A stretch of 64,000 nucleotides of DNA from positions 5,536,001-5,600,000 of the forward strand of contig CBDCJH010000002.1 in assembly GCA_965217775.1 (NCBI GenBank), in the 5' to 3' direction. Both the position numbers and the translations under genes were made by a program. The DNA comes from Acidobacteriota bacterium. Lineage in GTDB: Bacteria > Acidobacteriota > UBA6911 > RPQK01 > JAJDTT01. Positions 1 to 64,000 of the stretch are shown here, in pieces. The notes under the pieces are model-generated. The model made no database searches, was not told the DNA's origin, and saw only the letters and a program-made list of their open reading frames with translations. Every line of letters starts with the position of its first letter. Positions within the stretch are counted from its first letter, which is position 1.

Positions 1-153
1 CCCCCGGATCTCCCGGGCCGTCTCCCGGACCGTGTCGAAATTGATGTCGACGGCCGCCACCCTGGCGCCGTGCCCGGCGAACTTCAGGGCGACCCCCCGG
101 CCGATGCCGGCTCCGGCCCCGGTGACGACTGCCGTCTTGCCGCTCATGTCCAT
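1..153 (-). CDS. SDR family oxidoreductase, N-terminal part (runs off window)
   Basis: Manual translation [36 protein letters not shown] has the TGxxxGIG Rossmann motif; RBS GAGGGAGG upstream. Confidence 0.85.
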
Positions 154-606
154 TTGATTCGTCCTCCCTCCCCGTGAGATTCAGTTCCCTCCACGAGTCC
201 TGGAAACGCCCCGGCAGGTCCGCCGGGCGGGAAACGAAGTGTTCCTGGGTTCTGGTTTCAGCGATGCTACTCGGCGAACGGTTCTGAGTCCATTTCCCGC
301 AACTGGTACGTCGGCGGGTGTTCTCCCTCACCTGAATGATGGTGCAAAAATAACTCTTGAGTAATTCTTGACCATGTTGGATCGCGCATGGTAAAAATAC
401 TGCCAGCGTGTGGGCCCGTATCCCAGGGGGCTCGATATCCTTTTTTTCCTGGCGGAGATAAACCAGGAAGCGATTTGCTAGGATCTGTCCCAATTAGAAA
501 ATCTCTGGCTGATCCAGTATGTCGGCGGGATTTTGACTCCAATACCACTGAGTGCATTCCCAGGCGCTCCCTTCAATCCGTTTTTCTTCTGAAATAAGGA
601 GAGGTC

Positions 607-3600
607 ATGATTAACAAGCGAATTCTCTGGGTTCTGCTGGCTCCGGCGCTGTGCGCGCTCCTGCTCACGCCGGTGCAGGCACAGACCACCGCCGCTACCG
701 TGCTGGGCACCGTCACCGACGCCGCCGGGGCGATCGTTCCAGGTGTGACGGTGACGCTCACAAACCAGGACACGGGGTTCATCCGCGAGACCATCAGCGA
801 TGATCGCGGCGATTTCGAGTTCGCCGTGGTGCAGGCTCCGAACACCTACACCCTCAGCGCGGAGCTGCCCGGCTTCAAGAAGTACGTCAATATTGACAAC
901 TATCTGGCCACCCGGGTCATCCAGCGGTTCGACGTCAAACTGCAAGTGGGCGAGGTGGCCGAGCAGGTGACCGTGCAGAGCGAGGTTCCGGTGATCAACA
1001 CCGACACGCCCCAATGGAGCGAGACCCGGACCGACCGGCTCATCAACGCGGGACCGCGCGGGACCATGGTCATGGGTCGTTTCGGCCACAGCACCCGGCC
1101 CCTGAGCCTGGCCTTCATCAACGCCGACGTGGCCGACAGCTACAAGAGCAACGGCTCGCGAACCAGCATGACCCAGACTTCGGTGGACGGGACTCCCATG
1201 AACGGCGAGCAGGTGGGGCCTCCCTTCTCGGCCATCGCCGAGGAGAAGACGGTTGCCTTGAACGCCGCCGCCGAATTCCGGCACCCGCTGACCGTCGACG
1301 CCGTCACCAAGCGCGGTGAGAACCGGCCCCACGGCATGTTCACGCTGAACATGCGCCACCCCCGGCTGGCTGCCCTCTGGCCCGGACCTCCCGGTGCGAG
1401 GCGGAATCCGGACGCGGTGTGGGCATTTCGATACAATTTCACCGGGGGCGGTCCCATCTACATTCCGAAAATCTACGATGGACGGGACAAGAGTTGGCTC
1501 TTCATTTCATTCGAGCAGAATCCGCCCACCAACATCACCTTCGGGCAGGGAACCTGGCTCAACACCCCCACCCAGGCCATGCGCAGGGGCGACCTTTCCG
1601 CGTATCTGGCCAAGACCCGGCCCCAATTGGGGGAATTGAAGGATCCCCTCACCGGGGAGACCTTCGCCGGGAACATCATTCCCCGCTCCCGTTGGAACCC
1701 CGTCGCCATCAACATGATCGACAACTGGCTCCTGGAGCCCACCGGATCCAACCTCGGCGACCCCGACATCCCGGAGCAGAATTTGCAGTATATCGGAAGC
1801 CAGCAGGGGGCCAACAAGCAGTGGGTCTATCGCTTCGACCAGAGCATCCTCAACCGGAACACCTTCGGCATCATGCACACCCAGAGGGACTTCTGGGAAA
1901 CCTGCCATTGCGGGGGTTCCACCTTTTTCGGCCAACGCCATCCCGCCACCGGACAGGACTGGTTCGGCAACCTGAATGACATCGTGAACGTCTTCGATAC
2001 CCACATCTTCACTCCCGGTCTCATCAACGAGTTCCGGTTCGGCCTGTTCCGCCGCGATGCGTACAGCAGAACCGAGCATCCCGCTTCCCTCTTCATCGAC
2101 TCGCTGGGGATCGACCTGGGCGACGACGCCGCTACCCGCAAGTCGTTCAACACGCTCCCCTACATCAGGGTCGACGGTATTCACACCATCGGCACCCGGT
2201 TCGGCGCCACCAACGAGACGGTGAGCAACAACTACAGTATCCGCAACAACCTCAGCTATCGCACCGGAATCCACAGTTGGAAGCTGGGCTATGACCACGC
2301 CATCCGGCAAATCTCCGACCTCCGGGCCCTCAGGTCGGTGGCGGGCGACTGGAATCACACCGGATTCTTTACCGGCGACCCCTTCGCCGACTTCCTGCTG
2401 GGACTTCCCACCCAGACCGGGCGCCACACCCCACGGCCGGCCGTGGAGGGGCGCTACAGCGAGTTCGGGATGTTCGTCCAGGACGACGTTCAGGTCAGCT
2501 CCAGGTTGAAGCTGAACATCGGGTTCCGCTACGACCGGATCTCCCCGCGCAGGGACGTCAACGGGGCTTGGTACAACTTCAACATGGCCACCGGCGCCCT
2601 GGTGGTGCCGGAAGCCGGACGGGGTTTGATCGCCCCCGCCTTCCATCCCGCCATCCCCATCGAGACGGCGGACGAGGCCCGCTTTCCCAGCCATCTGATC
2701 AATTCGTTGACCAAGTGGTCGCCGCGTCTGGGCTTTGCCTACCGGCTCGACGACAAGACCGTCCTGCGGGTCGGTTACGGCATGTTCATGCACGACGCCG
2801 GGAGCACCAACAACTACTTCGCGACGCTGCTCACGGGCGGGCCTTTCGCTCTGGACGAGACCTTTCGGAATACCATCACCGACGGCGTCCCCCTGGTCAC
2901 CACCGACCGGCCCTTTCCCCGGGCGACCGTCGGAGGCTCGGCTCCGGCCACCTTCAACATCCAGGGCGTGAACCCCGAGATCAAGGAGCCCTACCTGCAG
3001 CAGTGGAACCTGACCTTGGAGCGGCAGTTGGGACGCGAAACCTCCTTCCGCTTCGCCTACGTCGGCTCCTCGGCTACGAGCCTCTGGTACTCCAGGGACG
3101 TCAACATTCCTCCGGCGAGTCTGACTCCCTTTACCGAAGAGCGGCTCAACTACCCCCACAACCCGGGTTTTGACGACATCATCTACCTGGACAGCGGCGG
3201 CCACATGAGCCATCACCAGTTCCAGTGGCAGTTCACTCGGCGCATGTCCCGGACTCCTATCGGCGGGCTCATGTTCGACGGAATATTCCAGTGGCTCAAA
3301 GAGATCGAGGACGTGGACGACACTACGGCGTTCGCGTCCGCCTACGGGCGGGGCATAGCGCCGCGCCTCGGAGGCTATGCCGGGATCGAGGATCCCTACG
3401 ACCGGAACCGGGATCGGGCCGACGCCTATCTGAACCCGGCCTCAATCCGCATCAACTTCATCTGGGAGCTCCCGTGGGGTCCGGATCAGCCTTACCTGTC
3501 GCACCTGAGGAAAGGCTCGATCCTGAGCGCCCTGGTGGGTGGCTGGGAATTCGCGGGCATCTTCGATGCCGGTACTGGACGTCCTTACCACCAGTACTAC

Positions 3601-4026
3601 AGCGGTTTCGATCCCACCAACACCGGCCGCTTCAGCGGCCGGGCCAGCATGTCCAAGGCTGGCTGCAACCCGCAGATCCGCCCCCACAGCTATACGCGGC
3701 CGACGACCGTCGACATCAACTGCTTCAAGGTCCCGGATCCGGGCACCTACGGTACGACTCCGCGCGACGCCGTGAGCCGGCTGGCGGGCTGGGCCTTTGA
3801 CGCGACGTTCTACAAATTCCTCCCCATCCGGATGCTCCATGAAGACATTAGAGCCCGGCTCTCCGTGACCTTCGTCAACCCATTCCACCACGTGGTGGCG
3901 TCGAGAGACCGCGGCCTCTACGTCAACAGGCCGGCTCGCTTCGGAATCCCTTCACGGGGCGGAGGCCTGCTGCGGTTCGGGTCGGCTCCCCGTAGCGCCA
4001 ACTTCCAGTTCCAGATCGTCTGGTAG
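607..4026 (+). CDS. TonB-dependent receptor with N-terminal carboxypeptidase-regulatory-like domain (Acidobacteria type)
   Basis: 1139 aa; signal peptide; GTVTDAAGAIVPGVTVTLTN; FGMFVQDDVQVSSRLKLNIGFRYD; WSPRLGFAYR; QQWNLTLERQL; aromatic C-terminus; RBS AAGGAGAGG. Confidence 0.92.
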   Translation: MINKRILWVLLAPALCALLLTPVQAQTTAATVLGTVTDAAGAIVPGVTVTLTNQDTGFIRETISDDRGDFEFAVVQAPNTYTLSAELPGFKKYVNIDNYLATRVIQRFDVKLQVGEVAEQVTVQSEVPVINTDTPQWSETRTDRLINAGPRGTMVMGRFGHSTRPLSLAFINADVADSYKSNGSRTSMTQTSVDGTPMNGEQVGPPFSAIAEEKTVALNAAAEFRHPLTVDAVTKRGENRPHGMFTLNMRHPRLAALWPGPPGARRNPDAVWAFRYNFTGGGPIYIPKIYDGRDKSWLFISFEQNPPTNITFGQGTWLNTPTQAMRRGDLSAYLAKTRPQLGELKDPLTGETFAGNIIPRSRWNPVAINMIDNWLLEPTGSNLGDPDIPEQNLQYIGSQQGANKQWVYRFDQSILNRNTFGIMHTQRDFWETCHCGGSTFFGQRHPATGQDWFGNLNDIVNVFDTHIFTPGLINEFRFGLFRRDAYSRTEHPASLFIDSLGIDLGDDAATRKSFNTLPYIRVDGIHTIGTRFGATNETVSNNYSIRNNLSYRTGIHSWKLGYDHAIRQISDLRALRSVAGDWNHTGFFTGDPFADFLLGLPTQTGRHTPRPAVEGRYSEFGMFVQDDVQVSSRLKLNIGFRYDRISPRRDVNGAWYNFNMATGALVVPEAGRGLIAPAFHPAIPIETADEARFPSHLINSLTKWSPRLGFAYRLDDKTVLRVGYGMFMHDAGSTNNYFATLLTGGPFALDETFRNTITDGVPLVTTDRPFPRATVGGSAPATFNIQGVNPEIKEPYLQQWNLTLERQLGRETSFRFAYVGSSATSLWYSRDVNIPPASLTPFTEERLNYPHNPGFDDIIYLDSGGHMSHHQFQWQFTRRMSRTPIGGLMFDGIFQWLKEIEDVDDTTAFASAYGRGIAPRLGGYAGIEDPYDRNRDRADAYLNPASIRINFIWELPWGPDQPYLSHLRKGSILSALVGGWEFAGIFDAGTGRPYHQYYSGFDPTNTGRFSGRASMSKAGCNPQIRPHSYTRPTTVDINCFKVPDPGTYGTTPRDAVSRLAGWAFDATFYKFLPIRMLHEDIRARLSVTFVNPFHHVVASRDRGLYVNRPARFGIPSRGGGLLRFGSAPRSANFQFQIVW

Positions 4027-4058
4027 GGGGTCCCAAGCCAAGAAAGGTTGATTTGACA

Positions 4059-4096
4059 GGGGGGAAGGGAAGCAGTTCCCTTCCCCCCATTTTGTT
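4059..4096 (+). terminator. Intrinsic terminator after the TonB receptor
   Basis: Perfect 13-bp stem GGGGGGAAGGGAA-gcag-TTCCCTTCCCCCC followed by ATTTTGTT. Confidence 0.75.
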
Positions 4097-4109
4097 ACGA
4101 GGTGCGGAT

Positions 4110-5141
4110 ATGAACAAAACGAGTCACCGCCTTTGGTCTGTATTTGGAGCGTTCTTCCTGCTGGTCCCGGGTCCGGTCGAAGCCCGGATCCACCGGGGCA
4201 CGCTGCAGGGTCAGGTCAAGGATCAGGACGGGAAACCTCTTGAAGACGTCGTCGTCAGGATCGAGGGACTCAACAGCAAGCAGAGGTACGAGCTCACGAC
4301 CGACAAGGGAGGAAGATACTTTCACATCGCCGTCGATCCCTATCTGGCATATCGCATCGTGGTCATAAAGGAGGGCTACTGGACCGAAGAGTCGGTGGGT
4401 GTCCGGGCTTCAAGGCAACAGAGCGGCGGCATCAACAACTTCACCATGCGACCCGGCCGTTCCACCGCCGCCGAAATGACGCAAGCGGCGAGAGACGCCC
4501 TGGTTCGAGAGCTGAAGCAGGCGGATGAGCTGAAGCGAAAAGTGAAAGCCATCGACGAGAGCCATAAGGTGGCGATGCGAATGATCGGTGAAGGTCGATA
4601 CGCGGAAGCGGAAAAAGCCTTCCGCAGGGTGGTGGAACTGCAACCGACTCTGGCGCCGACGTGGGGCAACCTGGGGCACGTCTACACCAAGCTGAACAGG
4701 CCATCGGATGCAGTGGCCGCCTACCGGAAGGCCATCGAGGTCGATCCTGAGAACGCTACCTTCTACCAGGACCTGGGCCACGTCTACTCGGACATGGGGG
4801 AGGCCGGGAAGGCCACGGAGATGTACCAAAAGGGGGCCAAGTTGACCGGAAGCCAGGACCCCAAGGAAGCGGCCCAATCCCAGTACATTATCGCCGTGGA
4901 CCACCTCAACTCGGGGAGGGAATCGGAAGCCATGGAGGCTCTGCGGCAGACTCTCGCCGCCGACCCCGAACACGCCGACGCTCACTACTACGTGGGAGTT
5001 CTGCTGATCCGGGAGAACCGGATGAAGGAAGCACTGGACCATTTGGGCAGACACCTGGAAATGTCGCCCGAGAGTCCCACCGCCGCCGATGCCCGGGCGC
5101 TCCTGGAGGCGCTGAGGCAAACGCCGGAGGCTGCCGAATAG
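4110..5141 (+). CDS. Secreted TPR protein with carboxypeptidase-regulatory-like domain
   Basis: Start moved to ATG 4110 (after the hairpin; GAGGTG RBS); GTLQGQVKDQDGKPL; several TPR repeats (WGNLGHVY..A..AYRKAIEVDP). Confidence 0.85.
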   Translation: MNKTSHRLWSVFGAFFLLVPGPVEARIHRGTLQGQVKDQDGKPLEDVVVRIEGLNSKQRYELTTDKGGRYFHIAVDPYLAYRIVVIKEGYWTEESVGVRASRQQSGGINNFTMRPGRSTAAEMTQAARDALVRELKQADELKRKVKAIDESHKVAMRMIGEGRYAEAEKAFRRVVELQPTLAPTWGNLGHVYTKLNRPSDAVAAYRKAIEVDPENATFYQDLGHVYSDMGEAGKATEMYQKGAKLTGSQDPKEAAQSQYIIAVDHLNSGRESEAMEALRQTLAADPEHADAHYYVGVLLIRENRMKEALDHLGRHLEMSPESPTAADARALLEALRQTPEAAE

Positions 5142-5195
5142 CAGTCGTCCGTGAGGGAATAGGGCCGGATCTCGGATCCGCTATCGAGTTTGGGA

Positions 5196-6860
5196 TCAGG
5201 GCCGGAAAACCTGGGCTTGGCTGGCATCTCCACCGGCCTTCACGATAGTGAACTCTTCGTTGCGGCTGGTGTTGTTTCCCCCGATCCGGTCCGCGATCTG
5301 AGCCCTGAGCGTATACTTCCCCGGCTTCAGTCGGGCCAGGGGAAACTGTTGCAGCAACATGGTGCGGCGATTGGAAGAGAAATAGACCGACTTGCCCAAA
5401 GAGTCATGGATCTCGAAGACGATCTGACCGTCTTTCAGGATGAAGTAGTCCGCCTTGATGGACGGTTCACTGGATGCTGCATCCAGTTCCAATCCATAGA
5501 TTTCCAGGTATGCCCATAGTGGGTATTCGCCGTCGAAGTTTCTTGAGACGCTGGGGCGGACCACCAGGTCGCCCATGACGAACATCTCGTATTGCTCAGG
5601 GACGTAACCCAACTGCCTCACGTGATCCGACAGCAGCAGGGTGCTGGCGCCCAGACCTTCGTCCCGGGGTCGAAAGGGATTGATGGCCAGGGTCTTGCTG
5701 CCCACCTTTCCGCTCTCCATGTCCTGCAGAAACAGTTCCAGCTTGTAGCGCTGCCCTCGGCCCAGGGCAATGATCACCTGATGCAGGGAGACGTCGGTCA
5801 ACCCTCGCGCCAGCTCGTTTGCGGGCACGTGGACGACGATCTCATGGTCGATCTCGGCCACATGCTGGTTGGTCATGTTGGTCACCAGCCCATACAGGTC
5901 CAGCGTGGCCGTAGCCACGGCCGCGCCGCCCGGTTTGAAGTTGAGCTCCTTCTTGGGCACTTCCAGCGTCAGCAGCACCAGAACTTCCTCGCCATTCAGC
6001 TCCAACTGGTCGTTCCTGAGCCGAAAGGGAAGCGGCTCATACGAGACACGGGTCCTCACGAACTTCTTCAGGTCGTCGTACTTGCCCTTGGTCTGTCCCA
6101 TGGTGGCGGTAGTGACGCGGAGCCGGTCGAAATACTTCTGCACCTGGAGCCAGTCGCCGGCGCCGCTCATGTCCATCATGGGGCGTCCGTGCCTGAGCCA
6201 GCGGTCCGACCTGTCGGTGTACCCTTGTATCTCGGCCCACTTCATGCCCCCGAATCCCTTGTCGTCCATCAGGTCCTTTTCGTCGGGGTGGTAGGCGAGC
6301 TTGTAGTCTCCCGTCATGGACTGGTCGACAAACTCGATGATGATGTTCGATCCGATGCCCTCCAGGTTCCGGTAGCGCCAGCGCTCAAAGGGAAAGACGA
6401 TGGTGGTGCCGAGTCCTTCATCCAGGGTCCGGTCGTAGCGGCCGCCGGCAGGAAAGCTCTCGATGTCGGCTGGCGGCCCGTGCATGATGTAGATCCGGCC
6501 CCGATCCGTATTCCGGCCCGCGAGGCCACTGGAGAAGTGGTCGTCGGCATAGGCGATCCGGCGGTAGTGCTCCTCCTTGAACTCGTTGATCATGGTGCGC
6601 GGGTCGGAATCCCGGCGGCGCCAGAACTGCTCGATGAAATTCTCCTTCTCCTCGGGACTCGTCAATTTCTCGAAGACCGCCCGTTCATCATGGGCGATGA
6701 TGTGGACGACCGTGTCGTTCAGCCATTTTTCGTAGTAGTCGACGGCCTCTTCGCGAGAGGCGTCCTTTTTCTCGGGTCCGGCCCAGGTCATCGCGGGGGT
6801 CAGTGTCAGGACAAGGACCAGAGACGCTGCTGAACTCAATTTGGAATAGAAGGAGAACAT
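5196..6860 (-). CDS. GWxTD domain-containing protein
   Basis: YEKWLNDTVVHII..ERAVF..EKENFIEQFWRRRD..NEFKEEHYRRIAYAD..GRNTDRGRIYI.HGPP is typical of the acidobacterial GWxTD family; signal peptide. Confidence 0.85.
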   Translation of the reverse strand: MFSFYSKLSSAASLVLVLTLTPAMTWAGPEKKDASREEAVDYYEKWLNDTVVHIIAHDERAVFEKLTSPEEKENFIEQFWRRRDSDPRTMINEFKEEHYRRIAYADDHFSSGLAGRNTDRGRIYIMHGPPADIESFPAGGRYDRTLDEGLGTTIVFPFERWRYRNLEGIGSNIIIEFVDQSMTGDYKLAYHPDEKDLMDDKGFGGMKWAEIQGYTDRSDRWLRHGRPMMDMSGAGDWLQVQKYFDRLRVTTATMGQTKGKYDDLKKFVRTRVSYEPLPFRLRNDQLELNGEEVLVLLTLEVPKKELNFKPGGAAVATATLDLYGLVTNMTNQHVAEIDHEIVVHVPANELARGLTDVSLHQVIIALGRGQRYKLELFLQDMESGKVGSKTLAINPFRPRDEGLGASTLLLSDHVRQLGYVPEQYEMFVMGDLVVRPSVSRNFDGEYPLWAYLEIYGLELDAASSEPSIKADYFILKDGQIVFEIHDSLGKSVYFSSNRRTMLLQQFPLARLKPGKYTLRAQIADRIGGNNTSRNEEFTIVKAGGDASQAQVFRP

Positions 6861-7158
6861 TCCGATTCCAAGTAGTTTAGGTCCGAACCGGAGACGAGGT
6901 CAAGCCGGGAATGGGAGTAACGGAGTCGTGGTCTTCACCCGACAGACTCGCGGTCAGGCCAAGCTCGCCACGTGCATGATCCGGTCCGACAGGTAGGGGT
7001 GTCCCCGCAAGACCGCCTGGCACGCATCCGAGTTGCCTCACCAAGGAAATCCACCCGAAACAGGTAAACAGCCCGAGGCAGAAGTCGTCGCGGCTTTCGA
7101 TCCACCCTGTGACCCAGTGGACGGCGTCGTCGCTACGTCACATAATTCGATTGGGAAC

Positions 7159-7183
7159 GGGCAGCCACAAGGGCTGCCCCTAC
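7159..7183 (-). repeat. GTAG-foot REP-like palindrome
   Basis: Minus strand reads GTAGGGGCAGCCCTTGTGGCTGCCC (GTAG foot plus imperfect hairpin). Confidence 0.6.
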
Positions 7184-7229
7184 TCCTCTCCAGGTGACGC
7201 AACTGGCGAGATTGCCATCTCCATTCAAA

Positions 7230-8839
7230 ATGGGGAAACTCTTGCAGATGGTTCTCCGATTCGCCGCGTGTCTTTTCTGCGGCGCAGTGGCCTTCGCTCC
7301 GGCCTGCGGTGTCGCGCCGGTGCCCCAACGGCATCGGGACATCGTTCTGCTCGCCATCGACGACCACCTGCTCCCCTTCCGGCGGAACCTCTGCTACTAC
7401 CTGTCCCGGCCGCGGGTCCGAAAGGAGCCGGTACTGGTGCCCAGTCGCGACGACGCCAATGCGGCCGACCAGTTGGCAGCCCATTTCTACGGCACCGTGA
7501 TCGCGGACGAGGGCAGGTTTCGCATGTGGTACTACCCGGTTCGTTTGGGCGCCCGGACTTCCGAACTGGAAATCGGTCCCGCCGGCTACGCCGAGAGCGA
7601 GGATGGCATTCGTTGGATCAAGCCGTCGTTGAAGCAGGTCTCCATCAAGGGAAATCCGGAAAACAACGCCATCCGTTTGCCCGACGATCGAGTCATGGGG
7701 GTCACCGTCATCAAGGACGAGGAGGAGACCGATCCCGAACGACGCTACAAGATGGTCTACAATCCCGTCGCGGTGAGGGAACGCTGGGCCGAACCCAAGC
7801 TGAACGGGGCGGCCCGATCCACGCTCCGAACCGCCACCAGCCGCGACGGATTGACCTGGACTGCGAGGCCCGACCTGCCGCTCGACGTTTTCGTCGAGCT
7901 CTCCTCCTTCTACAAGCACGACGGGCTCTTCGTGGCTCACGGCCAGGGAAAGCTGTTCGGGGAGGGTGGAGAGCTGCACGGGCGCCGGGGCTACGCCTGG
8001 GTGTCCACCGACTTCGAGCACTGGCTGGCGGGCCAGGCCGAGACCTTCGGATTGCCGGAGCCCGGGACCCTGGGTCCAAGGGGAGCCGCCGGGGAGTACG
8101 ATCAGGTCCACCTGGGCGTCGGGGGGGCCAGCTACGGCTCGGTGGTGGTGGGACTCTACGGAATCTGGCGCCAAGGCGGCACGGGAGTCGGCGGAACCAC
8201 CTGCGATCTGGGCTTGGTGGTGAGCAACGACGGGATCCATTTTCGCGAGCCGGTGAAGAAACACGTCTACATCTCGCGGCACGATTCTCCGGTCACGCCG
8301 GTAGCCGGTAAGGACTATCCCACGATCCTGTGCCAGGCCAACGGTATTCTGAACGTGGACGACGAGACCTGGATCTATCATGGCCGCTGGCGGAACGCGC
8401 CGGTGGGACCCGAATATTATGGAGAGGTCGCCCTTGCCACCTTGCCTCGTGATCGATGGGGCGCCGTGGGGCTGATTCGGGGAGTCTCCGAGGGCTGGGT
8501 CTGGTCGGCGCCCCTCCGCTGGCCGGAAGGGGGCGCCCAGGTCTACCTGAACGCCGATTTTGCGCCGCAGATGCGGGTCGAGGTGTCCGACGTCGATTTC
8601 AATCTGCTCCCCGGCTACTCCGATGCCAACGCCGGTACGGTCTCCTGGCCCGGCGGCACGGGGCGGTTCCGTGAGCGGAACGGGGGGCTCGACTGTTCCG
8701 TCGTCTGGCCCGGGGCTCAGCTTTCAGACTTGGCGGGTCGGGAGGTACGGCTTCGCATCCAACTCACGTCGGCGGGAGGCGATCCCAGGCTCTACGCAGT
8801 GTATGTGCGCGGGAGCGGGCCGGTGGAGAAACCCTCCGG

Positions 8840-8843
<4 letters not shown>
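7230..8843 (+). CDS. Putative secreted five-bladed beta-propeller glycoside hydrolase-like protein (GH32/43/130-like); start uncertain (7194/7230/7248)
   Basis: RFRMWYY, YAESEDGIRWIKP, RYKMVY, TATSRDGLTW, SNDGIHF repeats; hydrophobic N-terminus with possible lipobox. Confidence 0.6.
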
Positions 8844-11716
<2,873 letters not shown>

Positions 11717-11737
11717 GGGAGTCTGACGACTGAGCCG

Positions 11738-13222
11738 ATGGATACCCTGAGCGGGGAGCCGAACGAGAAGAGAACGATGGGACCTGCGGCCCCAAGAGCG
11801 GTTCCACGGCGGGCTTTGCTGCGCCGGGCGGCGTGCGGATTCGGGGCCCTGAGCCTTTCGGCATTGCTGGCAGAAGAGACGAGGCTGTCTGCCACCTCGT
11901 CCTCCCACAATCCTTTGGCTCCGAAACCACCCCACTTCACTCCTCGCGCCAAGCGGGTGATCTTCCTCTTCATGCACGGTGGACCGTCCCACCTGGATAC
12001 CTTCGATCCCAAGCCGCGCCTGGATCAGGACCACGGGAAGCCGATCCCCTTCAAGCTCTCGCTCTCGTTCAACCCGACCTACAAGGGAGGCCTGATGAAG
12101 TCGCCCTGGGGATTCAAGCGGTACGGGGAGAGCGGTATTCCCGTGAGCGATCTCTTTCCCAAAGTCGGCGAGCTGGCGGATGAACTCTGCGTCGTCCGTT
12201 CCATGGTGAGCGACGGCGTCGATCACGGCAGCGCCATCCTCCAGATGAATACGGGCACCCTCAACTTCAGCCGTCCCAGCATCGGCTCCTGGATCCTCTA
12301 CGGCCTGGGAAGCGAGAATCGGAACCTGCCGGGATTCATTACCGTCAAACCCTCGCTCTATCACGGCGGATCCAAACATTGGGGTTCGGCCTTCCTTCCG
12401 GGGGCCTATCAGGGCATCCCGCTGGGTCTCGACAAGATGCCCCTGCGGGACCTCAGGGACGAGCCCATCGAGCACCTGTTGACCCGGGGACTGACTCGGG
12501 AGCAGCAGCGGTATGAATTCGAGATGCTGCAGAAGATGAACCGGCGACACGCCTTGGAAAGAGATTCCGATCCCAAGCTGGAATCCCGTATCCAGGCCTT
12601 CGAATTGGCCTCACGAATGCAACTCGAAGGGCAGGAGGTCTTCGACGTCGACCAGGAATCGGAGGCGACCCGGAAGCTGTATGGACTCGACGACAGGGTC
12701 ACCGAAGACTTTGCCTGGCAGTGCCTGTTGGCTCGGCGGTTGATCGAACGGGGAGTCCGTTTCGTGCAATGTTCCCACAGCAACTACGAGCCCGGCTCGA
12801 TTCTTTGGGACCAGCACAGCCAACTCGCCCGGGTCCACGCCAAGAATGCGCGTGAAGTGGACAAGCCCATCGCCGGGCTGCTGACGGACCTGAGGGCCCG
12901 GGGCCTGTTGCAGGACACGCTGGTGCTGTGGGGCGGTGAGTTCGGCCGCACCCCGTTTGCGGAAGGGGACGGCCGGGACCACAATCCGTACGGATACACC
13001 ATGTGGATGGCCGGAGGAGGGGTCAAAGCAGGAACCATCTACGGCGCCACCGACGAGTTCGGCTACCATGCCGTGGAGAACCGGATGCATCTGCACGACC
13101 TGCATGCCACCATCCTGCATCTGTTGGGTCTCGACCACACGAAGCTGACTTACCGGTATGGGGGCCGGGATTTCCGGCTGACCGACGTGCACGGAAGCGT
13201 GGCCCACGGAATCATGGCATGA
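11738..13222 (+). CDS. DUF1501 domain-containing protein (Tat signal)
   Basis: RRALL..GFG Tat motif; AKRVIFLFMHGGPSHLDTFDPKP; WGGEFGRTP; GRDHNP; DLHATILHLLG; usual partner of PSD1 proteins. Confidence 0.92.
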   Translation: MDTLSGEPNEKRTMGPAAPRAVPRRALLRRAACGFGALSLSALLAEETRLSATSSSHNPLAPKPPHFTPRAKRVIFLFMHGGPSHLDTFDPKPRLDQDHGKPIPFKLSLSFNPTYKGGLMKSPWGFKRYGESGIPVSDLFPKVGELADELCVVRSMVSDGVDHGSAILQMNTGTLNFSRPSIGSWILYGLGSENRNLPGFITVKPSLYHGGSKHWGSAFLPGAYQGIPLGLDKMPLRDLRDEPIEHLLTRGLTREQQRYEFEMLQKMNRRHALERDSDPKLESRIQAFELASRMQLEGQEVFDVDQESEATRKLYGLDDRVTEDFAWQCLLARRLIERGVRFVQCSHSNYEPGSILWDQHSQLARVHAKNAREVDKPIAGLLTDLRARGLLQDTLVLWGGEFGRTPFAEGDGRDHNPYGYTMWMAGGGVKAGTIYGATDEFGYHAVENRMHLHDLHATILHLLGLDHTKLTYRYGGRDFRLTDVHGSVAHGIMA

Positions 13223-13291
13223 AGAGATTCCGATTCGAGCTATCCGTCTTTGTTGACAAGAAGTCGAAGCGATGACCCTGGGAGGTTAAGA

Positions 13292-14734
13292 ATGTCGAAC
13301 GTCCTCTATGCGGGCGCCGCCCGAAGAATCATCAACCCGCCCCTCGGAACGAAGCGGCCCGGCATCCGGCTGTTCGCCGACCCGCTCCAGGCTGTCGAAT
13401 CGGATCTGTCGGCGACCGCCGTGGTGCTCTCCAATCAGGCCAGCAAGGTCGTCATCGTCGGCATTGACATCTGCACCATCTTTCTGCCCGTCGCTCTCGA
13501 GATCCGGCGCCGCATCGGCGAGGCGGTGGGGACGCCGGCGTCCCATGTCCTGATCAATTTCAACCATACCCACAGCGGTCCGGCACTGCCTGATTTCCTG
13601 CCCGACTCGCCCGAGCAGATGAGGCTTCAACGCGCCTACCAGGAACGGCTCATCGAATGGCTGGTGGAGACGTGCGTGGAAGCCGACCGGTCGTTGCAGC
13701 CGGCCCGGATCGGGGCGGGGTGGGGTGAAGCCCATATCGGCATCTACCGTCGGGAGACAGGTTCCGACGGCCGGGACGTGTTGGGGGAGGATCCCAGGGT
13801 ACCCATCGATTCGGCCGTCGGCGTCCTCAGGATCGACGATCCGGAGGGCCGGACCATCGCCACCTGCTTCAGCTACGGCTGCCACACCGTGACCATGGGA
13901 CCCCGCTCGTCGGTGGTCTCCTCCGACTTTCCCGGTCCGGCCCGCGACCTGGTCGAAAACAGCCTGGGTGGGCTGGCCGTCTTCCTGCAGGCCTGTGGCG
14001 GAAACGTCAATCCCGTCCATGGGATCGGTTACGAGGTGGATTGCCGGGACACCAAGAACCGGACCGGAATGATTCTGGGTGCCGAAGTGCTCAAGGTGGC
14101 CGCCAACATCCGCACCAACCTCCGGCGCGGGAAACAGCGGCGGCCCATGGGGGTCATTCCCAATATCCTGTTCTGGCCGTGGGATCCCGTCGATGGCGAT
14201 ACTTGCACCTATCTGGACGCCGTCGACGAGATCATCCAGTTGGAATTCATGGATCTGCCGCCGCTGGAGGAAGCGGTGGCCATCCGTGACGAGTGGAAGC
14301 AGAAGTTGGCCCAGGCCCGGGCCAGCGACGCCAGGAACTGGGAGATCAGCGTGGCGATGCGCTTTACCGACTGGGCCGAAAAACTGGTCGAAGCCGTGCA
14401 CCAGGGGAATCCGCCGCTGGATGCCCTGATTCAGGCGATTCGGATCAACGACATCGTCCTGGCCAGCGTCAGCGCCGAGGCTTTCTTTCAGACGGGACTG
14501 GAGGTCAAGGCGCGATCGCCCTTCGATCATACCCAGTTCTTGGGGTTCTCCAACGGCCTCGTCGCCTACCTGCCCCGTGCCGAAGACTATCCCGAAGGCG
14601 GCTGGAGTGTTCACGAGCGCTATGCCGTACCGGACCTGTTGGTGCAGAGCTATTCGATGCCGGTCGCGTTCCGTCCGGACGCCGAGCAGGTCGTCGTCGA
14701 GAGGGTGTCCAAATTGATCCGGCAGCTCGCCTGA
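13292..14734 (+). CDS. Neutral/alkaline ceramidase-like metal-dependent amidohydrolase
   Basis: HTHSGP, YGCHTV, SSDFPG, LQACGGNVNP, AYLP..DY..GG motifs; RBS GGAGG before ATG 13292. Confidence 0.75.
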   Translation: MSNVLYAGAARRIINPPLGTKRPGIRLFADPLQAVESDLSATAVVLSNQASKVVIVGIDICTIFLPVALEIRRRIGEAVGTPASHVLINFNHTHSGPALPDFLPDSPEQMRLQRAYQERLIEWLVETCVEADRSLQPARIGAGWGEAHIGIYRRETGSDGRDVLGEDPRVPIDSAVGVLRIDDPEGRTIATCFSYGCHTVTMGPRSSVVSSDFPGPARDLVENSLGGLAVFLQACGGNVNPVHGIGYEVDCRDTKNRTGMILGAEVLKVAANIRTNLRRGKQRRPMGVIPNILFWPWDPVDGDTCTYLDAVDEIIQLEFMDLPPLEEAVAIRDEWKQKLAQARASDARNWEISVAMRFTDWAEKLVEAVHQGNPPLDALIQAIRINDIVLASVSAEAFFQTGLEVKARSPFDHTQFLGFSNGLVAYLPRAEDYPEGGWSVHERYAVPDLLVQSYSMPVAFRPDAEQVVVERVSKLIRQLA

Positions 14735-14756
14735 TCAAGCCTGGGGGAAAACAAGT

Positions 14757-15503
14757 ATGAACGAAAGACTGGCCGGCAAGGTATTTCTGATCACTGGGGC
14801 CGCAGGCGGAATCGGGACGGCCATCGCCCGGGCGGTCACCGCGGAGTCGGCAACGGTGGTGCTCTGTGACATCAATCTCGAAGGGGCGCGGCGACTGGCG
14901 GATCGGTTGACCGGGGAAGGACGGTCGGCGGCCGCTTACGCCCTCGATATTTCCCGCCCCCCTGAGATCGCGGCCGTTATCGAGGAAGTCGTAAAGAGGC
15001 ACCAACGCATCGACGTGCTGGTGAACAATGCCGCCATCTGCCCTCGAATCCCTTTGGAGGAGGTGACCGAGGCGGATTTCGATCGAATTGTGGGAATCAA
15101 TCTCAAGGGGACCTTCTTCGTGTCCCAGGCGGTGTCGCCGGTGATGGTCCGGCAGGGCTGGGGAAGGATCGTGAACCTCAGCTCCATCGGCGCGCGGACT
15201 GGCGGCGTGGCCGCTTCTTCGGTCTATGCCGCTACCAAGGCGGGCATCATCGCCATCACGAAGTCGTACGCTCGGACACTGGCTCCCAATGTCACCGTGA
15301 ATGCGATCGCTCCCGGAGTCGTCGATACGGAGATGATGCGGATTCCGTCCGAGCAGGTGGCAGCCATCGTCGACCAGATTCCCCTGGGACGGTTGGCCGA
15401 TCCGGAGGAGATCGCCTCCGTGGTCCTCTTCCTGGCTTCGAAGGAAGCGTCCTATTTCACCGGCGCCACACTCGATGTCAACGGCGGCTGGTTCATGTAC
15501 TAG
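14757..15503 (+). CDS. SDR family NAD(P)-dependent oxidoreductase
   Basis: TGAAGGIG, NNAA, YAATK catalytic motif, NAIAPG. Confidence 0.92.
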   Translation: MNERLAGKVFLITGAAGGIGTAIARAVTAESATVVLCDINLEGARRLADRLTGEGRSAAAYALDISRPPEIAAVIEEVVKRHQRIDVLVNNAAICPRIPLEEVTEADFDRIVGINLKGTFFVSQAVSPVMVRQGWGRIVNLSSIGARTGGVAASSVYAATKAGIIAITKSYARTLAPNVTVNAIAPGVVDTEMMRIPSEQVAAIVDQIPLGRLADPEEIASVVLFLASKEASYFTGATLDVNGGWFMY

Positions 15504-15506
15504 GGG

Positions 15507-15661
15507 GGAGCGGCGGCTTCCTAGCCGCCGGGAGGGGCGGTTTCCTAGCCGCCCACAGGAACGGCGGTTTCCAACCGCCGATCTCCAGAGTGACATTTTG
15601 GTGTCGAAGAATGGGCGACTGGAAATCGCCCCTCCAATGGGGGACTGGAAATCGCCCCTCC
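15507..15661. repeat. BIME-like cluster of five GGAG-foot REP palindromes between convergent genes
   Basis: Plus strand: GGAGCGGCGGCTTCCTAGCCGCCG, GGAGGGGCGGTTTCCTAGCCGCCC, GGAACGGCGGTTTCCAACCGCCG. Minus strand: two copies of GGAGGGGCGATTTCCAGTC(G/C)CCC. Confidence 0.8.
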
Positions 15662-16788
15662 TAGAACGCGTACTTCTCGACCACGGACTGGTCCACCGTC
15701 ACCCCCAGCCCGGGGCTTTCCCGGACTTCGAGATAACCGTCCTCCTGGACCCAGGGATCGCTCACCAACTCATGCTGCATGGGGGAGGTGTGGGGCTTGA
15801 AATCCATGGCCGCCCCGTGGGTCGAGCTGGCCAGGAGGTGGACGCTCGCCGCCGTATTCAGCGCGCTGCTCCAGGTGTGGGCTGAGAACTGGATGTTCTG
15901 GGCCTCGATCAGCGGGACGACCTTGACGCAGCCGGTGATCCCCAGGCACCGTCCCGGGTCCATCTGCACCACGTCCACGGCGCCGTGCTTCAGGAGGCGC
16001 CGGTAGCCCTCCGGATTCCACTCCTGCTCACCGGTGCCGATGGGGGTCCGGGTCCCCGCTCGGAGGAGCCGGTGGGCCGCATAGTCCTGAGGCGGAAGCG
16101 GCTCTTCGATCCAGCGCAGCCGGTAGGCTTCGAAGTCCCGGACCCGGCGAATCGCCTCCTGGGCGCTCCATTTCACCCGTCCTCCCAGCACGTCGAACAC
16201 GATGTCGCAATCGGGGCCGACGATCTCCCGGACGTCTCGAACCAGGGCCAGATCCTTGGCATGGTCCAGCCCGAAGACAGCATCCGGCTGGCTGCCCCAG
16301 CCACCCTTGACGATGCGGTAGCCTTGGTCCTTGAAGGTCTGGAACTCGTTCAGGGTCCAGTCCAGGTCCACCATGTCCAGGTGGATAGACGCCATCGCCA
16401 CGACTCGCGGCACGACCCGTCCACCCATCAGGCGACACACCGGCTGGTCCAGCAGGTGTCCCTTCAGGTCCCAGAGAGCCATGTCCACGGCGCTCACGGC
16501 GAAGCCCGCAATGCCCTGGGGGCCGTACCACCAGATGTGATTCAGCAGTTTGTGCCAGAGGCGCTCCACGTCGAGGGCGTTCTCGCCGGTCAACATGGGG
16601 GCGTATCCGCGCTCGATGATGGTCTTGACGGCCGCGGCCGACTCGGGAAACTGGCTGATGCATTCGCCCCAGCCCACGGCTCCTCCCTCCGCTTCCACGC
16701 GAGCCAGGGTGATGTAGCGGATGTTGTTGTGGTCGTGGGGTTCCGGGTAACGCAGGGGATACGCGTCGACACGGCGAATCTTCGTCAT
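15661..16788 (-). CDS. Mandelate racemase/muconate lactonizing enzyme family (enolase superfamily)
   Basis: GWGEC, SAVDMALWDLKG, metal ligands D(VLG)/WIEEP/GEQE, PGLGV. Confidence 0.9.
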   Translation of the reverse strand: MTKIRRVDAYPLRYPEPHDHNNIRYITLARVEAEGGAVGWGECISQFPESAAAVKTIIERGYAPMLTGENALDVERLWHKLLNHIWWYGPQGIAGFAVSAVDMALWDLKGHLLDQPVCRLMGGRVVPRVVAMASIHLDMVDLDWTLNEFQTFKDQGYRIVKGGWGSQPDAVFGLDHAKDLALVRDVREIVGPDCDIVFDVLGGRVKWSAQEAIRRVRDFEAYRLRWIEEPLPPQDYAAHRLLRAGTRTPIGTGEQEWNPEGYRRLLKHGAVDVVQMDPGRCLGITGCVKVVPLIEAQNIQFSAHTWSSALNTAASVHLLASSTHGAAMDFKPHTSPMQHELVSDPWVQEDGYLEVRESPGLGVTVDQSVVEKYAF

Positions 16789-16832
16789 GGTCTCAACCTA
16801 GTCAGTGTTTGAGGACGGGATATGGCGGAGAA

Positions 16833-19800
16833 TCATCGCACATAGATGAACTCCGGCGCGTTGAACAGGGCGTGAGCCGTATCCTTCCAGACCTGCGCCG
16901 AATGCATCACCGGGGACCGCGCTGCTTCGGATGCCGCTTCCCGCTCGTGGAGTGCGGCGATGTCGTTGACGGCTTCCGACCAGCGGGTCAATTCCTGGGC
17001 TTCCGGGTTCCGGTTGAAGGCTCGCTTGAACATGTAGGCCAGCCTCTCGCGAGGCGATTCATGCGGCGCCGCCACCAGTTCCTGGGCCCAGAATTCGGCC
17101 TGTCCCGCGACGAAGGGGTTGTTCAGCAGGGCCAGGGCCTGTGCCGGAACGTTGGTGACGTCCCGCCTTCCGGTGGGAATCTTGGGTTTCGGCTGGTTGA
17201 AAGTCGCCAGCAATTTGGAGGGCTCCATGACGGTCATCTTCAGATAGATGGAACGGCGTCCATCGCCGTCGAGAGGTCCGGAGAAGAGGCGCTTGGTCGC
17301 ATCTTCCATTTTCCGAAAGGGATTGATGGGTTCGCCGAAGAGGCTCCGGTCCAACCGTCCCGAGACGGCCAGCAAGGAATCGCGAATCGACTCGGCATCC
17401 AGGCGCCGGAGGGGCATGTGATGCCAGAGGCGGTTGGAGGGGTCCGCCTCCACTGCCTGGGCGCTGGCTTGGCCCGACTGCCTGAAGGTCTCGCTCATGA
17501 CCAACGTCCGGACCAGGTGCTTCACGGACCAGCCGTTTCGAACGAAGTCGTCTGCCAGGTAGTCCAGCAGTTGCGGGTGTGTGGGTTGATCTCCCAAGTG
17601 GCCGAAATCGTTGGGCGTGGAGACGATCCCGGTTCCAAACACCCATTGCCAGACCCGGTTGACGAACACGCGGCCGGTCAGCGGGTTCTTGGGGCTGGCC
17701 ACCAGGTTGGCCAACTCCAGCCGGCCGCTACCCTCGGGGCGGCCATTGTCGGCCGCTCTCAGGACCCGAACGTGGCCCCGGGGAACCAGGTCTCCCAGGT
17801 CTTCGTACACTCCCCGGATATTGACTCGGTAGTCTCGACCCGGGTCCAAGTCGACCATGCCGTTGATGGTCTGGGGTTCCAGAAGCCGTTTCTCCACCAT
17901 GCGGTAGGAGGCGACCAGCTCCCGGACCGGCTCCCGGTCCTCCAGGCTGTTCGGCAACAGTTTCCGGTGGAGCATCCAGTTGATCAGGAGAACGTCATCC
18001 TCGTCCGCGCGATCGTTGCTCCAGTCTTCGAGGGAAGCGGTCAGCCATCGCCCATACCGCGTAGCGGCGTCCGTCAGGCTGGATGGAGGATCGCCGGAGA
18101 AGAGGGGCTCGAATCGGGACAACTCGTCCGCCGGCGACTCGACACAATCGAAGATCGCGCCGTAGTTCGTGACCTTGCCTTTCGTGACGAGGTACGCCCG
18201 GGTGATGCCGAACCAGCTCTTCGGGTCGTGCGACCCGCAGTCGTCCTTCTTGATCTCTTCGTCCTTGCATCCGCCCAGCCCGTACCGCGGTGGAAAGTAG
18301 GGGTTGGAGGTCTTGGTCGTGAACTCGAGATAGTTCCGGGTTTCCGCCGCCTCGACGGCTGATTTGGGCCAGGCACTCTTGTCGGCCGCGTTCTGGGTGT
18401 GGCACACCCAATGCAACTCGTCGTTGTCCATGTATCCCCATTCGCGCTCGGTGAGGAAGCCGTTGTCGACCACGAGCCGGCGGGTGCTCAAGTCGCCGCC
18501 GTTCACTTCCAGGCTGACGACCCGGGGACTGGTTGGATCCAGGAAAGGGCTGCGGAGGGCGCCGTTGAGCCGTGGCGAGATGGCGTGGGTGAACAGCCCC
18601 GCCGGAAGCAGCATGTCCACCGCCTCGGTTCCCTCCAGCGCCACCGTGAAGTCGCCGTTGGAGACCGGACCGTCGCGCAGTCCGACCCCATCTACTGACC
18701 AGCCTTCCGGCAATTCCTCCCGGAAATCGGCCAGCAGAGGGAAGTTCCGGGCATTGGTCTGCGAACGCTCCTGATGGGCGGTTCCATATTCCTGGGCCAA
18801 CTCTGACCAGCGGCTGTCGACGCTGCCAAGCTGTTTCGCCGATGCGTGTAGTTGGAGCCAGGGATAGAGAATGTCCTTCAGTGCGGGCTTGTCTTCAGCC
18901 TCCTCCTCTTCGGACTTTTTCTCGGCCGCTTCCCTTTCCTCGGCTTCTTCAGCCTTCTCTTCGCTCTCGGCCGGTTCCTCGACCGGTTCGAACCGGAGCG
19001 CTTTCTCCCAGGCCTGGAGCCGTTCGGGCTTCAAGCCCTGGGCCAGTTGGCCCGCAGCTTCATCCCCGTCGATACGCGCCTGTGCGGCCAGGATATAGGC
19101 CGGAATGTCATGGGACGCCTCCAGCCACCAGTCCGCCAGCGGACGCCGCATTCGCTTCTTGAGGGTCGAGAGTCCTTCGATGACCTGCCTGTTCCGGTCG
19201 GGGAGATCCAGCGTATTGGTCCCCCAGCGCGAACTCATCAAGACGCCGGCCAGCGCGTAATAGTCCTTCTGGGCGACGGCGTCCAGCTTGTGGTCGTGGC
19301 AGCGTGCGCAGGCGACGGTCATGGCCTGAAACGCCTTGGAGAAGGCGTCGATCTTGTCGTCCACCATCTCCTGGTGGATGCCGTTGAAGATCACGCTGTC
19401 CCCGTGACGCTTCTCGCCCATCATGTAGAACATGGGACCGATGAGGGACTCGTTGATCTGCTGGTCGGCATTGATTCTGGGAGGCTCCAGCATGTCACCG
19501 GCGATCTGCTCGCGGATCAGACGGTCGAAAGGCAGGTCGTCGTTGAAGGCGCGGATCAGATAGTCTCGAAATCGCCAAGCGCCCTTGGCCGGGATGTCCC
19601 ACTCGTAGCCGTAGGTGTCGCTGTAACGCACCACGTCCATCCAGTGACGCGCCCAGCGCTCGCCGAAGTGGGGGGATTCGAGCAGGCTCTCCACCAGGTG
19701 TTCATACGCGCCCTCGTCCGGGTCGCTTACAAAGGCCTCGACCTGTTCGGCGGTCGGCGGCAGACCGGTCAGCACCAGACTGAGGCGCCGGACCAAGGTG

Positions 19801-20429
19801 CTCCGTTCCGCCCGGGGAGCTGGCTCCAGCCCATTCTTCTCCAGTTGGGCGAGGATGTGGCGGTCCATGGGGAGATCCGACCAGCCCTCGTTCTCGACCT
19901 GAGGCAGCGGCGGTTGAACCACCGGTTGGAGACTCCACCAGTGGCTCCGCTCCTCGAAGACTTCTTCCCATGAATCGTCCGCCACATACGCGGTTTTGGC
20001 TGCGGGGGGCGCGCCGCGCGGGTCGGGCGCTCCCAGCAGGATCCATTGTTCGAAGTCGTCGATAGCCTCGGACGAGAGTTGAGCTTCCCCCAGGGGCATC
20101 GGGGTTCGAGAGCCATCGTGCCGGATGGCTCGAATCAGGGGACTCTGGTCCGGATCGCCCGGCACCAACGCCGGTCCCGACTGGCCGCCTTCCTGCCATC
20201 CGCCCCGATAATCGAGACGCAGGCCCCCCATGGCCTGGATTTCGCTGTGACAACTCTGACAGTTGTCGACCAGGACGGGACGGATTCGCTTCTCGAAGAA
20301 CTCCAGCTCATCCGGGCTGATTGTCTTCTCGACACTTTCCGCCGTCCCTCCGAGCGCCCAAGCGCAGACCACCGTCAGGGCGGCAACTCGCAAGAAGTGT
20401 TTCGGCATCCCTACTGCGAAGCTATTCAT
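16833..20429 (-). CDS. PSD1 / planctomycete cytochrome c protein (PSCyt1 + DUF1549 + DUF1553); start uncertain
   Basis: FFEKRIRPVLVDNCQSCH; FGERWARHWMDVVRY; CARCHDHK; RVFVNRVWQWVFG; HPQLLD. Confidence 0.9.
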   Translation of the reverse strand: MNSFAVGMPKHFLRVAALTVVCAWALGGTAESVEKTISPDELEFFEKRIRPVLVDNCQSCHSEIQAMGGLRLDYRGGWQEGGQSGPALVPGDPDQSPLIRAIRHDGSRTPMPLGEAQLSSEAIDDFEQWILLGAPDPRGAPPAAKTAYVADDSWEEVFEERSHWWSLQPVVQPPLPQVENEGWSDLPMDRHILAQLEKNGLEPAPRAERSTLVRRLSLVLTGLPPTAEQVEAFVSDPDEGAYEHLVESLLESPHFGERWARHWMDVVRYSDTYGYEWDIPAKGAWRFRDYLIRAFNDDLPFDRLIREQIAGDMLEPPRINADQQINESLIGPMFYMMGEKRHGDSVIFNGIHQEMVDDKIDAFSKAFQAMTVACARCHDHKLDAVAQKDYYALAGVLMSSRWGTNTLDLPDRNRQVIEGLSTLKKRMRRPLADWWLEASHDIPAYILAAQARIDGDEAAGQLAQGLKPERLQAWEKALRFEPVEEPAESEEKAEEAEEREAAEKKSEEEEAEDKPALKDILYPWLQLHASAKQLGSVDSRWSELAQEYGTAHQERSQTNARNFPLLADFREELPEGWSVDGVGLRDGPVSNGDFTVALEGTEAVDMLLPAGLFTHAISPRLNGALRSPFLDPTSPRVVSLEVNGGDLSTRRLVVDNGFLTEREWGYMDNDELHWVCHTQNAADKSAWPKSAVEAAETRNYLEFTTKTSNPYFPPRYGLGGCKDEEIKKDDCGSHDPKSWFGITRAYLVTKGKVTNYGAIFDCVESPADELSRFEPLFSGDPPSSLTDAATRYGRWLTASLEDWSNDRADEDDVLLINWMLHRKLLPNSLEDREPVRELVASYRMVEKRLLEPQTINGMVDLDPGRDYRVNIRGVYEDLGDLVPRGHVRVLRAADNGRPEGSGRLELANLVASPKNPLTGRVFVNRVWQWVFGTGIVSTPNDFGHLGDQPTHPQLLDYLADDFVRNGWSVKHLVRTLVMSETFRQSGQASAQAVEADPSNRLWHHMPLRRLDAESIRDSLLAVSGRLDRSLFGEPINPFRKMEDATKRLFSGPLDGDGRRSIYLKMTVMEPSKLLATFNQPKPKIPTGRRDVTNVPAQALALLNNPFVAGQAEFWAQELVAAPHESPRERLAYMFKRAFNRNPEAQELTRWSEAVNDIAALHEREAASEAARSPVMHSAQVWKDTAHALFNAPEFIYVR

Positions 20430-20469
20430 GGTCGAGGCAGCCCTCCAAGTCACGAGCAACCGTGCCGCT

Positions 20470-21468
20470 TCAGAATACCGCGATTGGATTCATGGGAGAA
20501 CCCGTCCCTCCCTCCACCGGAATGGGGGCCGTGGTCAGGAGAAACTCCCAGCGTTGACGCTCTTCCGCGGCTTGGCTCAACGCCTCCAGGTCGCAACTGT
20601 CGAAGATGTGAACTCCCATCGCGATCAGGACCACCTGGTGGATCGGATGGGTGATCCCTTCCACCAGGGAAGGATGGACGTCGCTGGCGGCTTCACTTCC
20701 CAGCATCGCCACGTCCCGGTCCTTCAGCCATTTGGCGCAGGAGGCGTGGAGGCCGGACGAGGCCTTCGTCACGTCCCAGGGGCCCAGGGCCGCTCGCCGC
20801 GCCCAGCGGCCGGTCCGAATGAACACCACGTCCCCACTCGAAACCTTGAATCCCGCCTTCTTTTCCCAAGCCTCCAGGTCTTCGGGAAAGATGGGAGTCC
20901 CGGGTTCCAAGTAGGGCACTCCCTTCAGTCTCGGTATGTCGAACAGGACCCCGCGGGTGAAGATGCCGTTCTTGAGCTTGTGGATGTCGAGCTGTTGGGC
21001 GCCTTCCGCGGTGACCTCCTCTTGGGCGTAACCGTTGTACATCTTGCCCCGGTAGAACATGTGACAGAGGGCGTCCAGATGGGTATGCGCGTAACCGTGG
21101 AAAGAGACCGAGAGCGTATCGACGGCGTACTGGGCATTCTCGTCGAGTCCGGTCATGGTCATGACGTGCTCATAGGGAGAGGCATTGTCGATGGACTTCT
21201 CCGTGGTCGCATCGCGCGACAGGGACACGGTGAAGCCATCCTTGACCAGCGCGGCGGCCTGCCTCCGCTTTTCCGGAGTAATCAGGTTGAGGGCGCCCAA
21301 CTGATCGTCCGGGCCCCAGCGACCCCAGTTGGAAAGCTCCTCCATCCAGCGATCGACGTCTTCGCTGGTCAGGGGATATCGCGGTTGGGCTTGAGGCTCC
21401 GGAGCAAGGCAGTGGATCAGGACGGGAAGCAATAGCCCCGCAATAAGCAAGACTCGAATCGTCGGCAC
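20470..21468 (-). CDS. Cyclase family (kynurenine-formamidase-like) metal hydrolase, secreted
   Basis: SNWGRWGPDDQLGALN, HGYAHTHLDALCH, GDVVFIRTG, GTGSPMNP; GTG start at 21468 gives a signal peptide. Confidence 0.85.
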   Translation of the reverse strand: MPTIRVLLIAGLLLPVLIHCLAPEPQAQPRYPLTSEDVDRWMEELSNWGRWGPDDQLGALNLITPEKRRQAAALVKDGFTVSLSRDATTEKSIDNASPYEHVMTMTGLDENAQYAVDTLSVSFHGYAHTHLDALCHMFYRGKMYNGYAQEEVTAEGAQQLDIHKLKNGIFTRGVLFDIPRLKGVPYLEPGTPIFPEDLEAWEKKAGFKVSSGDVVFIRTGRWARRAALGPWDVTKASSGLHASCAKWLKDRDVAMLGSEAASDVHPSLVEGITHPIHQVVLIAMGVHIFDSCDLEALSQAAEERQRWEFLLTTAPIPVEGGTGSPMNPIAVF

Positions 21469-21538
21469 GGTGTTCCCCCTGGACTCGGAATCAGATGATG
21501 GACACATTATTACTTCCCCGACCGTCCGGTTCAAACCA

Positions 21539-21617
21539 GGAGGGGGGACATCCTTTTCCCCCATTGGGAAGGGGGACATCCGTGTCCCCCGAATCGGGGG
21601 TTAAAAACCCCCGCTCC
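21539..21617 (-). repeat. ~79-bp composite REP unit (copy 1)
   Basis: Three GGGGG..CCCCC hairpins with GGAG feet; near-identical to 23950-24027 in inverted orientation. Confidence 0.8.
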
Positions 21618-21636
21618 TATTCCATAGCGCTACGGT

Positions 21637-22689
21637 CTACGCCAGCGTATTCGTCCACCCAATCAGAAACATGGAAGCGGACAAAACCAGAATGGAGACC
21701 CCCATCACCGCCATGGACTGCCGTGACGCGCCCGTCCACTCGCCGCTCAACGCCCCCCATACGGTGGCGGCGATGATTGACATGGCGGAAGCCATGGGCC
21801 AGCCGATGACTTCGCGAAGGTCGCCCAGCATGGAACCTCCGATGCCGTAGGTGACGACCCCGCAGATCCACAAGATTCCCATGGCCGCGCCCACGCCGTA
21901 GTGAAATGGCTGCCTCCGGAAAATGTGCCAGCTCCTCCCCTTGACGATCAGGTAGACACAGTAGCCGGCGTTCACCAGGAAACCCGCGGACAAGGCCACG
22001 ACCCAGATGACGTTCGAAGCCATCGAGGGCGAAGTGCCGAGCAGGACGGCCTGATCGGCGAGCTTGATCCCATAGGCAAAGCTCAGGTTCAGCATGGGCG
22101 AGAGTATTCCCGAAAGGGCGGCCACGAGGAGCCCCAAGAGCAGCGGCGCCGCCCTCGTGATTTTCTTCGCCGCCGTCTCGGATCCCTCCGCAGGATCCTG
22201 GAGTCGTCCAGGCGATTCCTCTCTCAACTTCCCCGCCCAGGCGGAGAGCAGGACTCCAACGACGACCAGCAGGACTCCGGCGCAGATCACCATGCCCTTG
22301 ACCGTCAGGAAATCGTCCCAATGGAGCAGAACGAATGGCGCCATGGTGCCGACCGCCGCGGTCAGGCCCATGACGATGGCGTAGCTCAGGGCCAGGCCGA
22401 CCATCTTCAGCGCCAGTCCGTAGAGGACGGACCCCACTCCCCAACCCATGCCGAACAGGAAGACCAGAAGCAGGTCGCGGGTTTCGGCCGCCGCCAGGAC
22501 GGCAAACAGAGACTCGATAGTGAGGAACCCGAGGAGCCAGGGAATCAAGATCATTGCAGTCACGGAGAAGAGAAGCCAGATATGCTCCCATTTCCAACTG
22601 CGCGTGAACTTGAGTCCCAGTCCAAAGGCGGAATTCGCAGTAGAACCCGTCAGGATCACGAGAATGCCGAGGCCGAAACCGGTTTCCAT
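21637..22689 (-). CDS. L-rhamnose/proton symporter RhaT-family sugar transporter
   Basis: KFTRSWKWEHIWL, FGMGWGVGSVLYGL, GLALSYAIVMGL..AVG, IGWP, WG.LSGEW.GA; about 10 TM segments. Confidence 0.8.
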   Translation of the reverse strand: METGFGLGILVILTGSTANSAFGLGLKFTRSWKWEHIWLLFSVTAMILIPWLLGFLTIESLFAVLAAAETRDLLLVFLFGMGWGVGSVLYGLALKMVGLALSYAIVMGLTAAVGTMAPFVLLHWDDFLTVKGMVICAGVLLVVVGVLLSAWAGKLREESPGRLQDPAEGSETAAKKITRAAPLLLGLLVAALSGILSPMLNLSFAYGIKLADQAVLLGTSPSMASNVIWVVALSAGFLVNAGYCVYLIVKGRSWHIFRRQPFHYGVGAAMGILWICGVVTYGIGGSMLGDLREVIGWPMASAMSIIAATVWGALSGEWTGASRQSMAVMGVSILVLSASMFLIGWTNTLA

Positions 22690-22811
22690 AGGTAAATCTC
22701 CCGGTCAGAAACTACCTATTCCAGATCACAATTTGAAGGGGCGGGATGGTGGACAATCCAGCCGCCGTTGCCGGATCATGGATGGTCCGGTCGGGTTTGA
22801 ATGGAGGTGAC

Positions 22812-23966
22812 ATGGAGACCATCAAGTTGCCGAAGCTGGCCATCACCATGGAAGAAGGGACCGTCGTGCGATGGCTCAAGCAGGAAGGCGACCCCATCGC
22901 CAAGGGTGAACCCGTGGTCGAGATCGAGACCGAGAAGGCCAATGCCGAGATCGAATCCAACTGCGCCGGCTACCTCAAGAGAATCGCCGTCAAGGAAGGT
23001 GAAGCTGCACCGGTGGAAGTCGTGCTGGCCTATATCGCCAACAACGAAGCGGAATTGAAGGCCCCCTTCGAAGCCGCCGTCCGCGAGCTGAAGCCAAAGG
23101 CCCAGGTAGTTTCCACGAAACCGTCACCCAGGGCCGCGCACCGAACCCCGCAGCGTCCCGCAGCCGGACCGAAAGGCCCGGTGCGCGCCGCTCCGGCGGC
23201 CCGCCGGTTGGCCCGGGAACTGGGCCTGGATCTCGCCTCCATCCCGGGGACCGGTCCCGGGGGACGCATCCTGCCGGCGGACGTTCGCCGGGCGCAGGCC
23301 GCTGCCGCCGAACCGCCGAAAGACCCACTCGATAAACGAAAGCCGATCATTGCCACCCTGACCAAGTCCATCCAGTCGATTCCCCACATCCACATCTCCA
23401 GGGAGCTGCCTGCGGATGGGTTGATCGCCCTGAAGCAACGCACCCGCGACATCACCTACACGGAGATCCTGTTCAAGGCACTGGCGCTGGCGGTCGAGGA
23501 ATTTCCCGCGTTCAAGACTTCACTGGTGGAAGACCGGCTCTTCCAGCCGGAGAAGACCAGGGTGGGGTTCGTCGTCGACGTGGAGGACGCCCTGGTTATC
23601 CCGACCATCGAAGACCCGGCCAACAAGTCGATCCAGGACTTGGCTGCCGAGGTTCGCGGTCTGATCCGCCGGGTCCGGCATGGGACCCTCGATCACGCCG
23701 ACGTGACCGGCGCCACGGTGAGCCTGAGCAATCTTGGAATGCACGAAGTCGACCTCTTCACGGCCGTCATCCCTTACGGCCAAGTCGCCGTGCTCACCAC
23801 CGGCCGCATCCGATATCAGCCAACGATCCAAGAAGGATCGCTCGTGGAAGTCCCGCGGCTCTGGGCGAACCTGACCGTGGACCATCGCCTGATCGACGGC
23901 GTCGCCGCCGCGAAGTTTCTGAAGACGCTGGCCAACCTGCTCCGGGATGGGAGCGTGGGTTTGTAA
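22812..23966 (+). CDS. 2-oxoacid dehydrogenase E2 (dihydrolipoamide acyltransferase)
   Basis: Lipoyl domain IETEKAN; PSBD AAPAARRLARELGLDL..GTGPGGRI; catalytic DHRLIDG; RBS GGAGGT. Confidence 0.9.
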   Translation: METIKLPKLAITMEEGTVVRWLKQEGDPIAKGEPVVEIETEKANAEIESNCAGYLKRIAVKEGEAAPVEVVLAYIANNEAELKAPFEAAVRELKPKAQVVSTKPSPRAAHRTPQRPAAGPKGPVRAAPAARRLARELGLDLASIPGTGPGGRILPADVRRAQAAAAEPPKDPLDKRKPIIATLTKSIQSIPHIHISRELPADGLIALKQRTRDITYTEILFKALALAVEEFPAFKTSLVEDRLFQPEKTRVGFVVDVEDALVIPTIEDPANKSIQDLAAEVRGLIRRVRHGTLDHADVTGATVSLSNLGMHEVDLFTAVIPYGQVAVLTTGRIRYQPTIQEGSLVEVPRLWANLTVDHRLIDGVAAAKFLKTLANLLRDGSVGL

Positions 23967-24027
23967 CCTCGAATTGGGGGACAGGGATGTCCCCCTTCCC
24001 AATGGGGGACAAGGATGTCCCCCCTCC
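23950..24027 (+). repeat. ~79-bp composite REP unit (copy 2), overlapping the E2 stop codon
   Basis: GGAGCGTGGGTTTGTAACCTCGAATTGGGGGACAGGGATGTCCCCCTTCCCAATGGGGGACAAGGATGTCCCCCCTCC; inverted match to 21539-21617. Confidence 0.8.
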
Positions 24028-24094
24028 ATGTCCCCCTCTCGTATCCTTTACGCCAACTTGGGACGCAAGCTAGAATGACCCGACCTCTGGTCCC

Positions 24095-25300
24095 ATGAGA
24101 CTTTACGAGTTCGAGTCGAAGCAGCTTCTGGCCCGGAGTGGGATCAGGGTTCCCCGATCTCAACTGATCACTTCAGCCTCTTCTTTTTCCCTGTCTGAAG
24201 ACCTCCTGCCCGGAATCGTCAAAGTCCAGACCTTGAGCGGAAAGCGGGCCCTGCGGGGCGGAGTTAAGCCGGTCGACGATGTCGACGCCGTCAGAGACTT
24301 TGCCAAACGATTCCTGAAGCAGGGATTCGGGGACGAACCGGTCAATCGCATTCTCCTGGAAGAACGGATCGACTTCGCAGCGGAATACTTCCTAGGCATC
24401 ACCTACGACAGCCGTGCCAGGAAACCCCTTCTGCTCTTCTCCCGCCATGGCGGCGCGAATATCGAAGAGACCGCCCGGTCGAGTCCGGACCTGGTCAAGA
24501 CCCAGTTGCTACCGCCCGGCGGAGACGTTCGCACCTACCACGCCGTCGAATGGCTTTCCGAGTGGGGTTTTTCCGCAAAGCTGCTGCTGCGTCTGGCGGG
24601 CCTGGTTCGCAAGATGGCCCGCTTGTTTCACCGCTACGACGCTCTGCTCCTGGAGTTCAACCCCCTGGCGAGCACGGCTGCACAGGATCTGGTGGTCCTG
24701 GACTGCCATCTGGACATCGACGACGATGCGCTGAAGCGCCAGTCGCTGGACTTCGAGGGGCTGTCGAACCGGATGGAGGGCGCGCGCCAGCCAACCGAAT
24801 TCGAGCAGCAAGCCCGCGAGATCGACCAACTCGATTACCGCGGCGTCGCCGGCCGGATGATCGAGTTCGAGGGCAATCTGGGACTGCTCATCGGAGGTGG
24901 AGGCGCCAGCCTCACCGCCTTCGACGCGGTGCGAAACTCGGGAGGGACCCCCGCCAACTACTGTGAGATCGGTGGCAACCCGACGGTCAAAAAGGTGCAG
25001 GAATTGACGAAACTTCTGGTCAGCCGGCCGGCCGTCGAAAAGCTGGCCGTGATCATGAACGTGGTCAGCAACACCCGGTCGGACCTGGTGGCCCGGGGTG
25101 TGATCAAGGGGATGGTCGAGGCGGGCAGAGACCCGGAGCAGACAATTGCCGTGTTTCGTCTCCCCGGCGCCGGCGAAGAAGAGTGCAGGAAGATACTCAA
25201 GCACTACGGCATCCCCTTTTGCGGACGGGAAGTGTCCATTGACGAGGCCGCCGCCCTGGCGGTCGCGCGGGCCGGGAACACGGCGGATCAACGCGTCTGA
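24095..25300 (+). CDS. ADP-forming acyl-CoA synthetase beta subunit (SucC/ATP-citrate-lyase-like ATP-grasp)
   Basis: MRLYEFESKQLL, ILLEE, EYFLGI, LEFNPL; ligase loop GGGGAS and PANYCEIGGNP differ from canonical SucC. Confidence 0.85.
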   Translation: MRLYEFESKQLLARSGIRVPRSQLITSASSFSLSEDLLPGIVKVQTLSGKRALRGGVKPVDDVDAVRDFAKRFLKQGFGDEPVNRILLEERIDFAAEYFLGITYDSRARKPLLLFSRHGGANIEETARSSPDLVKTQLLPPGGDVRTYHAVEWLSEWGFSAKLLLRLAGLVRKMARLFHRYDALLLEFNPLASTAAQDLVVLDCHLDIDDDALKRQSLDFEGLSNRMEGARQPTEFEQQAREIDQLDYRGVAGRMIEFEGNLGLLIGGGGASLTAFDAVRNSGGTPANYCEIGGNPTVKKVQELTKLLVSRPAVEKLAVIMNVVSNTRSDLVARGVIKGMVEAGRDPEQTIAVFRLPGAGEEECRKILKHYGIPFCGREVSIDEAAALAVARAGNTADQRV

Positions 25301-26211
25301 TGGGAATACTGATCGATCGGAGCACCACGATTCTGGTTCAGGGGATCACCGGGCGTGAAGCCAGTTTCTTCACGCGCGAATCTCTCGATTACGGGGCCCG
25401 GGTCGTGGCCGGAGTGACTCCCGGAAAGGGAGGCCAGGAGGTCTATGGAATCCCCGTCTATGATTGTGTGAAGAACGCCCTTCGCAACCACCGGATCGAC
25501 GCCGGCGTGGTCTCGGTCCCTCCCTTCGCGGTCCGGGACGCTGCCCTGGAAGCCGTCGAAAACGGAATTCCCTTGCTGGTCATCATGACGGAGCGCGTCC
25601 CGCGGCGGGACGTTGCCGCCCTGTTGCACTTTGCTCGAGAGAACGGCACCCGTGTCATCGGTCCCAACAGCTTGGGCCTCATCTCTCCCGGCGAGTCCAA
25701 ACTGGGAGCCGTGGGCGGCAATGTCGAAAACACGCTGCGAACCTTTACCCAGGGACCCGTGGGAGTCATGTCGCGCAGCGGCGGGATGACGAGTGAATTC
25801 GCCAATCTCCTGGGCCAGGAAGGGCTCGGCCAGTCCACTTGCGTCAGCGTCGGAGGGGATCCCCTGATCGGCTCTACTTTTCAGGACCTGTTCCCGTTGT
25901 TCGAGGAAGACAAGCAGACCCGGGCGGTCGCCCTCTTCTGCGAACCCGGCGGGATCATGGAGGAGGAGTTCGCCCGATTCTATGCTGCCCGGACCGATCC
26001 GAAACCGGTGGTGGCCTTCATCGCGGGGAGATTCGCCGACCGGATGCCGGGCACCCGATTCGGCCATGCTGCCGTGATCGTCGAGGGAGACCGCGGCAGC
26101 ACCAGGAAAAAGAGAGCGCTCATGAAGAAAGCCGGGGTCCACGTGGCCGAACGGCTGTCGGATGTCCCGAAAATCATAAGGGGGCTGCTGAGCCATGGGC
26201 ATGTTCATTGA
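25300..26211 (+). CDS. ADP-forming acyl-CoA synthetase alpha subunit (SucD-like)
   Basis: VQGITG, GVTPGKGG, IGPNSLG, SRSGGM, VGGDP, phospho-His FGHAA; translationally coupled to the beta subunit. Confidence 0.88.
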   Translation: MGILIDRSTTILVQGITGREASFFTRESLDYGARVVAGVTPGKGGQEVYGIPVYDCVKNALRNHRIDAGVVSVPPFAVRDAALEAVENGIPLLVIMTERVPRRDVAALLHFARENGTRVIGPNSLGLISPGESKLGAVGGNVENTLRTFTQGPVGVMSRSGGMTSEFANLLGQEGLGQSTCVSVGGDPLIGSTFQDLFPLFEEDKQTRAVALFCEPGGIMEEEFARFYAARTDPKPVVAFIAGRFADRMPGTRFGHAAVIVEGDRGSTRKKRALMKKAGVHVAERLSDVPKIIRGLLSHGHVH

Positions 26212-26419
26212 GGTCGCGGTTCGGGACCCGGGCTTTCTCAAGACCGGGGAATCCCGCAAGCTGCTGGCGGCCTGCGCCGTGAACATTTTCGAGCCGGCGG
26301 AGGAAGGAGTCGCCGTCAATCGCGATCAGGAAGACGAATGCACGCTGTGCGGCCGCTGCCTCGAGATTGCAGGCGACCGTTTGGAGATCGTGAAGCTCTA
26401 CGAGAAGGCTGAACTATAG
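26195..26419 (+). CDS. Small ferredoxin-like protein (probably one 4Fe-4S cluster)
   Basis: 74 aa; ECTLCGRC plus distal C in ACAVNIF; overlaps the upstream stop. Confidence 0.75.
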   Translation: MGMFIEVAVRDPGFLKTGESRKLLAACAVNIFEPAEEGVAVNRDQEDECTLCGRCLEIAGDRLEIVKLYEKAEL

Positions 26420-26468
26420 ACGGGATCTAGGCTTTCTCCCTGCGGAGAGGTAGGGGAGAGGAAAGAGC

Positions 26469-27446
26469 ATGCGAGAGATCACCTACTCACAGGCCATCAA
26501 CGAAGCGATTCGGGAAGAAATGCGCCGCGACTCCGACATCGTCCTGCTGGGCCAGGACATCGGTGTGTACGGTGGGACCTTCGGGGTCTACCGGGGACTT
26601 TGCGAGGAGTTCGGTGAGGACCGCGTCCGTGACGGGCCGCTTTCGGAGGCGGCCACTGCGGGCTTCGGGATCGGTCTCGCCGTGGCCGGCATGCGGGCGA
26701 TCGTGGAGATCGAGTTCATGGACTTCTCGCCGCTGATCCTGGACGCGGTGGCCAATCAGGCCTCCAAGATGCGCTATTTCTTCGGGGGCAAGGTCAAGGT
26801 CCCCCTGGTGCTGCGGATGCCCAGCGCCAGCAAGCTGGGACTGGGCGCCCAGCATTCCCAGAGCCTCGAGGCGTGGTTCATGCACACTCCGGGTCTGCTC
26901 ATCGCGATGCCGGCGACCCCCTACGACGCCAAAGGACTGCTGAAGACCGCCATTCGCCAGGACAATCCGGTCATCTTCATCGAACATGTCCGGCTCTACG
27001 CCACCAAGGGAGAGGTGCCCGAGGAGGAGTACCGCCTGCCCTTCGGCAGCGCCCGGATCGTTCGCGAGGGTACGGACATCACCGTCGTGGCCATCGCCAT
27101 GATGGTCCAAGAGGCGGTTCAAGCCGCCAACGAGTTGGAGAAGGAGGGGATCAGCGTCGAGATCATCGATCCCCGCACCCTGGCTCCCCTGGATGGCGAG
27201 ACCATCGTCGAGTCGGTGAAGAAGACCGGCCGCCTGCTGGTGACCCACGAGGCCTACCGGACCGCCGGGGTCGGGGCCGAGATCGGGCAGGTCGCCCTGG
27301 AGGGTGCCTTCGACTACCTGATCGCCCCCATCCGCCGCGTCGCCGGCAAGGACCAGCCGATCCCCAGCGGACCGTTGCAGGACGAGGTCTTTCCGGACCG
27401 CAACAAGTTGGCCGCGGCCATCAGAGATCTCATGGAGGAGGGATAG
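26469..27446 (+). CDS. 2-oxoacid/acetoin dehydrogenase E1 beta subunit
   Basis: GQDIGVYGG, FGEDRVRDGPLSE, EIEFMDF, AQHSQ, EIIDPRTLAPLD. Confidence 0.92.
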   Translation: MREITYSQAINEAIREEMRRDSDIVLLGQDIGVYGGTFGVYRGLCEEFGEDRVRDGPLSEAATAGFGIGLAVAGMRAIVEIEFMDFSPLILDAVANQASKMRYFFGGKVKVPLVLRMPSASKLGLGAQHSQSLEAWFMHTPGLLIAMPATPYDAKGLLKTAIRQDNPVIFIEHVRLYATKGEVPEEEYRLPFGSARIVREGTDITVVAIAMMVQEAVQAANELEKEGISVEIIDPRTLAPLDGETIVESVKKTGRLLVTHEAYRTAGVGAEIGQVALEGAFDYLIAPIRRVAGKDQPIPSGPLQDEVFPDRNKLAAAIRDLMEEG

Positions 27447-27451
27447 GAGTC

Positions 27452-28435
27452 ATGACAGAGCAGGCCCAAAGCGCCGCGACCGTCAGCTCGGACCAGGCTC
27501 TGGCCTGGTACCGCCAGATGGTCCACATCCGGAAGTTCGAGGAGAAGGTGGTGGAACTCTCCGGCAGGGGACTGGTCAGCGGTTCCACCCACCCCTGCAT
27601 CGCCCAGGAGGCGGTCTCCGTGGGCTGCATCTCCGCCTTGAGCGCAGAGGATATGGTGCTGGCCACCTACCGTGGCCATGGCGCGTTTATCGCCCGGGGC
27701 GGAGACCCTAAGGCCGCAATGGCCGAGATCCTCTGCCGGGAGACCGGTTGCTGCAAGGGCAAAGGGGGGTCCATGCACCTGTGCGACCCCGACATCGGCT
27801 TCCTGGGAACCAACGCCATCGTGGCGGCTCATATCCCCATTGCCTCGGGTGTGGCCCTGGCCAACCAGTTGAAGAAGACCAATCGGGTGACCCTCTGCCT
27901 TTTCGGCGACGGGGCCTCGTGTGAGGGTGCCTTCTACGAGACCTTGAACATGGTCGCCCTCTGGAAGATTCCCGTGGTGCTGGTCTGCGAGAATAACGGC
28001 TACGCGATTTCGGTCCCGACAAAGAAATCGTTGAGCGTTGCCGAGATCGCCACCCGGGCTCAAGGTTTCGACATGCCCGGAATTTCCATCGACGGGAACG
28101 ACATTGCGGAAGTCTACGAAACCACGAAGCAGGCGGTGGAACGGGCGCGCGACGGTGGGGGGCCGACCCTGATCGAATGCAGGACCGTCCGCTGGGAACG
28201 CCACAGCGCCCTCTCGGCCGGATTCTACGAATCGCGGGAAGAGAGAAAACGCTGGCAGGTCGTGGATCCTATCCCGAGGTTTCGCACTGTCCTCACCGAG
28301 GAGATGTCCATCCCGGCATCGGTACTGGAAGGGATCGAGCAGGAGGCAGCCGAGGCCGCCGATGAAGCCGCGGATTTCGCCATCCGGAGCCCCTTTACGG
28401 GCACGGCGCAGCTCGAACAAGATATCTTTGCTTGA
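27452..28435 (+). CDS. 2-oxoacid/acetoin dehydrogenase E1 alpha subunit (TPP-dependent)
   Basis: True start ATG 27452 (AGGAG RBS); GKGGSMH; TPP motif GDGA..(x)..ENN; GGGPTLIE; RHS. Confidence 0.92.
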   Translation: MTEQAQSAATVSSDQALAWYRQMVHIRKFEEKVVELSGRGLVSGSTHPCIAQEAVSVGCISALSAEDMVLATYRGHGAFIARGGDPKAAMAEILCRETGCCKGKGGSMHLCDPDIGFLGTNAIVAAHIPIASGVALANQLKKTNRVTLCLFGDGASCEGAFYETLNMVALWKIPVVLVCENNGYAISVPTKKSLSVAEIATRAQGFDMPGISIDGNDIAEVYETTKQAVERARDGGGPTLIECRTVRWERHSALSAGFYESREERKRWQVVDPIPRFRTVLTEEMSIPASVLEGIEQEAAEAADEAADFAIRSPFTGTAQLEQDIFA

Positions 28436-28441
28436 TCGCCG

Positions 28442-28500
28442 GGAGGGGCGATTTCCAGTCGCCCTCCCCTCGGAGGAACGGGGCAAGAATGCCCCACTCC
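28442..28500. repeat. Pair of inverted GGAG-foot REP palindromes
   Basis: Plus GGAGGGGCGATTTCCAGTCGCCC; minus GGAGTGGGGCATTCTTGCCCC. Confidence 0.7.
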
Positions 28501-28536
28501 CAATGGGTTGTTTCTGAGTCAGAAGGAGAACCCGAA

Positions 28537-29598
28537 ATGAGTCCCCAGGAATCCTCCGGTCCGAGAGTGATTCTCTGCGGTGTCGGAGGCGTCGGTCGCA
28601 GAGTGACCCGTCTGTTGAGCGTCCGTCCCGGCTACCGGGTCGTGGCGGCCTACACCAGGAACCGGGACTTGGCTGGTCAGGACCTGGGTAGTTTGGCCGG
28701 TATCGAACCCAACGGGATCATCGTCACCACCGACCGGGACGCCGCCCTGCGGCAACCCGCCGACATCGTGATCGTCGCCACCACCTCATTCCTGAGAGCG
28801 GTGGCGCCCGAACTGCGAGCGGCGGTGGAACACAACCTCAACGCCATCACCACGGCCGAGGAGGCGGCCTTCCCCTGGCTGACCGACGAGGCACTCACCG
28901 ATGAACTGGATCAACTGGCGCAGGACCGGGGGGTCTCGCTCCTGGGGGTGGGACTGAACCCCGGCTTCATTTTCGACGCGCTGCTGTTGACGGCCACCGG
29001 ACCGGCCTGGGATGCACGCAGGATTCGGATCAGGCGGGTCGTGGACGTCTCGCGGTTCAGCGCCACCATCCAGCGGCGGTTGGGCATCGGTTTCTCCAGG
29101 GAGAGGTTCGAGGCGGGGGTCCGAGCCGGAACCATCTTCGGCCACATCGGCTTTCCTCAATCCTTTCATCTGGCCGCAAAATGTCTGGGCCGGACGCTGG
29201 ACGACTACAGGAAGTCGTTCGAGCCGGTGATCGCCGAGCGCCCCTTTTCCAATGACTTTCTTACGGTCCAGCCGGGCCAGACCGTGGCCTTCATTCAGCG
29301 GGACGAGGGGGTCATCGGCGGAAAACCCTGGATCGATTCCGAGTTCGTCGCTTTCATTGATCCGTCCGCCGGAGATTTCGTCGCGCAGGACTCGATTTCG
29401 ATCCAGGGATACAACCCACTGAATCTGACCATCAGGCCGGGCTGCCAGCCGCAACTGGGGTCGGCGGCCATGGTGGCCAATTCCATCCCCAAGGTGATTG
29501 CGGCGAAACCCGGCTTCCGGACCGTGGCGGATCTGCCGCCCCTCTGCCCGCCGCCGACGGACAGCGACCGGTTGGCGGAAGCCGCCCGGAACTGGTGA
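28537..29598 (+). CDS. NAD(P)-dependent amine dehydrogenase family (2,4-diaminopentanoate dehydrogenase/DapB_N-like)
   Basis: GVGGVG Rossmann; ITTAEEAAFPW; GVGLNPGFIFD; GHIGFPQS; NSIPKVIAAKPG..T..DLP; RBS AAGGAG. Confidence 0.8.
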   Translation: MSPQESSGPRVILCGVGGVGRRVTRLLSVRPGYRVVAAYTRNRDLAGQDLGSLAGIEPNGIIVTTDRDAALRQPADIVIVATTSFLRAVAPELRAAVEHNLNAITTAEEAAFPWLTDEALTDELDQLAQDRGVSLLGVGLNPGFIFDALLLTATGPAWDARRIRIRRVVDVSRFSATIQRRLGIGFSRERFEAGVRAGTIFGHIGFPQSFHLAAKCLGRTLDDYRKSFEPVIAERPFSNDFLTVQPGQTVAFIQRDEGVIGGKPWIDSEFVAFIDPSAGDFVAQDSISIQGYNPLNLTIRPGCQPQLGSAAMVANSIPKVIAAKPGFRTVADLPPLCPPPTDSDRLAEAARNW

Positions 29599-29621
29599 TC
29601 CAGGGAGTTCGTCCAGCGACC

Positions 29622-30764
29622 ATGGACAAAATACGAACGATACAAGTCATTCCCCTCATCAGACGGTTGGACCAGGTCTTCAGCGGAAGCACCTACCAGA
29701 TCGTTTCGCGGAATACGATCTACGCCCGGATCGAGACGGAAGGTGGGATCGTCGGCGAGGCCTTCGGAGGGGACGAGGACATCCACCAGGAGAAGGTGGT
29801 CCGGATCGCCAATGAAAGTCTGGCGCCCCGCCTGATCGGCAATGAGATCTGGCCGGTGGAGCCGCTCTGGCGCAAGATGTTCACCACCCCCGATCTGCCG
29901 CTGCACAACCGCGGCATCCACGCCTTGGACATGATCAACCACGCCATCCTGATGCAGGCCATCGCCATCATCGACATGGCGATCTGGGACGCCGTCGGCA
30001 AGTCCTTCGGCAAACCTTTGTGGCAGTTGCTGGGCGGGTTTAGAAGCCGAGTCCCCGTCGTCGGGATCGGCGGTTATTATAAGCCGGGTGCGTTGGAGGA
30101 GTTGGGCGAGGAGATCCAACTCTGCATCGATCTCGGCCTGGCGGGAATCAAACTGAAGGTCGGGAAAGCCTCGGTCGACGAGGACATCCGCCGAGTGGAA
30201 TACATTCGGAAGCACTTTGCCGACACCTTCGTGCTCGCCTGTGACGCGAACCAGGCCTGGACCTACGAACAGGCTCTCCGGTTCGCTCAAGGTGTCGCGG
30301 ACCTGAACCTGGAGTGGCTGGAGGAACCCGTCCGCTGGTACGACCAGTTGGAGGGGTTGAAGCGGTTGAGGAGCTCGACCGCCATTCCCCTGGTCGCCGG
30401 GCAAGGGGAGATCTCCAAATGGGGGTGCCGCGACCTCATCCTGGGCGGTTGCGTCGACACGCTCAACGTCGACGCCACCATCGCCGCCGGCATCACCGAG
30501 TGGATGAGGATCGCCTCCTTCGCCGAAACCATGGACGTCAACATGGGCCACCATGAGGAGCCCCAGGTTGCGCTGCATATGTTGGGAGCCATCCCCAACT
30601 CCACCTATGTCGAGATCTTCCATCAGCGGGAACGGGACCCCATGTGGTACGAATTGGTGGCTGATCTGCCCCGCATCTCCGGTGGCTTCATGTATCCCAA
30701 CGACGCCCCCGGACTGGGCTGGCACTACAATGCCGAGGTCATCGATCGATACGGCCAGCCGTGA
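29622..30764 (+). CDS. Mandelate racemase/muconate lactonizing enzyme family (putative acid-sugar dehydratase/racemase)
   Basis: IDMAIWDAVGK, KLKVG, DANQAW, WLEEP, GQGE, PGLG. Confidence 0.88.
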   Translation: MDKIRTIQVIPLIRRLDQVFSGSTYQIVSRNTIYARIETEGGIVGEAFGGDEDIHQEKVVRIANESLAPRLIGNEIWPVEPLWRKMFTTPDLPLHNRGIHALDMINHAILMQAIAIIDMAIWDAVGKSFGKPLWQLLGGFRSRVPVVGIGGYYKPGALEELGEEIQLCIDLGLAGIKLKVGKASVDEDIRRVEYIRKHFADTFVLACDANQAWTYEQALRFAQGVADLNLEWLEEPVRWYDQLEGLKRLRSSTAIPLVAGQGEISKWGCRDLILGGCVDTLNVDATIAAGITEWMRIASFAETMDVNMGHHEEPQVALHMLGAIPNSTYVEIFHQRERDPMWYELVADLPRISGGFMYPNDAPGLGWHYNAEVIDRYGQP

Positions 30765-30830
30765 CCGGCATTTGTCGCCGCCCCGACCGGTCACCTGCTC
30801 GTTGGCTCGAAGAGCATCCCGATCTCGTCT

Positions 30831-31592
30831 ATGACTGAGGAGCAATTCCACGGGATATTGGTCTGGACGATCTTCCTGACCGCCGTTGTGAGCTTCGCGA
30901 GCCTATTGGTTCTGGCTGCTCCCTACGGCCGGCACTACTCCGGGAAGGGCTGGGGACCGCACATTTCCAACCGGACCAGTTGGGTCCTCATGGAGCTTCC
31001 GTCGGTGGTTCTCTTCCTGTTCGTTTATTTCGCTGGAGCAGCCGTATTCCAGACTGTTCCGCTGGTCCTTCTCGGAGTCTGGCAGTGCCACTATCTCAAC
31101 CGGACGTTCGTCTATCCTCTGCGAACTCGAACCGCAGGCGAGAAAATGCCTCTCGTGGTAATGGCTTGCGGCTTCACTTTCAACTCGATCAACGCCTACG
31201 TCAACGCCCGTTTCATCTCCGAATTCGGTGAGTATGGGTCGGAATGGCTGGCCGACCCGCGATTCCCGGCCGGTCTCGCCATCTTTCTGGCCGGTCTGGC
31301 CCTGAACGTCCACTCTGACAACATCCTTTTGAACCTGCGAAAAACCGGGGAGTCCGGGTATGCGATTCCTCAGGGCGGCGCCTTCCGTTACGTCTCGTGC
31401 CCGAACTACCTCGGGGAAATAATGGAATGGGCGGGCTGGGCGCTGGCGACATGGTCGCCGGCTGGACTGGCCTTCTTCGTATACACCGCGGCAAACCTGA
31501 TCCCGAGAGCGCGCAGCCACCATCAGTGGTACCGGGCGCGGTTTCCTGACTATCCCGCCAACCGAAAATCCCTGATTCCGGGCCTGATCTGA
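30831..31592 (+). CDS. 3-oxo-5-alpha-steroid 4-dehydrogenase (steroid 5-alpha-reductase family)
   Basis: APYGRH, WVLMELPS, HYLNRTFVYP, NVHSDNILLNLRK, GGAFRYVSCPNYLGEIMEWAGWA, NLIPRARSHHQWY. Confidence 0.9.
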   Translation: MTEEQFHGILVWTIFLTAVVSFASLLVLAAPYGRHYSGKGWGPHISNRTSWVLMELPSVVLFLFVYFAGAAVFQTVPLVLLGVWQCHYLNRTFVYPLRTRTAGEKMPLVVMACGFTFNSINAYVNARFISEFGEYGSEWLADPRFPAGLAIFLAGLALNVHSDNILLNLRKTGESGYAIPQGGAFRYVSCPNYLGEIMEWAGWALATWSPAGLAFFVYTAANLIPRARSHHQWYRARFPDYPANRKSLIPGLI

Positions 31593-31619
31593 CCGTCGCC
31601 AGCACGACTCGAAAAAAGA

Positions 31620-31672
31620 TTGACAGCGGCCACAAGAACTCTGTATTGTAGAGTAACTCTGTATTACAGAGT
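31620..31672 (+). promoter_or_regulatory. Sigma70-type promoter with two tandem palindromic operators
   Basis: TTGACA (31620-25), 18 bp, TATTGT; 18-bp tandem units AACTCTGTATTGTAGAGT and AACTCTGTATTACAGAGT overlap the -10. Confidence 0.7.
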
Positions 31673-31703
31673 AGTATGGTGACCCTGTACTGAGGAGGAA
31701 TCC

Positions 31704-32273
31704 ATGACCGACAACACGCAACTCAAGGAAGACATCGCATATGTTCGCGCCGTCGCCGAACGATCGAGGACGAAGCCTGTACGTCCAATTTATCTTCTGT
31801 GGGCGATGATCGGACTATGTGGATTCGTGCTGGTCGACTTCGTCGACGACAAGAAGTGGATTAGCATCTACTGGCTCTTCGCTGCACCGATCGGATTCGC
31901 GCTGTCGTTCTGGCTCGGTTTCCGGGCGGGTCGCAACCAGGGCGCCACCAGTCGAGAGACGGGAATTCGCCACAGTCTTCACTGGCTGGCGTTCATGACT
32001 GCTGGCGTGCTTGGTCTGGCGCTGGTCCATGCAGGACAGTTGACGTGGCAAGGATTCGGATCCCTGTGGGTTCTGCTTCTGGCGTTGACCTATTTTCAAC
32101 TCGGGCTGCACTTGGAGCGGCGATTGTTGCCTATCGGAGTTCTGATGGGGGCCGGGTATCTGGTCACGGTCTGGGTGCCGAAATTCGGCTGGACCGCCAC
32201 CGGAGTCGTGCTTGCCATCGCGCTCGTGACCGGAGCCTATCTCGGAGCACCGAAGAGTGAAACCGCCGGCTGA
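31704..32273 (+). CDS. Hypothetical membrane protein (~6 TM)
   Basis: RBS GAGGAGG; LKEDIAYVRAV N-terminal helix then hydrophobic segments; coupled to the downstream regulator. Confidence 0.75.
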   Translation: MTDNTQLKEDIAYVRAVAERSRTKPVRPIYLLWAMIGLCGFVLVDFVDDKKWISIYWLFAAPIGFALSFWLGFRAGRNQGATSRETGIRHSLHWLAFMTAGVLGLALVHAGQLTWQGFGSLWVLLLALTYFQLGLHLERRLLPIGVLMGAGYLVTVWVPKFGWTATGVVLAIALVTGAYLGAPKSETAG

Positions 32274-32586
32274 TCCCGATCTGCCCGCACTGGATGAGCT
32301 GGAAGTGCTCAGCGGGCTCCTCGAGCATCGCGTGCGGCTGGCGATTTGCGTCCTGCTCTCCAAGTATGACGCCATGTCGTTCACTCGCCTCAAGCAGGTG
32401 CTCGGCGAGACGGACGGGAGTCTCGGCGCTCATCTCCGCAAGCTGGAGAATTCCGGCTATCTGGACGTGGAGAAGGCCTACCGCAACCGGAGACCGGTCA
32501 CCTGGTACCGGCTCAGCACCGTCGGGCGGACCAACCTGAAACGGCACCTTGCCGTCCTGACCCAACTGATCGATCGAGCGGAATAG
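32257..32586 (+). CDS. Winged-helix transcriptional regulator (HTH_34/ArsR-MarR-like)
   Basis: HRVRLAICVLL..MSFTRLK..TDGSLGAHLRKLENSGYL..K..RRPVTWYRLS..GR. Confidence 0.85.
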   Translation: MKPPADPDLPALDELEVLSGLLEHRVRLAICVLLSKYDAMSFTRLKQVLGETDGSLGAHLRKLENSGYLDVEKAYRNRRPVTWYRLSTVGRTNLKRHLAVLTQLIDRAE

Positions 32587-32600
32587 CCGCGGCTGACCTC

Positions 32601-33119
32601 TCATGCCGGGTCAGACGACCCCCTCAAAGACTCGATTCGTTTGGAGATCTCGTGTTGAGGGAGGAAGACCGTGTTGTCGCTCTGCCAGGCCCGCAGGGCC
32701 TCGATCAGCAGGGATGTCGCGCAGGCTCCGGCAACGGCCAACTCGTCAATGACCCAAAGCACGCCGTGGACGTGAAGCCCTTTATCCGTAGCGACTCTGC
32801 GTAGCAGAACATCGCCCGTCAGCAAGATCCCCCGGTTAGCGAGTGCGGTAACAAGACAGAAACAGTCGTTTGCGGACAGGGCGCGGTGCTGCTCCCTGAG
32901 AGCGAAGGCACGCTCGACCTTGGCGGCTGTCAGGTCGTGTGTGATCAAGCCGTGGTCGTCGAGGTGCTTCCATTGCCGGTCGGAGAAGTCGAGGACTTCC
33001 GACGCGCGTACGGTCAGCGGAACCACGAGTCGGTACGGCAGGTTGGAAAGGACTTCCAGCAACCCCCCTTTGCGGAGGTCGATCAGGCACGAAGCGTCAT
33101 TGACAAGTACACGCGTCAC
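32601..33119 (-). CDS. PIN-domain (VapC-like) nuclease
   Basis: VLVNDASCLIDL, LSANDCFCL, LLTGD..LR; overlaps the upstream XRE-peptidase stop. Confidence 0.82.
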   Translation of the reverse strand: MTRVLVNDASCLIDLRKGGLLEVLSNLPYRLVVPLTVRASEVLDFSDRQWKHLDDHGLITHDLTAAKVERAFALREQHRALSANDCFCLVTALANRGILLTGDVLLRRVATDKGLHVHGVLWVIDELAVAGACATSLLIEALRAWQSDNTVFLPQHEISKRIESLRGSSDPA

Positions 33120-34195
33120 CGAATAGCCGGACCACTGATCTGCTGCTCGACCGCATCGAGGGACTCGTTGAGGAGAGCGGCCGCACGGACCGGCGAGATC
33201 AGCTCTTCACCGACGGCGCGCCAGACAAGTCGCTTGAAACGTTGTGGCTTCTCAAACGCCGCAAATCCTTGATCGGGGCGGATAGGCGCTGGTTCCCTCT
33301 TGCGCCAGGAGCGGGCGAAGGTTCTAAACGCGCGCTCGACTGCAACAGGACGCAGGACGCCGACTTGGCCGAGGCGGACCAACATGGCCGCCGCCGAGAC
33401 GCCGTAGGTGTGCTTGAGGTCGATAATCTCGTAGGAGGTGACGCGGTGACGGCTCGCCCCGGCTTGCTCGCGAAGATGTCGGCCTGGAACAAGGAAGGCC
33501 CCTGCGAAGCGGTTCATTGCCACCTCCAACTTGATGGCGGGGTTTGCGGTGGATCGAATGATCCGGTGTGCGAGTTCGTGGGCCAGGGTGAAGCGTTTGC
33601 GCTCGACGTTCGTCCGCTTTGACACCGCAACCGCATCGGCGACGGGCCTGCCGCCTCGCATGACGCGGCACGCCAAGCCGTTGATGCGCTCGGGGAGGTC
33701 GGCTTCGACCACCTTTATCCTCTTTTCCTCCAAGAGAGCGCAGAGGCTGGGCACCGGATCCATGCCGAGGTCCCATGCCTTGCGAAGTTCATCGGCCTTG
33801 TCGTCAATCTGATCTTCGGTAGCGACGCCGTCGTAGCGGCGGTCCTCGAACGAGTCGCTCGTGGACGGTATGCCGAGAACCTCCTCGATGGTCAGATACC
33901 GCTCGAGGTTGTCGATCAGGACGGCCTCGGCTCTGGCGCGGTCGCGGGCGGGGGTGCTGGCGTGCTTACGGAACACAAGACCGTCGAGCGTCTCGACCTG
34001 AGCGCTCATGAGGAAATCCAGCGATACATCGAGCGCCCTGGCGAGGCCAACTAGAACCGCCGAAGAGGGCATCATCTTGCCCGCTTCGTACTTGCTGATG
34101 GACTGCGCCGTGATCTTCGGGTCCATCCGCTCGGCAAGTGACCGCATGGAAAGTCCAGATCGCTTACGGGCGAGCCGGAGTCGTCTTCCAAACAT
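33116..34195 (-). CDS. XRE-family HTH + ImmA/IrrE (Peptidase_M78) protein
   Basis: MFGRRLRLARKRSGLS..ISKYEAGK; RKRFTLAHELAH (HExxH); NRFAGAFL. Confidence 0.9.
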   Translation of the reverse strand: MFGRRLRLARKRSGLSMRSLAERMDPKITAQSISKYEAGKMMPSSAVLVGLARALDVSLDFLMSAQVETLDGLVFRKHASTPARDRARAEAVLIDNLERYLTIEEVLGIPSTSDSFEDRRYDGVATEDQIDDKADELRKAWDLGMDPVPSLCALLEEKRIKVVEADLPERINGLACRVMRGGRPVADAVAVSKRTNVERKRFTLAHELAHRIIRSTANPAIKLEVAMNRFAGAFLVPGRHLREQAGASRHRVTSYEIIDLKHTYGVSAAAMLVRLGQVGVLRPVAVERAFRTFARSWRKREPAPIRPDQGFAAFEKPQRFKRLVWRAVGEELISPVRAAALLNESLDAVEQQISGPAIR

Positions 34196-34507
34196 GCCGT
34201 TCGTTCCTTTGGTGCAATTTTAAGTTTACGAAATAAAGAAAGATACCATATTTTGTCAACCTCAGGTTGATCGTGTTTGGATTCAAGCGAGGCCGTGGGT
34301 TGTGTGTGCTGCTCGGCGAGTGGTGGAAGGACTACCGGGATAGCTGCGAGAGTTTCTTGCTAAAGTGGTCGGACAGCCGTTCCTGCCTGATATCGCGTGA
34401 AATCGAAATGGATCATGAGCAGATAGTCCCAGGCGTCGCAGTAAACAATTTGCGCCGTCCGGTCACGCCGGGCCAATTCGTGCAATTGAAGGTTGAGGCG
34501 AGAGCCG

Positions 34508-34873
34508 TCAGTTGTGGCGAGTAACAGACATCGGCCAAAGTGACAGGAGCGCGACGATGCTCGCTGAAACGCCCAGCAATGCCGGCCAAGAAACGCTCGT
34601 CTGAGAAAGCGGAAGGATGGCCTCCAAACCAGATGTCGCATCGTTCCACCAGAAGGTCATGAGAACAGCGATAGTGCCGACCACCAGAATCTCCGACCAA
34701 GCTTGAATTGTTGCGAGCTTCGACTGTCTCCGATTGTACTCAGCGATTCTTGCCATCAGCAGGACGAGTTCCGGGTTGGGGACCTGGTCGCGCTGTGCTC
34801 TGATCTCGCTATCGAAGGTTGCTCGAAGGAGAGCCTTTAGTTCATCGTCACGCCGATTCCGAAGCTCAGTCAT
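34508..34873 (-). CDS. Small membrane protein, putative anti-sigma factor
   Basis: ATG 34873 overlaps the ECF stop; MTELRNRRDDELKALL.. followed by two TM segments. Confidence 0.6.
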   Translation of the reverse strand: MTELRNRRDDELKALLRATFDSEIRAQRDQVPNPELVLLMARIAEYNRRQSKLATIQAWSEILVVGTIAVLMTFWWNDATSGLEAILPLSQTSVSWPALLGVSASIVALLSLWPMSVTRHN

Positions 34874-35394
34874 GAGCTCTCCCCATAGGCAGTTTGGTTC
34901 GGCCGGGTCAGGTACTTGGAAAGCTTCTTCCTGGCACGAAACGCCAGGACCCGGACGCTCCTCCTTCTGAGGTTCATGATCCCTGCAACCTCCTTGTGGG
35001 AGAAGCCCTCTGCGTACAACAACCAAAGCATCTGCTGCTCGCGCTTTGACAGCGTGCGGAGCCCCTCGCGCAAGGCAAGAATTTCGGCAACGCTCGTGGT
35101 TGGCTCAGTTGCCACGACTTGATGTTCCGGTCCCTCCAGTCTGTTGCGCTTTTGCAAACTGCGGCCGTGATCCACGATAGCGTTTGAAGCGATACGGTAC
35201 AGGTACGCTCGCGCCTCGGGCGCGTCTGGAGTCGTCCCCATCCGGCTCGCCAAGAATTTGACATAGGTGATCTGAAACAGGTCATCGACCGAGTCCCGAT
35301 CGCTGCAATGGCGGAGAATGTAAGCGCGGATAACCGCTGCGGTGGCGTCGTAGAACCGTCCGAACGCATAGTCGTTCGAGCCGGACTGCTCCAT
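34870..35394 (-). CDS. ECF RNA polymerase sigma-70 factor
   Basis: DDLFQITY, AYLYRIASNAIVDHGR (region 2); LSKREQQMLWLLYAEGFSHKEVAGIM..SVRVLAFRARKKL (region 4). Confidence 0.88.
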   Translation of the reverse strand: MEQSGSNDYAFGRFYDATAAVIRAYILRHCSDRDSVDDLFQITYVKFLASRMGTTPDAPEARAYLYRIASNAIVDHGRSLQKRNRLEGPEHQVVATEPTTSVAEILALREGLRTLSKREQQMLWLLYAEGFSHKEVAGIMNLRRRSVRVLAFRARKKLSKYLTRPNQTAYGESS

Positions 35395-35422
35395 CACTCC
35401 CAGACTTGTGCTTCGGGACTTG

Positions 35423-35899
35423 CTAAAGGCTGTCCACGTCTGCGGAAACGCGCATGTTTCCACGGCCGTTTGCATTGGCATCGGCGCTTTCATCACTGTC
35501 ACGCTCTTCAGCGCGCCACATGACGTAGGTGGACAGGGCAAGGGCAACACCGACTGCCCCTATGATGACAGCGGGGATCAGAAAATCCTCGTCCCGCAAA
35601 AGCGCCAGGATAGCGAATCCGATACCCATAAACGTCAGAATCGAAGCCGGGACGAACAGTCCCTTCCATATCTTCGAGGGTTTCTCACTCTCCAACGTGA
35701 GCGCGCTGGCGAGCTTGGATCCCACGGGCCCTTGGATCGCCTGGGCGAAGGCTTCTCCCGTCGAGAACTTTTCGATCATCCGGCGGATTATTTCCGCCCG
35801 TTGCTCCTGCGCTCTCCTTCGAGTCACATGGCTGAACCAAAGAATAAGCACCACCATGGCGAAGACTCCAAGTGGTACCAGTGTGTTTTGCATCCACAT
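35423..35899 (-). CDS. Membrane protein, first gene of the ECF operon (DUF6249-like)
   Basis: N-terminal TM, RRR..EIIRRMIEK helix, two further TMs; RBS GGGAGG. Confidence 0.7.
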   Translation of the reverse strand: MWMQNTLVPLGVFAMVVLILWFSHVTRRRAQEQRAEIIRRMIEKFSTGEAFAQAIQGPVGSKLASALTLESEKPSKIWKGLFVPASILTFMGIGFAILALLRDEDFLIPAVIIGAVGVALALSTYVMWRAEERDSDESADANANGRGNMRVSADVDSL

Positions 35900-35927
35900 T
35901 ACTGCCTCCCTTCAGACTTACTCGTAT

Positions 35928-35954
35928 GACGTTTGAACGTGGGCAATCGTTAAC
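35928..35954 (-). promoter_or_regulatory. ECF-type promoter (TAAC-17bp-CGTC) of the sigma operon
   Basis: Minus strand GTTAACGATTGCCCACGTTCAAACGTCATA; conserved in a second copy at 44891-44917. Confidence 0.7.
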
Positions 35955-36109
35955 TGTAGTCGCAGTCGCAGCCCCGAATCCGGCACGACTTGGGCACGTT
36001 GCTCGCCACGGTCAGCGAACCCGAGTTGATTCACCTCGACGAACCAGAACGAATGCGTCGGAACCCGTAGTTGGGGATTCAGGACAGGACACGTTACGAT
36101 CAGCTACCG

Positions 36110-36877
36110 ATGAGAGGCGTAACGTCACGGTTCCGAAGGTGGGTCCTTGCCTCGCTGGCTATTGTAGTCGTTCTCGCAGTTGTTCTCGTGGCGGTCGTTC
36201 TCGCTGTGTTCCGCTTCGGCGCCTTGCCTCTCGACGAAGGGACGACCATAGGCGGCGGCCGCGTCGAGGCTGTGGTGGAAGAATTGGGCCCGATAGCGAT
36301 TGGGTCGTACTTGGTCGCTCTGGTGAACGGCGGCTACGCCCTGGTAGATGCCGGGATGGATTCGGAAGCCCGCGCGATCCGATCAGTCCTGCAGCGCCGA
36401 GGCGCTACGGCCCAAGACGTGAAGTTCGTCTTTGTGACCCACGCTCACGGAGATCACATGGGCGGGATCCAGTCGTTTTCCGCCGCCGAGGTCTATGCCA
36501 TCGAGGCCGACGCGAAGGCCATTCGCCGCACGGGTTCACGTACCGTCCAAGGGCTGGCGGACGGCGATGTGGTCAAGGCTTCGGGCACGGAGGTGGAAGT
36601 TTTCGCATTACCGGGCCACACACCGGGCAGCGCTGCCTACTTGGTGTACGGCGTCCTGTTCCTTGGGGATAGCGCTGCCGCCGCGTACGACGGGTCGGTC
36701 CAAGCAAATTGGCTCTTTTCCGAGGATTCCGAGTCGAACGAGGAGTCGCTTGCTGCTTTGGCGCGCCGCTTGAAGGGCAGAGCGGGCGACGTGCAGCAGA
36801 TCGCATTCGGCCATCAGGGGCCGGTCAACGGTCTCGGGCCTCTTCTCAAGTGGGTCTCCGATCGCGGACTGCGGTAA
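36110..36877 (+). CDS. MBL-fold metallo-hydrolase
   Basis: LVDAG, THAHGDHMGG, PGHTPGS, LFLGD, FGH; N-terminal TM anchor. Confidence 0.85.
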   Translation: MRGVTSRFRRWVLASLAIVVVLAVVLVAVVLAVFRFGALPLDEGTTIGGGRVEAVVEELGPIAIGSYLVALVNGGYALVDAGMDSEARAIRSVLQRRGATAQDVKFVFVTHAHGDHMGGIQSFSAAEVYAIEADAKAIRRTGSRTVQGLADGDVVKASGTEVEVFALPGHTPGSAAYLVYGVLFLGDSAAAAYDGSVQANWLFSEDSESNEESLAALARRLKGRAGDVQQIAFGHQGPVNGLGPLLKWVSDRGLR

Positions 36878-36923
36878 GGAAAGCAATCGTGGCGAGTGCC
36901 CGGACGCCGCCCCGCCAGAGTTC

Positions 36924-37727
36924 TCAGCCCACTCGCTCTCCGTTCTTGAAGGTGACCATTTCCTGGTTGCCTTCCTTGTCGCGAAGGATCCAGCTGCCGT
37001 GCATCTTGCCCTCGACAAAAGAGCCCTCCTGGACTTGACCGTCAGCGAACCGGAGGATCCAGCGCCCGTGATGCTGTCCATCTACATAGGGACCTTCCTG
37101 GATGCTCCCGTCGTCCCAGCGCTCGATCCAGTGTCCGTTCCGCTTCCCATCCACATATAGGCCTTCATGAACACCCCTGCCGTCCGTCCAACGTTCGACC
37201 CACTGCCCATGCCGCTTCCCATTTGCTCGGGGGCCTTCATGGACGCTCCCGTTCTGAAAACGTTCGACCCACTGGCCGTGTTGCTGATCCTCCACAAAGG
37301 GGCCACCCGACACGTATCCAGCTGCGTCGCGAAAGACCCAGTTCCCATGGCGCAGACCCTCTGCAAAGGGGCCTTCATGGAAGTTTCCTCTCGCATCGAT
37401 TCCGCCCCAGTGACCGTGCTGTTTTCCTTGTTTGAAGTGACCGAAAGAATCCAGAATCTTATGGCCACTTCCAGAGAATTCGATTAAGGTGCCCGGTCCC
37501 TCGGCAAAGTCGCCGTCACACCCCCCGGTCCAAGTCCTGGCTTGATCCGGGATGAAGTGCGAGTTCCAGACGTAGCATCCCGGCTGGTTGGACAACTCCA
37601 TCCAGCAGGACGCATTTGGGGGCTTTCCCTGGCACCGGTCCTGTTTGGGTGGAGCGCTCTGTTCCCCACCCACCTGGAGGACGTTGAACGAGACAAGAAT
37701 TACGAGAAGCGAGAGGACTCTTGGCAT
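36924..37727 (-). CDS. Secreted MORN-like repeat protein with Cys-containing N-terminal domain
   Basis: Signal peptide; CWMELSNQPGCYVWN; about six 23-aa repeats EGP(Y/F)VDGxxHGxWxxRxxDG. Confidence 0.8.
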   Translation of the reverse strand: MPRVLSLLVILVSFNVLQVGGEQSAPPKQDRCQGKPPNASCWMELSNQPGCYVWNSHFIPDQARTWTGGCDGDFAEGPGTLIEFSGSGHKILDSFGHFKQGKQHGHWGGIDARGNFHEGPFAEGLRHGNWVFRDAAGYVSGGPFVEDQQHGQWVERFQNGSVHEGPRANGKRHGQWVERWTDGRGVHEGLYVDGKRNGHWIERWDDGSIQEGPYVDGQHHGRWILRFADGQVQEGSFVEGKMHGSWILRDKEGNQEMVTFKNGERVG

Positions 37728-37866
37728 GGTCTCCCCCCTGATTTCTCAGTTCGCTCGGGCGAGGTGCAGTTGCATCCAATTTTACCAGAAACCGACCCAG
37801 CAATAGCTGTGCCGGGGTAAGGGATGGGGAGGATTGCCCGATCGTCAGACCTTCTACTCGGGATGC

Positions 37867-37887
37867 GAGAAGGGGACAGTCACGTTC
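37867..37887 (+). repeat. 21-bp direct repeat, left copy
   Basis: GAGAAGGGGACAGTCACGTTC; one mismatch to 39520-39540. Confidence 0.65.
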
Positions 37888-38070
37888 TCACGCCCCTTTG
37901 AGATGGTTTTCGTTTCCCTTAAGGATCTCCTCGTGCATCTCCAACGGTATCTTGGTCTGCTGCTTAAAAGCACGTTCCACGAGCCAGTCCCAGAATTCGG
38001 GAATACGAGTGATTGGGTAGTAATCCCGGTTCGCGTCGATGAGGACATTGGCGGCGAGGAAATAGACCAA
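37888..38070 (-). pseudogene. Truncated DUF4411-family (PIN-like) gene
   Basis: YFLAANVLIDANRDYYPITRIPEFWDWL resembles the DUF4411 N-terminus; first acidic residue is Ala; ends after 60 aa at the repeat. Confidence 0.65.
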
Positions 38071-38080
38071 AGGTCGACTC

Positions 38081-39304
38081 CTACAACGCCCTGGCGGGGC
38101 GCAGTAGTTTGCCCACTTGCCTGGGCGTGACGCCCAAGATTTTGGCTGCCTTGGTCGTCGACAGTGCGCCTGATCTCATCATGCGCCCGGTGAACCATAG
38201 CAGCGCCTCCCCGACCCGGTGACGGCATACGACGTAGTAATTGGGACCACCTTCCGATGCGCGTGTGCTCTCGCGCCGTCGGTCGCGCTCGCGATTCAAC
38301 CAATCGGAGAAATCTGCACGGAGGCGGTTGAAGTTTTTCTGATCGATGCGGCCGGAGCGAAAGAGCCGATAGGCTACCATCGTGTGGCCCAGATTCCGCC
38401 GCCGGGCGAACTTGCCAATGCGTTTCTGTTGCTCGGCAATGTCCTGGTTCAAATCAATCTCGATCTGGTCGAGTTCCCCTGCAGGCAGTAACCACTCCGC
38501 GGCGACGTTGTTGCAGAACTCCTCGACTCCGCTTCCAGGATTAGCCCCACTAATGCCGGTCTGGCCGAGTAGCAGATGGACGAGTTCGTGTAGGAGCGAG
38601 AAAGACCAAGCTGGTGTTGAGTCCTGGTCGTTGATGACCAAGAAAGGAGCGACGTCGTCCGCTATGGCGAAACCACGGAAAACATTCACAGGAATGGCGG
38701 TATGGTAGCTGCCCAAATCTCCCTTGAGCAGGACGAACACACCGGCATCTTCGGTTCGGGACCGGAGCAGAGAGAACGCTTCGTTTGGGGTGGGCTGCGC
38801 GTAGAATTCGGCGGCGTTCAACTCGTTTCCCAGCACTTGGCGCAACGTCTCCGCAGCGCGTTGGGCCATTCGATCGGTGCCGTCACGAACGCCTTCGCTC
38901 CCTGCCAGAGCACCCACGAACGGAAGGGCATCAGTCTCGCCCTCCGCTTCCAGGACGGCTCGAATCATGCTTTGCCGGCTCCGCACATCGCGGACCAGCG
39001 CATCGATCAGGGCATCCATCTTGCGGGATCGTGCCACTGGAAGCGTGCGAAAGTCGGCGCCACGATCACCCTGTAGTGGTGGCTCAGCCAAGTAGAAAGC
39101 GAGTAGCGGTCGGCGATAGTGCCGTGCCATCCTGACGAGTACCGAACGGGTTGGCTCTTGCTCACCTCGTTCTAGAGCGGCGAGCCGGTCTACAGCCGTT
39201 ACGCCCCGAGCATCTCCAATGCCGACTTTCACGACGGCATCATGGAGGGTCATTCCTGCGGTCTCGCGCGCCCAGAGGAGGATCTCGGGATTCACTGCTG
39301 GCAT
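38081..39304 (-). CDS. XRE-like HTH + ImmA/IrrE metallopeptidase
   Basis: MPAVNPEILLWARETAG; DFRTLP; FRGFAIADDVAPFLVIND; FSLLHELVH; EEFCNNVAAEWL; GGPNYY. Confidence 0.88.
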   Translation of the reverse strand: MPAVNPEILLWARETAGMTLHDAVVKVGIGDARGVTAVDRLAALERGEQEPTRSVLVRMARHYRRPLLAFYLAEPPLQGDRGADFRTLPVARSRKMDALIDALVRDVRSRQSMIRAVLEAEGETDALPFVGALAGSEGVRDGTDRMAQRAAETLRQVLGNELNAAEFYAQPTPNEAFSLLRSRTEDAGVFVLLKGDLGSYHTAIPVNVFRGFAIADDVAPFLVINDQDSTPAWSFSLLHELVHLLLGQTGISGANPGSGVEEFCNNVAAEWLLPAGELDQIEIDLNQDIAEQQKRIGKFARRRNLGHTMVAYRLFRSGRIDQKNFNRLRADFSDWLNRERDRRRESTRASEGGPNYYVVCRHRVGEALLWFTGRMMRSGALSTTKAAKILGVTPRQVGKLLRPARAL

Positions 39305-39494
39305 CGCTTTTAGCAATAGGTTAACAGCGGACCGAAACTCAGACGAACTCAGACGCCGAGGCGACCCATTGTCGGTGTGGCCTCCGGAGGTCGACGCTAC
39401 CAGTTGGGTTTGCGGAACACTTAATCTCAGGGTTTCTACACTACGTGGCCCTGCAGAGGTTCTCACACTCCCGGTGGTGGGTCGCCGTAAATAG

Positions 39495-39545
39495 CAGCGC
39501 TGAGAGGGGGACCAGCGCTGAGAGGGGGACAGTCACGTTCGTGAC
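39495..39545 (+). repeat. 18-bp tandem duplication plus right copy of the 21-bp direct repeat
   Basis: CAGCGCTGAGAGGGGGAC twice, then AGTCACGTTCGTGAC (small hairpin). Confidence 0.65.
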
Positions 39546-39863
39546 CTAGCAGATTCTGTCCATGAGGAAGAAGCCACGGGACAATCCTATGGCCAACCTA
39601 CTTGTTTGGACCCGCAGACCGTGGCGAGTTAGCATCAAACCAAAGGTCCCCTCCTGATGACAAGAGTGCCATGGGTGCTCTCTCCGGTGACGGAGTAGTC
39701 AGGGGGGTCATCATTTGTATTCCCCCTTGTTCCTCTTGAGATCGTCGATTTTGGAACGTGTGGGAAGTTTGGTTTCTGCCGCGTCGAGCGAGTACCTCCG
39801 GGATCGGGGATTATCATCCCCTCATGCGCACAAGCTCGACTCACCTAACTGTCTTCAGGTCAT

Positions 39864-41201
39864 CTACCCGGCGGCCTTTTCACCGGAACCGTTCCCACCC
39901 GGATGCTGCAACTTCCGAATCGGCACCGTCAGCATGAGCAGCGCAGCAGCTAGCGGAAGCGTCCCGATCAGCCAGAAGACGAGGCTGTAGAGTTGGAGGT
40001 CGATGAAACGGCCGATCAAGCTCTGGACGATAACGGCGCCGATGGTGCCGGCACAGCCCGCCATGCCGAACAGGGTGCCCACCGAATGGGCTTCCGTCAT
40101 ATCGGTCGCCACGGTCTGGACGTTCACGGACCAGATGGCGAAGGCGCAGAAGACGACGCACATCAGCAAGATGATCATGTACGGATTGGAAACACTGTTG
40201 ACCAGGATCCCCAGCGGCACCACCAAGGTGCCTCCCAACATGCAGACCTTTCGGGTTTTCGGGATTCCCAGGTTGCGCCGGATGAGAAAGGTGGAAATCC
40301 AACCGCCGAGAAGGAGACCCAGATCGCTGGCCAGGAATGGAATCCAGAGCAGCCCGCCGATCATCTCCATGCTGAAGCCCCGTTCCCGCATCAGGTACTC
40401 GGGCATCCAGAAGAGGTAGAAGTACCAGGTGCCGTCGGCCAAGGAACGCGCTCCCAGCAGCGTCCAGACTCCGCGGAAACGCAGGAAGTCCCTGACCCTC
40501 ATCTTTTGACCGGTGTCGTCTTGGATCGCATTGGCCGATTCCTGGAGGTATTCCTGCTCCTCTTCCGTCAACCGAGGATGCTCTTCCGGTTTTCGATAGA
40601 TGAAGGTCCAGGGCAGCAACAGCAGAAATCCCAGCAATCCGGTGATCAGGAACATGGCGCGCCAACCGACATTCAGGGTGAGCCAACTGACCACCGGCGG
40701 ACCCAGTAGCGCACCGATCCCCAGCCCCAGCAGCATGATGCTGATGGGCTTGCCGCGGTCGCGGGGATGAAACCACTCCGAAATGGCCTTGACCCCGGTG
40801 GGGAAGAATCCCGCTTCGCCCAGACCCAACAGAAATCGATAGGCGCAGAGGGAGTAGAGCCCCTGAGTCAGGGTGTGGAGACAGGCGGCGATGGACCACC
40901 AGGTGACGGTCACGTAGTAGCTGACCCGTGTCCCCAGGAAGTCGGCCAATTTGCCGCCAAACCCATAGGAAAAGGTGTAAGCGACCAAAAAGACGTTTAC
41001 CACGAGCGCGTAGTCGCTGGCGCTCAGACCGAATTCGTCCCGGATCATGGGAGCCACGATGGACAGGGTGATGCGGTCCAGGTAGTTGACCACGCTGCCC
41101 ACGAACAGCATCCCCACGATCCACCAGCGGACCGGGATCCGCCGCCGAATGGGTGTGCCGGGAGTTCCGTGAGCCGCATGATTTCCGTCTCTCAGTTGCA
41201 T
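39864..41201 (-). CDS. MFS transporter, hexuronate/acid-sugar (ExuT-like) subfamily
   Basis: RWWIVGMLF..VNYLDR, RFLLGLGEAGFFP, EWF, WYFYLFWMPEYL. Confidence 0.88.
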   Translation of the reverse strand: MQLRDGNHAAHGTPGTPIRRRIPVRWWIVGMLFVGSVVNYLDRITLSIVAPMIRDEFGLSASDYALVVNVFLVAYTFSYGFGGKLADFLGTRVSYYVTVTWWSIAACLHTLTQGLYSLCAYRFLLGLGEAGFFPTGVKAISEWFHPRDRGKPISIMLLGLGIGALLGPPVVSWLTLNVGWRAMFLITGLLGFLLLLPWTFIYRKPEEHPRLTEEEQEYLQESANAIQDDTGQKMRVRDFLRFRGVWTLLGARSLADGTWYFYLFWMPEYLMRERGFSMEMIGGLLWIPFLASDLGLLLGGWISTFLIRRNLGIPKTRKVCMLGGTLVVPLGILVNSVSNPYMIILLMCVVFCAFAIWSVNVQTVATDMTEAHSVGTLFGMAGCAGTIGAVIVQSLIGRFIDLQLYSLVFWLIGTLPLAAALLMLTVPIRKLQHPGGNGSGEKAAG

Positions 41202-41210
41202 GAGATGTCC

Positions 41211-43031
41211 TTACTTCGTGCTTCGTTTTCTCATTGCGGCCAAGGCCTCCTGCGCGCCTTCGGCCTCCCGGGACATGCCCAATTGACGGTACGCGTCGAC
41301 CAGAGCGGCGAGGGCGTGCATTGCCGTCGGTGAAGACTTTTCGAGTCGCACCACTTCCTTCAAATGAGTCACGGCATCCGCCCGCCGGCCCGCGTCCAGA
41401 TAGGCCCCGGCGGCGATCTGGTGCGCCCGTGAGTTCGCTCCAGTTTCCGTTCCCGCCAACAGCTTCGCCCGGCGCCAGACCGCATCATGGTCGGATAGCT
41501 GGACGTACGCGTGCAGAAGAGCCCGGTTCGCATCCGGGGTGTCTGCCGGGGCCTGGAGCAGATGGCTCTCAAGCTCCTTCGCAGACTCCTGATATCGCTC
41601 CAATGCCAGCAAAGTGAGTCCGAGCCAATAGCTCAACTGGGGGGTGTCGGGCGCCAGTTCCCGCGTCTTTCGCAACGAGGACAAAGCGCCTTCGAATTGG
41701 GAGGTGAGATAGAGGTCCATTCCCAGAAAATAGTGAGCCGCGGGCTGTCTGGGGTCCAGACGGATTGCGGTCCGAAGCCGGTCGATCGCCGCGTCCAATC
41801 GATTCAGATCATGCAGGAGCAGGCCCAGATTCATCTGTGCTTCCGCGAAACCGGGCGCCTCCCGCACGACCTCGATATAGGCGGCCTCCGCCTGGGGGTG
41901 GTCCCCCTGCTTGTGGGCTTCGACACCTCGTCGAAACGTCTGGAGGACGGGACTTTCGGGGTCCAGCCGCCGCACCTCGTCGGTGCCGGTGTCTCGAATC
42001 AGCAGGCCTTCCGCGGGTGCCGCCTCGGCCTGGCGAAGTTCCTCCGCCCTTGCCAGTTCTTCTCGGGCCTTCTCGATCTCTCCGGTCTGGCTGTACAAGA
42101 GCCCCAGCGTGTAGCGGGATTGGCGGTAATCCGGGTCCAGGCGAATGCTGCGTTTGAGAAGTTCTTCCGCCTGCTGTAACCGGCCGTTCTTCAGAGCCAA
42201 GCGGCCCAGCGCCGCAAGTGCTTTGGCATGGTTGGGGCGCAGGTTAACGATCTCGCGATAGAGTTTTTCCGCCCTCCCTGAAAATCCGTCGCTCTCGCTG
42301 ATCTTGGCCAGAAAGAACCTGGCGGTGGTGGAATCGGGAGCCAGGTCGAGACTTCGGCGCAAATGTTTCTCGGCCGCGGCGAAACGTCCCGCCTTGTACA
42401 AGTAGTACCCGAGGGAGAAATGGGTTTGACCGTTGGAGTCTCTCTCCACGGCTTCACCCAGGATGTCCAGGGCGCCTTGGACGTCGCCTCTCGCATGGAG
42501 GCATGCCGCCAGCAACGTGGTGTGCGGCTGGTCCAGCCGATTCGGTTCCTGAATCCGGCGCAGAGCCTGGATCGCTTCCTGGTAGAGGCCTCTTCCGTAC
42601 GCTTCTTCCGCCAGTTCATATAGGACGGGGTCCGTGGCCTCCACCTTCAGGGCCCTGAAGAAATAGGGGTCCGACTCCTCCGGAGGTCCGGTCTTCCGCT
42701 TGGCTCGCCACATCCACAAAAGGGCTTCACCGGAGTCGGGAGTCCGTTGCAGAGCGCTTTCCAGGGGACCTACCGCGTCGTCGGGCCGACTGGACTCGAC
42801 CAGGGTCCGTCCCAGGAGAATGAGCGCGCCGGCGTTCTCCGGCTCCCGTTCCAGCAGGCTCTCCAGAATCGATCGAGCCTGGGACAGATCGCCCCGTGCG
42901 AGGGCCGTCCGGGCCTCGCGCAGGCGGTCACTCGGAGGCGACGGGGAAGGGAAGGCGCGCTGCACCGGCCAGAACAGGAGTCCGGCCAGAATCAGAAGGG
43001 ATGAGGCTCGACGAACCGAAAGGCTTGGCAT
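41211..43031 (-). CDS. Secreted tetratricopeptide repeat protein
   Basis: Signal peptide; more than 10 TPR-like repeats. Confidence 0.85.
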   Translation of the reverse strand: MPSLSVRRASSLLILAGLLFWPVQRAFPSPSPPSDRLREARTALARGDLSQARSILESLLEREPENAGALILLGRTLVESSRPDDAVGPLESALQRTPDSGEALLWMWRAKRKTGPPEESDPYFFRALKVEATDPVLYELAEEAYGRGLYQEAIQALRRIQEPNRLDQPHTTLLAACLHARGDVQGALDILGEAVERDSNGQTHFSLGYYLYKAGRFAAAEKHLRRSLDLAPDSTTARFFLAKISESDGFSGRAEKLYREIVNLRPNHAKALAALGRLALKNGRLQQAEELLKRSIRLDPDYRQSRYTLGLLYSQTGEIEKAREELARAEELRQAEAAPAEGLLIRDTGTDEVRRLDPESPVLQTFRRGVEAHKQGDHPQAEAAYIEVVREAPGFAEAQMNLGLLLHDLNRLDAAIDRLRTAIRLDPRQPAAHYFLGMDLYLTSQFEGALSSLRKTRELAPDTPQLSYWLGLTLLALERYQESAKELESHLLQAPADTPDANRALLHAYVQLSDHDAVWRRAKLLAGTETGANSRAHQIAAGAYLDAGRRADAVTHLKEVVRLEKSSPTAMHALAALVDAYRQLGMSREAEGAQEALAAMRKRSTK

Positions 43032-43177
43032 CCTTTACCGTGGCGATCCGGGCCAGTCTACTACGGGGACGAGGTCCATCCCACCGGGCGCCGGGAAATC
43101 CGGGTCCGGCCCGCAGTCCGGTTTTGCCGTGTCCGGTTATGATAGCGACGGCCGGGGCCGGCGAAAGCGAGCATTCC

Positions 43178-44860
43178 ATGTTTCTTGTCCGCACCTGGAC
43201 ACTCCCGATTCTGCTCCTCTTCACCAATGCCGGAATCCCCCTCCTCGTTGGAGAGGGATCCTCTCCCGGCTGGCCGCTGTTCGTCGACGTTTCGGAAGAC
43301 GGCGGGGTCCCGTTTGTCCACCGTGCTTCCGCCACCCCCAAGAAGTTCCTGCTGGAGACCATGGGTTCGGGAGTCGCGGTGCTGGATTACGACGGGGACG
43401 GGCTCCTGGACATCTACCTGCTGAACGGGGCCAGACTGACCCCCGGCATGGCCCCGGGATCGATTCCGGAAAAATCTTCGCCCGAATACTGGAACCGGCT
43501 CTACAGAAACAACGGTAACGGGAGCTACACCGATACTACCGATGACGCCGGGGTAGCGGGCCGCGGCTATGCCATGGGCGTGGCGGTCGGGGACTACGAC
43601 AACGACGGCCGGCCCGATCTCTACGTCACCAACTACCCCTCGAACCAGCTCTTCCGCAATCAGGGCGACGGGACCTTCCGGGACGTGACCGGGACCGCCG
43701 GGGTCCGCGGCGGGGGCTGGTCCAGCAGCGCCGGGTTCTTCGACTACGACCGGGATGGTGATCTGGATCTGTACGTCTGCCGCTATATGCAGTGGGATTT
43801 CGACGATGTCTTCTGTGGCCGTTCCGACCTGCGGGCCTACTGCGACCCGAAACACTTCCGCCCCATTTCCAACCTGCTCTATCGGAACGACGGGGACGGG
43901 ACCTTCACCGATGCGACGGAAAGCAGTGGTGTCGGTGCCCACCCGAGCAAGGGCCTGGGCGTTGCCTTCAACGATTTCGACCGGGACGGCTGGCCGGACG
44001 TCGTCGTGGCCAACGACGGGGTGCCGCAATCCCTTTTCCTGAATCAGGGAAACGGCTCCTTTCGGGAGGAGGCTCTGCTCAAGGGATTGGCTTTCGACGA
44101 AGACGGGAACACCTTCGCCGGGATGGGTGTCCACTTCGCCGACTACGACCAGGACGGGTGGCCCGACGTGCTCATCACGACCCTCTCGCTGGAGACCTAC
44201 GCCCTTTTCCGCAATCTCTCCGGACGGGCCTTCGACTACGTTTCGAAACGCTCGGGCGTGGCCGCAGCCACCCGGCTCTACTCGGGTTGGGGAACCTTCT
44301 TCTTCGACGCGGACAACGACGGCCGGAAGGACATCTTCGTCGCTCAAGGGCACGTCATGGACACCATCGAGTCCACCAACTCGACCCTGAGCTATCTCCA
44401 GCCGCCCCTGCTGCTCCGGAACCGGGCCGATGTCTTCGAAGATGTCTCAGCCGAAAGCGGCCGCCCCTTTTGGAAATCCCATGCCGGCCGGGGAGCCGCT
44501 TTCGGAGACCTGGACAACGACGGCGACCTGGACCTGGTGATCGTCAACATGGACCGCCGGGTCCAGATTCTCCGCAACGAAACGGCCGGGGCGAACTGGA
44601 TCAGCTTCCGGCTGAAGGGGAACCGCTCGAATTCCGAAGGAATCGGAGCCGAGATCCGGATCACGCCGGACTCGGGAAACCGCCAGTTCGCCCGGGTGAC
44701 CCGGGCTTCCAGCTATCTCTCCTCCAACGACGTCCGGCGCCACTTCGGTCTGGCGGGCCATACATCCATCAAGGAAGTCAGAATCACCTGGCCCAGCGGA
44801 GTCGTGCAGACACTTCGATCAGTTGGTGCGAATCAGTTCCTCGAGATCAAGGAACCATAG
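43178..44860 (+). CDS. CRTAC1 family FG-GAP / ASPIC-UnbV protein; start uncertain
   Basis: ETMGSGVAVLDYDGDG, repeated DYDNDGxxDL blades, GRGAAFGDLDNDGDLD, SYLSSND.R.HFGL. Confidence 0.9.
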   Translation: MFLVRTWTLPILLLFTNAGIPLLVGEGSSPGWPLFVDVSEDGGVPFVHRASATPKKFLLETMGSGVAVLDYDGDGLLDIYLLNGARLTPGMAPGSIPEKSSPEYWNRLYRNNGNGSYTDTTDDAGVAGRGYAMGVAVGDYDNDGRPDLYVTNYPSNQLFRNQGDGTFRDVTGTAGVRGGGWSSSAGFFDYDRDGDLDLYVCRYMQWDFDDVFCGRSDLRAYCDPKHFRPISNLLYRNDGDGTFTDATESSGVGAHPSKGLGVAFNDFDRDGWPDVVVANDGVPQSLFLNQGNGSFREEALLKGLAFDEDGNTFAGMGVHFADYDQDGWPDVLITTLSLETYALFRNLSGRAFDYVSKRSGVAAATRLYSGWGTFFFDADNDGRKDIFVAQGHVMDTIESTNSTLSYLQPPLLLRNRADVFEDVSAESGRPFWKSHAGRGAAFGDLDNDGDLDLVIVNMDRRVQILRNETAGANWISFRLKGNRSNSEGIGAEIRITPDSGNRQFARVTRASSYLSSNDVRRHFGLAGHTSIKEVRITWPSGVVQTLRSVGANQFLEIKEP

Positions 44861-44890
44861 GAACGGATTCGGGGTACGACTACGACGACA

Positions 44891-44917
44891 GTTAACGATT
44901 GCCCAGGTTCGAACGTC
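44891..44917 (+). promoter_or_regulatory. Second ECF-type promoter (TAAC-17bp-CGTC)
   Basis: GTTAACGATTGCCCAGGTTCGAACGTCATA; inverted paralog of 35928-35954. Confidence 0.7.
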
Positions 44918-44945
44918 ATAGGAGTAGATCCGAAAGGACGCAGGA

Positions 44946-45026
44946 ATGTGGATGTGGTTGCAAAACATTCTAGTACCGCTTGGGGTCGTTGCCGTGGTGG
45001 TGCTCATGAGTTGGCTCAGCCATTGA
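44946..45026 (+). pseudogene. 26-codon ORF paralogous to the N-terminus of 35423-35899 (truncated copy or small TM peptide)
   Basis: MWMWLQNILVPLGVVAVVVLMSWLSH* versus MWMQNTLVPLGVFAMVVLILWFSH. Confidence 0.65.
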
Positions 45027-45082
45027 GCTCTCCCGGTTGGAGAACTGCATTTGCCGCCTATCTTCAGAACTCGCTGGGAGCC

Positions 45083-45982
45083 ATGAGCATGACCTCAATG
45101 ATTCACTCTCGTCCAAGCATGTCACTCGGTCTTCTCCTTCTGCTGCCAGCGGCTGCGTGTTGGGGCGAAGTGGGTTTGGAGCGGACCGAGGTTTCTGAGC
45201 AAACCTACCCGGCATCCGCGATCCAAATCGTCTCGCTCGAAAACAGAAACGGGCGCATTCACCTACAAGCCTGGGACAGGGATGAAATTCAGGTGAAGGC
45301 GACCAAGAAGGTGAAAGGGTGGGGGCTGGATAAAGCCGAGGAGATCCTGAAAGAAATCAAATTCGAACTGATTCACGAGGGAGAGACCTTGACGATCCGT
45401 ACTGCTTTGCCCAATCACTGGCGTCGGTGGGGCCGTTCCGCATCTGTCCAGTATGAAATCAAGCTGCCCCGCAGGATGAACGTGGAGGCGACCTCGACCA
45501 ATGGGCGTGTTATCGCCTCCGGCCTTGAAGGAAAGCAGCGTTATTCCTCCGCTAATGGAAAGATTCAGGTTCAGGGAAGTAAAGGTTCCTTGGAGGCTCA
45601 GACCGTGAATGGTGCCGTCGAGATCGATGGCGCCAGTGGTGTTCTTGATGCTGAGACCAAGAACGGCTCGATTCATACTCAGAATATCAATGGCCGTCTT
45701 CGGGCCAAGACGGCTAACGGAAGTATCCGAGCCAGTTTTTCCACCCCACCGGACGGTGAGGTGGCGTTGAATACTACAAACGGCTCGGTTCGTCTGACCT
45801 TGCCGGCCCAGACCCACGCCAATGTGGTCGCCCGGACTGCCAACGGATCCATCGCAACCGATTTTCCACTTATGGTTCAGGGAAAAATCGGGAAGAAATT
45901 GGAAGGTAAACTCGGCGAAGGCGGCCCGCCCTTGACACTTTCCACCGTTAACGGCAGCATCCGGATTTCCAGATTGGAATAA
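45083..45982 (+). CDS. DUF4097 beta-strand repeat (putative adhesin) protein
   Basis: Signal-like N-terminus; repeated (T/S)xNGxI units; GEGGPPLTLSTVNGSIRI C-terminus. Confidence 0.85.
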   Translation: MSMTSMIHSRPSMSLGLLLLLPAAACWGEVGLERTEVSEQTYPASAIQIVSLENRNGRIHLQAWDRDEIQVKATKKVKGWGLDKAEEILKEIKFELIHEGETLTIRTALPNHWRRWGRSASVQYEIKLPRRMNVEATSTNGRVIASGLEGKQRYSSANGKIQVQGSKGSLEAQTVNGAVEIDGASGVLDAETKNGSIHTQNINGRLRAKTANGSIRASFSTPPDGEVALNTTNGSVRLTLPAQTHANVVARTANGSIATDFPLMVQGKIGKKLEGKLGEGGPPLTLSTVNGSIRISRLE

Positions 45983-46086
45983 ACCCCGAATCAGCCTCCC
46001 GATTCGGGTGCGCGACACTCGATCGAAGCACAATACGTCATCTGCTGACCACGCGGGTCGCTCTTCATCTTGCCCGGCGAGGAGAC

Positions 46087-47319
46087 ATGATGATCGACGG
46101 ACCGCAAGAGCCCCTGAAACCAACGCCGTTGCGAGAAAGGATCCGCTCGCTGGATCTGCTGCGCGGGTTCGCCCTGCTCGGCATTCTGATCGTGAACATT
46201 CAGTCTTTTTCGATGATCACGGCCGCCTACCTCAACCCCACGGCCTATGGGGATCTGAGCGGCAGCAATGGCTGGGTCTACATTTTGAGTAATGTCCTTG
46301 CCGAGCAGAAGTTCATGACGTTGTTCACGATTCTCTTTGGCGCCGGCATCGTGCTGATGACCTCACGTGTGGAAGCCCGCGGGGCCAGCGCCGCGGTTGT
46401 TCACTATCGCAGGACGTTCATTCTGTTGGTGTTCGGGCTCTTGCACGCCTATCTGCTATGGGCTGGTGACGTGCTGGTCTCCTACGCACTCTGCGCGTTG
46501 CTGGTCTTCCCATTTCGCAAGTTGTCTCCCAAGACTCTGCTGACATTGGGCCTGGGGAGCGTGCTGATCGGGTCCATCATTTATCTGTTCATCGGTCTGA
46601 CGATGGGGTACATCCCGCCCGACGCGATAGCCGAGATGATGAGCATCTGGAGGCCGTCCGCGGAACTGGTGAAAGAGGAGGTGACGGCTTACCGGTCGGG
46701 GTGGTTGCAACAGATGGAGAAACGAGTCGACACGGCACTCGTCATCCAAACCAGAGCGTTTCTGATGTGGGGGCTCTGGCGAATCGGGGGACTGATGCTG
46801 GTCGGGATGGCACTCTTCAAATGGGGAGTCTTGGCGGCTGCCCGCTCGAGTCGATTCTACATCGGTCTGGCCGTCGCGGGTCTGAGCCTGGGATGGGCCC
46901 TGTCGAGCTACGGCCTGGTTCGCAATTTTTCCAGGAACTGGTCGCTGGACTGCTGGTTCATCGGCAGTCAGTACAATTATTGGGGAAGCACTCTGGTGAG
47001 TTTGGGCTACCTCAGCCTGGTGATGTTGATCTGCAGATCACGGCTGGGGGGACGTCTCTTGCAAGCCATATCGGCAGTCGGACGCACGGCGTTGAGCAAC
47101 TACCTGCTCCAGACTGTCCTTTGCACGACGCTGTTTTACGGACACGGTCTGGGACTCTTCGGGAGCGTCGAGAGAACGGTACAGGTAGCCGTCGTCTTGG
47201 CCGTCTGGATCGTTCAACTCATCGCCTCTTCCTGGTGGGTCAAGCGGTTCCGTTACGGGCCCATGGAATGGGTGTGGCGCTCTCTGACCTATGGGCAACT
47301 CCAAATGGTCCTGCCATAG
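46087..47319 (+). CDS. DUF418 (YeiB-like) membrane protein
   Basis: RIRSLDLLRGFALLGILIVNI, KFMTLF..LFGAG, GRTALSNYLLQT, FRYGPMEWVWR.LTYG. Confidence 0.9.
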   Translation: MMIDGPQEPLKPTPLRERIRSLDLLRGFALLGILIVNIQSFSMITAAYLNPTAYGDLSGSNGWVYILSNVLAEQKFMTLFTILFGAGIVLMTSRVEARGASAAVVHYRRTFILLVFGLLHAYLLWAGDVLVSYALCALLVFPFRKLSPKTLLTLGLGSVLIGSIIYLFIGLTMGYIPPDAIAEMMSIWRPSAELVKEEVTAYRSGWLQQMEKRVDTALVIQTRAFLMWGLWRIGGLMLVGMALFKWGVLAAARSSRFYIGLAVAGLSLGWALSSYGLVRNFSRNWSLDCWFIGSQYNYWGSTLVSLGYLSLVMLICRSRLGGRLLQAISAVGRTALSNYLLQTVLCTTLFYGHGLGLFGSVERTVQVAVVLAVWIVQLIASSWWVKRFRYGPMEWVWRSLTYGQLQMVLP

Positions 47320-48286
47320 AGGAATACGGTCGAGATCCATGCGGAGGCGGGTGCTCCCGTAGCTGGTCACCAGCAGTTCCTCGCGCCTGAGCCTCGAGCT
47401 TGCGCGGACAGCCAGCTCACCCGTCCCCATCAAGCGGAAAGTCTCCCAGCCCACCTCGTCCTCCGGCTTGCTTTGCACCGGTACCAGGAGCCACTGGAAG
47501 ACTTCGGGTATCTGGCCCATCACCCTCCCGACCTCTTCCTTGAGACGGGTCTCGGCCTGCTTGGCCTGGAACGGGTCGAGATTCAGGGTCTCCCTCTCCG
47601 CAACGATCGATTGCCAGGCGAACGCTGGGGTCGTCGGGAACATCCCCGGCCTCGCGCGGGAAGCAGTGAACGGCGTGAAAGTCGCCCCGCTTGGCCGCAT
47701 CGGCCTGCACCCGCCGCCTGATCTCCTCGGCAACCTTGTCGGGATCGCGTTCCAGTTGCGCGGCCCTGTCCCTCGCGAGCTTGGTGACGGTGGGCTGCGT
47801 GTCGTACCAGACACGGGATTCGTCCTGGTACGGATGAGTCGCTTCTCCGGCCAGGCGGCGCAACGCGTCCCCGAAGATTGCCGACGATTCCCCCGGAAGT
47901 ACGCAACCGAGCTTTACCCGTCGGTCGTCCATCCCTTTGCGGGCCGCATCCTTCAAGGGAGCCGACCCCAGGTAGACGGTTCGGGCGACGCGTCGGCAGG
48001 CGGTCAGTCTCGGTCAACGTCTGGGCAAAGGTGAACTGTGTCTCGAAGCTGCCGGCCGGCAGGTCGCTGCGATGATGCAACTGGCGCGCGTAGGCCACCC
48101 ACTCGTCGATGAGCACCACGCACGGACCGAAGTCGTTGAGGAGGCCGCGAAGGGCGTCGCCGGGGCTCGTGCCCTTTTCGTCATCGGCGGCGATACTGTG
48201 GTAGCCAACCCGCCCGCCCAGTTGCCAGGCGAGCTCGACCCACAGAGTATCGCCTTGCCGACGCGTTCGTGATTGGTGATAGCCAT
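47320..48286 (-). pseudogene. Eroded DUF499-family ATPase gene (several internal deletions and frameshifts)
   Basis: Fragments in different frames: MAITNHERVGKA | LWVELAWQLGG..SPGD..VLIDEWVAYARQL..TQFTFAQTLTE | VKLGCVLPGE..FGDALRRL..WYDTQPTVTKLARDRA | AWQSIV..LNLDPFQ..WLLVPVQ..RLRMDLDRIPLW. Confidence 0.8.
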
Positions 48287-48289
48287 GGG

Positions 48290-48862
48290 TCAGTCCTGGT
48301 GGGTGGATGGGAGCCGCGAGGCGAGTCGTTCGACTCCGTTCATCATCGCTTGAAAACTTGGCGAACAGTTGCGCTCCCGCGTCAGGTGGTAGGCGAGAAG
48401 ACGTGCTCCGGAGATCTTCTGGTACTCCGGAACGAGCCTGGCGATCTCCCTGGCTGGATATGCGACTGCGTCCGGCAGACGAAACCTTGCCCGGGCACCG
48501 ATCTCGCGGAGCGATTCTCTTCCGAATGCCTCGGCCAACGCGTCGGGCTCACCCAGATACCATGCCTCGAGCTCTTGACAAGCGACGCGGATCAGACAGT
48601 GCTCTTCATTACGGACCGAGCACAGCTCCCGAAGGTGCTCCTTGAGAGCCTTGCAGTCCCCCCGGTCATTGTCCCTGACTACCACGAAACGGACGCCGGG
48701 CTCTCGCCAACCGCGCAGTTTCCGCGGGATGCTCTTCTCCAGATCGTTCTTTCCGTCATGAGGCACACACTGGAAGAGCAGATCTGGAAAGAGACGTGGA
48801 AGAAGGATGTCCGGAAGCGTCTTCATCGAGGGCTCCTCCAGCAGGAAGATCATCCGAGTCAT
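48290..48862 (-). CDS. DUF4276 family (TOPRIM-like nuclease) protein
   Basis: IFLLEEPSM, HDGKNDLEKSIPRKLRGW, VVRDND, ELEAWYLG, SPSF. Confidence 0.82.
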   Translation of the reverse strand: MTRMIFLLEEPSMKTLPDILLPRLFPDLLFQCVPHDGKNDLEKSIPRKLRGWREPGVRFVVVRDNDRGDCKALKEHLRELCSVRNEEHCLIRVACQELEAWYLGEPDALAEAFGRESLREIGARARFRLPDAVAYPAREIARLVPEYQKISGARLLAYHLTRERNCSPSFQAMMNGVERLASRLPSTHQD

Positions 48863-50034
48863 CGCGGGGCCGCGCCTTCGAAGAGCCCCTGCCTCCAGAG
48901 CGTGCCCAGCTTGTCGCCCTCGTCCACAAGCTGCTTCAGCAACCGGTCGGTGGACGCCCGCCGCACTTTCGCGAAGCCGTGCTCCTTCGCAAACCAGTAC
49001 ACCTCGTTCAGCCCTGCGCCGTTGAGGAAAAACGGGGAATGGGTCGACACGAAGACCTGTCCGCCGCGCCGTGCGTAGTCTCTGAACTCTTCGACGAGTT
49101 CCAGCAGGAGGTCGGGGTACAACTGGTTCTCGGGCTCCTCGACGGCGAGAAGCGGGTGTGGTACGGGGTCATAGAGCAGAATCAAGTAGGCGAAAATCTT
49201 GATCGTGCCGTCGCTGACAAAGCGGGCGACAAATGGATCTTGAAACGCGTGATCCTTGAAGCGGAGCACCAACCGGCCGTCTTCCGTCGGTCTCGCCTCC
49301 ACTCCGCGCACGCCGGGAACTCTCGCACTCATCGCCTGCAGAACCCGGTCGAAACACTCGGGGTGATGCTGGTAGAGGTACTGTGCGACCTGCGCTACGT
49401 TGTCGCCTCTGGTAGACAGATGCTCCGCGTACCCCGCTTCCACGCTGGGCCTCGCGTCCGAGATGTGGAAATCCGAGATGTGCCAGTTCTCGATCAGGCT
49501 CCGGAACTCCGACACCACTCGAAATCGTTGGAACTGTCCCAGCCCCTTGATGGCCAAAACACTGGGGTCGTCCAGCTTGAAATCCTCCCGCTCCTCCTCA
49601 ACGCCCTCCTGTCCGTAGACCGACTCATTGGTGATGGCAGATCCCTCGCCGCTGCTGAAGTCGACGAAGTGCCAGGGCCTTCCGTATCGCCCCCGCCGGT
49701 ACCGAAGCACTTCGCGGGCTACGACGACCCGTCCATTCTCGCTGGCGATCCTGAGAAGATACGTTGCCAGGCGCCCACCACTCTCCCGAAACTGGACCGT
49801 GATCCCGATCGGTCCCTCGCTGCCGCGCGAGACCACCTCCCGAAATCCGCCTCGCCGCGTCACGGCGGCCGCAACGTTTTGGGTCAGGGCGTCCTTGAGG
49901 AACGTGAAGACGTCGAACAGGGTCGACTTTCCCGACCCGTTTGCGCCGACGACGATGGCGAGTTGGGGGAGATCCTCGAACTTCACACTGCGGAACACGC
50001 GGTAGTTTTCTATCTTGATGTTCTCGATGCGCAT
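48859..50034 (-). CDS. AAA_21/AAA_15 ABC-type ATPase
   Basis: Walker A GANGSGKS, signature SDGT, Walker B AVEEPEN, H-loop STHSP; coupled to DUF4276. Confidence 0.9.
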   Translation of the reverse strand: MRIENIKIENYRVFRSVKFEDLPQLAIVVGANGSGKSTLFDVFTFLKDALTQNVAAAVTRRGGFREVVSRGSEGPIGITVQFRESGGRLATYLLRIASENGRVVVAREVLRYRRGRYGRPWHFVDFSSGEGSAITNESVYGQEGVEEEREDFKLDDPSVLAIKGLGQFQRFRVVSEFRSLIENWHISDFHISDARPSVEAGYAEHLSTRGDNVAQVAQYLYQHHPECFDRVLQAMSARVPGVRGVEARPTEDGRLVLRFKDHAFQDPFVARFVSDGTIKIFAYLILLYDPVPHPLLAVEEPENQLYPDLLLELVEEFRDYARRGGQVFVSTHSPFFLNGAGLNEVYWFAKEHGFAKVRRASTDRLLKQLVDEGDKLGTLWRQGLFEGAAPR

Positions 50035-50066
50035 CTGTCAGCTCTCGGGTTCAAGGATCTCGGCAT

Positions 50067-50590
50067 TCACGGATTCCGCCACCCGGAAAGCTTTGCCTGC
50101 ACTGCAGGGGCTTTCGCGCCCGCCAGTTGCCTGATCTCGACCCAGCTCCCGACCAGAGCATTGTACTGGAGCGCTTCTGCGGCCCGCTTCTTCCGCTCCG
50201 AGATCGAGTAGAGCCGATAGGCGAGGTCGCGCGCCACATCGGCCACGCTCCCGAGGCGCCTGACAAGATCCGCGGCCTCCTGTTCGCCGCCGCAATCCAG
50301 CAGCCGGATCAGATGGTGGACCATTTCCCAGGTCGTGAGGCGGGCATCGGAAGACGGGTCCCATTCGGAAGGCAGTTCGGCAGGTCGTAGCAGACGAACC
50401 TTGCCCGCACGGGATTCGAGGATGCCGGCCTCCACCAATCCTTTGATGCTCGTGTTCTTGGCCTTGGACAGCGTCTCCGCTACACCGAACTCGCCCTCCG
50501 CGAAGCCGCGCTCCTCGAACCAGGCCAGAGCCCGACGGGTGTCCGCGTCGAAGTCGCCTTCCTGTTCCGCCAGCGACTCATCCAGGATCT
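50067..50590 (-). pseudogene. C-terminal remnant of a DUF1156 DNA methyltransferase
   Basis: LDESLAEQEGDFDADTRRALAWFE..GEFGVAETLSKAKNTS..GLVEAGI..GKVRLL..ARDLAYRLY..EA..YNALV.SW; N-terminal and catalytic parts absent. Confidence 0.75.
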
Positions 50591-50741
50591 GAGTGAGCAG
50601 TATACACCCGCTACGGGTGGTGCCTCCTGGTCGGCATCAGGCTCCAGCGAACGAGCTGGCAGATGCCAACCGACTGCAGCTCATGCGATTGGCTCAAAGC
50701 GGCCTGACGAAGCAAGGCATCGGTCAGAACCCCTCACCCTA

Positions 50742-53700
50742 ATGAACCTCGAAGATCTTCAGCCCCACGCCCAGGTCGGAGGTATTGATCCGGAAGGGCC
50801 GGTAACGGTAGTCGCCGCGAAGTGGTTGGGGTCGCGGGCTGTCGAGGTCGCTTACAGAACTCCTTCGAGCAGAGCAGCCACCAAGGCCCTGCGCCGGAGC
50901 GATCAGCAAAGTCTCGAAGCAATCTCCGAGTCTCTCTTCTTGGACCTTCGACGCCGGCGGCACGCTATTCCGGCTCGTCTCCGAGGCCCAACGCATCCGC
51001 CTCGCCCACCTCTTCGATCCCCTGCTGGCCGTCCATACCTCCCTGGTCGAGCCGCTGCCCCACCAGATCACGGCGGTCTACGAGTCGATGCTGCCGCGCC
51101 AGCCCCTCCGCTTCCTCCTCGCCGACGATCCAGGCAGCGGCAAGACGATCATGGCGGGGCTGCTCATGAAGGAGATGATCGTCCGGGGTGACCTCGAACG
51201 CTGTCTGGTCGTGTGCCCCGGGAGCTTGGCCGAGCAGTGGCAGGACGAACTGGAGCGCCGGTTCCAGCTTCCCTTCGCCGTCTACACCAGCGAGGCGCTC
51301 CAAGCGGCACGGCCCGACAACTGGTTCGAGCGGAACGACCTGATCATCGCACGCCTCGACATGCTCTCCCGCAACCAGGAGGTCCAGGAACTGCTCCGGG
51401 CTCCGGAGTGCCGCTGGGACCTGGTGGTGTGCGACGAGGCCCACAAGATGTCGGCCAGCTACTTCGGCCGGGAGGCCAGGTACACGAAGCGCTACGGGTT
51501 GGGAGAGCTGCTCGGCCGACTCACTCGTCACTTCCTCCTCATGACCGCCACACCCCACAACGGCAAGGAGGACGATTTCCAGCTTTCCATGGCGCTGCTC
51601 GACGACGACCGGTTCGAGGGACGCTTCCGCCCCGGCGTTCACCGCCCCGACACCTCGGACCTGATGCGCCGCATGGTCAAGGAGAAACTGTTCAAGTTCG
51701 ACGGAACGCCGCTTTTCCCCGTGCGCCGCGCCTACACCGTTCCCTACAAGCTCTCCGAGGGCGAAGCAGCACTGTACAAGGCGGTTACCCAATATGTGCG
51801 GAGAGAGTTCAATCGGGCGGAGCGCCTCGATGCCAGGAAGCGGACGACCGTCGGATTCGCGCTGACCATCCTGCAGCGTCGCCTCGCCTCGTCGCCCGAA
51901 GCAATCCACCGATCTCTGCGCAGGCGTCGCCAGCGTCTGTAGGACCGGCTGCGGGAGATGGAGGACCTTCTCAGTGGCCGGGCAGTGGCTTCCTCGCTCG
52001 TGCCGGGCGGTCCCGAACTGGAATCGGAAGATATCGAAGATCTGGAGGACGCGCCCGAGGGCGAAGTCGAGGCGGCCGAAGCCGAGGTGCTGGACCAGGC
52101 GACTGCCGCCCGTTCGATTCCCGAGCTGAAGGCGGAGACCGAGACGTTGCGGGAGCTGGAACGGCTCGCCCGCAAGGTTCTGAACCGAAGCGACGACACC
52201 AAGTGGCGGGAACTGGCCGGTCTGCTGGGCAAGGTCTTCACACCTGCCGGTCTGGCGCCGCACGTCAAGGAGCCTGGAGTGCCCTACGGAGCGGGGGAGA
52301 TCCCGCCTCCCCAGTCGTCGCCCGGCCAGAAGTTGGTCGTCTTCACCGAGCACAAGGACACTCTCAACTACCTGAACGACCGCATCAGGACCCTGATCGG
52401 GCGGCCCGAGGCCGTGGTCGTGATTCACGGCGGGCTGAACCGGCGCGACCGGCTCAGGGCGCAGGAGGCCTTCCGCCACGATCCGGAGGTCAGGGTGCTG
52501 CTGGCCACCGACGCCGCAGGGGAAGGGATCAACCTGCAGCGCGCGCACCTGATGGTGAACTACGACCTGCCGTGGAACCCCAACCGCCTCGAACAGCGCT
52601 TCGGGCGCATCCACCGCATCGGTCAGGCCGAAGTCTGCCACCTGTGGAATCTCGTCGCCGCGGACACCCGGGAAGGGAAGGTCTATCAGACGCTGTTGGA
52701 CAAGCTGGAGACCGAGCGGCAGGCCCTGGGCGGCCAGGTGTTTGATGTGCTCGGTCAGGTCCGGTTCGAGGGGAATTCGTTGAAGGATCTGCTGGTCAAG
52801 GCGATCCGCTGCTCGACGCCGTACTCGATCTGACCCTGGAACGGAACCCCACGGTCCTCAAACGCGGCGCAGTGCTGGTCGACGACCGTGACCCTGGGGT
52901 GGAACCGCGGGTCCTCATCAATCTGGAGCACGCTGTTCACGACGCCCGGCCGGCAATGGACGGAGCGGAGCGGACCATCTCCATGCATATGATCTACCTC
53001 GACTTCGGTCCGGAGGGCGTGCGAGGCTGCGTCCAGTTCGCGCCGTACCTGGATTTTCGACCGCTCCAGCCGCACGAACCCTCGCCCGGCGAGATCCTCG
53101 GCCGACAGGAGTGCGCGTGGATCGGCCGCGAGCTTGAGCGTCAGGCGGCGGCGTACGCGGCCGAGAAGGTCGTTCCCGAGCACTTGGCGGAGGTCGGCAA
53201 GGCCAGGCAGTCCGCCATCGACAGGACGGAGGCGGCGGTCAAGGACCGGCTCACGAAGGAGATCTCCCGTTGGGACCACCGCGCCGAGGATCTGAAGCTC
53301 CGGGAGAAGGCCGGTCTTGCCAGTGCCGGCCGGAACTCGCGGGAGGCCGCGAAGTATGCCGATCAACTTCAGGCCAGGCTCAAACGGCGGCTCGATGTGC
53401 TGGCGCTGGAACGGCGCATCTCGGCGGGGCCGCCGGTCGTGCTCGGCGGAATGCTGGTCGTGCCGAGGGGTTTGCTCGACAGGATCGCCGGTCTCAAGAC
53501 CAGGAGCAAAGCCGCCGCCGACACGCAGGCGATCGCGGCGCGAGCCCGCGCCATCGTCATGGAGGTCGAGCGCGGCCTGGGCTTCGAGCCAACCGACCGG
53601 GAGTTCGAGAGGTTGGGGTACGACATCGAGAGCCGGGTTCCCGAGACCGGCCGTCTGCGGTTCATTGAAGTGAAAGGCCGGGTCGAAGGCGCGCCGACGA

Positions 53701-53900
53701 TCACGGTGACGCGCAACGAGATCCTGTTCTCGCTCAACAAGCCGGACGGCTTCATCTTGGCGATCGTCGAGTTCCCGGACGAGGGAGGGCACCGCGTCCA
53801 CTACCTGCGGCGGCCATTCCGACGGGAGCCCGACTTCGGCGCAACCGGCGTCCTGTACGACTTCTCGGACTTGCTCGCGCGGGCGGGAGAGCCGTCGTGA
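50742..53900 (+). pseudogene. SNF2-family helicase with C-terminal DUF3883 nuclease, disrupted
   Basis: [59 protein letters not shown]; frameshift near 50935, in-frame TAG 51940-42, frameshift/deletion near 52805. Confidence 0.85.
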
Positions 53901-54183
53901 GGTGGCGGGCAGATCGTGCATCTGCACCGGCACAGGCGGCAGCGGGTGCGGGCAGTATTGGGGGCGGGCCGGGTTCACTACGAACCGGAGGGTGGATCAA
54001 CGCAATGAGCTTCGGAGCATCGGGGCTTTCCGGCGACTGGTCTCGAAGCTGGGACTGGCGCGGGAGATCGACCTCTGGCTGAAACTGCTGAAGCAGCCCC
54101 TGCCAGATTACGAGCCGGACGACAACTCCAGCAACGAAGCGGTAACGCCGTTCCGGGCCATCCCCGGATTGGCGGAACTCCGT

Positions 54184-55797
54184 TCACCGCTTCAGCAGCT
54201 CATCCAGCGACAGCTTCTCGAAGACGAGGTCCGACCGGCTCCCCTCGTAGACGATCCCCACGTGCCGATCGTCGACCCGGGTGATGCCGGGATAGCCGCG
54301 CCCCCGGCCCTCGTCCAGCAGAATCTGGTAGTCCTCGGGCCAGGTCATGCCGTCGTCGAAGCTGACCTTGATGGTGTGGTGATGCCGCCCGTCCGTGGCG
54401 TTCGGATTGGCAAACAGCAAGATGTGTTTCGACTCGCCCTCTTCCTGGTAGTCGAAACGGAAAAGACTGGCGTTGCAATTCGGTTCGATCAACGCCTTGC
54501 GGTTGGTTTCGTGCGGTATCCAGCTGAGGCCCAGATCCCAGGTCACATAGATGGCCCGGTACGGGTCCGGCTTGTCGTTGCGCATGTTCAGCATGATGGA
54601 TCCGTTGCCGAGCTCCACCGCCAGGGTTTCGTTGCCTCCACTGAAGGACGGGCTGCTCACCGTCCAGGTGGCGCCATGGTCGCGGCTGTAGGTGATATTG
54701 CCAAAGGGGTATCCGGTCTCGTCCCGCCCCTGAGTCGGCATGATGAGGGTCCCGTCGGAACGAGTGATCCCACGGTTCGGCGCCGGCGCGAAGAGCCACC
54801 ATTCCGATTTCTTGAATTTACGCGTGAGGTTCTCGGGCTCGGTCCAGGTGAGGCCGTCGTCCTTGGAACGGACCATCAGGAACTGGGCGGTCTTTCCGAT
54901 TTCGTATCCCGGCTCGGAGCCGTCCTCGCGCCATTGGTGCTTGCCCGGTTTGCCCCACATCCAGACGGCGGTGACGAAGATCTCCCCGGTGTTCTGGTCC
55001 ACGAGGATGCCGGGGTCGCTGACCCCGTTCTCCTCCTGGGGCAACCCGCCCCATTCCTCCATGTCCATGATCGCCCGCTGCGGCTCCCAGGTCTGGCCGC
55101 CGTCCATGCTGCGGATCAGCCCGATATCGATGTCTTCCTGCAAGTCTCGCGACTTCCGCCACCGCATGTCGTAGACGCACAGCAGGGTGCCCTTGGGCGT
55201 CGTGGCCAGCGCCGGGATGCGATAGGTGTGGACCCCGTCGTCCAGGTGTTTGCGCAGGGCCACGCCGATCCGTTTACGGACTCCGGGAGTTGCGTCCACG
55301 GGAGTCAGCACTCCTGCCGAGGTGTTGACGGAAGTGCAGACGGCATCGGTTTTGTGTCCCAAGTCGGCGGTTGCCCGCAACCGGACGGAGAGCCAGAAGA
55401 CATTCTTCCCTGGCGACAGTTCCTGATTTCCGGTGAAGATGACTTCCTTAGCTGGGCGAGCGAGATCGCCGAACCTGTTCTCAACCCCGAATTCCTCCTT
55501 GTCACCCGAGTAGAACAACTCCAGGGACTCAATGTCGTTCAGATCGTCCGTACCGCTAAGCCTAAAGAGGAATAATCCGGCGGTGTGGCCGGCGGCCTGT
55601 GCTTCGACAGACAGTCGCAGCAGCGGATTGTGTTCATTTCGGATCAGCACCGGATGCACTCGTTGGGACGCGGTGATTTCCAGGCCGCCGAAGAACGTTC
55701 CGCTACATCCAACGAGAGTCAGCAGGAGCAGGATGGAAGCCGCATGTCCCATCGCGATCAGACGAGTCGGTTTCGGAAATCCTCTTCCGGTTTTCAT
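54184..55797 (-). CDS. Exo-alpha-sialidase (GH33), probable lipoprotein
   Basis: YRIP motif; Asp boxes SMDGGQTW, SKDDGLTW, SRDHGATW, SFDDGMTW; MLNMR; IVYEG; lipobox-like LVGC. Confidence 0.9.
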   Translation of the reverse strand: MKTGRGFPKPTRLIAMGHAASILLLLTLVGCSGTFFGGLEITASQRVHPVLIRNEHNPLLRLSVEAQAAGHTAGLFLFRLSGTDDLNDIESLELFYSGDKEEFGVENRFGDLARPAKEVIFTGNQELSPGKNVFWLSVRLRATADLGHKTDAVCTSVNTSAGVLTPVDATPGVRKRIGVALRKHLDDGVHTYRIPALATTPKGTLLCVYDMRWRKSRDLQEDIDIGLIRSMDGGQTWEPQRAIMDMEEWGGLPQEENGVSDPGILVDQNTGEIFVTAVWMWGKPGKHQWREDGSEPGYEIGKTAQFLMVRSKDDGLTWTEPENLTRKFKKSEWWLFAPAPNRGITRSDGTLIMPTQGRDETGYPFGNITYSRDHGATWTVSSPSFSGGNETLAVELGNGSIMLNMRNDKPDPYRAIYVTWDLGLSWIPHETNRKALIEPNCNASLFRFDYQEEGESKHILLFANPNATDGRHHHTIKVSFDDGMTWPEDYQILLDEGRGRGYPGITRVDDRHVGIVYEGSRSDLVFEKLSLDELLKR

Positions 55798-55828
55798 AGG
55801 TTCTCCTCCATTGGCCTGGTCGGGCTTG

Positions 55829-55988
55829 GCAGCCCGTGGCAAAAGTCGTCACGGCATTCGACCGTCCCTGCATCCCGGCGGACTGCGTTGCGATTCGGTC
55901 ACATACTCCCGGTATGCTCCCTCATCGCGCCTTGTCCGGCGGGCGCAGGAACGGTCTCGGTGCTCGCGAGACTTTCACCACGGACTGC
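55829..55988. mobile_element. ~160-bp non-autonomous MITE-like hairpin element
   Basis: Terminal inverted repeats GCAGCCCGTGGCAAAAGTC / GACTTTCACCACGGACTGC (3 mismatches); internal inverted arms; flanked by TG/TG. Confidence 0.7.
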
Positions 55989-56082
55989 TGGGTCCGCAGG
56001 GAGTCGATTCTACTCCCATTGGGGCCGCTCCTCTCGAGTCTTGACCCTGGCTTGGGAACGAGGCCCAACCCGGAAGGCTCGG

Positions 56083-57096
56083 TCAGAGGCGGATTCTGGC
56101 CAAGTAGATGCTGGTCTTTCCCTCATGGGAAGAGTAGTAGCTGATCCAGAGAAGTCCCTGGTACCAGACCATCCCCGGGTAGCTCGTGTCGCCGCCGCTG
56201 GGCAGCTTGAGCACAGGTTCGTAGCCGCTCAACGTCAATCGGGCCAGGACGGTGAAGGGCTCTCCCCGGGTCCAGGCTCCGATCACGGGCGTTCCGGGCG
56301 GATACCCTCGGGACGCGGCCCACAATGATCCGTCGGGTACCCGGATGAAATTGGGACCTCCCAGACGGTGCTCCAGCTTGTGAAACGTCCATTCCCGGTA
56401 GGGTGGCGGGCTGCTTCCAACCCAACCCGGCCGGATCAGAGCCACCATCCGGTCGTCCGGCAGGAAACGGACGGTGGTTTCGCTGGGAGCCGTCTTTCGA
56501 GCCTCGGGCGTCAGGCCGGGCAGCTTGAATTCCGTGATCCAGTTCCACTCGATCCCGTCGGTGGTCCAGTAGAGGAAGGCACGTCGAGGAGTGGGAGTCT
56601 CACCCAATTTGGAGACGCCGTAGCCGCGCCCCTTGTGCCAGGTCACGCGCCACACCCAATGATCCTCCGCCAAGACACGGCGGGGCGATGACCAGTCGAA
56701 TCCGTTCCCGGAAAAGGCCACCCGGGGCGCCCGCGTCAGGTACCGGTCCCCGTCGTACAGGCTGCCACCGGAGATGAGGAGAAGGCGTCCGTCCGCCATC
56801 ACGGACAATTTGGGATCCCTCAGATCCACACCCTCTTCAGTCACCAGTGCGGCCGATTCCCACCCTTCACCATCCTGGGAAACGAGCACCCGCAACTGGC
56901 CGTGCCGGCCTCCCGCGTGGCGCTCCCCCTCCCGGAAGGTGCAGAACCACTTTCCCTGAAAGCGGACCAGATCCGTGAAGGCGTTATGAGGCGCCCGGTC
57001 CCAGATCTTCCGGACCGATATGATCTCCGGCGCACCGGCGCTCACGACGGCAGTGCCCACCCACCAGAAAAAAAGCATGCGGAGAACAGGTGCCAT
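56083..57096 (-). CDS. Secreted sialidase-like (BNR) beta-propeller protein
   Basis: KIWDRAPHNAFTDL, TFREG..H, SQDGEGW, DLRDPKL, WRVTWH, GGDTSYPG, SYYSSHEGKTSIYLA. Confidence 0.8.
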   Translation of the reverse strand: MAPVLRMLFFWWVGTAVVSAGAPEIISVRKIWDRAPHNAFTDLVRFQGKWFCTFREGERHAGGRHGQLRVLVSQDGEGWESAALVTEEGVDLRDPKLSVMADGRLLLISGGSLYDGDRYLTRAPRVAFSGNGFDWSSPRRVLAEDHWVWRVTWHKGRGYGVSKLGETPTPRRAFLYWTTDGIEWNWITEFKLPGLTPEARKTAPSETTVRFLPDDRMVALIRPGWVGSSPPPYREWTFHKLEHRLGGPNFIRVPDGSLWAASRGYPPGTPVIGAWTRGEPFTVLARLTLSGYEPVLKLPSGGDTSYPGMVWYQGLLWISYYSSHEGKTSIYLARIRL

Positions 57097-57169
57097 CTCC
57101 CGCTCCTCCTGTCCGAAAGGATGTTCTCGGCTCGGAACGTTTCATGCCAATCTAGCACTGCAAAATACC

Positions 57170-57220
57170 GTCCGCCAGGATGCAGGCCCGGTCGAATGCC
57201 GTGACGACTCTTGCCACGGG
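57170..57220 (-). repeat. Partial (one-arm) copy of the MITE
   Basis: Minus strand CCCGTGGCAAGAGTCGTCACGGCATTCGACCGGGCCTGCATCCTGGCGGAC matches 55833-55883 with few mismatches. Confidence 0.75.
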
Positions 57221-57273
57221 GTATTGACGGACCGGACACTGCACGTACCAACGACACCGCTGTCCCCTGATTG

Positions 57274-57303
57274 TTGACAGTGTCGGACGACATCCCTTAG
57301 ACT
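57274..57303 (+). promoter_or_regulatory. Sigma70-type promoter of the TonB receptor
   Basis: TTGACA, 18 bp, TAGACT; TGTC-GGAC-GACA palindrome in the spacer. Confidence 0.55.
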
Positions 57304-57471
57304 TCCGAAATCCCAGGGTTGGTCGAACTCTAAATGCTCGAGGCAGAATACGTTGATCCTTTCTATTCGACCAATCCCACCGAGTACGCCACAGCAAGAG
57401 GAGCACGGCGCAGTCGCGCCGGGTGGTTTCCCTCAGCTTCCTTATTTCCCACCGATTCGGAGGAAAAGGTA

Positions 57472-60400
57472 ATGCGACGTAGTTCAATGGCCGTAATCAT
57501 GTTGGTCGCGATCGTTCTGGCGTCGGCTGGCGGTCTCCGGGCCCAGGCAGAAGGGTCCGGGACCATCACGGGTACGGTGCGCGACAATAGCGGTGCCGTG
57601 GTTCCTGGTGCTGACTTGGCCGTTGCCAATGAGGCGACGGGCCTCAGACGAACCGGCATTTCCGGCGAACAAGGGGCTTTCACTTTCGCCGCCTTGCCGG
57701 TCGGCTTGTACAACCTCAGTGTGGAGATGCCCGGCTTCAAGAAAGCGGTCGTGGAAGGGATCCAACTCGAGGTATACGCCGTGGTGGATCACACCCTGAC
57801 TCTTCAGGTGGGTGAAGTCAGCGATACGGTGTTGGTCACGGCCGAGGCTACGGTGGTGGACCGAAGAACCGCCGAGCTGGGGACCGTGATCGGGAAAGAG
57901 TTGGTCGAGGAACTGCCGCTGAACGGCCGGGGTTTCTTGCAGCTCGCCGGGATTCAGGCTGGCGTGCAGGACGGTAATGCTGCTCCCGGCGTAGCGCAAT
58001 GGGCTTACGGTCCTCGCCAGACCTCGGCGTCCATTTCCGGAACGCGGGTGAGTTCCACGTCGTTCGTATTCGACGGGATTCCTTTCAAGGAGCATTTTTA
58101 CGGTGCCCCGGGGGCCCTCGTTCAAGTCGATGCCATCGCGGAATTCAAGGTGCAGAAGGGCTTTTTCACGGGCCGCGGTGCAACCCCAGGAGTGATCAGC
58201 GTCGTCACCAAACAGGGAACGAACGTGGTTCATGGGAGCGCCTGGTTTTTTCACCGTAACGACAACCTGGATGCCAGAAGCTTCTTTGAAAGAGAGATCG
58301 GAGAGTTTCGGCAACACCAGTGGGGCTTCGAGGTCGGGGGGCCGGTACTGAAGGACAAGCTGTTCTGGTACACCTCTTTGGAGGGGTTGGATTCCAGCCG
58401 GTTCAACACCCAGTTCCTCACCGTACCGTCGACCGCGTATCTCCGGGGGGATTTTTCCTCGTTGTCGACTCCCATCATGGACCCGATGACGGGCGAGGCC
58501 TTTCCCAACAACCAGATTCCGTCCAATCGCATTCACAAGTGGGCCCAGTTGTATATGGAGGATGGCCTCATTCCAGCGCCCAATCTTCCAGTAACCGCCA
58601 ACAACTTCACCGGTGCCGCACCGACCAATCAGACTGACAGGAAATGGATCTGGCGTGGAGACTGGCAGATCTCGGACAATGATAAAGTCTTTGCCCGGGT
58701 GATCCACTCCGACTCGCAACTGTACGCCAGTAGAATCAACAAAGGGGCGAATGTCGAGTATCCGCTGGATGGAAGAAATGCCGTCGTCAACTGGACCCAC
58801 GTTTTTGCCAATAATCTGATTCTGGACGCGCGCGCCGGACTGAACCGCGCCGTGATGTCATTGGCGCAGAACCTGGAACGGGACACGGACCCGATCTGGT
58901 CCGAAAGGTACGGGATCAGAAACATCAACACGACCCGGACTTGCAACTATGCTCCAGGTGCACGAATGGTCGGCTATTCGAGCTTTGGGGGCGCCGGCAA
59001 CTGCATCGTCCCGGTCAACAACGACCTCTACTACATGGCCGATATGAGCTACACCCAGGGTCGGCACGAAATGACCTGGGGTATGACCATCATCGACCGG
59101 TTCACACAGCAACTGGCGGCCTCGTGGACCCAGGGGAACTTCCAATTTTCAGGAATCATTACCGGGAACGACGTGGCCGACTTCCTATTGGGGCATCCTG
59201 AGAATTCTACGGGCGCCGCGGCGGCTGGGGCGAATCGGGTGTCCATGTGGTGGGACGCGTATTTCGAGGACCGCATCCGCGTGACCCCCAATCTCAGCCT
59301 GACCCTGGCTCTGCGCTACCAGGTGCATCCCTGGCTCGCTCTGGAGGTTGGACCGGAAGGCGGCAACTATCTGGATATAATGGACTTCACGCGTCCGCGC
59401 GGAGGCGTGATTTTCGGAGGGCCGGGAAGTCTGATCGATACCGACTTCAACGATTTCGCGCCACGGATCGGGTTTGCCTGGACACCCACTGCCAACCAGA
59501 ATTTCGTGCTCCGGGGCAGCTACGGTGTCTTCTATGACGAAACCCCGGGCAACGACTTGGCGTGGGACAGCTCCGGTCCGCAAAATGCATTCATTAACAA
59601 TGCGATCAGCCGGGATCCGAGGAACCCCGTAGACATCGGCACGCTGTTTAAGGATCCTCCCGTATTCGATCCGGACAACTTCAACGAAATTCTGGATATG
59701 AGCGATCCCATCGGATATGTCTCACTGATTACGGATGAGAGACGGAGTCCGTATCTGCAGAACTGGACCTTGAGCATTCAGAACATGCTTCCGGGGCAGG
59801 TTCTGCTGGAGACGGCTTATGTCGGATCGACCGGCAGGAAACTGTCCCAGCGGCAGGAGTTGAATCGTCCACTTCCCCAACTCGGCGCGCCCCCCTTCGA
59901 GCAGGAGCGCCGCCCCTGGCCCAATATCGGCTTCAATATCCAGGACGCCGGTGCGGGGATGTCCGATTACAATGCACTTCAAGTCACCGTCAGAAAATCC
60001 AGCTCCAAACTCAGCTTCCTGATGGGCTATACCTGGGGGAAGACAACCGACTGGGATTCCTTTGGGTCCGTGACGACGTATCGGCTGACCGACACCAACA
60101 ACGCCCGAAGCGATTGGGATATGGGACACCGTTTGTCCTTCAGTTGGAACTACCTGCTTCCGAAGATGGAAGGCCAATCCGGCGTTATTCGGAATATCTT
60201 GGGTGGCTGGCAGTTTGGTGGGATTACTACGATAAACAGTGGACTGCCGATTACGGTTGGCATGTCCAGCGACAATTCCAACACGGGATCCACCTATAAC
60301 GCACGTCAGCCGAACCGGTTGCGCAACGGCACCAAGGGAACCCCCACGATCGAACAATGGTTCAATACGGCTGCTTTTGCGGAAAATCCTCTGAATACCT

Positions 60401-60654
60401 ACGGGAACAGCGGCCGCAATATCCTTGATCGAGACGGGATCATCAACCAGGATCTGGCCCTGATCAAGAACTGGAGTCTTCCCATGTTGCCGACCGAGGA
60501 AGGACAGTTGCAGCTCAGATTCGAGTTCTTCAACGCCTTCAACCACCCGAACTTCGGCGGTCCAAGCTCCAATATTCAGAGTGCAGCCTTCGGAAGGGTC
60601 AGCGGCGCGTTGTCCGGCCGAGTCATACAAGCCGCTTTGAAGATATATTTTTGA
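57472..60654 (+). CDS. TonB-dependent receptor with carboxypeptidase-regulatory-like domain
   Basis: Start ATG 57472 (GGAGG RBS); GTITGTVRDNSGAVVPGA; ELPLNGR; FHRNDNLDARSFF; NDFAPRIGFAW; FEFFNAFNHPNF; ALKIYF. Confidence 0.93.
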   Translation: MRRSSMAVIMLVAIVLASAGGLRAQAEGSGTITGTVRDNSGAVVPGADLAVANEATGLRRTGISGEQGAFTFAALPVGLYNLSVEMPGFKKAVVEGIQLEVYAVVDHTLTLQVGEVSDTVLVTAEATVVDRRTAELGTVIGKELVEELPLNGRGFLQLAGIQAGVQDGNAAPGVAQWAYGPRQTSASISGTRVSSTSFVFDGIPFKEHFYGAPGALVQVDAIAEFKVQKGFFTGRGATPGVISVVTKQGTNVVHGSAWFFHRNDNLDARSFFEREIGEFRQHQWGFEVGGPVLKDKLFWYTSLEGLDSSRFNTQFLTVPSTAYLRGDFSSLSTPIMDPMTGEAFPNNQIPSNRIHKWAQLYMEDGLIPAPNLPVTANNFTGAAPTNQTDRKWIWRGDWQISDNDKVFARVIHSDSQLYASRINKGANVEYPLDGRNAVVNWTHVFANNLILDARAGLNRAVMSLAQNLERDTDPIWSERYGIRNINTTRTCNYAPGARMVGYSSFGGAGNCIVPVNNDLYYMADMSYTQGRHEMTWGMTIIDRFTQQLAASWTQGNFQFSGIITGNDVADFLLGHPENSTGAAAAGANRVSMWWDAYFEDRIRVTPNLSLTLALRYQVHPWLALEVGPEGGNYLDIMDFTRPRGGVIFGGPGSLIDTDFNDFAPRIGFAWTPTANQNFVLRGSYGVFYDETPGNDLAWDSSGPQNAFINNAISRDPRNPVDIGTLFKDPPVFDPDNFNEILDMSDPIGYVSLITDERRSPYLQNWTLSIQNMLPGQVLLETAYVGSTGRKLSQRQELNRPLPQLGAPPFEQERRPWPNIGFNIQDAGAGMSDYNALQVTVRKSSSKLSFLMGYTWGKTTDWDSFGSVTTYRLTDTNNARSDWDMGHRLSFSWNYLLPKMEGQSGVIRNILGGWQFGGITTINSGLPITVGMSSDNSNTGSTYNARQPNRLRNGTKGTPTIEQWFNTAAFAENPLNTYGNSGRNILDRDGIINQDLALIKNWSLPMLPTEEGQLQLRFEFFNAFNHPNFGGPSSNIQSAAFGRVSGALSGRVIQAALKIYF

Positions 60655-60656
60655 CA

Positions 60657-60717
60657 GGAGGGGGGACTATCGTCCCCCCTAACCCCCCCTAATCGGCGGC
60701 AAGAAAGCCGCCGCTCC
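60657..60717. repeat. Inverted pair of GGAG-foot REP palindromes between convergent genes (may also act as a terminator)
   Basis: Plus GGAGGGGGGACTATCGTCCCCCC; minus GGAGCGGCGGCTTTCTTGCCGCCG (near-identical to the 15507 copy). Confidence 0.7.
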
Positions 60718-61599
60718 CCAATCCGCCAAATCGACACCTGACCGCTGCATGTAGTCGCGGATGTATTCGAGGGTGTCCTCCTGCCCGTGCCCCGCGTCTC
60801 GAAACCGGGTGATGAGCGTTTCCACGAGCGGGCCGACTTCCAGCGGCACGCCGAGTTCTCTGCCCAATTCGACACCCAGGCGCATGTCCTTGACGGCCCC
60901 GTCAGTGACGAAGTGCAGCGGTTCGCCGTCGAGGAACAGCTTCATGCTCCTTTCCAGGAAGGTGCTGTGGCCCATGCTCGGCTTGACGACATCGAGCAGA
61001 GTCCGCGGATCGATGCCCGCCTTGACACCCATGGCCATCCCTTCGCAGGCGCCGATGAAGTTGATGTACATCATCAGGTTGTTCACCAGCTTGGCGACGT
61101 TTCCGGAACCCGCCGGCCCAATGTGGACCACGGTCTTTCCGAAGCACTGGAGGAGGGGGCGGTACTTTTCGAATGTCGCCTGTTCTCCGCCGACGAATAC
61201 GGTCAGCGTGGCATCTCGCGCACCCCATATGCCTCCGCTGATGGGCGCATCCAGGACCTGAATGCCCCTGGATGCGCCGGTTTCTCCGATGCGGCGCATG
61301 ACCTCGGGTGCGTTGGTGCTGGTATCGATGCAGGCGCCTCCCGCGGCCAGACCGGCAAAGACGCCGTTCTCGCCCAGGACGACCGATTCCACTTGCACCG
61401 GACCGGGAAGCGACAGCAGCACCACGTCGGACCGGACTGCCGTCTCCTCAGGGCTCGTTGCCCACGTCGCACCTGAGTCCTCGAGATTTCGACCATGCTC
61501 GCGACGGATGTCGTGGATGGTCAGTTCGTGTCCGGCCTGCTGCAGGTTGGCTGCCATGGGATTCCCCATGGCCCCCAGGCCGATGAATCCGACTCTCAT
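60679..61599 (-). CDS. NAD(P)-dependent beta-hydroxyacid dehydrogenase (3-hydroxyisobutyrate/2-hydroxy-3-oxopropionate reductase family)
   Basis: GFIGLGAMG, DTST, DAPISGG, GSGNVAKLVNN, KDMRLG. Confidence 0.9.
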   Translation of the reverse strand: MRVGFIGLGAMGNPMAANLQQAGHELTIHDIRREHGRNLEDSGATWATSPEETAVRSDVVLLSLPGPVQVESVVLGENGVFAGLAAGGACIDTSTNAPEVMRRIGETGASRGIQVLDAPISGGIWGARDATLTVFVGGEQATFEKYRPLLQCFGKTVVHIGPAGSGNVAKLVNNLMMYINFIGACEGMAMGVKAGIDPRTLLDVVKPSMGHSTFLERSMKLFLDGEPLHFVTDGAVKDMRLGVELGRELGVPLEVGPLVETLITRFRDAGHGQEDTLEYIRDYMQRSGVDLADWGAAAFLPPIRGG

Positions 61600-61669
61600 T
61601 TCGGTACCTCTCTACCGGTCCTGATTCTGTGAGGAACACGGACGGCGTGAAGGACGGACCGGTGTGGAT

Positions 61670-62458
61670 TTATGGGGTGCTGCGCCGATCGCCGCCGTCC
61701 ATGTAGATGGAGCTGCCGAACATGTAGGAGCACACGTCCGACGTCAGAAAAGCGACGACGTCCGCAATCTCCTCCGGCTCGGCGATCCTTCCGGCGGGCA
61801 GTCGACTGCCGAGATCCTTCAGGACATCCTCCACGTCCCGTCCCTCTTCGTCCGCCTTGCCCTGAAACAGATCACGCGCCCTCTGCGTGTTGGTGAAGCC
61901 GGGGCAGATGGTATTGACCAGGATACCGTCCCCTGAGACCGCGTCCGAGAGTGCGCGGGTCATGTTGAGAATGGTGATGTTGGCCAGGCTGACCGGGATG
62001 TTGCCTTGGGCCGGACTCGCACCTGCGCTCCCCGCGATGTTCACGATACGCCCCCAGCCGTTTCGTTTCATATGGGGGATCACGAGTTGGGACATGCGAA
62101 GATAGCCGTAGCTCTTCAGGCCCAGCGCATCGTCGATCACTTCGGTGGGAAGATCCAGGATATCGTGGGCACGTGCCGCGCCCGCGCAATTCACCAGGAT
62201 ATCGATCCCTCCGAACTGTTCCACCGATTCGTCCACGACGCGGCGGCACGCCTCCAGAGCCGTAAGATCGGCCGAAACCGCATATCCTTCGCCCCCCGCC
62301 TCGTTGATCTCCCCCACGGTCCGGTCCAGCAGGCTCTGGTTGCGAGCCGTGATGCATACTCGCGCCCCCTCTCGGGCCAGCGCCAGGGCGCAACACCGTC
62401 CGATACCGCGATTGCCGCCGGTTACGATAGCGCGCTTTCCTTTTAGTCCGAGGTCCAT
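61670..62458 (-). CDS. SDR family oxidoreductase
   Basis: MDLGLKGKRAIVTGGNRGIG, DILVNCAG, GRIVNI, VNTICPG. Confidence 0.9.
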   Translation of the reverse strand: MDLGLKGKRAIVTGGNRGIGRCCALALAREGARVCITARNQSLLDRTVGEINEAGGEGYAVSADLTALEACRRVVDESVEQFGGIDILVNCAGAARAHDILDLPTEVIDDALGLKSYGYLRMSQLVIPHMKRNGWGRIVNIAGSAGASPAQGNIPVSLANITILNMTRALSDAVSGDGILVNTICPGFTNTQRARDLFQGKADEEGRDVEDVLKDLGSRLPAGRIAEPEEIADVVAFLTSDVCSYMFGSSIYMDGGDRRSTP

Positions 62459-62502
62459 AGATGTTCCTTTGTCTACGGTGTGCCGTATCGATGAATAGCG
62501 GA

Positions 62503-63999
62503 TCAGTTGCGGACTACTTCGAGTAGGGTGATCTCCCAGGGCTCGAGGGTCAAACGAAGGTCGTCCCCAACCAGATCCCGGTACGTGCCCTCGGTGTCCC
62601 TCGGCCAGTGGCGCCTGACCTGCCAGCGACCGCTATCCTCGAAGGAGCATTCGGCATCCAGTTCGAGGGAAGCTTCTGACGGGCGCGGGGAGCCATTGTT
62701 GAGTGCGATGAAACCCCGGTTCCCCGAGAAACCGAGATACCCGTAGAGCTCGTCCTTCCAGGGGTTGCCCAGAATGAAACGCCGATTGCGGAAGCACTCG
62801 GGGTAAGTCTTCAGAAGCCCGACGAAGTGGGCGAGATCCTCCCTCTCCTGCGTGGTGAGCCATTTCGGATGGGTCCAGATCTGTGCCATCAGGCTGCCGC
62901 GGGAGATGTCCATGACGAAGCCTTCCTGCCAGCGCTCCTGGCCGATCTTGCTGTTCCAACTGGTCGGGGAGAGCCATACGCCGAGCGAGTCCTTGAGGAG
63001 GGAAGGGATGTCGCCTTCTTCCGAGGTGTACCACTCGGCCTGATCCAGGATTCTCGTCACCGAGTCGCGCTGGTACCGGGTGGGCCAGTAGCTGGGCTGG
63101 CCGGCTTCGATCAGCAGCCCCGGGTCCCAGATATTGTCCATCCAGAGGAGCCACCAGGGAGAGCTGAAGCAGCCCTGTCCCATGATCAGGATGTCCGGGT
63201 TCTCCTTGTCGACGGCTGTCCAGGTGTCGATGGCGGCGTCGAATATCGATCGGGTGGAGTACTTGCCCGTTTCATGCCCGTGTCCGGTGTTGCGGCACAC
63301 CAGGCACATGCCGTCCTGGATCAGCACCGAAACCAAGCCTGAGCTTGCATAGCCGACCATGCTCTTCTTGATCGAGTCCGCGTATATTCTGGAGCCTCGG
63401 CATAGGCCTGTGGGGCGGCGGCCGGAGGGGCCTCCCGCTCGAACCTGATCGATGGAACAGACCGCGAACTCCGGATTCCTGGAGCATTCCCAGGCGTGCT
63501 GAGCCTCGAAGCCGATCATGATGGGCACCCCGATCTGACGCGACCTTTCGAACACGCGATCCGGACCGTCGGGCCACCCGCTCCTTCGGAACGGTTCCAG
63601 ATCCCGAACCTTGTAATCCACGATCAGATGAGGAGCCTCCTTCCCACTGCGGTAGAAGGTGCTGTAGTCGTGCTTCGTGTCCCAGAAGAACCCGATCGAG
63701 ACTCCATCCAGTTTCAGATTCTGGTCCCGCTTCATCTCCTCGATCCCATCCAGGATCCCCATCATGTGCTGCTCGTCGTGCCAATCCCCGTGCTCGTCCG
63801 TTTCCCAGGAACCGTAGCTCATCAACAGGGCGTGGGGTTTGTCATGGCCTCGCCGGATCCGCCGCGACCGTTGCTGAATATGGTTCCGAAACGCCGCTGC
63901 GCTCTCACCTCGCTCAGCCACCCCGATCACCACTTCGCTCAGGGCGAGTTCCTCGCCGCTGTCCAACTCGGCGGCCGGAAACTCGCGAAGGCGGACCCG
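62503..63999 (-). CDS. Hypothetical TIM-barrel glycoside hydrolase-like protein (alpha-galactosidase-like), 5' end outside window
   Basis: Frame open to the window edge; CRNTGHGH, SPWWLLWMD, C-terminal beta-sandwich ending LTLEPWEITLLEV. Confidence 0.5.
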   Translation of the reverse strand, partial: RVRLREFPAAELDSGEELALSEVVIGVAERGESAAAFRNHIQQRSRRIRRGHDKPHALLMSYGSWETDEHGDWHDEQHMMGILDGIEEMKRDQNLKLDGVSIGFFWDTKHDYSTFYRSGKEAPHLIVDYKVRDLEPFRRSGWPDGPDRVFERSRQIGVPIMIGFEAQHAWECSRNPEFAVCSIDQVRAGGPSGRRPTGLCRGSRIYADSIKKSMVGYASSGLVSVLIQDGMCLVCRNTGHGHETGKYSTRSIFDAAIDTWTAVDKENPDILIMGQGCFSSPWWLLWMDNIWDPGLLIEAGQPSYWPTRYQRDSVTRILDQAEWYTSEEGDIPSLLKDSLGVWLSPTSWNSKIGQERWQEGFVMDISRGSLMAQIWTHPKWLTTQEREDLAHFVGLLKTYPECFRNRRFILGNPWKDELYGYLGFSGNRGFIALNNGSPRPSEASLELDAECSFEDSGRWQVRRHWPRDTEGTYRDLVGDDLRLTLEPWEITLLEVVRN

Positions 64000-64000
64000 T

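Follow-up and report, generated by a model that had tools for sequence, protein, structure and literature searches.

A candidate catabolic system for a rhamnose-type sugar in an Acidobacteriota genome, pairing an enolase-superfamily dehydratase with a dedicated lipoyl complex and a CoA ligase

The window analyzed here, a 64,000 nt stretch of an Acidobacteriota genome, carries between ∼14757 and 30764 a group of genes that we read, with a probability of roughly 0.45, as a single system for the catabolism of a neutral sugar, acting via a dehydratase, a dedicated lipoyl complex and a CoA ligase. Judged from the sequences of these genes and their neighbors in related loci, L-rhamnose, or a 6-deoxyhexose related to it, is the most likely sugar. 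The pairing of the MR/MLE dehydratase with the complex appears to represent a sugar-degradation branch not described before. Literature searches found no published description of a dehydratase–complex–ligase system, in agreement with the first-pass annotation of this DNA, which had recognized no characterized pathway and whose interpretation as a whole is partly supported.

In the proposed route, a RhaT-family symporter would take up the neutral sugar, a short-chain-type (SDR) oxidoreductase would convert it to a lactone and on to the aldonic acid, and the MR/MLE dehydratase would turn the latter into a 2-keto-3-deoxy acid. This 2-oxoacid would not be cleaved by an aldolase; a dedicated E1α-β/E2 complex, with E3 supplied from elsewhere, would decarboxylate it oxidatively to a 2-deoxy (3-hydroxy) acyl-CoA and NADH (3,4-dihydroxypentanoyl-CoA in the case of a 6-deoxyhexose). 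An ADP-forming ligase resembling succinyl-CoA synthetase (SCS) and citryl-CoA synthetase, together with a small one-cluster ferredoxin partner, might then convert the thioester into ATP, and the C5 acid so formed may be the substrate of an Ord-like dehydrogenase. Other lineages would rely for the same CoA ester on a family III CoA-transferase together with a MaoC hydratase and a CitE-like lyase. The first-pass annotation had already suggested a sequence of dehydratase, 2-oxoacid dehydrogenase and CoA-ester enzyme, which fits the conserved gene coupling, whereas the imported sugar acid suggested there gives way to a neutral rhamnose-type sugar that is probably oxidized intracellularly, as the neighboring genes indicate. 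If the pathway ended in a free 2-deoxy acid, further steps would be needed, and the linear scheme does not explain why each system has two MR/MLE enzymes.

All nine genes placed by the earlier annotation between 21637 and 30764 are found at those positions by open reading frames and Pfam/NCBIfam matches. The RhaT-family sugar:proton symporter (21637–22689, minus strand) is divergent from a plus-strand operon that starts with the E2 dihydrolipoyl acyltransferase (22746–23966, likely start ATG 22812; Pfam lipoyl, E3-binding and catalytic domains). It continues with the β subunit of the CoA ligase (ATP-grasp; 24095–25300; Pfam ATP-grasp_2 and Citrate_bind), its α subunit (25300–26211; CoA_binding, Succ_CoA_lig and Ligase_CoA) and a ferredoxin-like protein of 74 aa with four Cys residues, whose gene (26195–26419) overlaps the ligase α stop by 17 nt. 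E1β (26469–27446; Transket_pyr and Transketolase_C) and the thiamine diphosphate-binding E1α (27452–28435, read from an ATG start; E1_dh) make up an alpha/beta-type 2-oxoacid dehydrogenase. They are followed by the Ord-like protein of the native amine dehydrogenase family (28432–29598, likely start ATG 28537; DAP_DH_C and DapB_N) and by the MR-type member of the enolase superfamily (29595–30764, likely start ATG 29622; MR_MLE_N and MR_MLE_C). The plus-strand genes from 22746 to 30764 share one orientation, with overlaps or gaps of ≤128 nt.

These limits are too narrow, as conserved partners lie at 14757–15503 and 15661–16788, and perhaps at 20470–21579. The first is the SDR oxidoreductase (248 aa, plus strand), a candidate sugar 1-dehydrogenase, and the second a further MR/MLE protein, MR2 (375 aa, minus strand; MR_MLE_N and MR_MLE_C). 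The neighboring genes, these two among them, point to a rhamnose-type sugar, and we therefore let the system reach left to ∼14757.

The arrangement of the cluster is more than chance, since it is kept in three loci (L003, L004, and L025) at 82–97% identity and in part in locus L005 of the distant Acidobacteria genome G401, and since its core recurs in metagenomes. G401 has the MR/MLE, both ligase, ferredoxin, E1β, E1α and RhaT genes on one contig and orthologs of E2 (52–56%), MR2 (74%, adjoining E2) and the SDR (65%, L083) on another; the same ten families are thus kept despite rearrangement. Twenty-two metagenome loci extend ≥5 kb to either side of an MR/MLE homolog; E1β/E1α lie within 6 kb of it in 20 of these and E2 in 13, while two have no E1; over all metagenome loci the counts are 44/80 and 31/80. 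The order of genes in the MR/MLE–E1 module takes at least eight forms, and in some of them genes overlap (L114). Conservation elsewhere therefore holds for a core that spans many gene orders and probably a spread of phyla; the eight-gene set and order as such are confined to one genus. That confinement, together with promoter and terminator scans of the cluster in which sites were no more frequent than in shuffled sequence, would suit independent genes lying together by chance or through shared regulation only. Given the rearranged core and the ten families retained in G401, we find such an explanation hardly credible.

The main MR/MLE protein, with homologs at 48–71% identity adjoining E1β/E1α, is the marker of the conserved module. 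It has the residues K186-x-K188 and H319-H320, and its closest PDB entries (3msy, 4h83, and 3no1) are named only as MR/MLE. Its best NCBIfam match is L-talarate/galactarate dehydratase (172, far below the cut-off of 500), that of MR2 is galactonate dehydratase (159, cut-off 311), and neither reaches the cut-off for L-rhamnonate dehydratase. MR2 orthologs (44–71%) are present in 11 of the 80 metagenome loci holding the main MR/MLE.

Many uncultured bacteria have the dehydratase–complex pairing next to rhamnose-use genes. Among the 20 metagenome loci covered by Pfam annotation, five have a GH106 α-L-rhamnosidase and one has rhaM; these genes, RhaT, the SDR sugar dehydrogenases and the second MR/MLE all point to a rhamnose-type sugar. 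The window transporter matches Pfam RhaT (87.7 bits) and scores 220.8 against the NCBIfam RhaT equivalog (cut-off 369); homologs are found in L005 and in 7/80 metagenome loci. The SDR passes the NCBIfam glucose 1-dehydrogenase subfamily cut-off (222.6 against 215), and orthologs at ∼49% adjoin the module in L094, L102, L109, and L132. The non-phosphorylative (oxidative) L-rhamnose pathway consists of LRA1–LRA4 or LRA5/6. The system resembles it in the RhaT-type importer, the SDR sugar dehydrogenase, an enolase-superfamily dehydratase that would yield a 2-keto-3-deoxy acid, and the rhamnosidase and mutarotase neighbors of related loci. Unlike that pathway, the window cluster has neither an aldolase (LRA4) nor a diketo-hydrolase (LRA6), and a lipoyl-dependent E1/E2 complex stands in place of the C–C cleavage enzyme. 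L127 and L141 have Lra1-like and RhamD-like genes. In both, RhaT is accompanied by a DHDPS-family protein and by a further, RhamD-like dehydratase, so that rhamnose may be degraded there by a classical route and the module may act on some other compound.

The E1/E2 genes are one of five alpha/beta sets in the genome. They have the same subunit families and motifs as the pyruvate, branched-chain 2-oxoacid and acetoin dehydrogenase complexes with heterodimeric E1, and likewise a shared E3 encoded elsewhere (C2:6109898, 491.5 bits). The components look functional from their motifs: E1α has the GDG…NN thiamine diphosphate motif at residues 152–182 and E2 has DHRLIDG (DHRxxDG) at residue 379 and a lipoyl Lys in an E-K-A context, in addition to the KxK and His residues of the MR/MLE, a catalytic His in the ligase α subunit (below) and the genomic E3. 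Unlike in those complexes, E1β falls into a separate, MR/MLE-linked clade: 37 of 41 MR/MLE-linked locus sequences cluster with it (support 100/96), apart from all four own-genome paralogs, and the other four locus sequences lie outside. E2 is below the cut-off for all NCBIfam E2 equivalogs and is no closer to the E2s of other loci (30–37% identity) than to its own-genome paralogs.

An aldolase could instead split the sugar acid into pyruvate and an aldehyde, with E1/E2 serving as a pathway-linked pyruvate dehydrogenase (PDH) and the ligase forming acetate and ATP from acetyl-CoA. E1β scores 352 against the NCBIfam PDH E1β subfamily (cut-off 321), which keeps pyruvate among the candidate substrates; E1α comes close to the cut-off of TIGR03182 (340.8, below 393.85), and its nearest solved structure is human PDH E1α (190 bits). 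Known non-phosphorylative rhamnose routes also end in pyruvate, and the DHDPS-family proteins of L127 and L141 are candidate aldolases. However, own-genome E1β paralogs pass the same cut-off (341.8 and 332.5), and the score therefore does not discriminate. The lack of an aldolase in the window cluster, an E1 clade that tracks one MR/MLE family across many gene orders, and a ligase score of only 83 against AcCoA-syn-alpha (cut-off 567), with no closeness to acetate–CoA ligases, likewise make this reading unlikely.

Alpha/beta E1 enzymes also include acetoin-cleaving members. The SDR, a GFO-type enzyme or the Ord-like enzyme could oxidize C5 of a 6-deoxy acid to a methyl ketol, which E1 would cleave to an aldehyde and, via acetyl-lipoyl-E2, acetyl-CoA. 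Dehydrogenases do recur in module operons, and the relatives in L127, L141, and L149, whose E2 is reduced to lipoyl and E3-binding domains without a catalytic domain, indicate an unusual complex. We nevertheless regard this as improbable, since nothing in the tested sequences separates the window E1 from 2-oxoacid-decarboxylating enzymes and a 2-oxoacid product explains the tight MR/MLE–E1 coupling more simply.

Like SCS, citryl-CoA synthetase and malate thiokinase, the window ligase has two subunits, an ATP-grasp β and a CoA-binding α with a catalytic His (GHAA motif with the invariant His256). Unlike them it is below all equivalog cut-offs (SucC 217.7 against 370; SucD 287.8 against 336), and β matches E. 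coli SucC (151.8 bits) and the citryl-CoA synthetase CcsA (148 bits) nearly equally in the PDB. The genome has a canonical SucCD at G000:C2:4804870 (567 and 474 bits, above the cut-offs), whose SucC is 32% identical to the window β subunit. The window ligase is therefore not the TCA enzyme, in line with the first-pass annotation, which had set this cluster apart from the TCA sucABCD operon. The ligase is also a variable part of the module, present in 12/80 metagenome loci, and the ATP gain would depend on the direction of the reaction. With no CoA-transferase or MaoC gene in the cluster and no CoA_transf_3 or MaoC ortholog in the genome at E 1e-20, no encoded enzyme but the ligase is left to use the CoA ester. 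In fermentative archaea, 2-oxoacid oxidation is coupled to an ADP-forming acyl-CoA synthetase. The proposed sequence of 2-oxoacid, acyl-CoA, and acid plus ATP is alike, whereas in the window a lipoyl/NAD complex stands in for the ferredoxin oxidoreductase, and the ligase is of the SCS and not of the ACD type.

The ferredoxin-like protein gave no Pfam or NCBIfam matches. Homologs from other phyla have eight Cys residues arranged as two CxxCxxC-type motifs, whereas four Cys remain in the window protein; C27, C49, C52, and C55 are invariant, 17 homologs have 8–9 Cys, and most others have four. Such a dedicated gene follows the ligase in 55 of 80 genome loci anchored on the ligase β gene, ≤150 nt from the end of the α gene in 37 and 0.15–2.5 kb further on in 18. 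We know of no such ferredoxin partner of SCS.

The downstream part of the module comes in two versions, one with the SCS/citryl-CoA-synthetase-like ligase and ferredoxin, the other with a MaoC hydratase, a CitE-like lyase and a CoA-transferase of family III. In the 20 annotated loci, MaoC (RipB/Ich-like) occurs in 7, CoA_transf_3 in 8 and CitE/RipC-like HpcH in 9, often in-operon between MR/MLE and E1β, and their families would fit a 3-hydroxyacyl-CoA product. These operons recall the itaconate degradation trio Ict/Ich/Ccl (NCBIfam RipB and RipC), although the enzymes are all below the equivalog cut-offs and the trio is absent from the window.

In a further alternative, the MR/MLE would dehydrate a pentarate or hexarate, the complex would form a malyl-CoA-like hydroxy-dicarboxylyl-CoA, and the ligase would free the dicarboxylate from it while making ATP. 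Genes for CitE-like lyases, MmgE/PrpD, fumarase and succinate dehydrogenase adjoin relatives of the ligase elsewhere; this context suggests that the substrates are dicarboxylates and that the ligase perhaps activates acids instead of forming ATP. The place of the ligase in the SCS/citryl-CoA-synthetase group, the talarate/galactarate match of the MR/MLE, the two-subunit class I fumarase-like genes in L087, L094, and L083, and the resemblance of the accessory enzymes to succinate-glutarate/mesaconate CoA-transferases and to Ich and Ccl agree with this. It is rather unlikely all the same, as that match is so far under its cut-off, the rhamnosidase and rhaM neighbors indicate a 6-deoxyhexose, which is unable to form an aldarate, and no uronate dehydrogenase was identified. 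The RhaT family, to which the sole transporter of the window cluster belongs, is known for neutral sugars.

The Ord-like gene is single-copy in the genome and overlaps both the E1α and MR/MLE genes. In the first-pass annotation, this enzyme would remove the amino group of an amino (sugar) acid, and E1 would take up the 2-oxoacid so formed. Among PDB entries the protein is closest to 7xdu and AmDH4 (6g1h and 6g1m), and its A-E-E motif (residues 142–144) aligns with the AEE of AmDH4; the score against ornith_Ord is 271.5, below the cut-off of 400. According to PMC11164908, the P3 glutamate is catalytic in this family, which includes orphan groups without known physiological substrates, and members oxidize an amine remote from the carboxylate, so that the product would be a 4-oxo and not a 2-oxo acid. 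Outside the window genus the gene is near the module in just 2/80 metagenome loci (L085 and L140), L101 has a GFO/IDH/MocA oxidoreductase in its place, the gp18-type cluster is without it, and ornithine-fermentation genes are absent from the window. The Ord-like dehydrogenase is thus an occasional accessory outside the conserved core, and deamination as the source of the 2-oxoacid is very improbable.

Two minus-strand genes lie between MR2 and the symporter. A PSCyt1/PSCyt2/PSD1 protein by Pfam (1208 aa, 16833–20459), whose membership in the cluster is uncertain, sits between the cyclase-family gene and MR2; L146 and L085 have similar PSD1 or DUF1501 genes close to the module. The cyclase-family (PF04199) protein (20470–21579; Pfam 67 bits), which might act as a hydrolase or lactonase, is retained alongside the cluster in both L003 and L004 and has a 28% homolog in L087. 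On a Roseovarius plasmid, a 45% MR/MLE homolog is followed by a ‘cyclase family protein.’

The cluster comprises a RhaT-family symporter gene on the minus strand (21637–22689) and eight genes on the plus strand, namely E2 (22746–23966), ligase beta (24095–25300), ligase alpha (25300–26211), a 74-aa protein with four Cys residues (fdx, 26195–26419), E1beta (26469–27446), E1alpha (27452–28435), an Ord-like DapB_N/DAP_DH_C protein (28432–29598) and an MR/MLE enzyme (29595–30764). With an ORF listing and with Pfam and NCBIfam scans we recovered every gene named in the first-pass annotation. The plus-strand genes overlap or are separated by at most 128 nt, the G+C content of the window is ≈62%, and relatives with ≈90% identity come from records labelled Acidobacteriota. 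None of the cluster proteins reaches an NCBIfam equivalog cut-off, and only E1beta passes a subfamily cut-off. The symporter belongs to the Pfam RhaT family (87.7 bits) and stays below equivalog level (best 220.8, cut-off 369). A promoter and terminator scan of 14000–33000 was uninformative (4 promoter-like sites, with 2.5 in shuffled sequence; 13 terminator-like sites, with 12.9 in shuffled sequence). A downstream Steroid_dh gene (30831–31592) and orf189 were dropped as system members, as their synteny is confined to the near-identical genome loci L003 and L004.

Relatives of ligase beta were aligned to give 80 genome loci, which were searched with the window proteins by tblastn. E1 genes adjoin the ligase in four of them (L003, L004, L025, and L005). 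The first three are near-identical clusters. L005 belongs to a distant Acidobacteria genome (G401) and has the order MR/MLE (divergent), ligase beta, ligase alpha, fdx, E1beta, E1alpha, an isomerase-like gene and RhaT. The E2 ortholog of this genome (52–56%) is found on another contig, together with orthologs of two further window proteins, an SDR (14757–15503; 65%) and a second MR/MLE enzyme, MR2 (15661–16788; 74%), and with KARI-like, GFO, 2-hydroxyacid dehydrogenase, and two-subunit fumarase-like genes.

A scan of metagenomes with the MR/MLE enzyme confirmed 425 relatives, of which the best 80 (41–71% identity) were analyzed. Among these 80 loci E1 is present in 44 and E2 in 31. At least 5 kb of sequence is available on both sides of the MR/MLE homolog in 22 loci, and 20 of these have E1beta and E1alpha within 6 kb of it (L087 and L113 have no E1). 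The same 22 loci contain E2 in 13 cases, ligase beta in 7, ligase alpha, the ferredoxin and RhaT in 4 each, and Ord in 1. The module occurs in at least eight gene orders. The conserved co-occurrence that the first-pass annotation proposed to look for was found for a core of MR/MLE and E1, with or without E2; it does not extend to all eight genes. Judged by source names the carriers include Acidobacteriota and Chloroflexota, and they appear to be mostly uncultured. Orthologs of MR2 were identified in 11 of the 80 metagenome loci (44–71% identity), where orthologs of the window SDR (≈49%) adjoin them.

The MR/MLE enzyme has the residues expected of an MR-type acid-sugar dehydratase of the enolase superfamily and is predicted to be one. 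K186-L-K188 and H319-H320 are present, and D217, E243, and E272 are invariant in all 12 sequences aligned; we take these to be the KxK at the end of strand 2, the general base His and the carboxylate metal ligands, respectively. Its scores remain below the NCBIfam equivalog cut-offs for TalrD/GalrD (172, cut-off 500), AraD (153, cut-off 650), RhamD (83, cut-off 393), GalD (109, cut-off 311), and ManD (114, cut-off 550). The family is large: of the candidates scored, 1403 proteins reached E 1e-60 or better, and some source names are Anaerolineae, Chloroflexi, Acidobacteriia or Terriglobia. The window genome itself has 27 MR/MLE-like places. Among 401 Acidobacteriota genomes, close orthologs were found in the window genome and in all five other genomes of the genus, and in neither of the two sister-genus genomes; a single additional genome matches at 40%. 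A plasmid search gave six records with 37–45% identity. The two plasmid contexts examined (Roseovarius and Haladaptatus) lack E1 genes, so the family also has other contexts at this level of identity.

E1alpha has an intact TPP-binding motif (GDG...NN), E1beta is transketolase-like, and E2 contains lipoyl, E3-binding and catalytic parts with the motif DHRLIDG (DHRxxDG). Together they have the sequence features of a 2-oxoacid dehydrogenase complex with an alpha/beta E1. E3 (dihydrolipoamide dehydrogenase) is encoded outside the cluster, at position 6109898 of contig C2 of the window genome (G000:C2:6109898; TIGR01350, 491.5 bits, cut-off 408.8). The presumed lipoyl-lysine of E2 is found in the context E-T-E-K-A; the usual context is D-K-A.

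The complex could also be read as a plain pyruvate dehydrogenase, and its PDH-like scores keep this reading alive. E1beta passes the PDH E1beta subfamily cut-off (352 vs. 321), as do two paralogs from the same genome, and the PDH equivalog scores are 340.8 for E1alpha (cut-off 393.85) and 206 for E2 (cut-off 445). Four additional E1beta/E2 sets are encoded in the genome. A 46-row tree of E1beta was built with 41 metagenome-locus sequences and four own-genome paralogs, and 37 of the 41 locus sequences fall in the clade of the window E1beta (support 100/96); all four paralogs and the sequences from L100, L111, L115, and L119 fall outside it. In another 2-oxoacid dehydrogenase set of the genome, E1alpha and E1beta are fused in a single 658-aa frame (G000:C2:441097–443073, L166:3097–5073).

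In three metagenome loci the full E2 is replaced by a lipoyl and E3-binding protein of 154–171 aa without an acyltransferase domain, directly 5' of MR/MLE-E1beta-E1alpha (L127:9540–10004, L141:9495–10010, and L149:2418–2909). This suggests a lipoyl carrier without a CoA-transfer step of its own.

The coupling of dehydratase and E1 suggests that a dedicated complex acts on the 2-keto-3-deoxy acid formed by the MR/MLE enzyme. Oxidative decarboxylation of this acid would yield a 3-hydroxyacyl-CoA, and substrates of this kind would be taken by an (R)-hydratase and a CitE-like lyase. Such a product would explain why a hydratase and lyase, or a CoA ligase in their stead, accompany the module. We annotated 20 metagenome loci with Pfam (12 + 8) and selected proteins with NCBIfam. 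CitE/RipC-like HpcH lyases were found in nine loci, family III CoA-transferases in eight, and MaoC (RipB/Ich-like) hydratases in seven. The transferase and hydratase genes often separate MR/MLE from E1beta within a single operon. At E 1e-20, neither a CoA_transf_3 nor a MaoC ortholog was found in the window genome, and its only HpcH homolog (39%) lies far from the cluster. SDRs are present in most of the annotated loci, AP_endonuc_2 proteins in five and GFO/IDH/MocA proteins in three.

The rhamnose markers put a 6-deoxyhexose first among the candidate substrates. GH106 alpha-L-rhamnosidases are found in 5 of the 20 loci and rhaM in one; L127 and L141 have RhaT and a RhamD-like dehydratase (264–279 bits, cut-off 393), and L141 also has an Lra1-like SDR (233 bits, cut-off 400). 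We also keep an aldarate as a rival substrate, since the ligase, transferase, lyase, and fumarase-like relatives (the last as two-subunit forms in 2 of the 20 loci) have a dicarboxylate flavour. For the 6-deoxyhexose, the 2-keto-3-deoxy acid would enter the dedicated lipoyl complex with no aldolase and give 3,4-dihydroxypentanoyl-CoA, from which ATP would be gained by a new type of ligase that is built of alpha, beta, and Fe-S ferredoxin subunits and widespread in several phyla. We give this full route about one chance in four. We rate the region as a previously undescribed variant of non-phosphorylative sugar catabolism, and the ligase-ferredoxin pair as a second, unexplained item beside the sugar route. 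The gene cluster of the first-pass annotation is confirmed, and the pathway proposed for it is supported in part: the distinction from SucCD and a conserved core have held up, the eight-gene set as a whole is confined to one genus, and the Ord-like protein has become an accessory.

The window ligase had been set apart from the SucCD of the TCA cycle, and the scores bear this out. Ligase beta and alpha reach neither the SucC nor the SucD equivalog cut-off (217.7 vs. 370 and 287.8 vs. 336), and a canonical pair scoring above both (567.4 and 473.7) is encoded elsewhere in the genome, its SucC sharing 32% identity with ligase beta. Against solved structures, ligase beta scores similarly with E. 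coli SucC (151.8 bits) and the citryl-CoA synthetase CcsA (148 bits). Ligase alpha has a GHAA motif at residue 255, which we take to mark the phospho-histidine; His256 is invariant in all 18 sequences aligned. Of the 80 ligase-beta-anchored loci, 66 contain ligase alpha. In the loci without adjoining E1 genes, the neighbors of the ligase are genes for CitE-like HpcH lyases, MmgE/PrpD, fumarase, and succinate dehydrogenase. Three loci from records named Desulfobacterium or (delta)proteobacterium (L009, L040, and L014) combine the ligase with a CitE-like lyase, MmgE/PrpD, a two-subunit fumarase and succinate dehydrogenase. This gene set resembles a pathway for C5-dicarboxylates of the itaconate or citramalate type, with the ligase replacing the CoA-transferase.

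The two CxxCxxCxxxCP motifs of a 2x[4Fe-4S] ferredoxin were not found in fdx, nor was a Pfam match. Its four Cys residues (C27, C49, C52, and C55) would suffice to ligate one cluster. Homologs occur in 55 of the 80 ligase loci, in 37 within 150 nt of the ligase alpha end and in 18 slightly further away, mostly behind a lyase gene. Calling this protein a ferredoxin is supported by homology, since 17 homologs carry 8–9 Cys in two ferredoxin-type motifs. Loci with ligase and fdx span several phyla, and the pairing is a conserved feature in itself, as yet unexplained. We are not aware of any function that an Fe-S protein has alongside an ADP-forming CoA ligase. The fdx behind the ligase has eight Cys in Desulfobacterales and 'delta proteobacterium' loci and four in Myxococcota, Dehalococcoidia, and the window.

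The Ord-like protein contains GVGGVG and A-E-E motifs and belongs to PF19328 (DAP_DH_C, 136 bits), the family of the native amine dehydrogenases. AEE residues 142–144 align with the AEE of AmDH4, which we take to contain the P3 Glu. The catalytic residue of native amine dehydrogenases is the P3 Glu, and large groups of them have no known physiological role, according to a published study (PMC11164908). The C5 methyl-terminated skeleton that a 6-deoxyhexose would give is similar to that of compounds which Ord and AmDH4 are known to accept. The window genome has a single Ord-like gene, and outside the window genus such genes were found near the module only in L085 (66%) and L140 (51%). In the module the protein is an accessory. 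L101 has a GFO gene in the corresponding position. The 2,4-diaminopentanoate dehydrogenase (Ord) of ornithine fermentation was rejected as an identity, as the ornith_Ord equivalog score is 271.5 (cut-off 400) and no aminomutase or thiolase genes of that pathway were among the Pfam matches of the window.

If the scheme is true, 2-keto-3-deoxy sugar acids would have a fourth fate besides being split by aldol cleavage, dehydrated to a semialdehyde or processed by the diketo-hydrolase route, and this fate would yield NADH and a thioester convertible to ATP. The scheme would give a function to a large MR/MLE family whose solved structures lack a named role, to a separate PDH-like E1 clade, to a ligase family resembling SCS and citryl-CoA synthetase with its ferredoxin partner, and possibly to a group of native amine dehydrogenases. 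The pathway may also bear on the turnover of rhamnose-rich polysaccharides. Full-text searches, with subscription journals outside their scope, found no literature linking MR/MLE enzymes and a 2-oxoacid dehydrogenase complex to rhamnose or sugar acids. Passages of a SAR202 preprint describe a strongly expanded MR/MLE family and growth on rhamnose and fucose as well as on the corresponding acids, with no mention of a dehydrogenase complex (10.1101/2023.03.25.534242).

Contigs matching the region are present in metatranscriptomic runs. Run X17 contains one 3071-letter contig over 25924–28958 (ligase alpha to Ord) with ≈230 differing letters, and run X19 a 1789-letter contig over 25766–27551. Runs X18 and X20 contain pieces with few differences on parts of a PSD1 gene, RhaT, E1beta, E1alpha, and Ord. 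Several bins of the stretch have no contig, to which we attach no meaning. Such contigs cannot show a single transcript and may stem from DNA in the libraries; they are a weak hint that relatives express the cluster genes. X18 and X20 are labelled 'sponge metagenome', and their near-identical pieces within 13000–32000 (e.g., 463 letters with 5 differences) show that those samples contain a close relative of the organism.

PSCyt1/PSCyt2/PSD1 and DUF1501 proteins are found near the module in three unrelated contexts (window 8840–13222 and 16833–20459; L085:12883–14343; L146:5744–9849), and one PSD1 gene is embedded in the minus-strand operon of the window between a cyclase gene and MR2. A protein of ≈490–510 aa with a weak N-terminal Ceramidase_alk match borders the system in three loci (window 13250–14734; L128:1563–3032; L132:19407–20939). 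A 463–467 aa protein in the module operon of two lineages (L005:14363–15766; L102:4946–6337) has weak matches to the L-arabinose isomerase C-terminal domain and to sulfoquinovose isomerase and may be a sugar isomerase. Further downstream in the window, an HTH_3 and Peptidase_M78 (IrrE-like) gene adjoins a PIN-domain gene (32601–34195), and a second M78-domain gene is found at 38081–39466; these are possible toxin-antitoxin or stress-regulator pairs.
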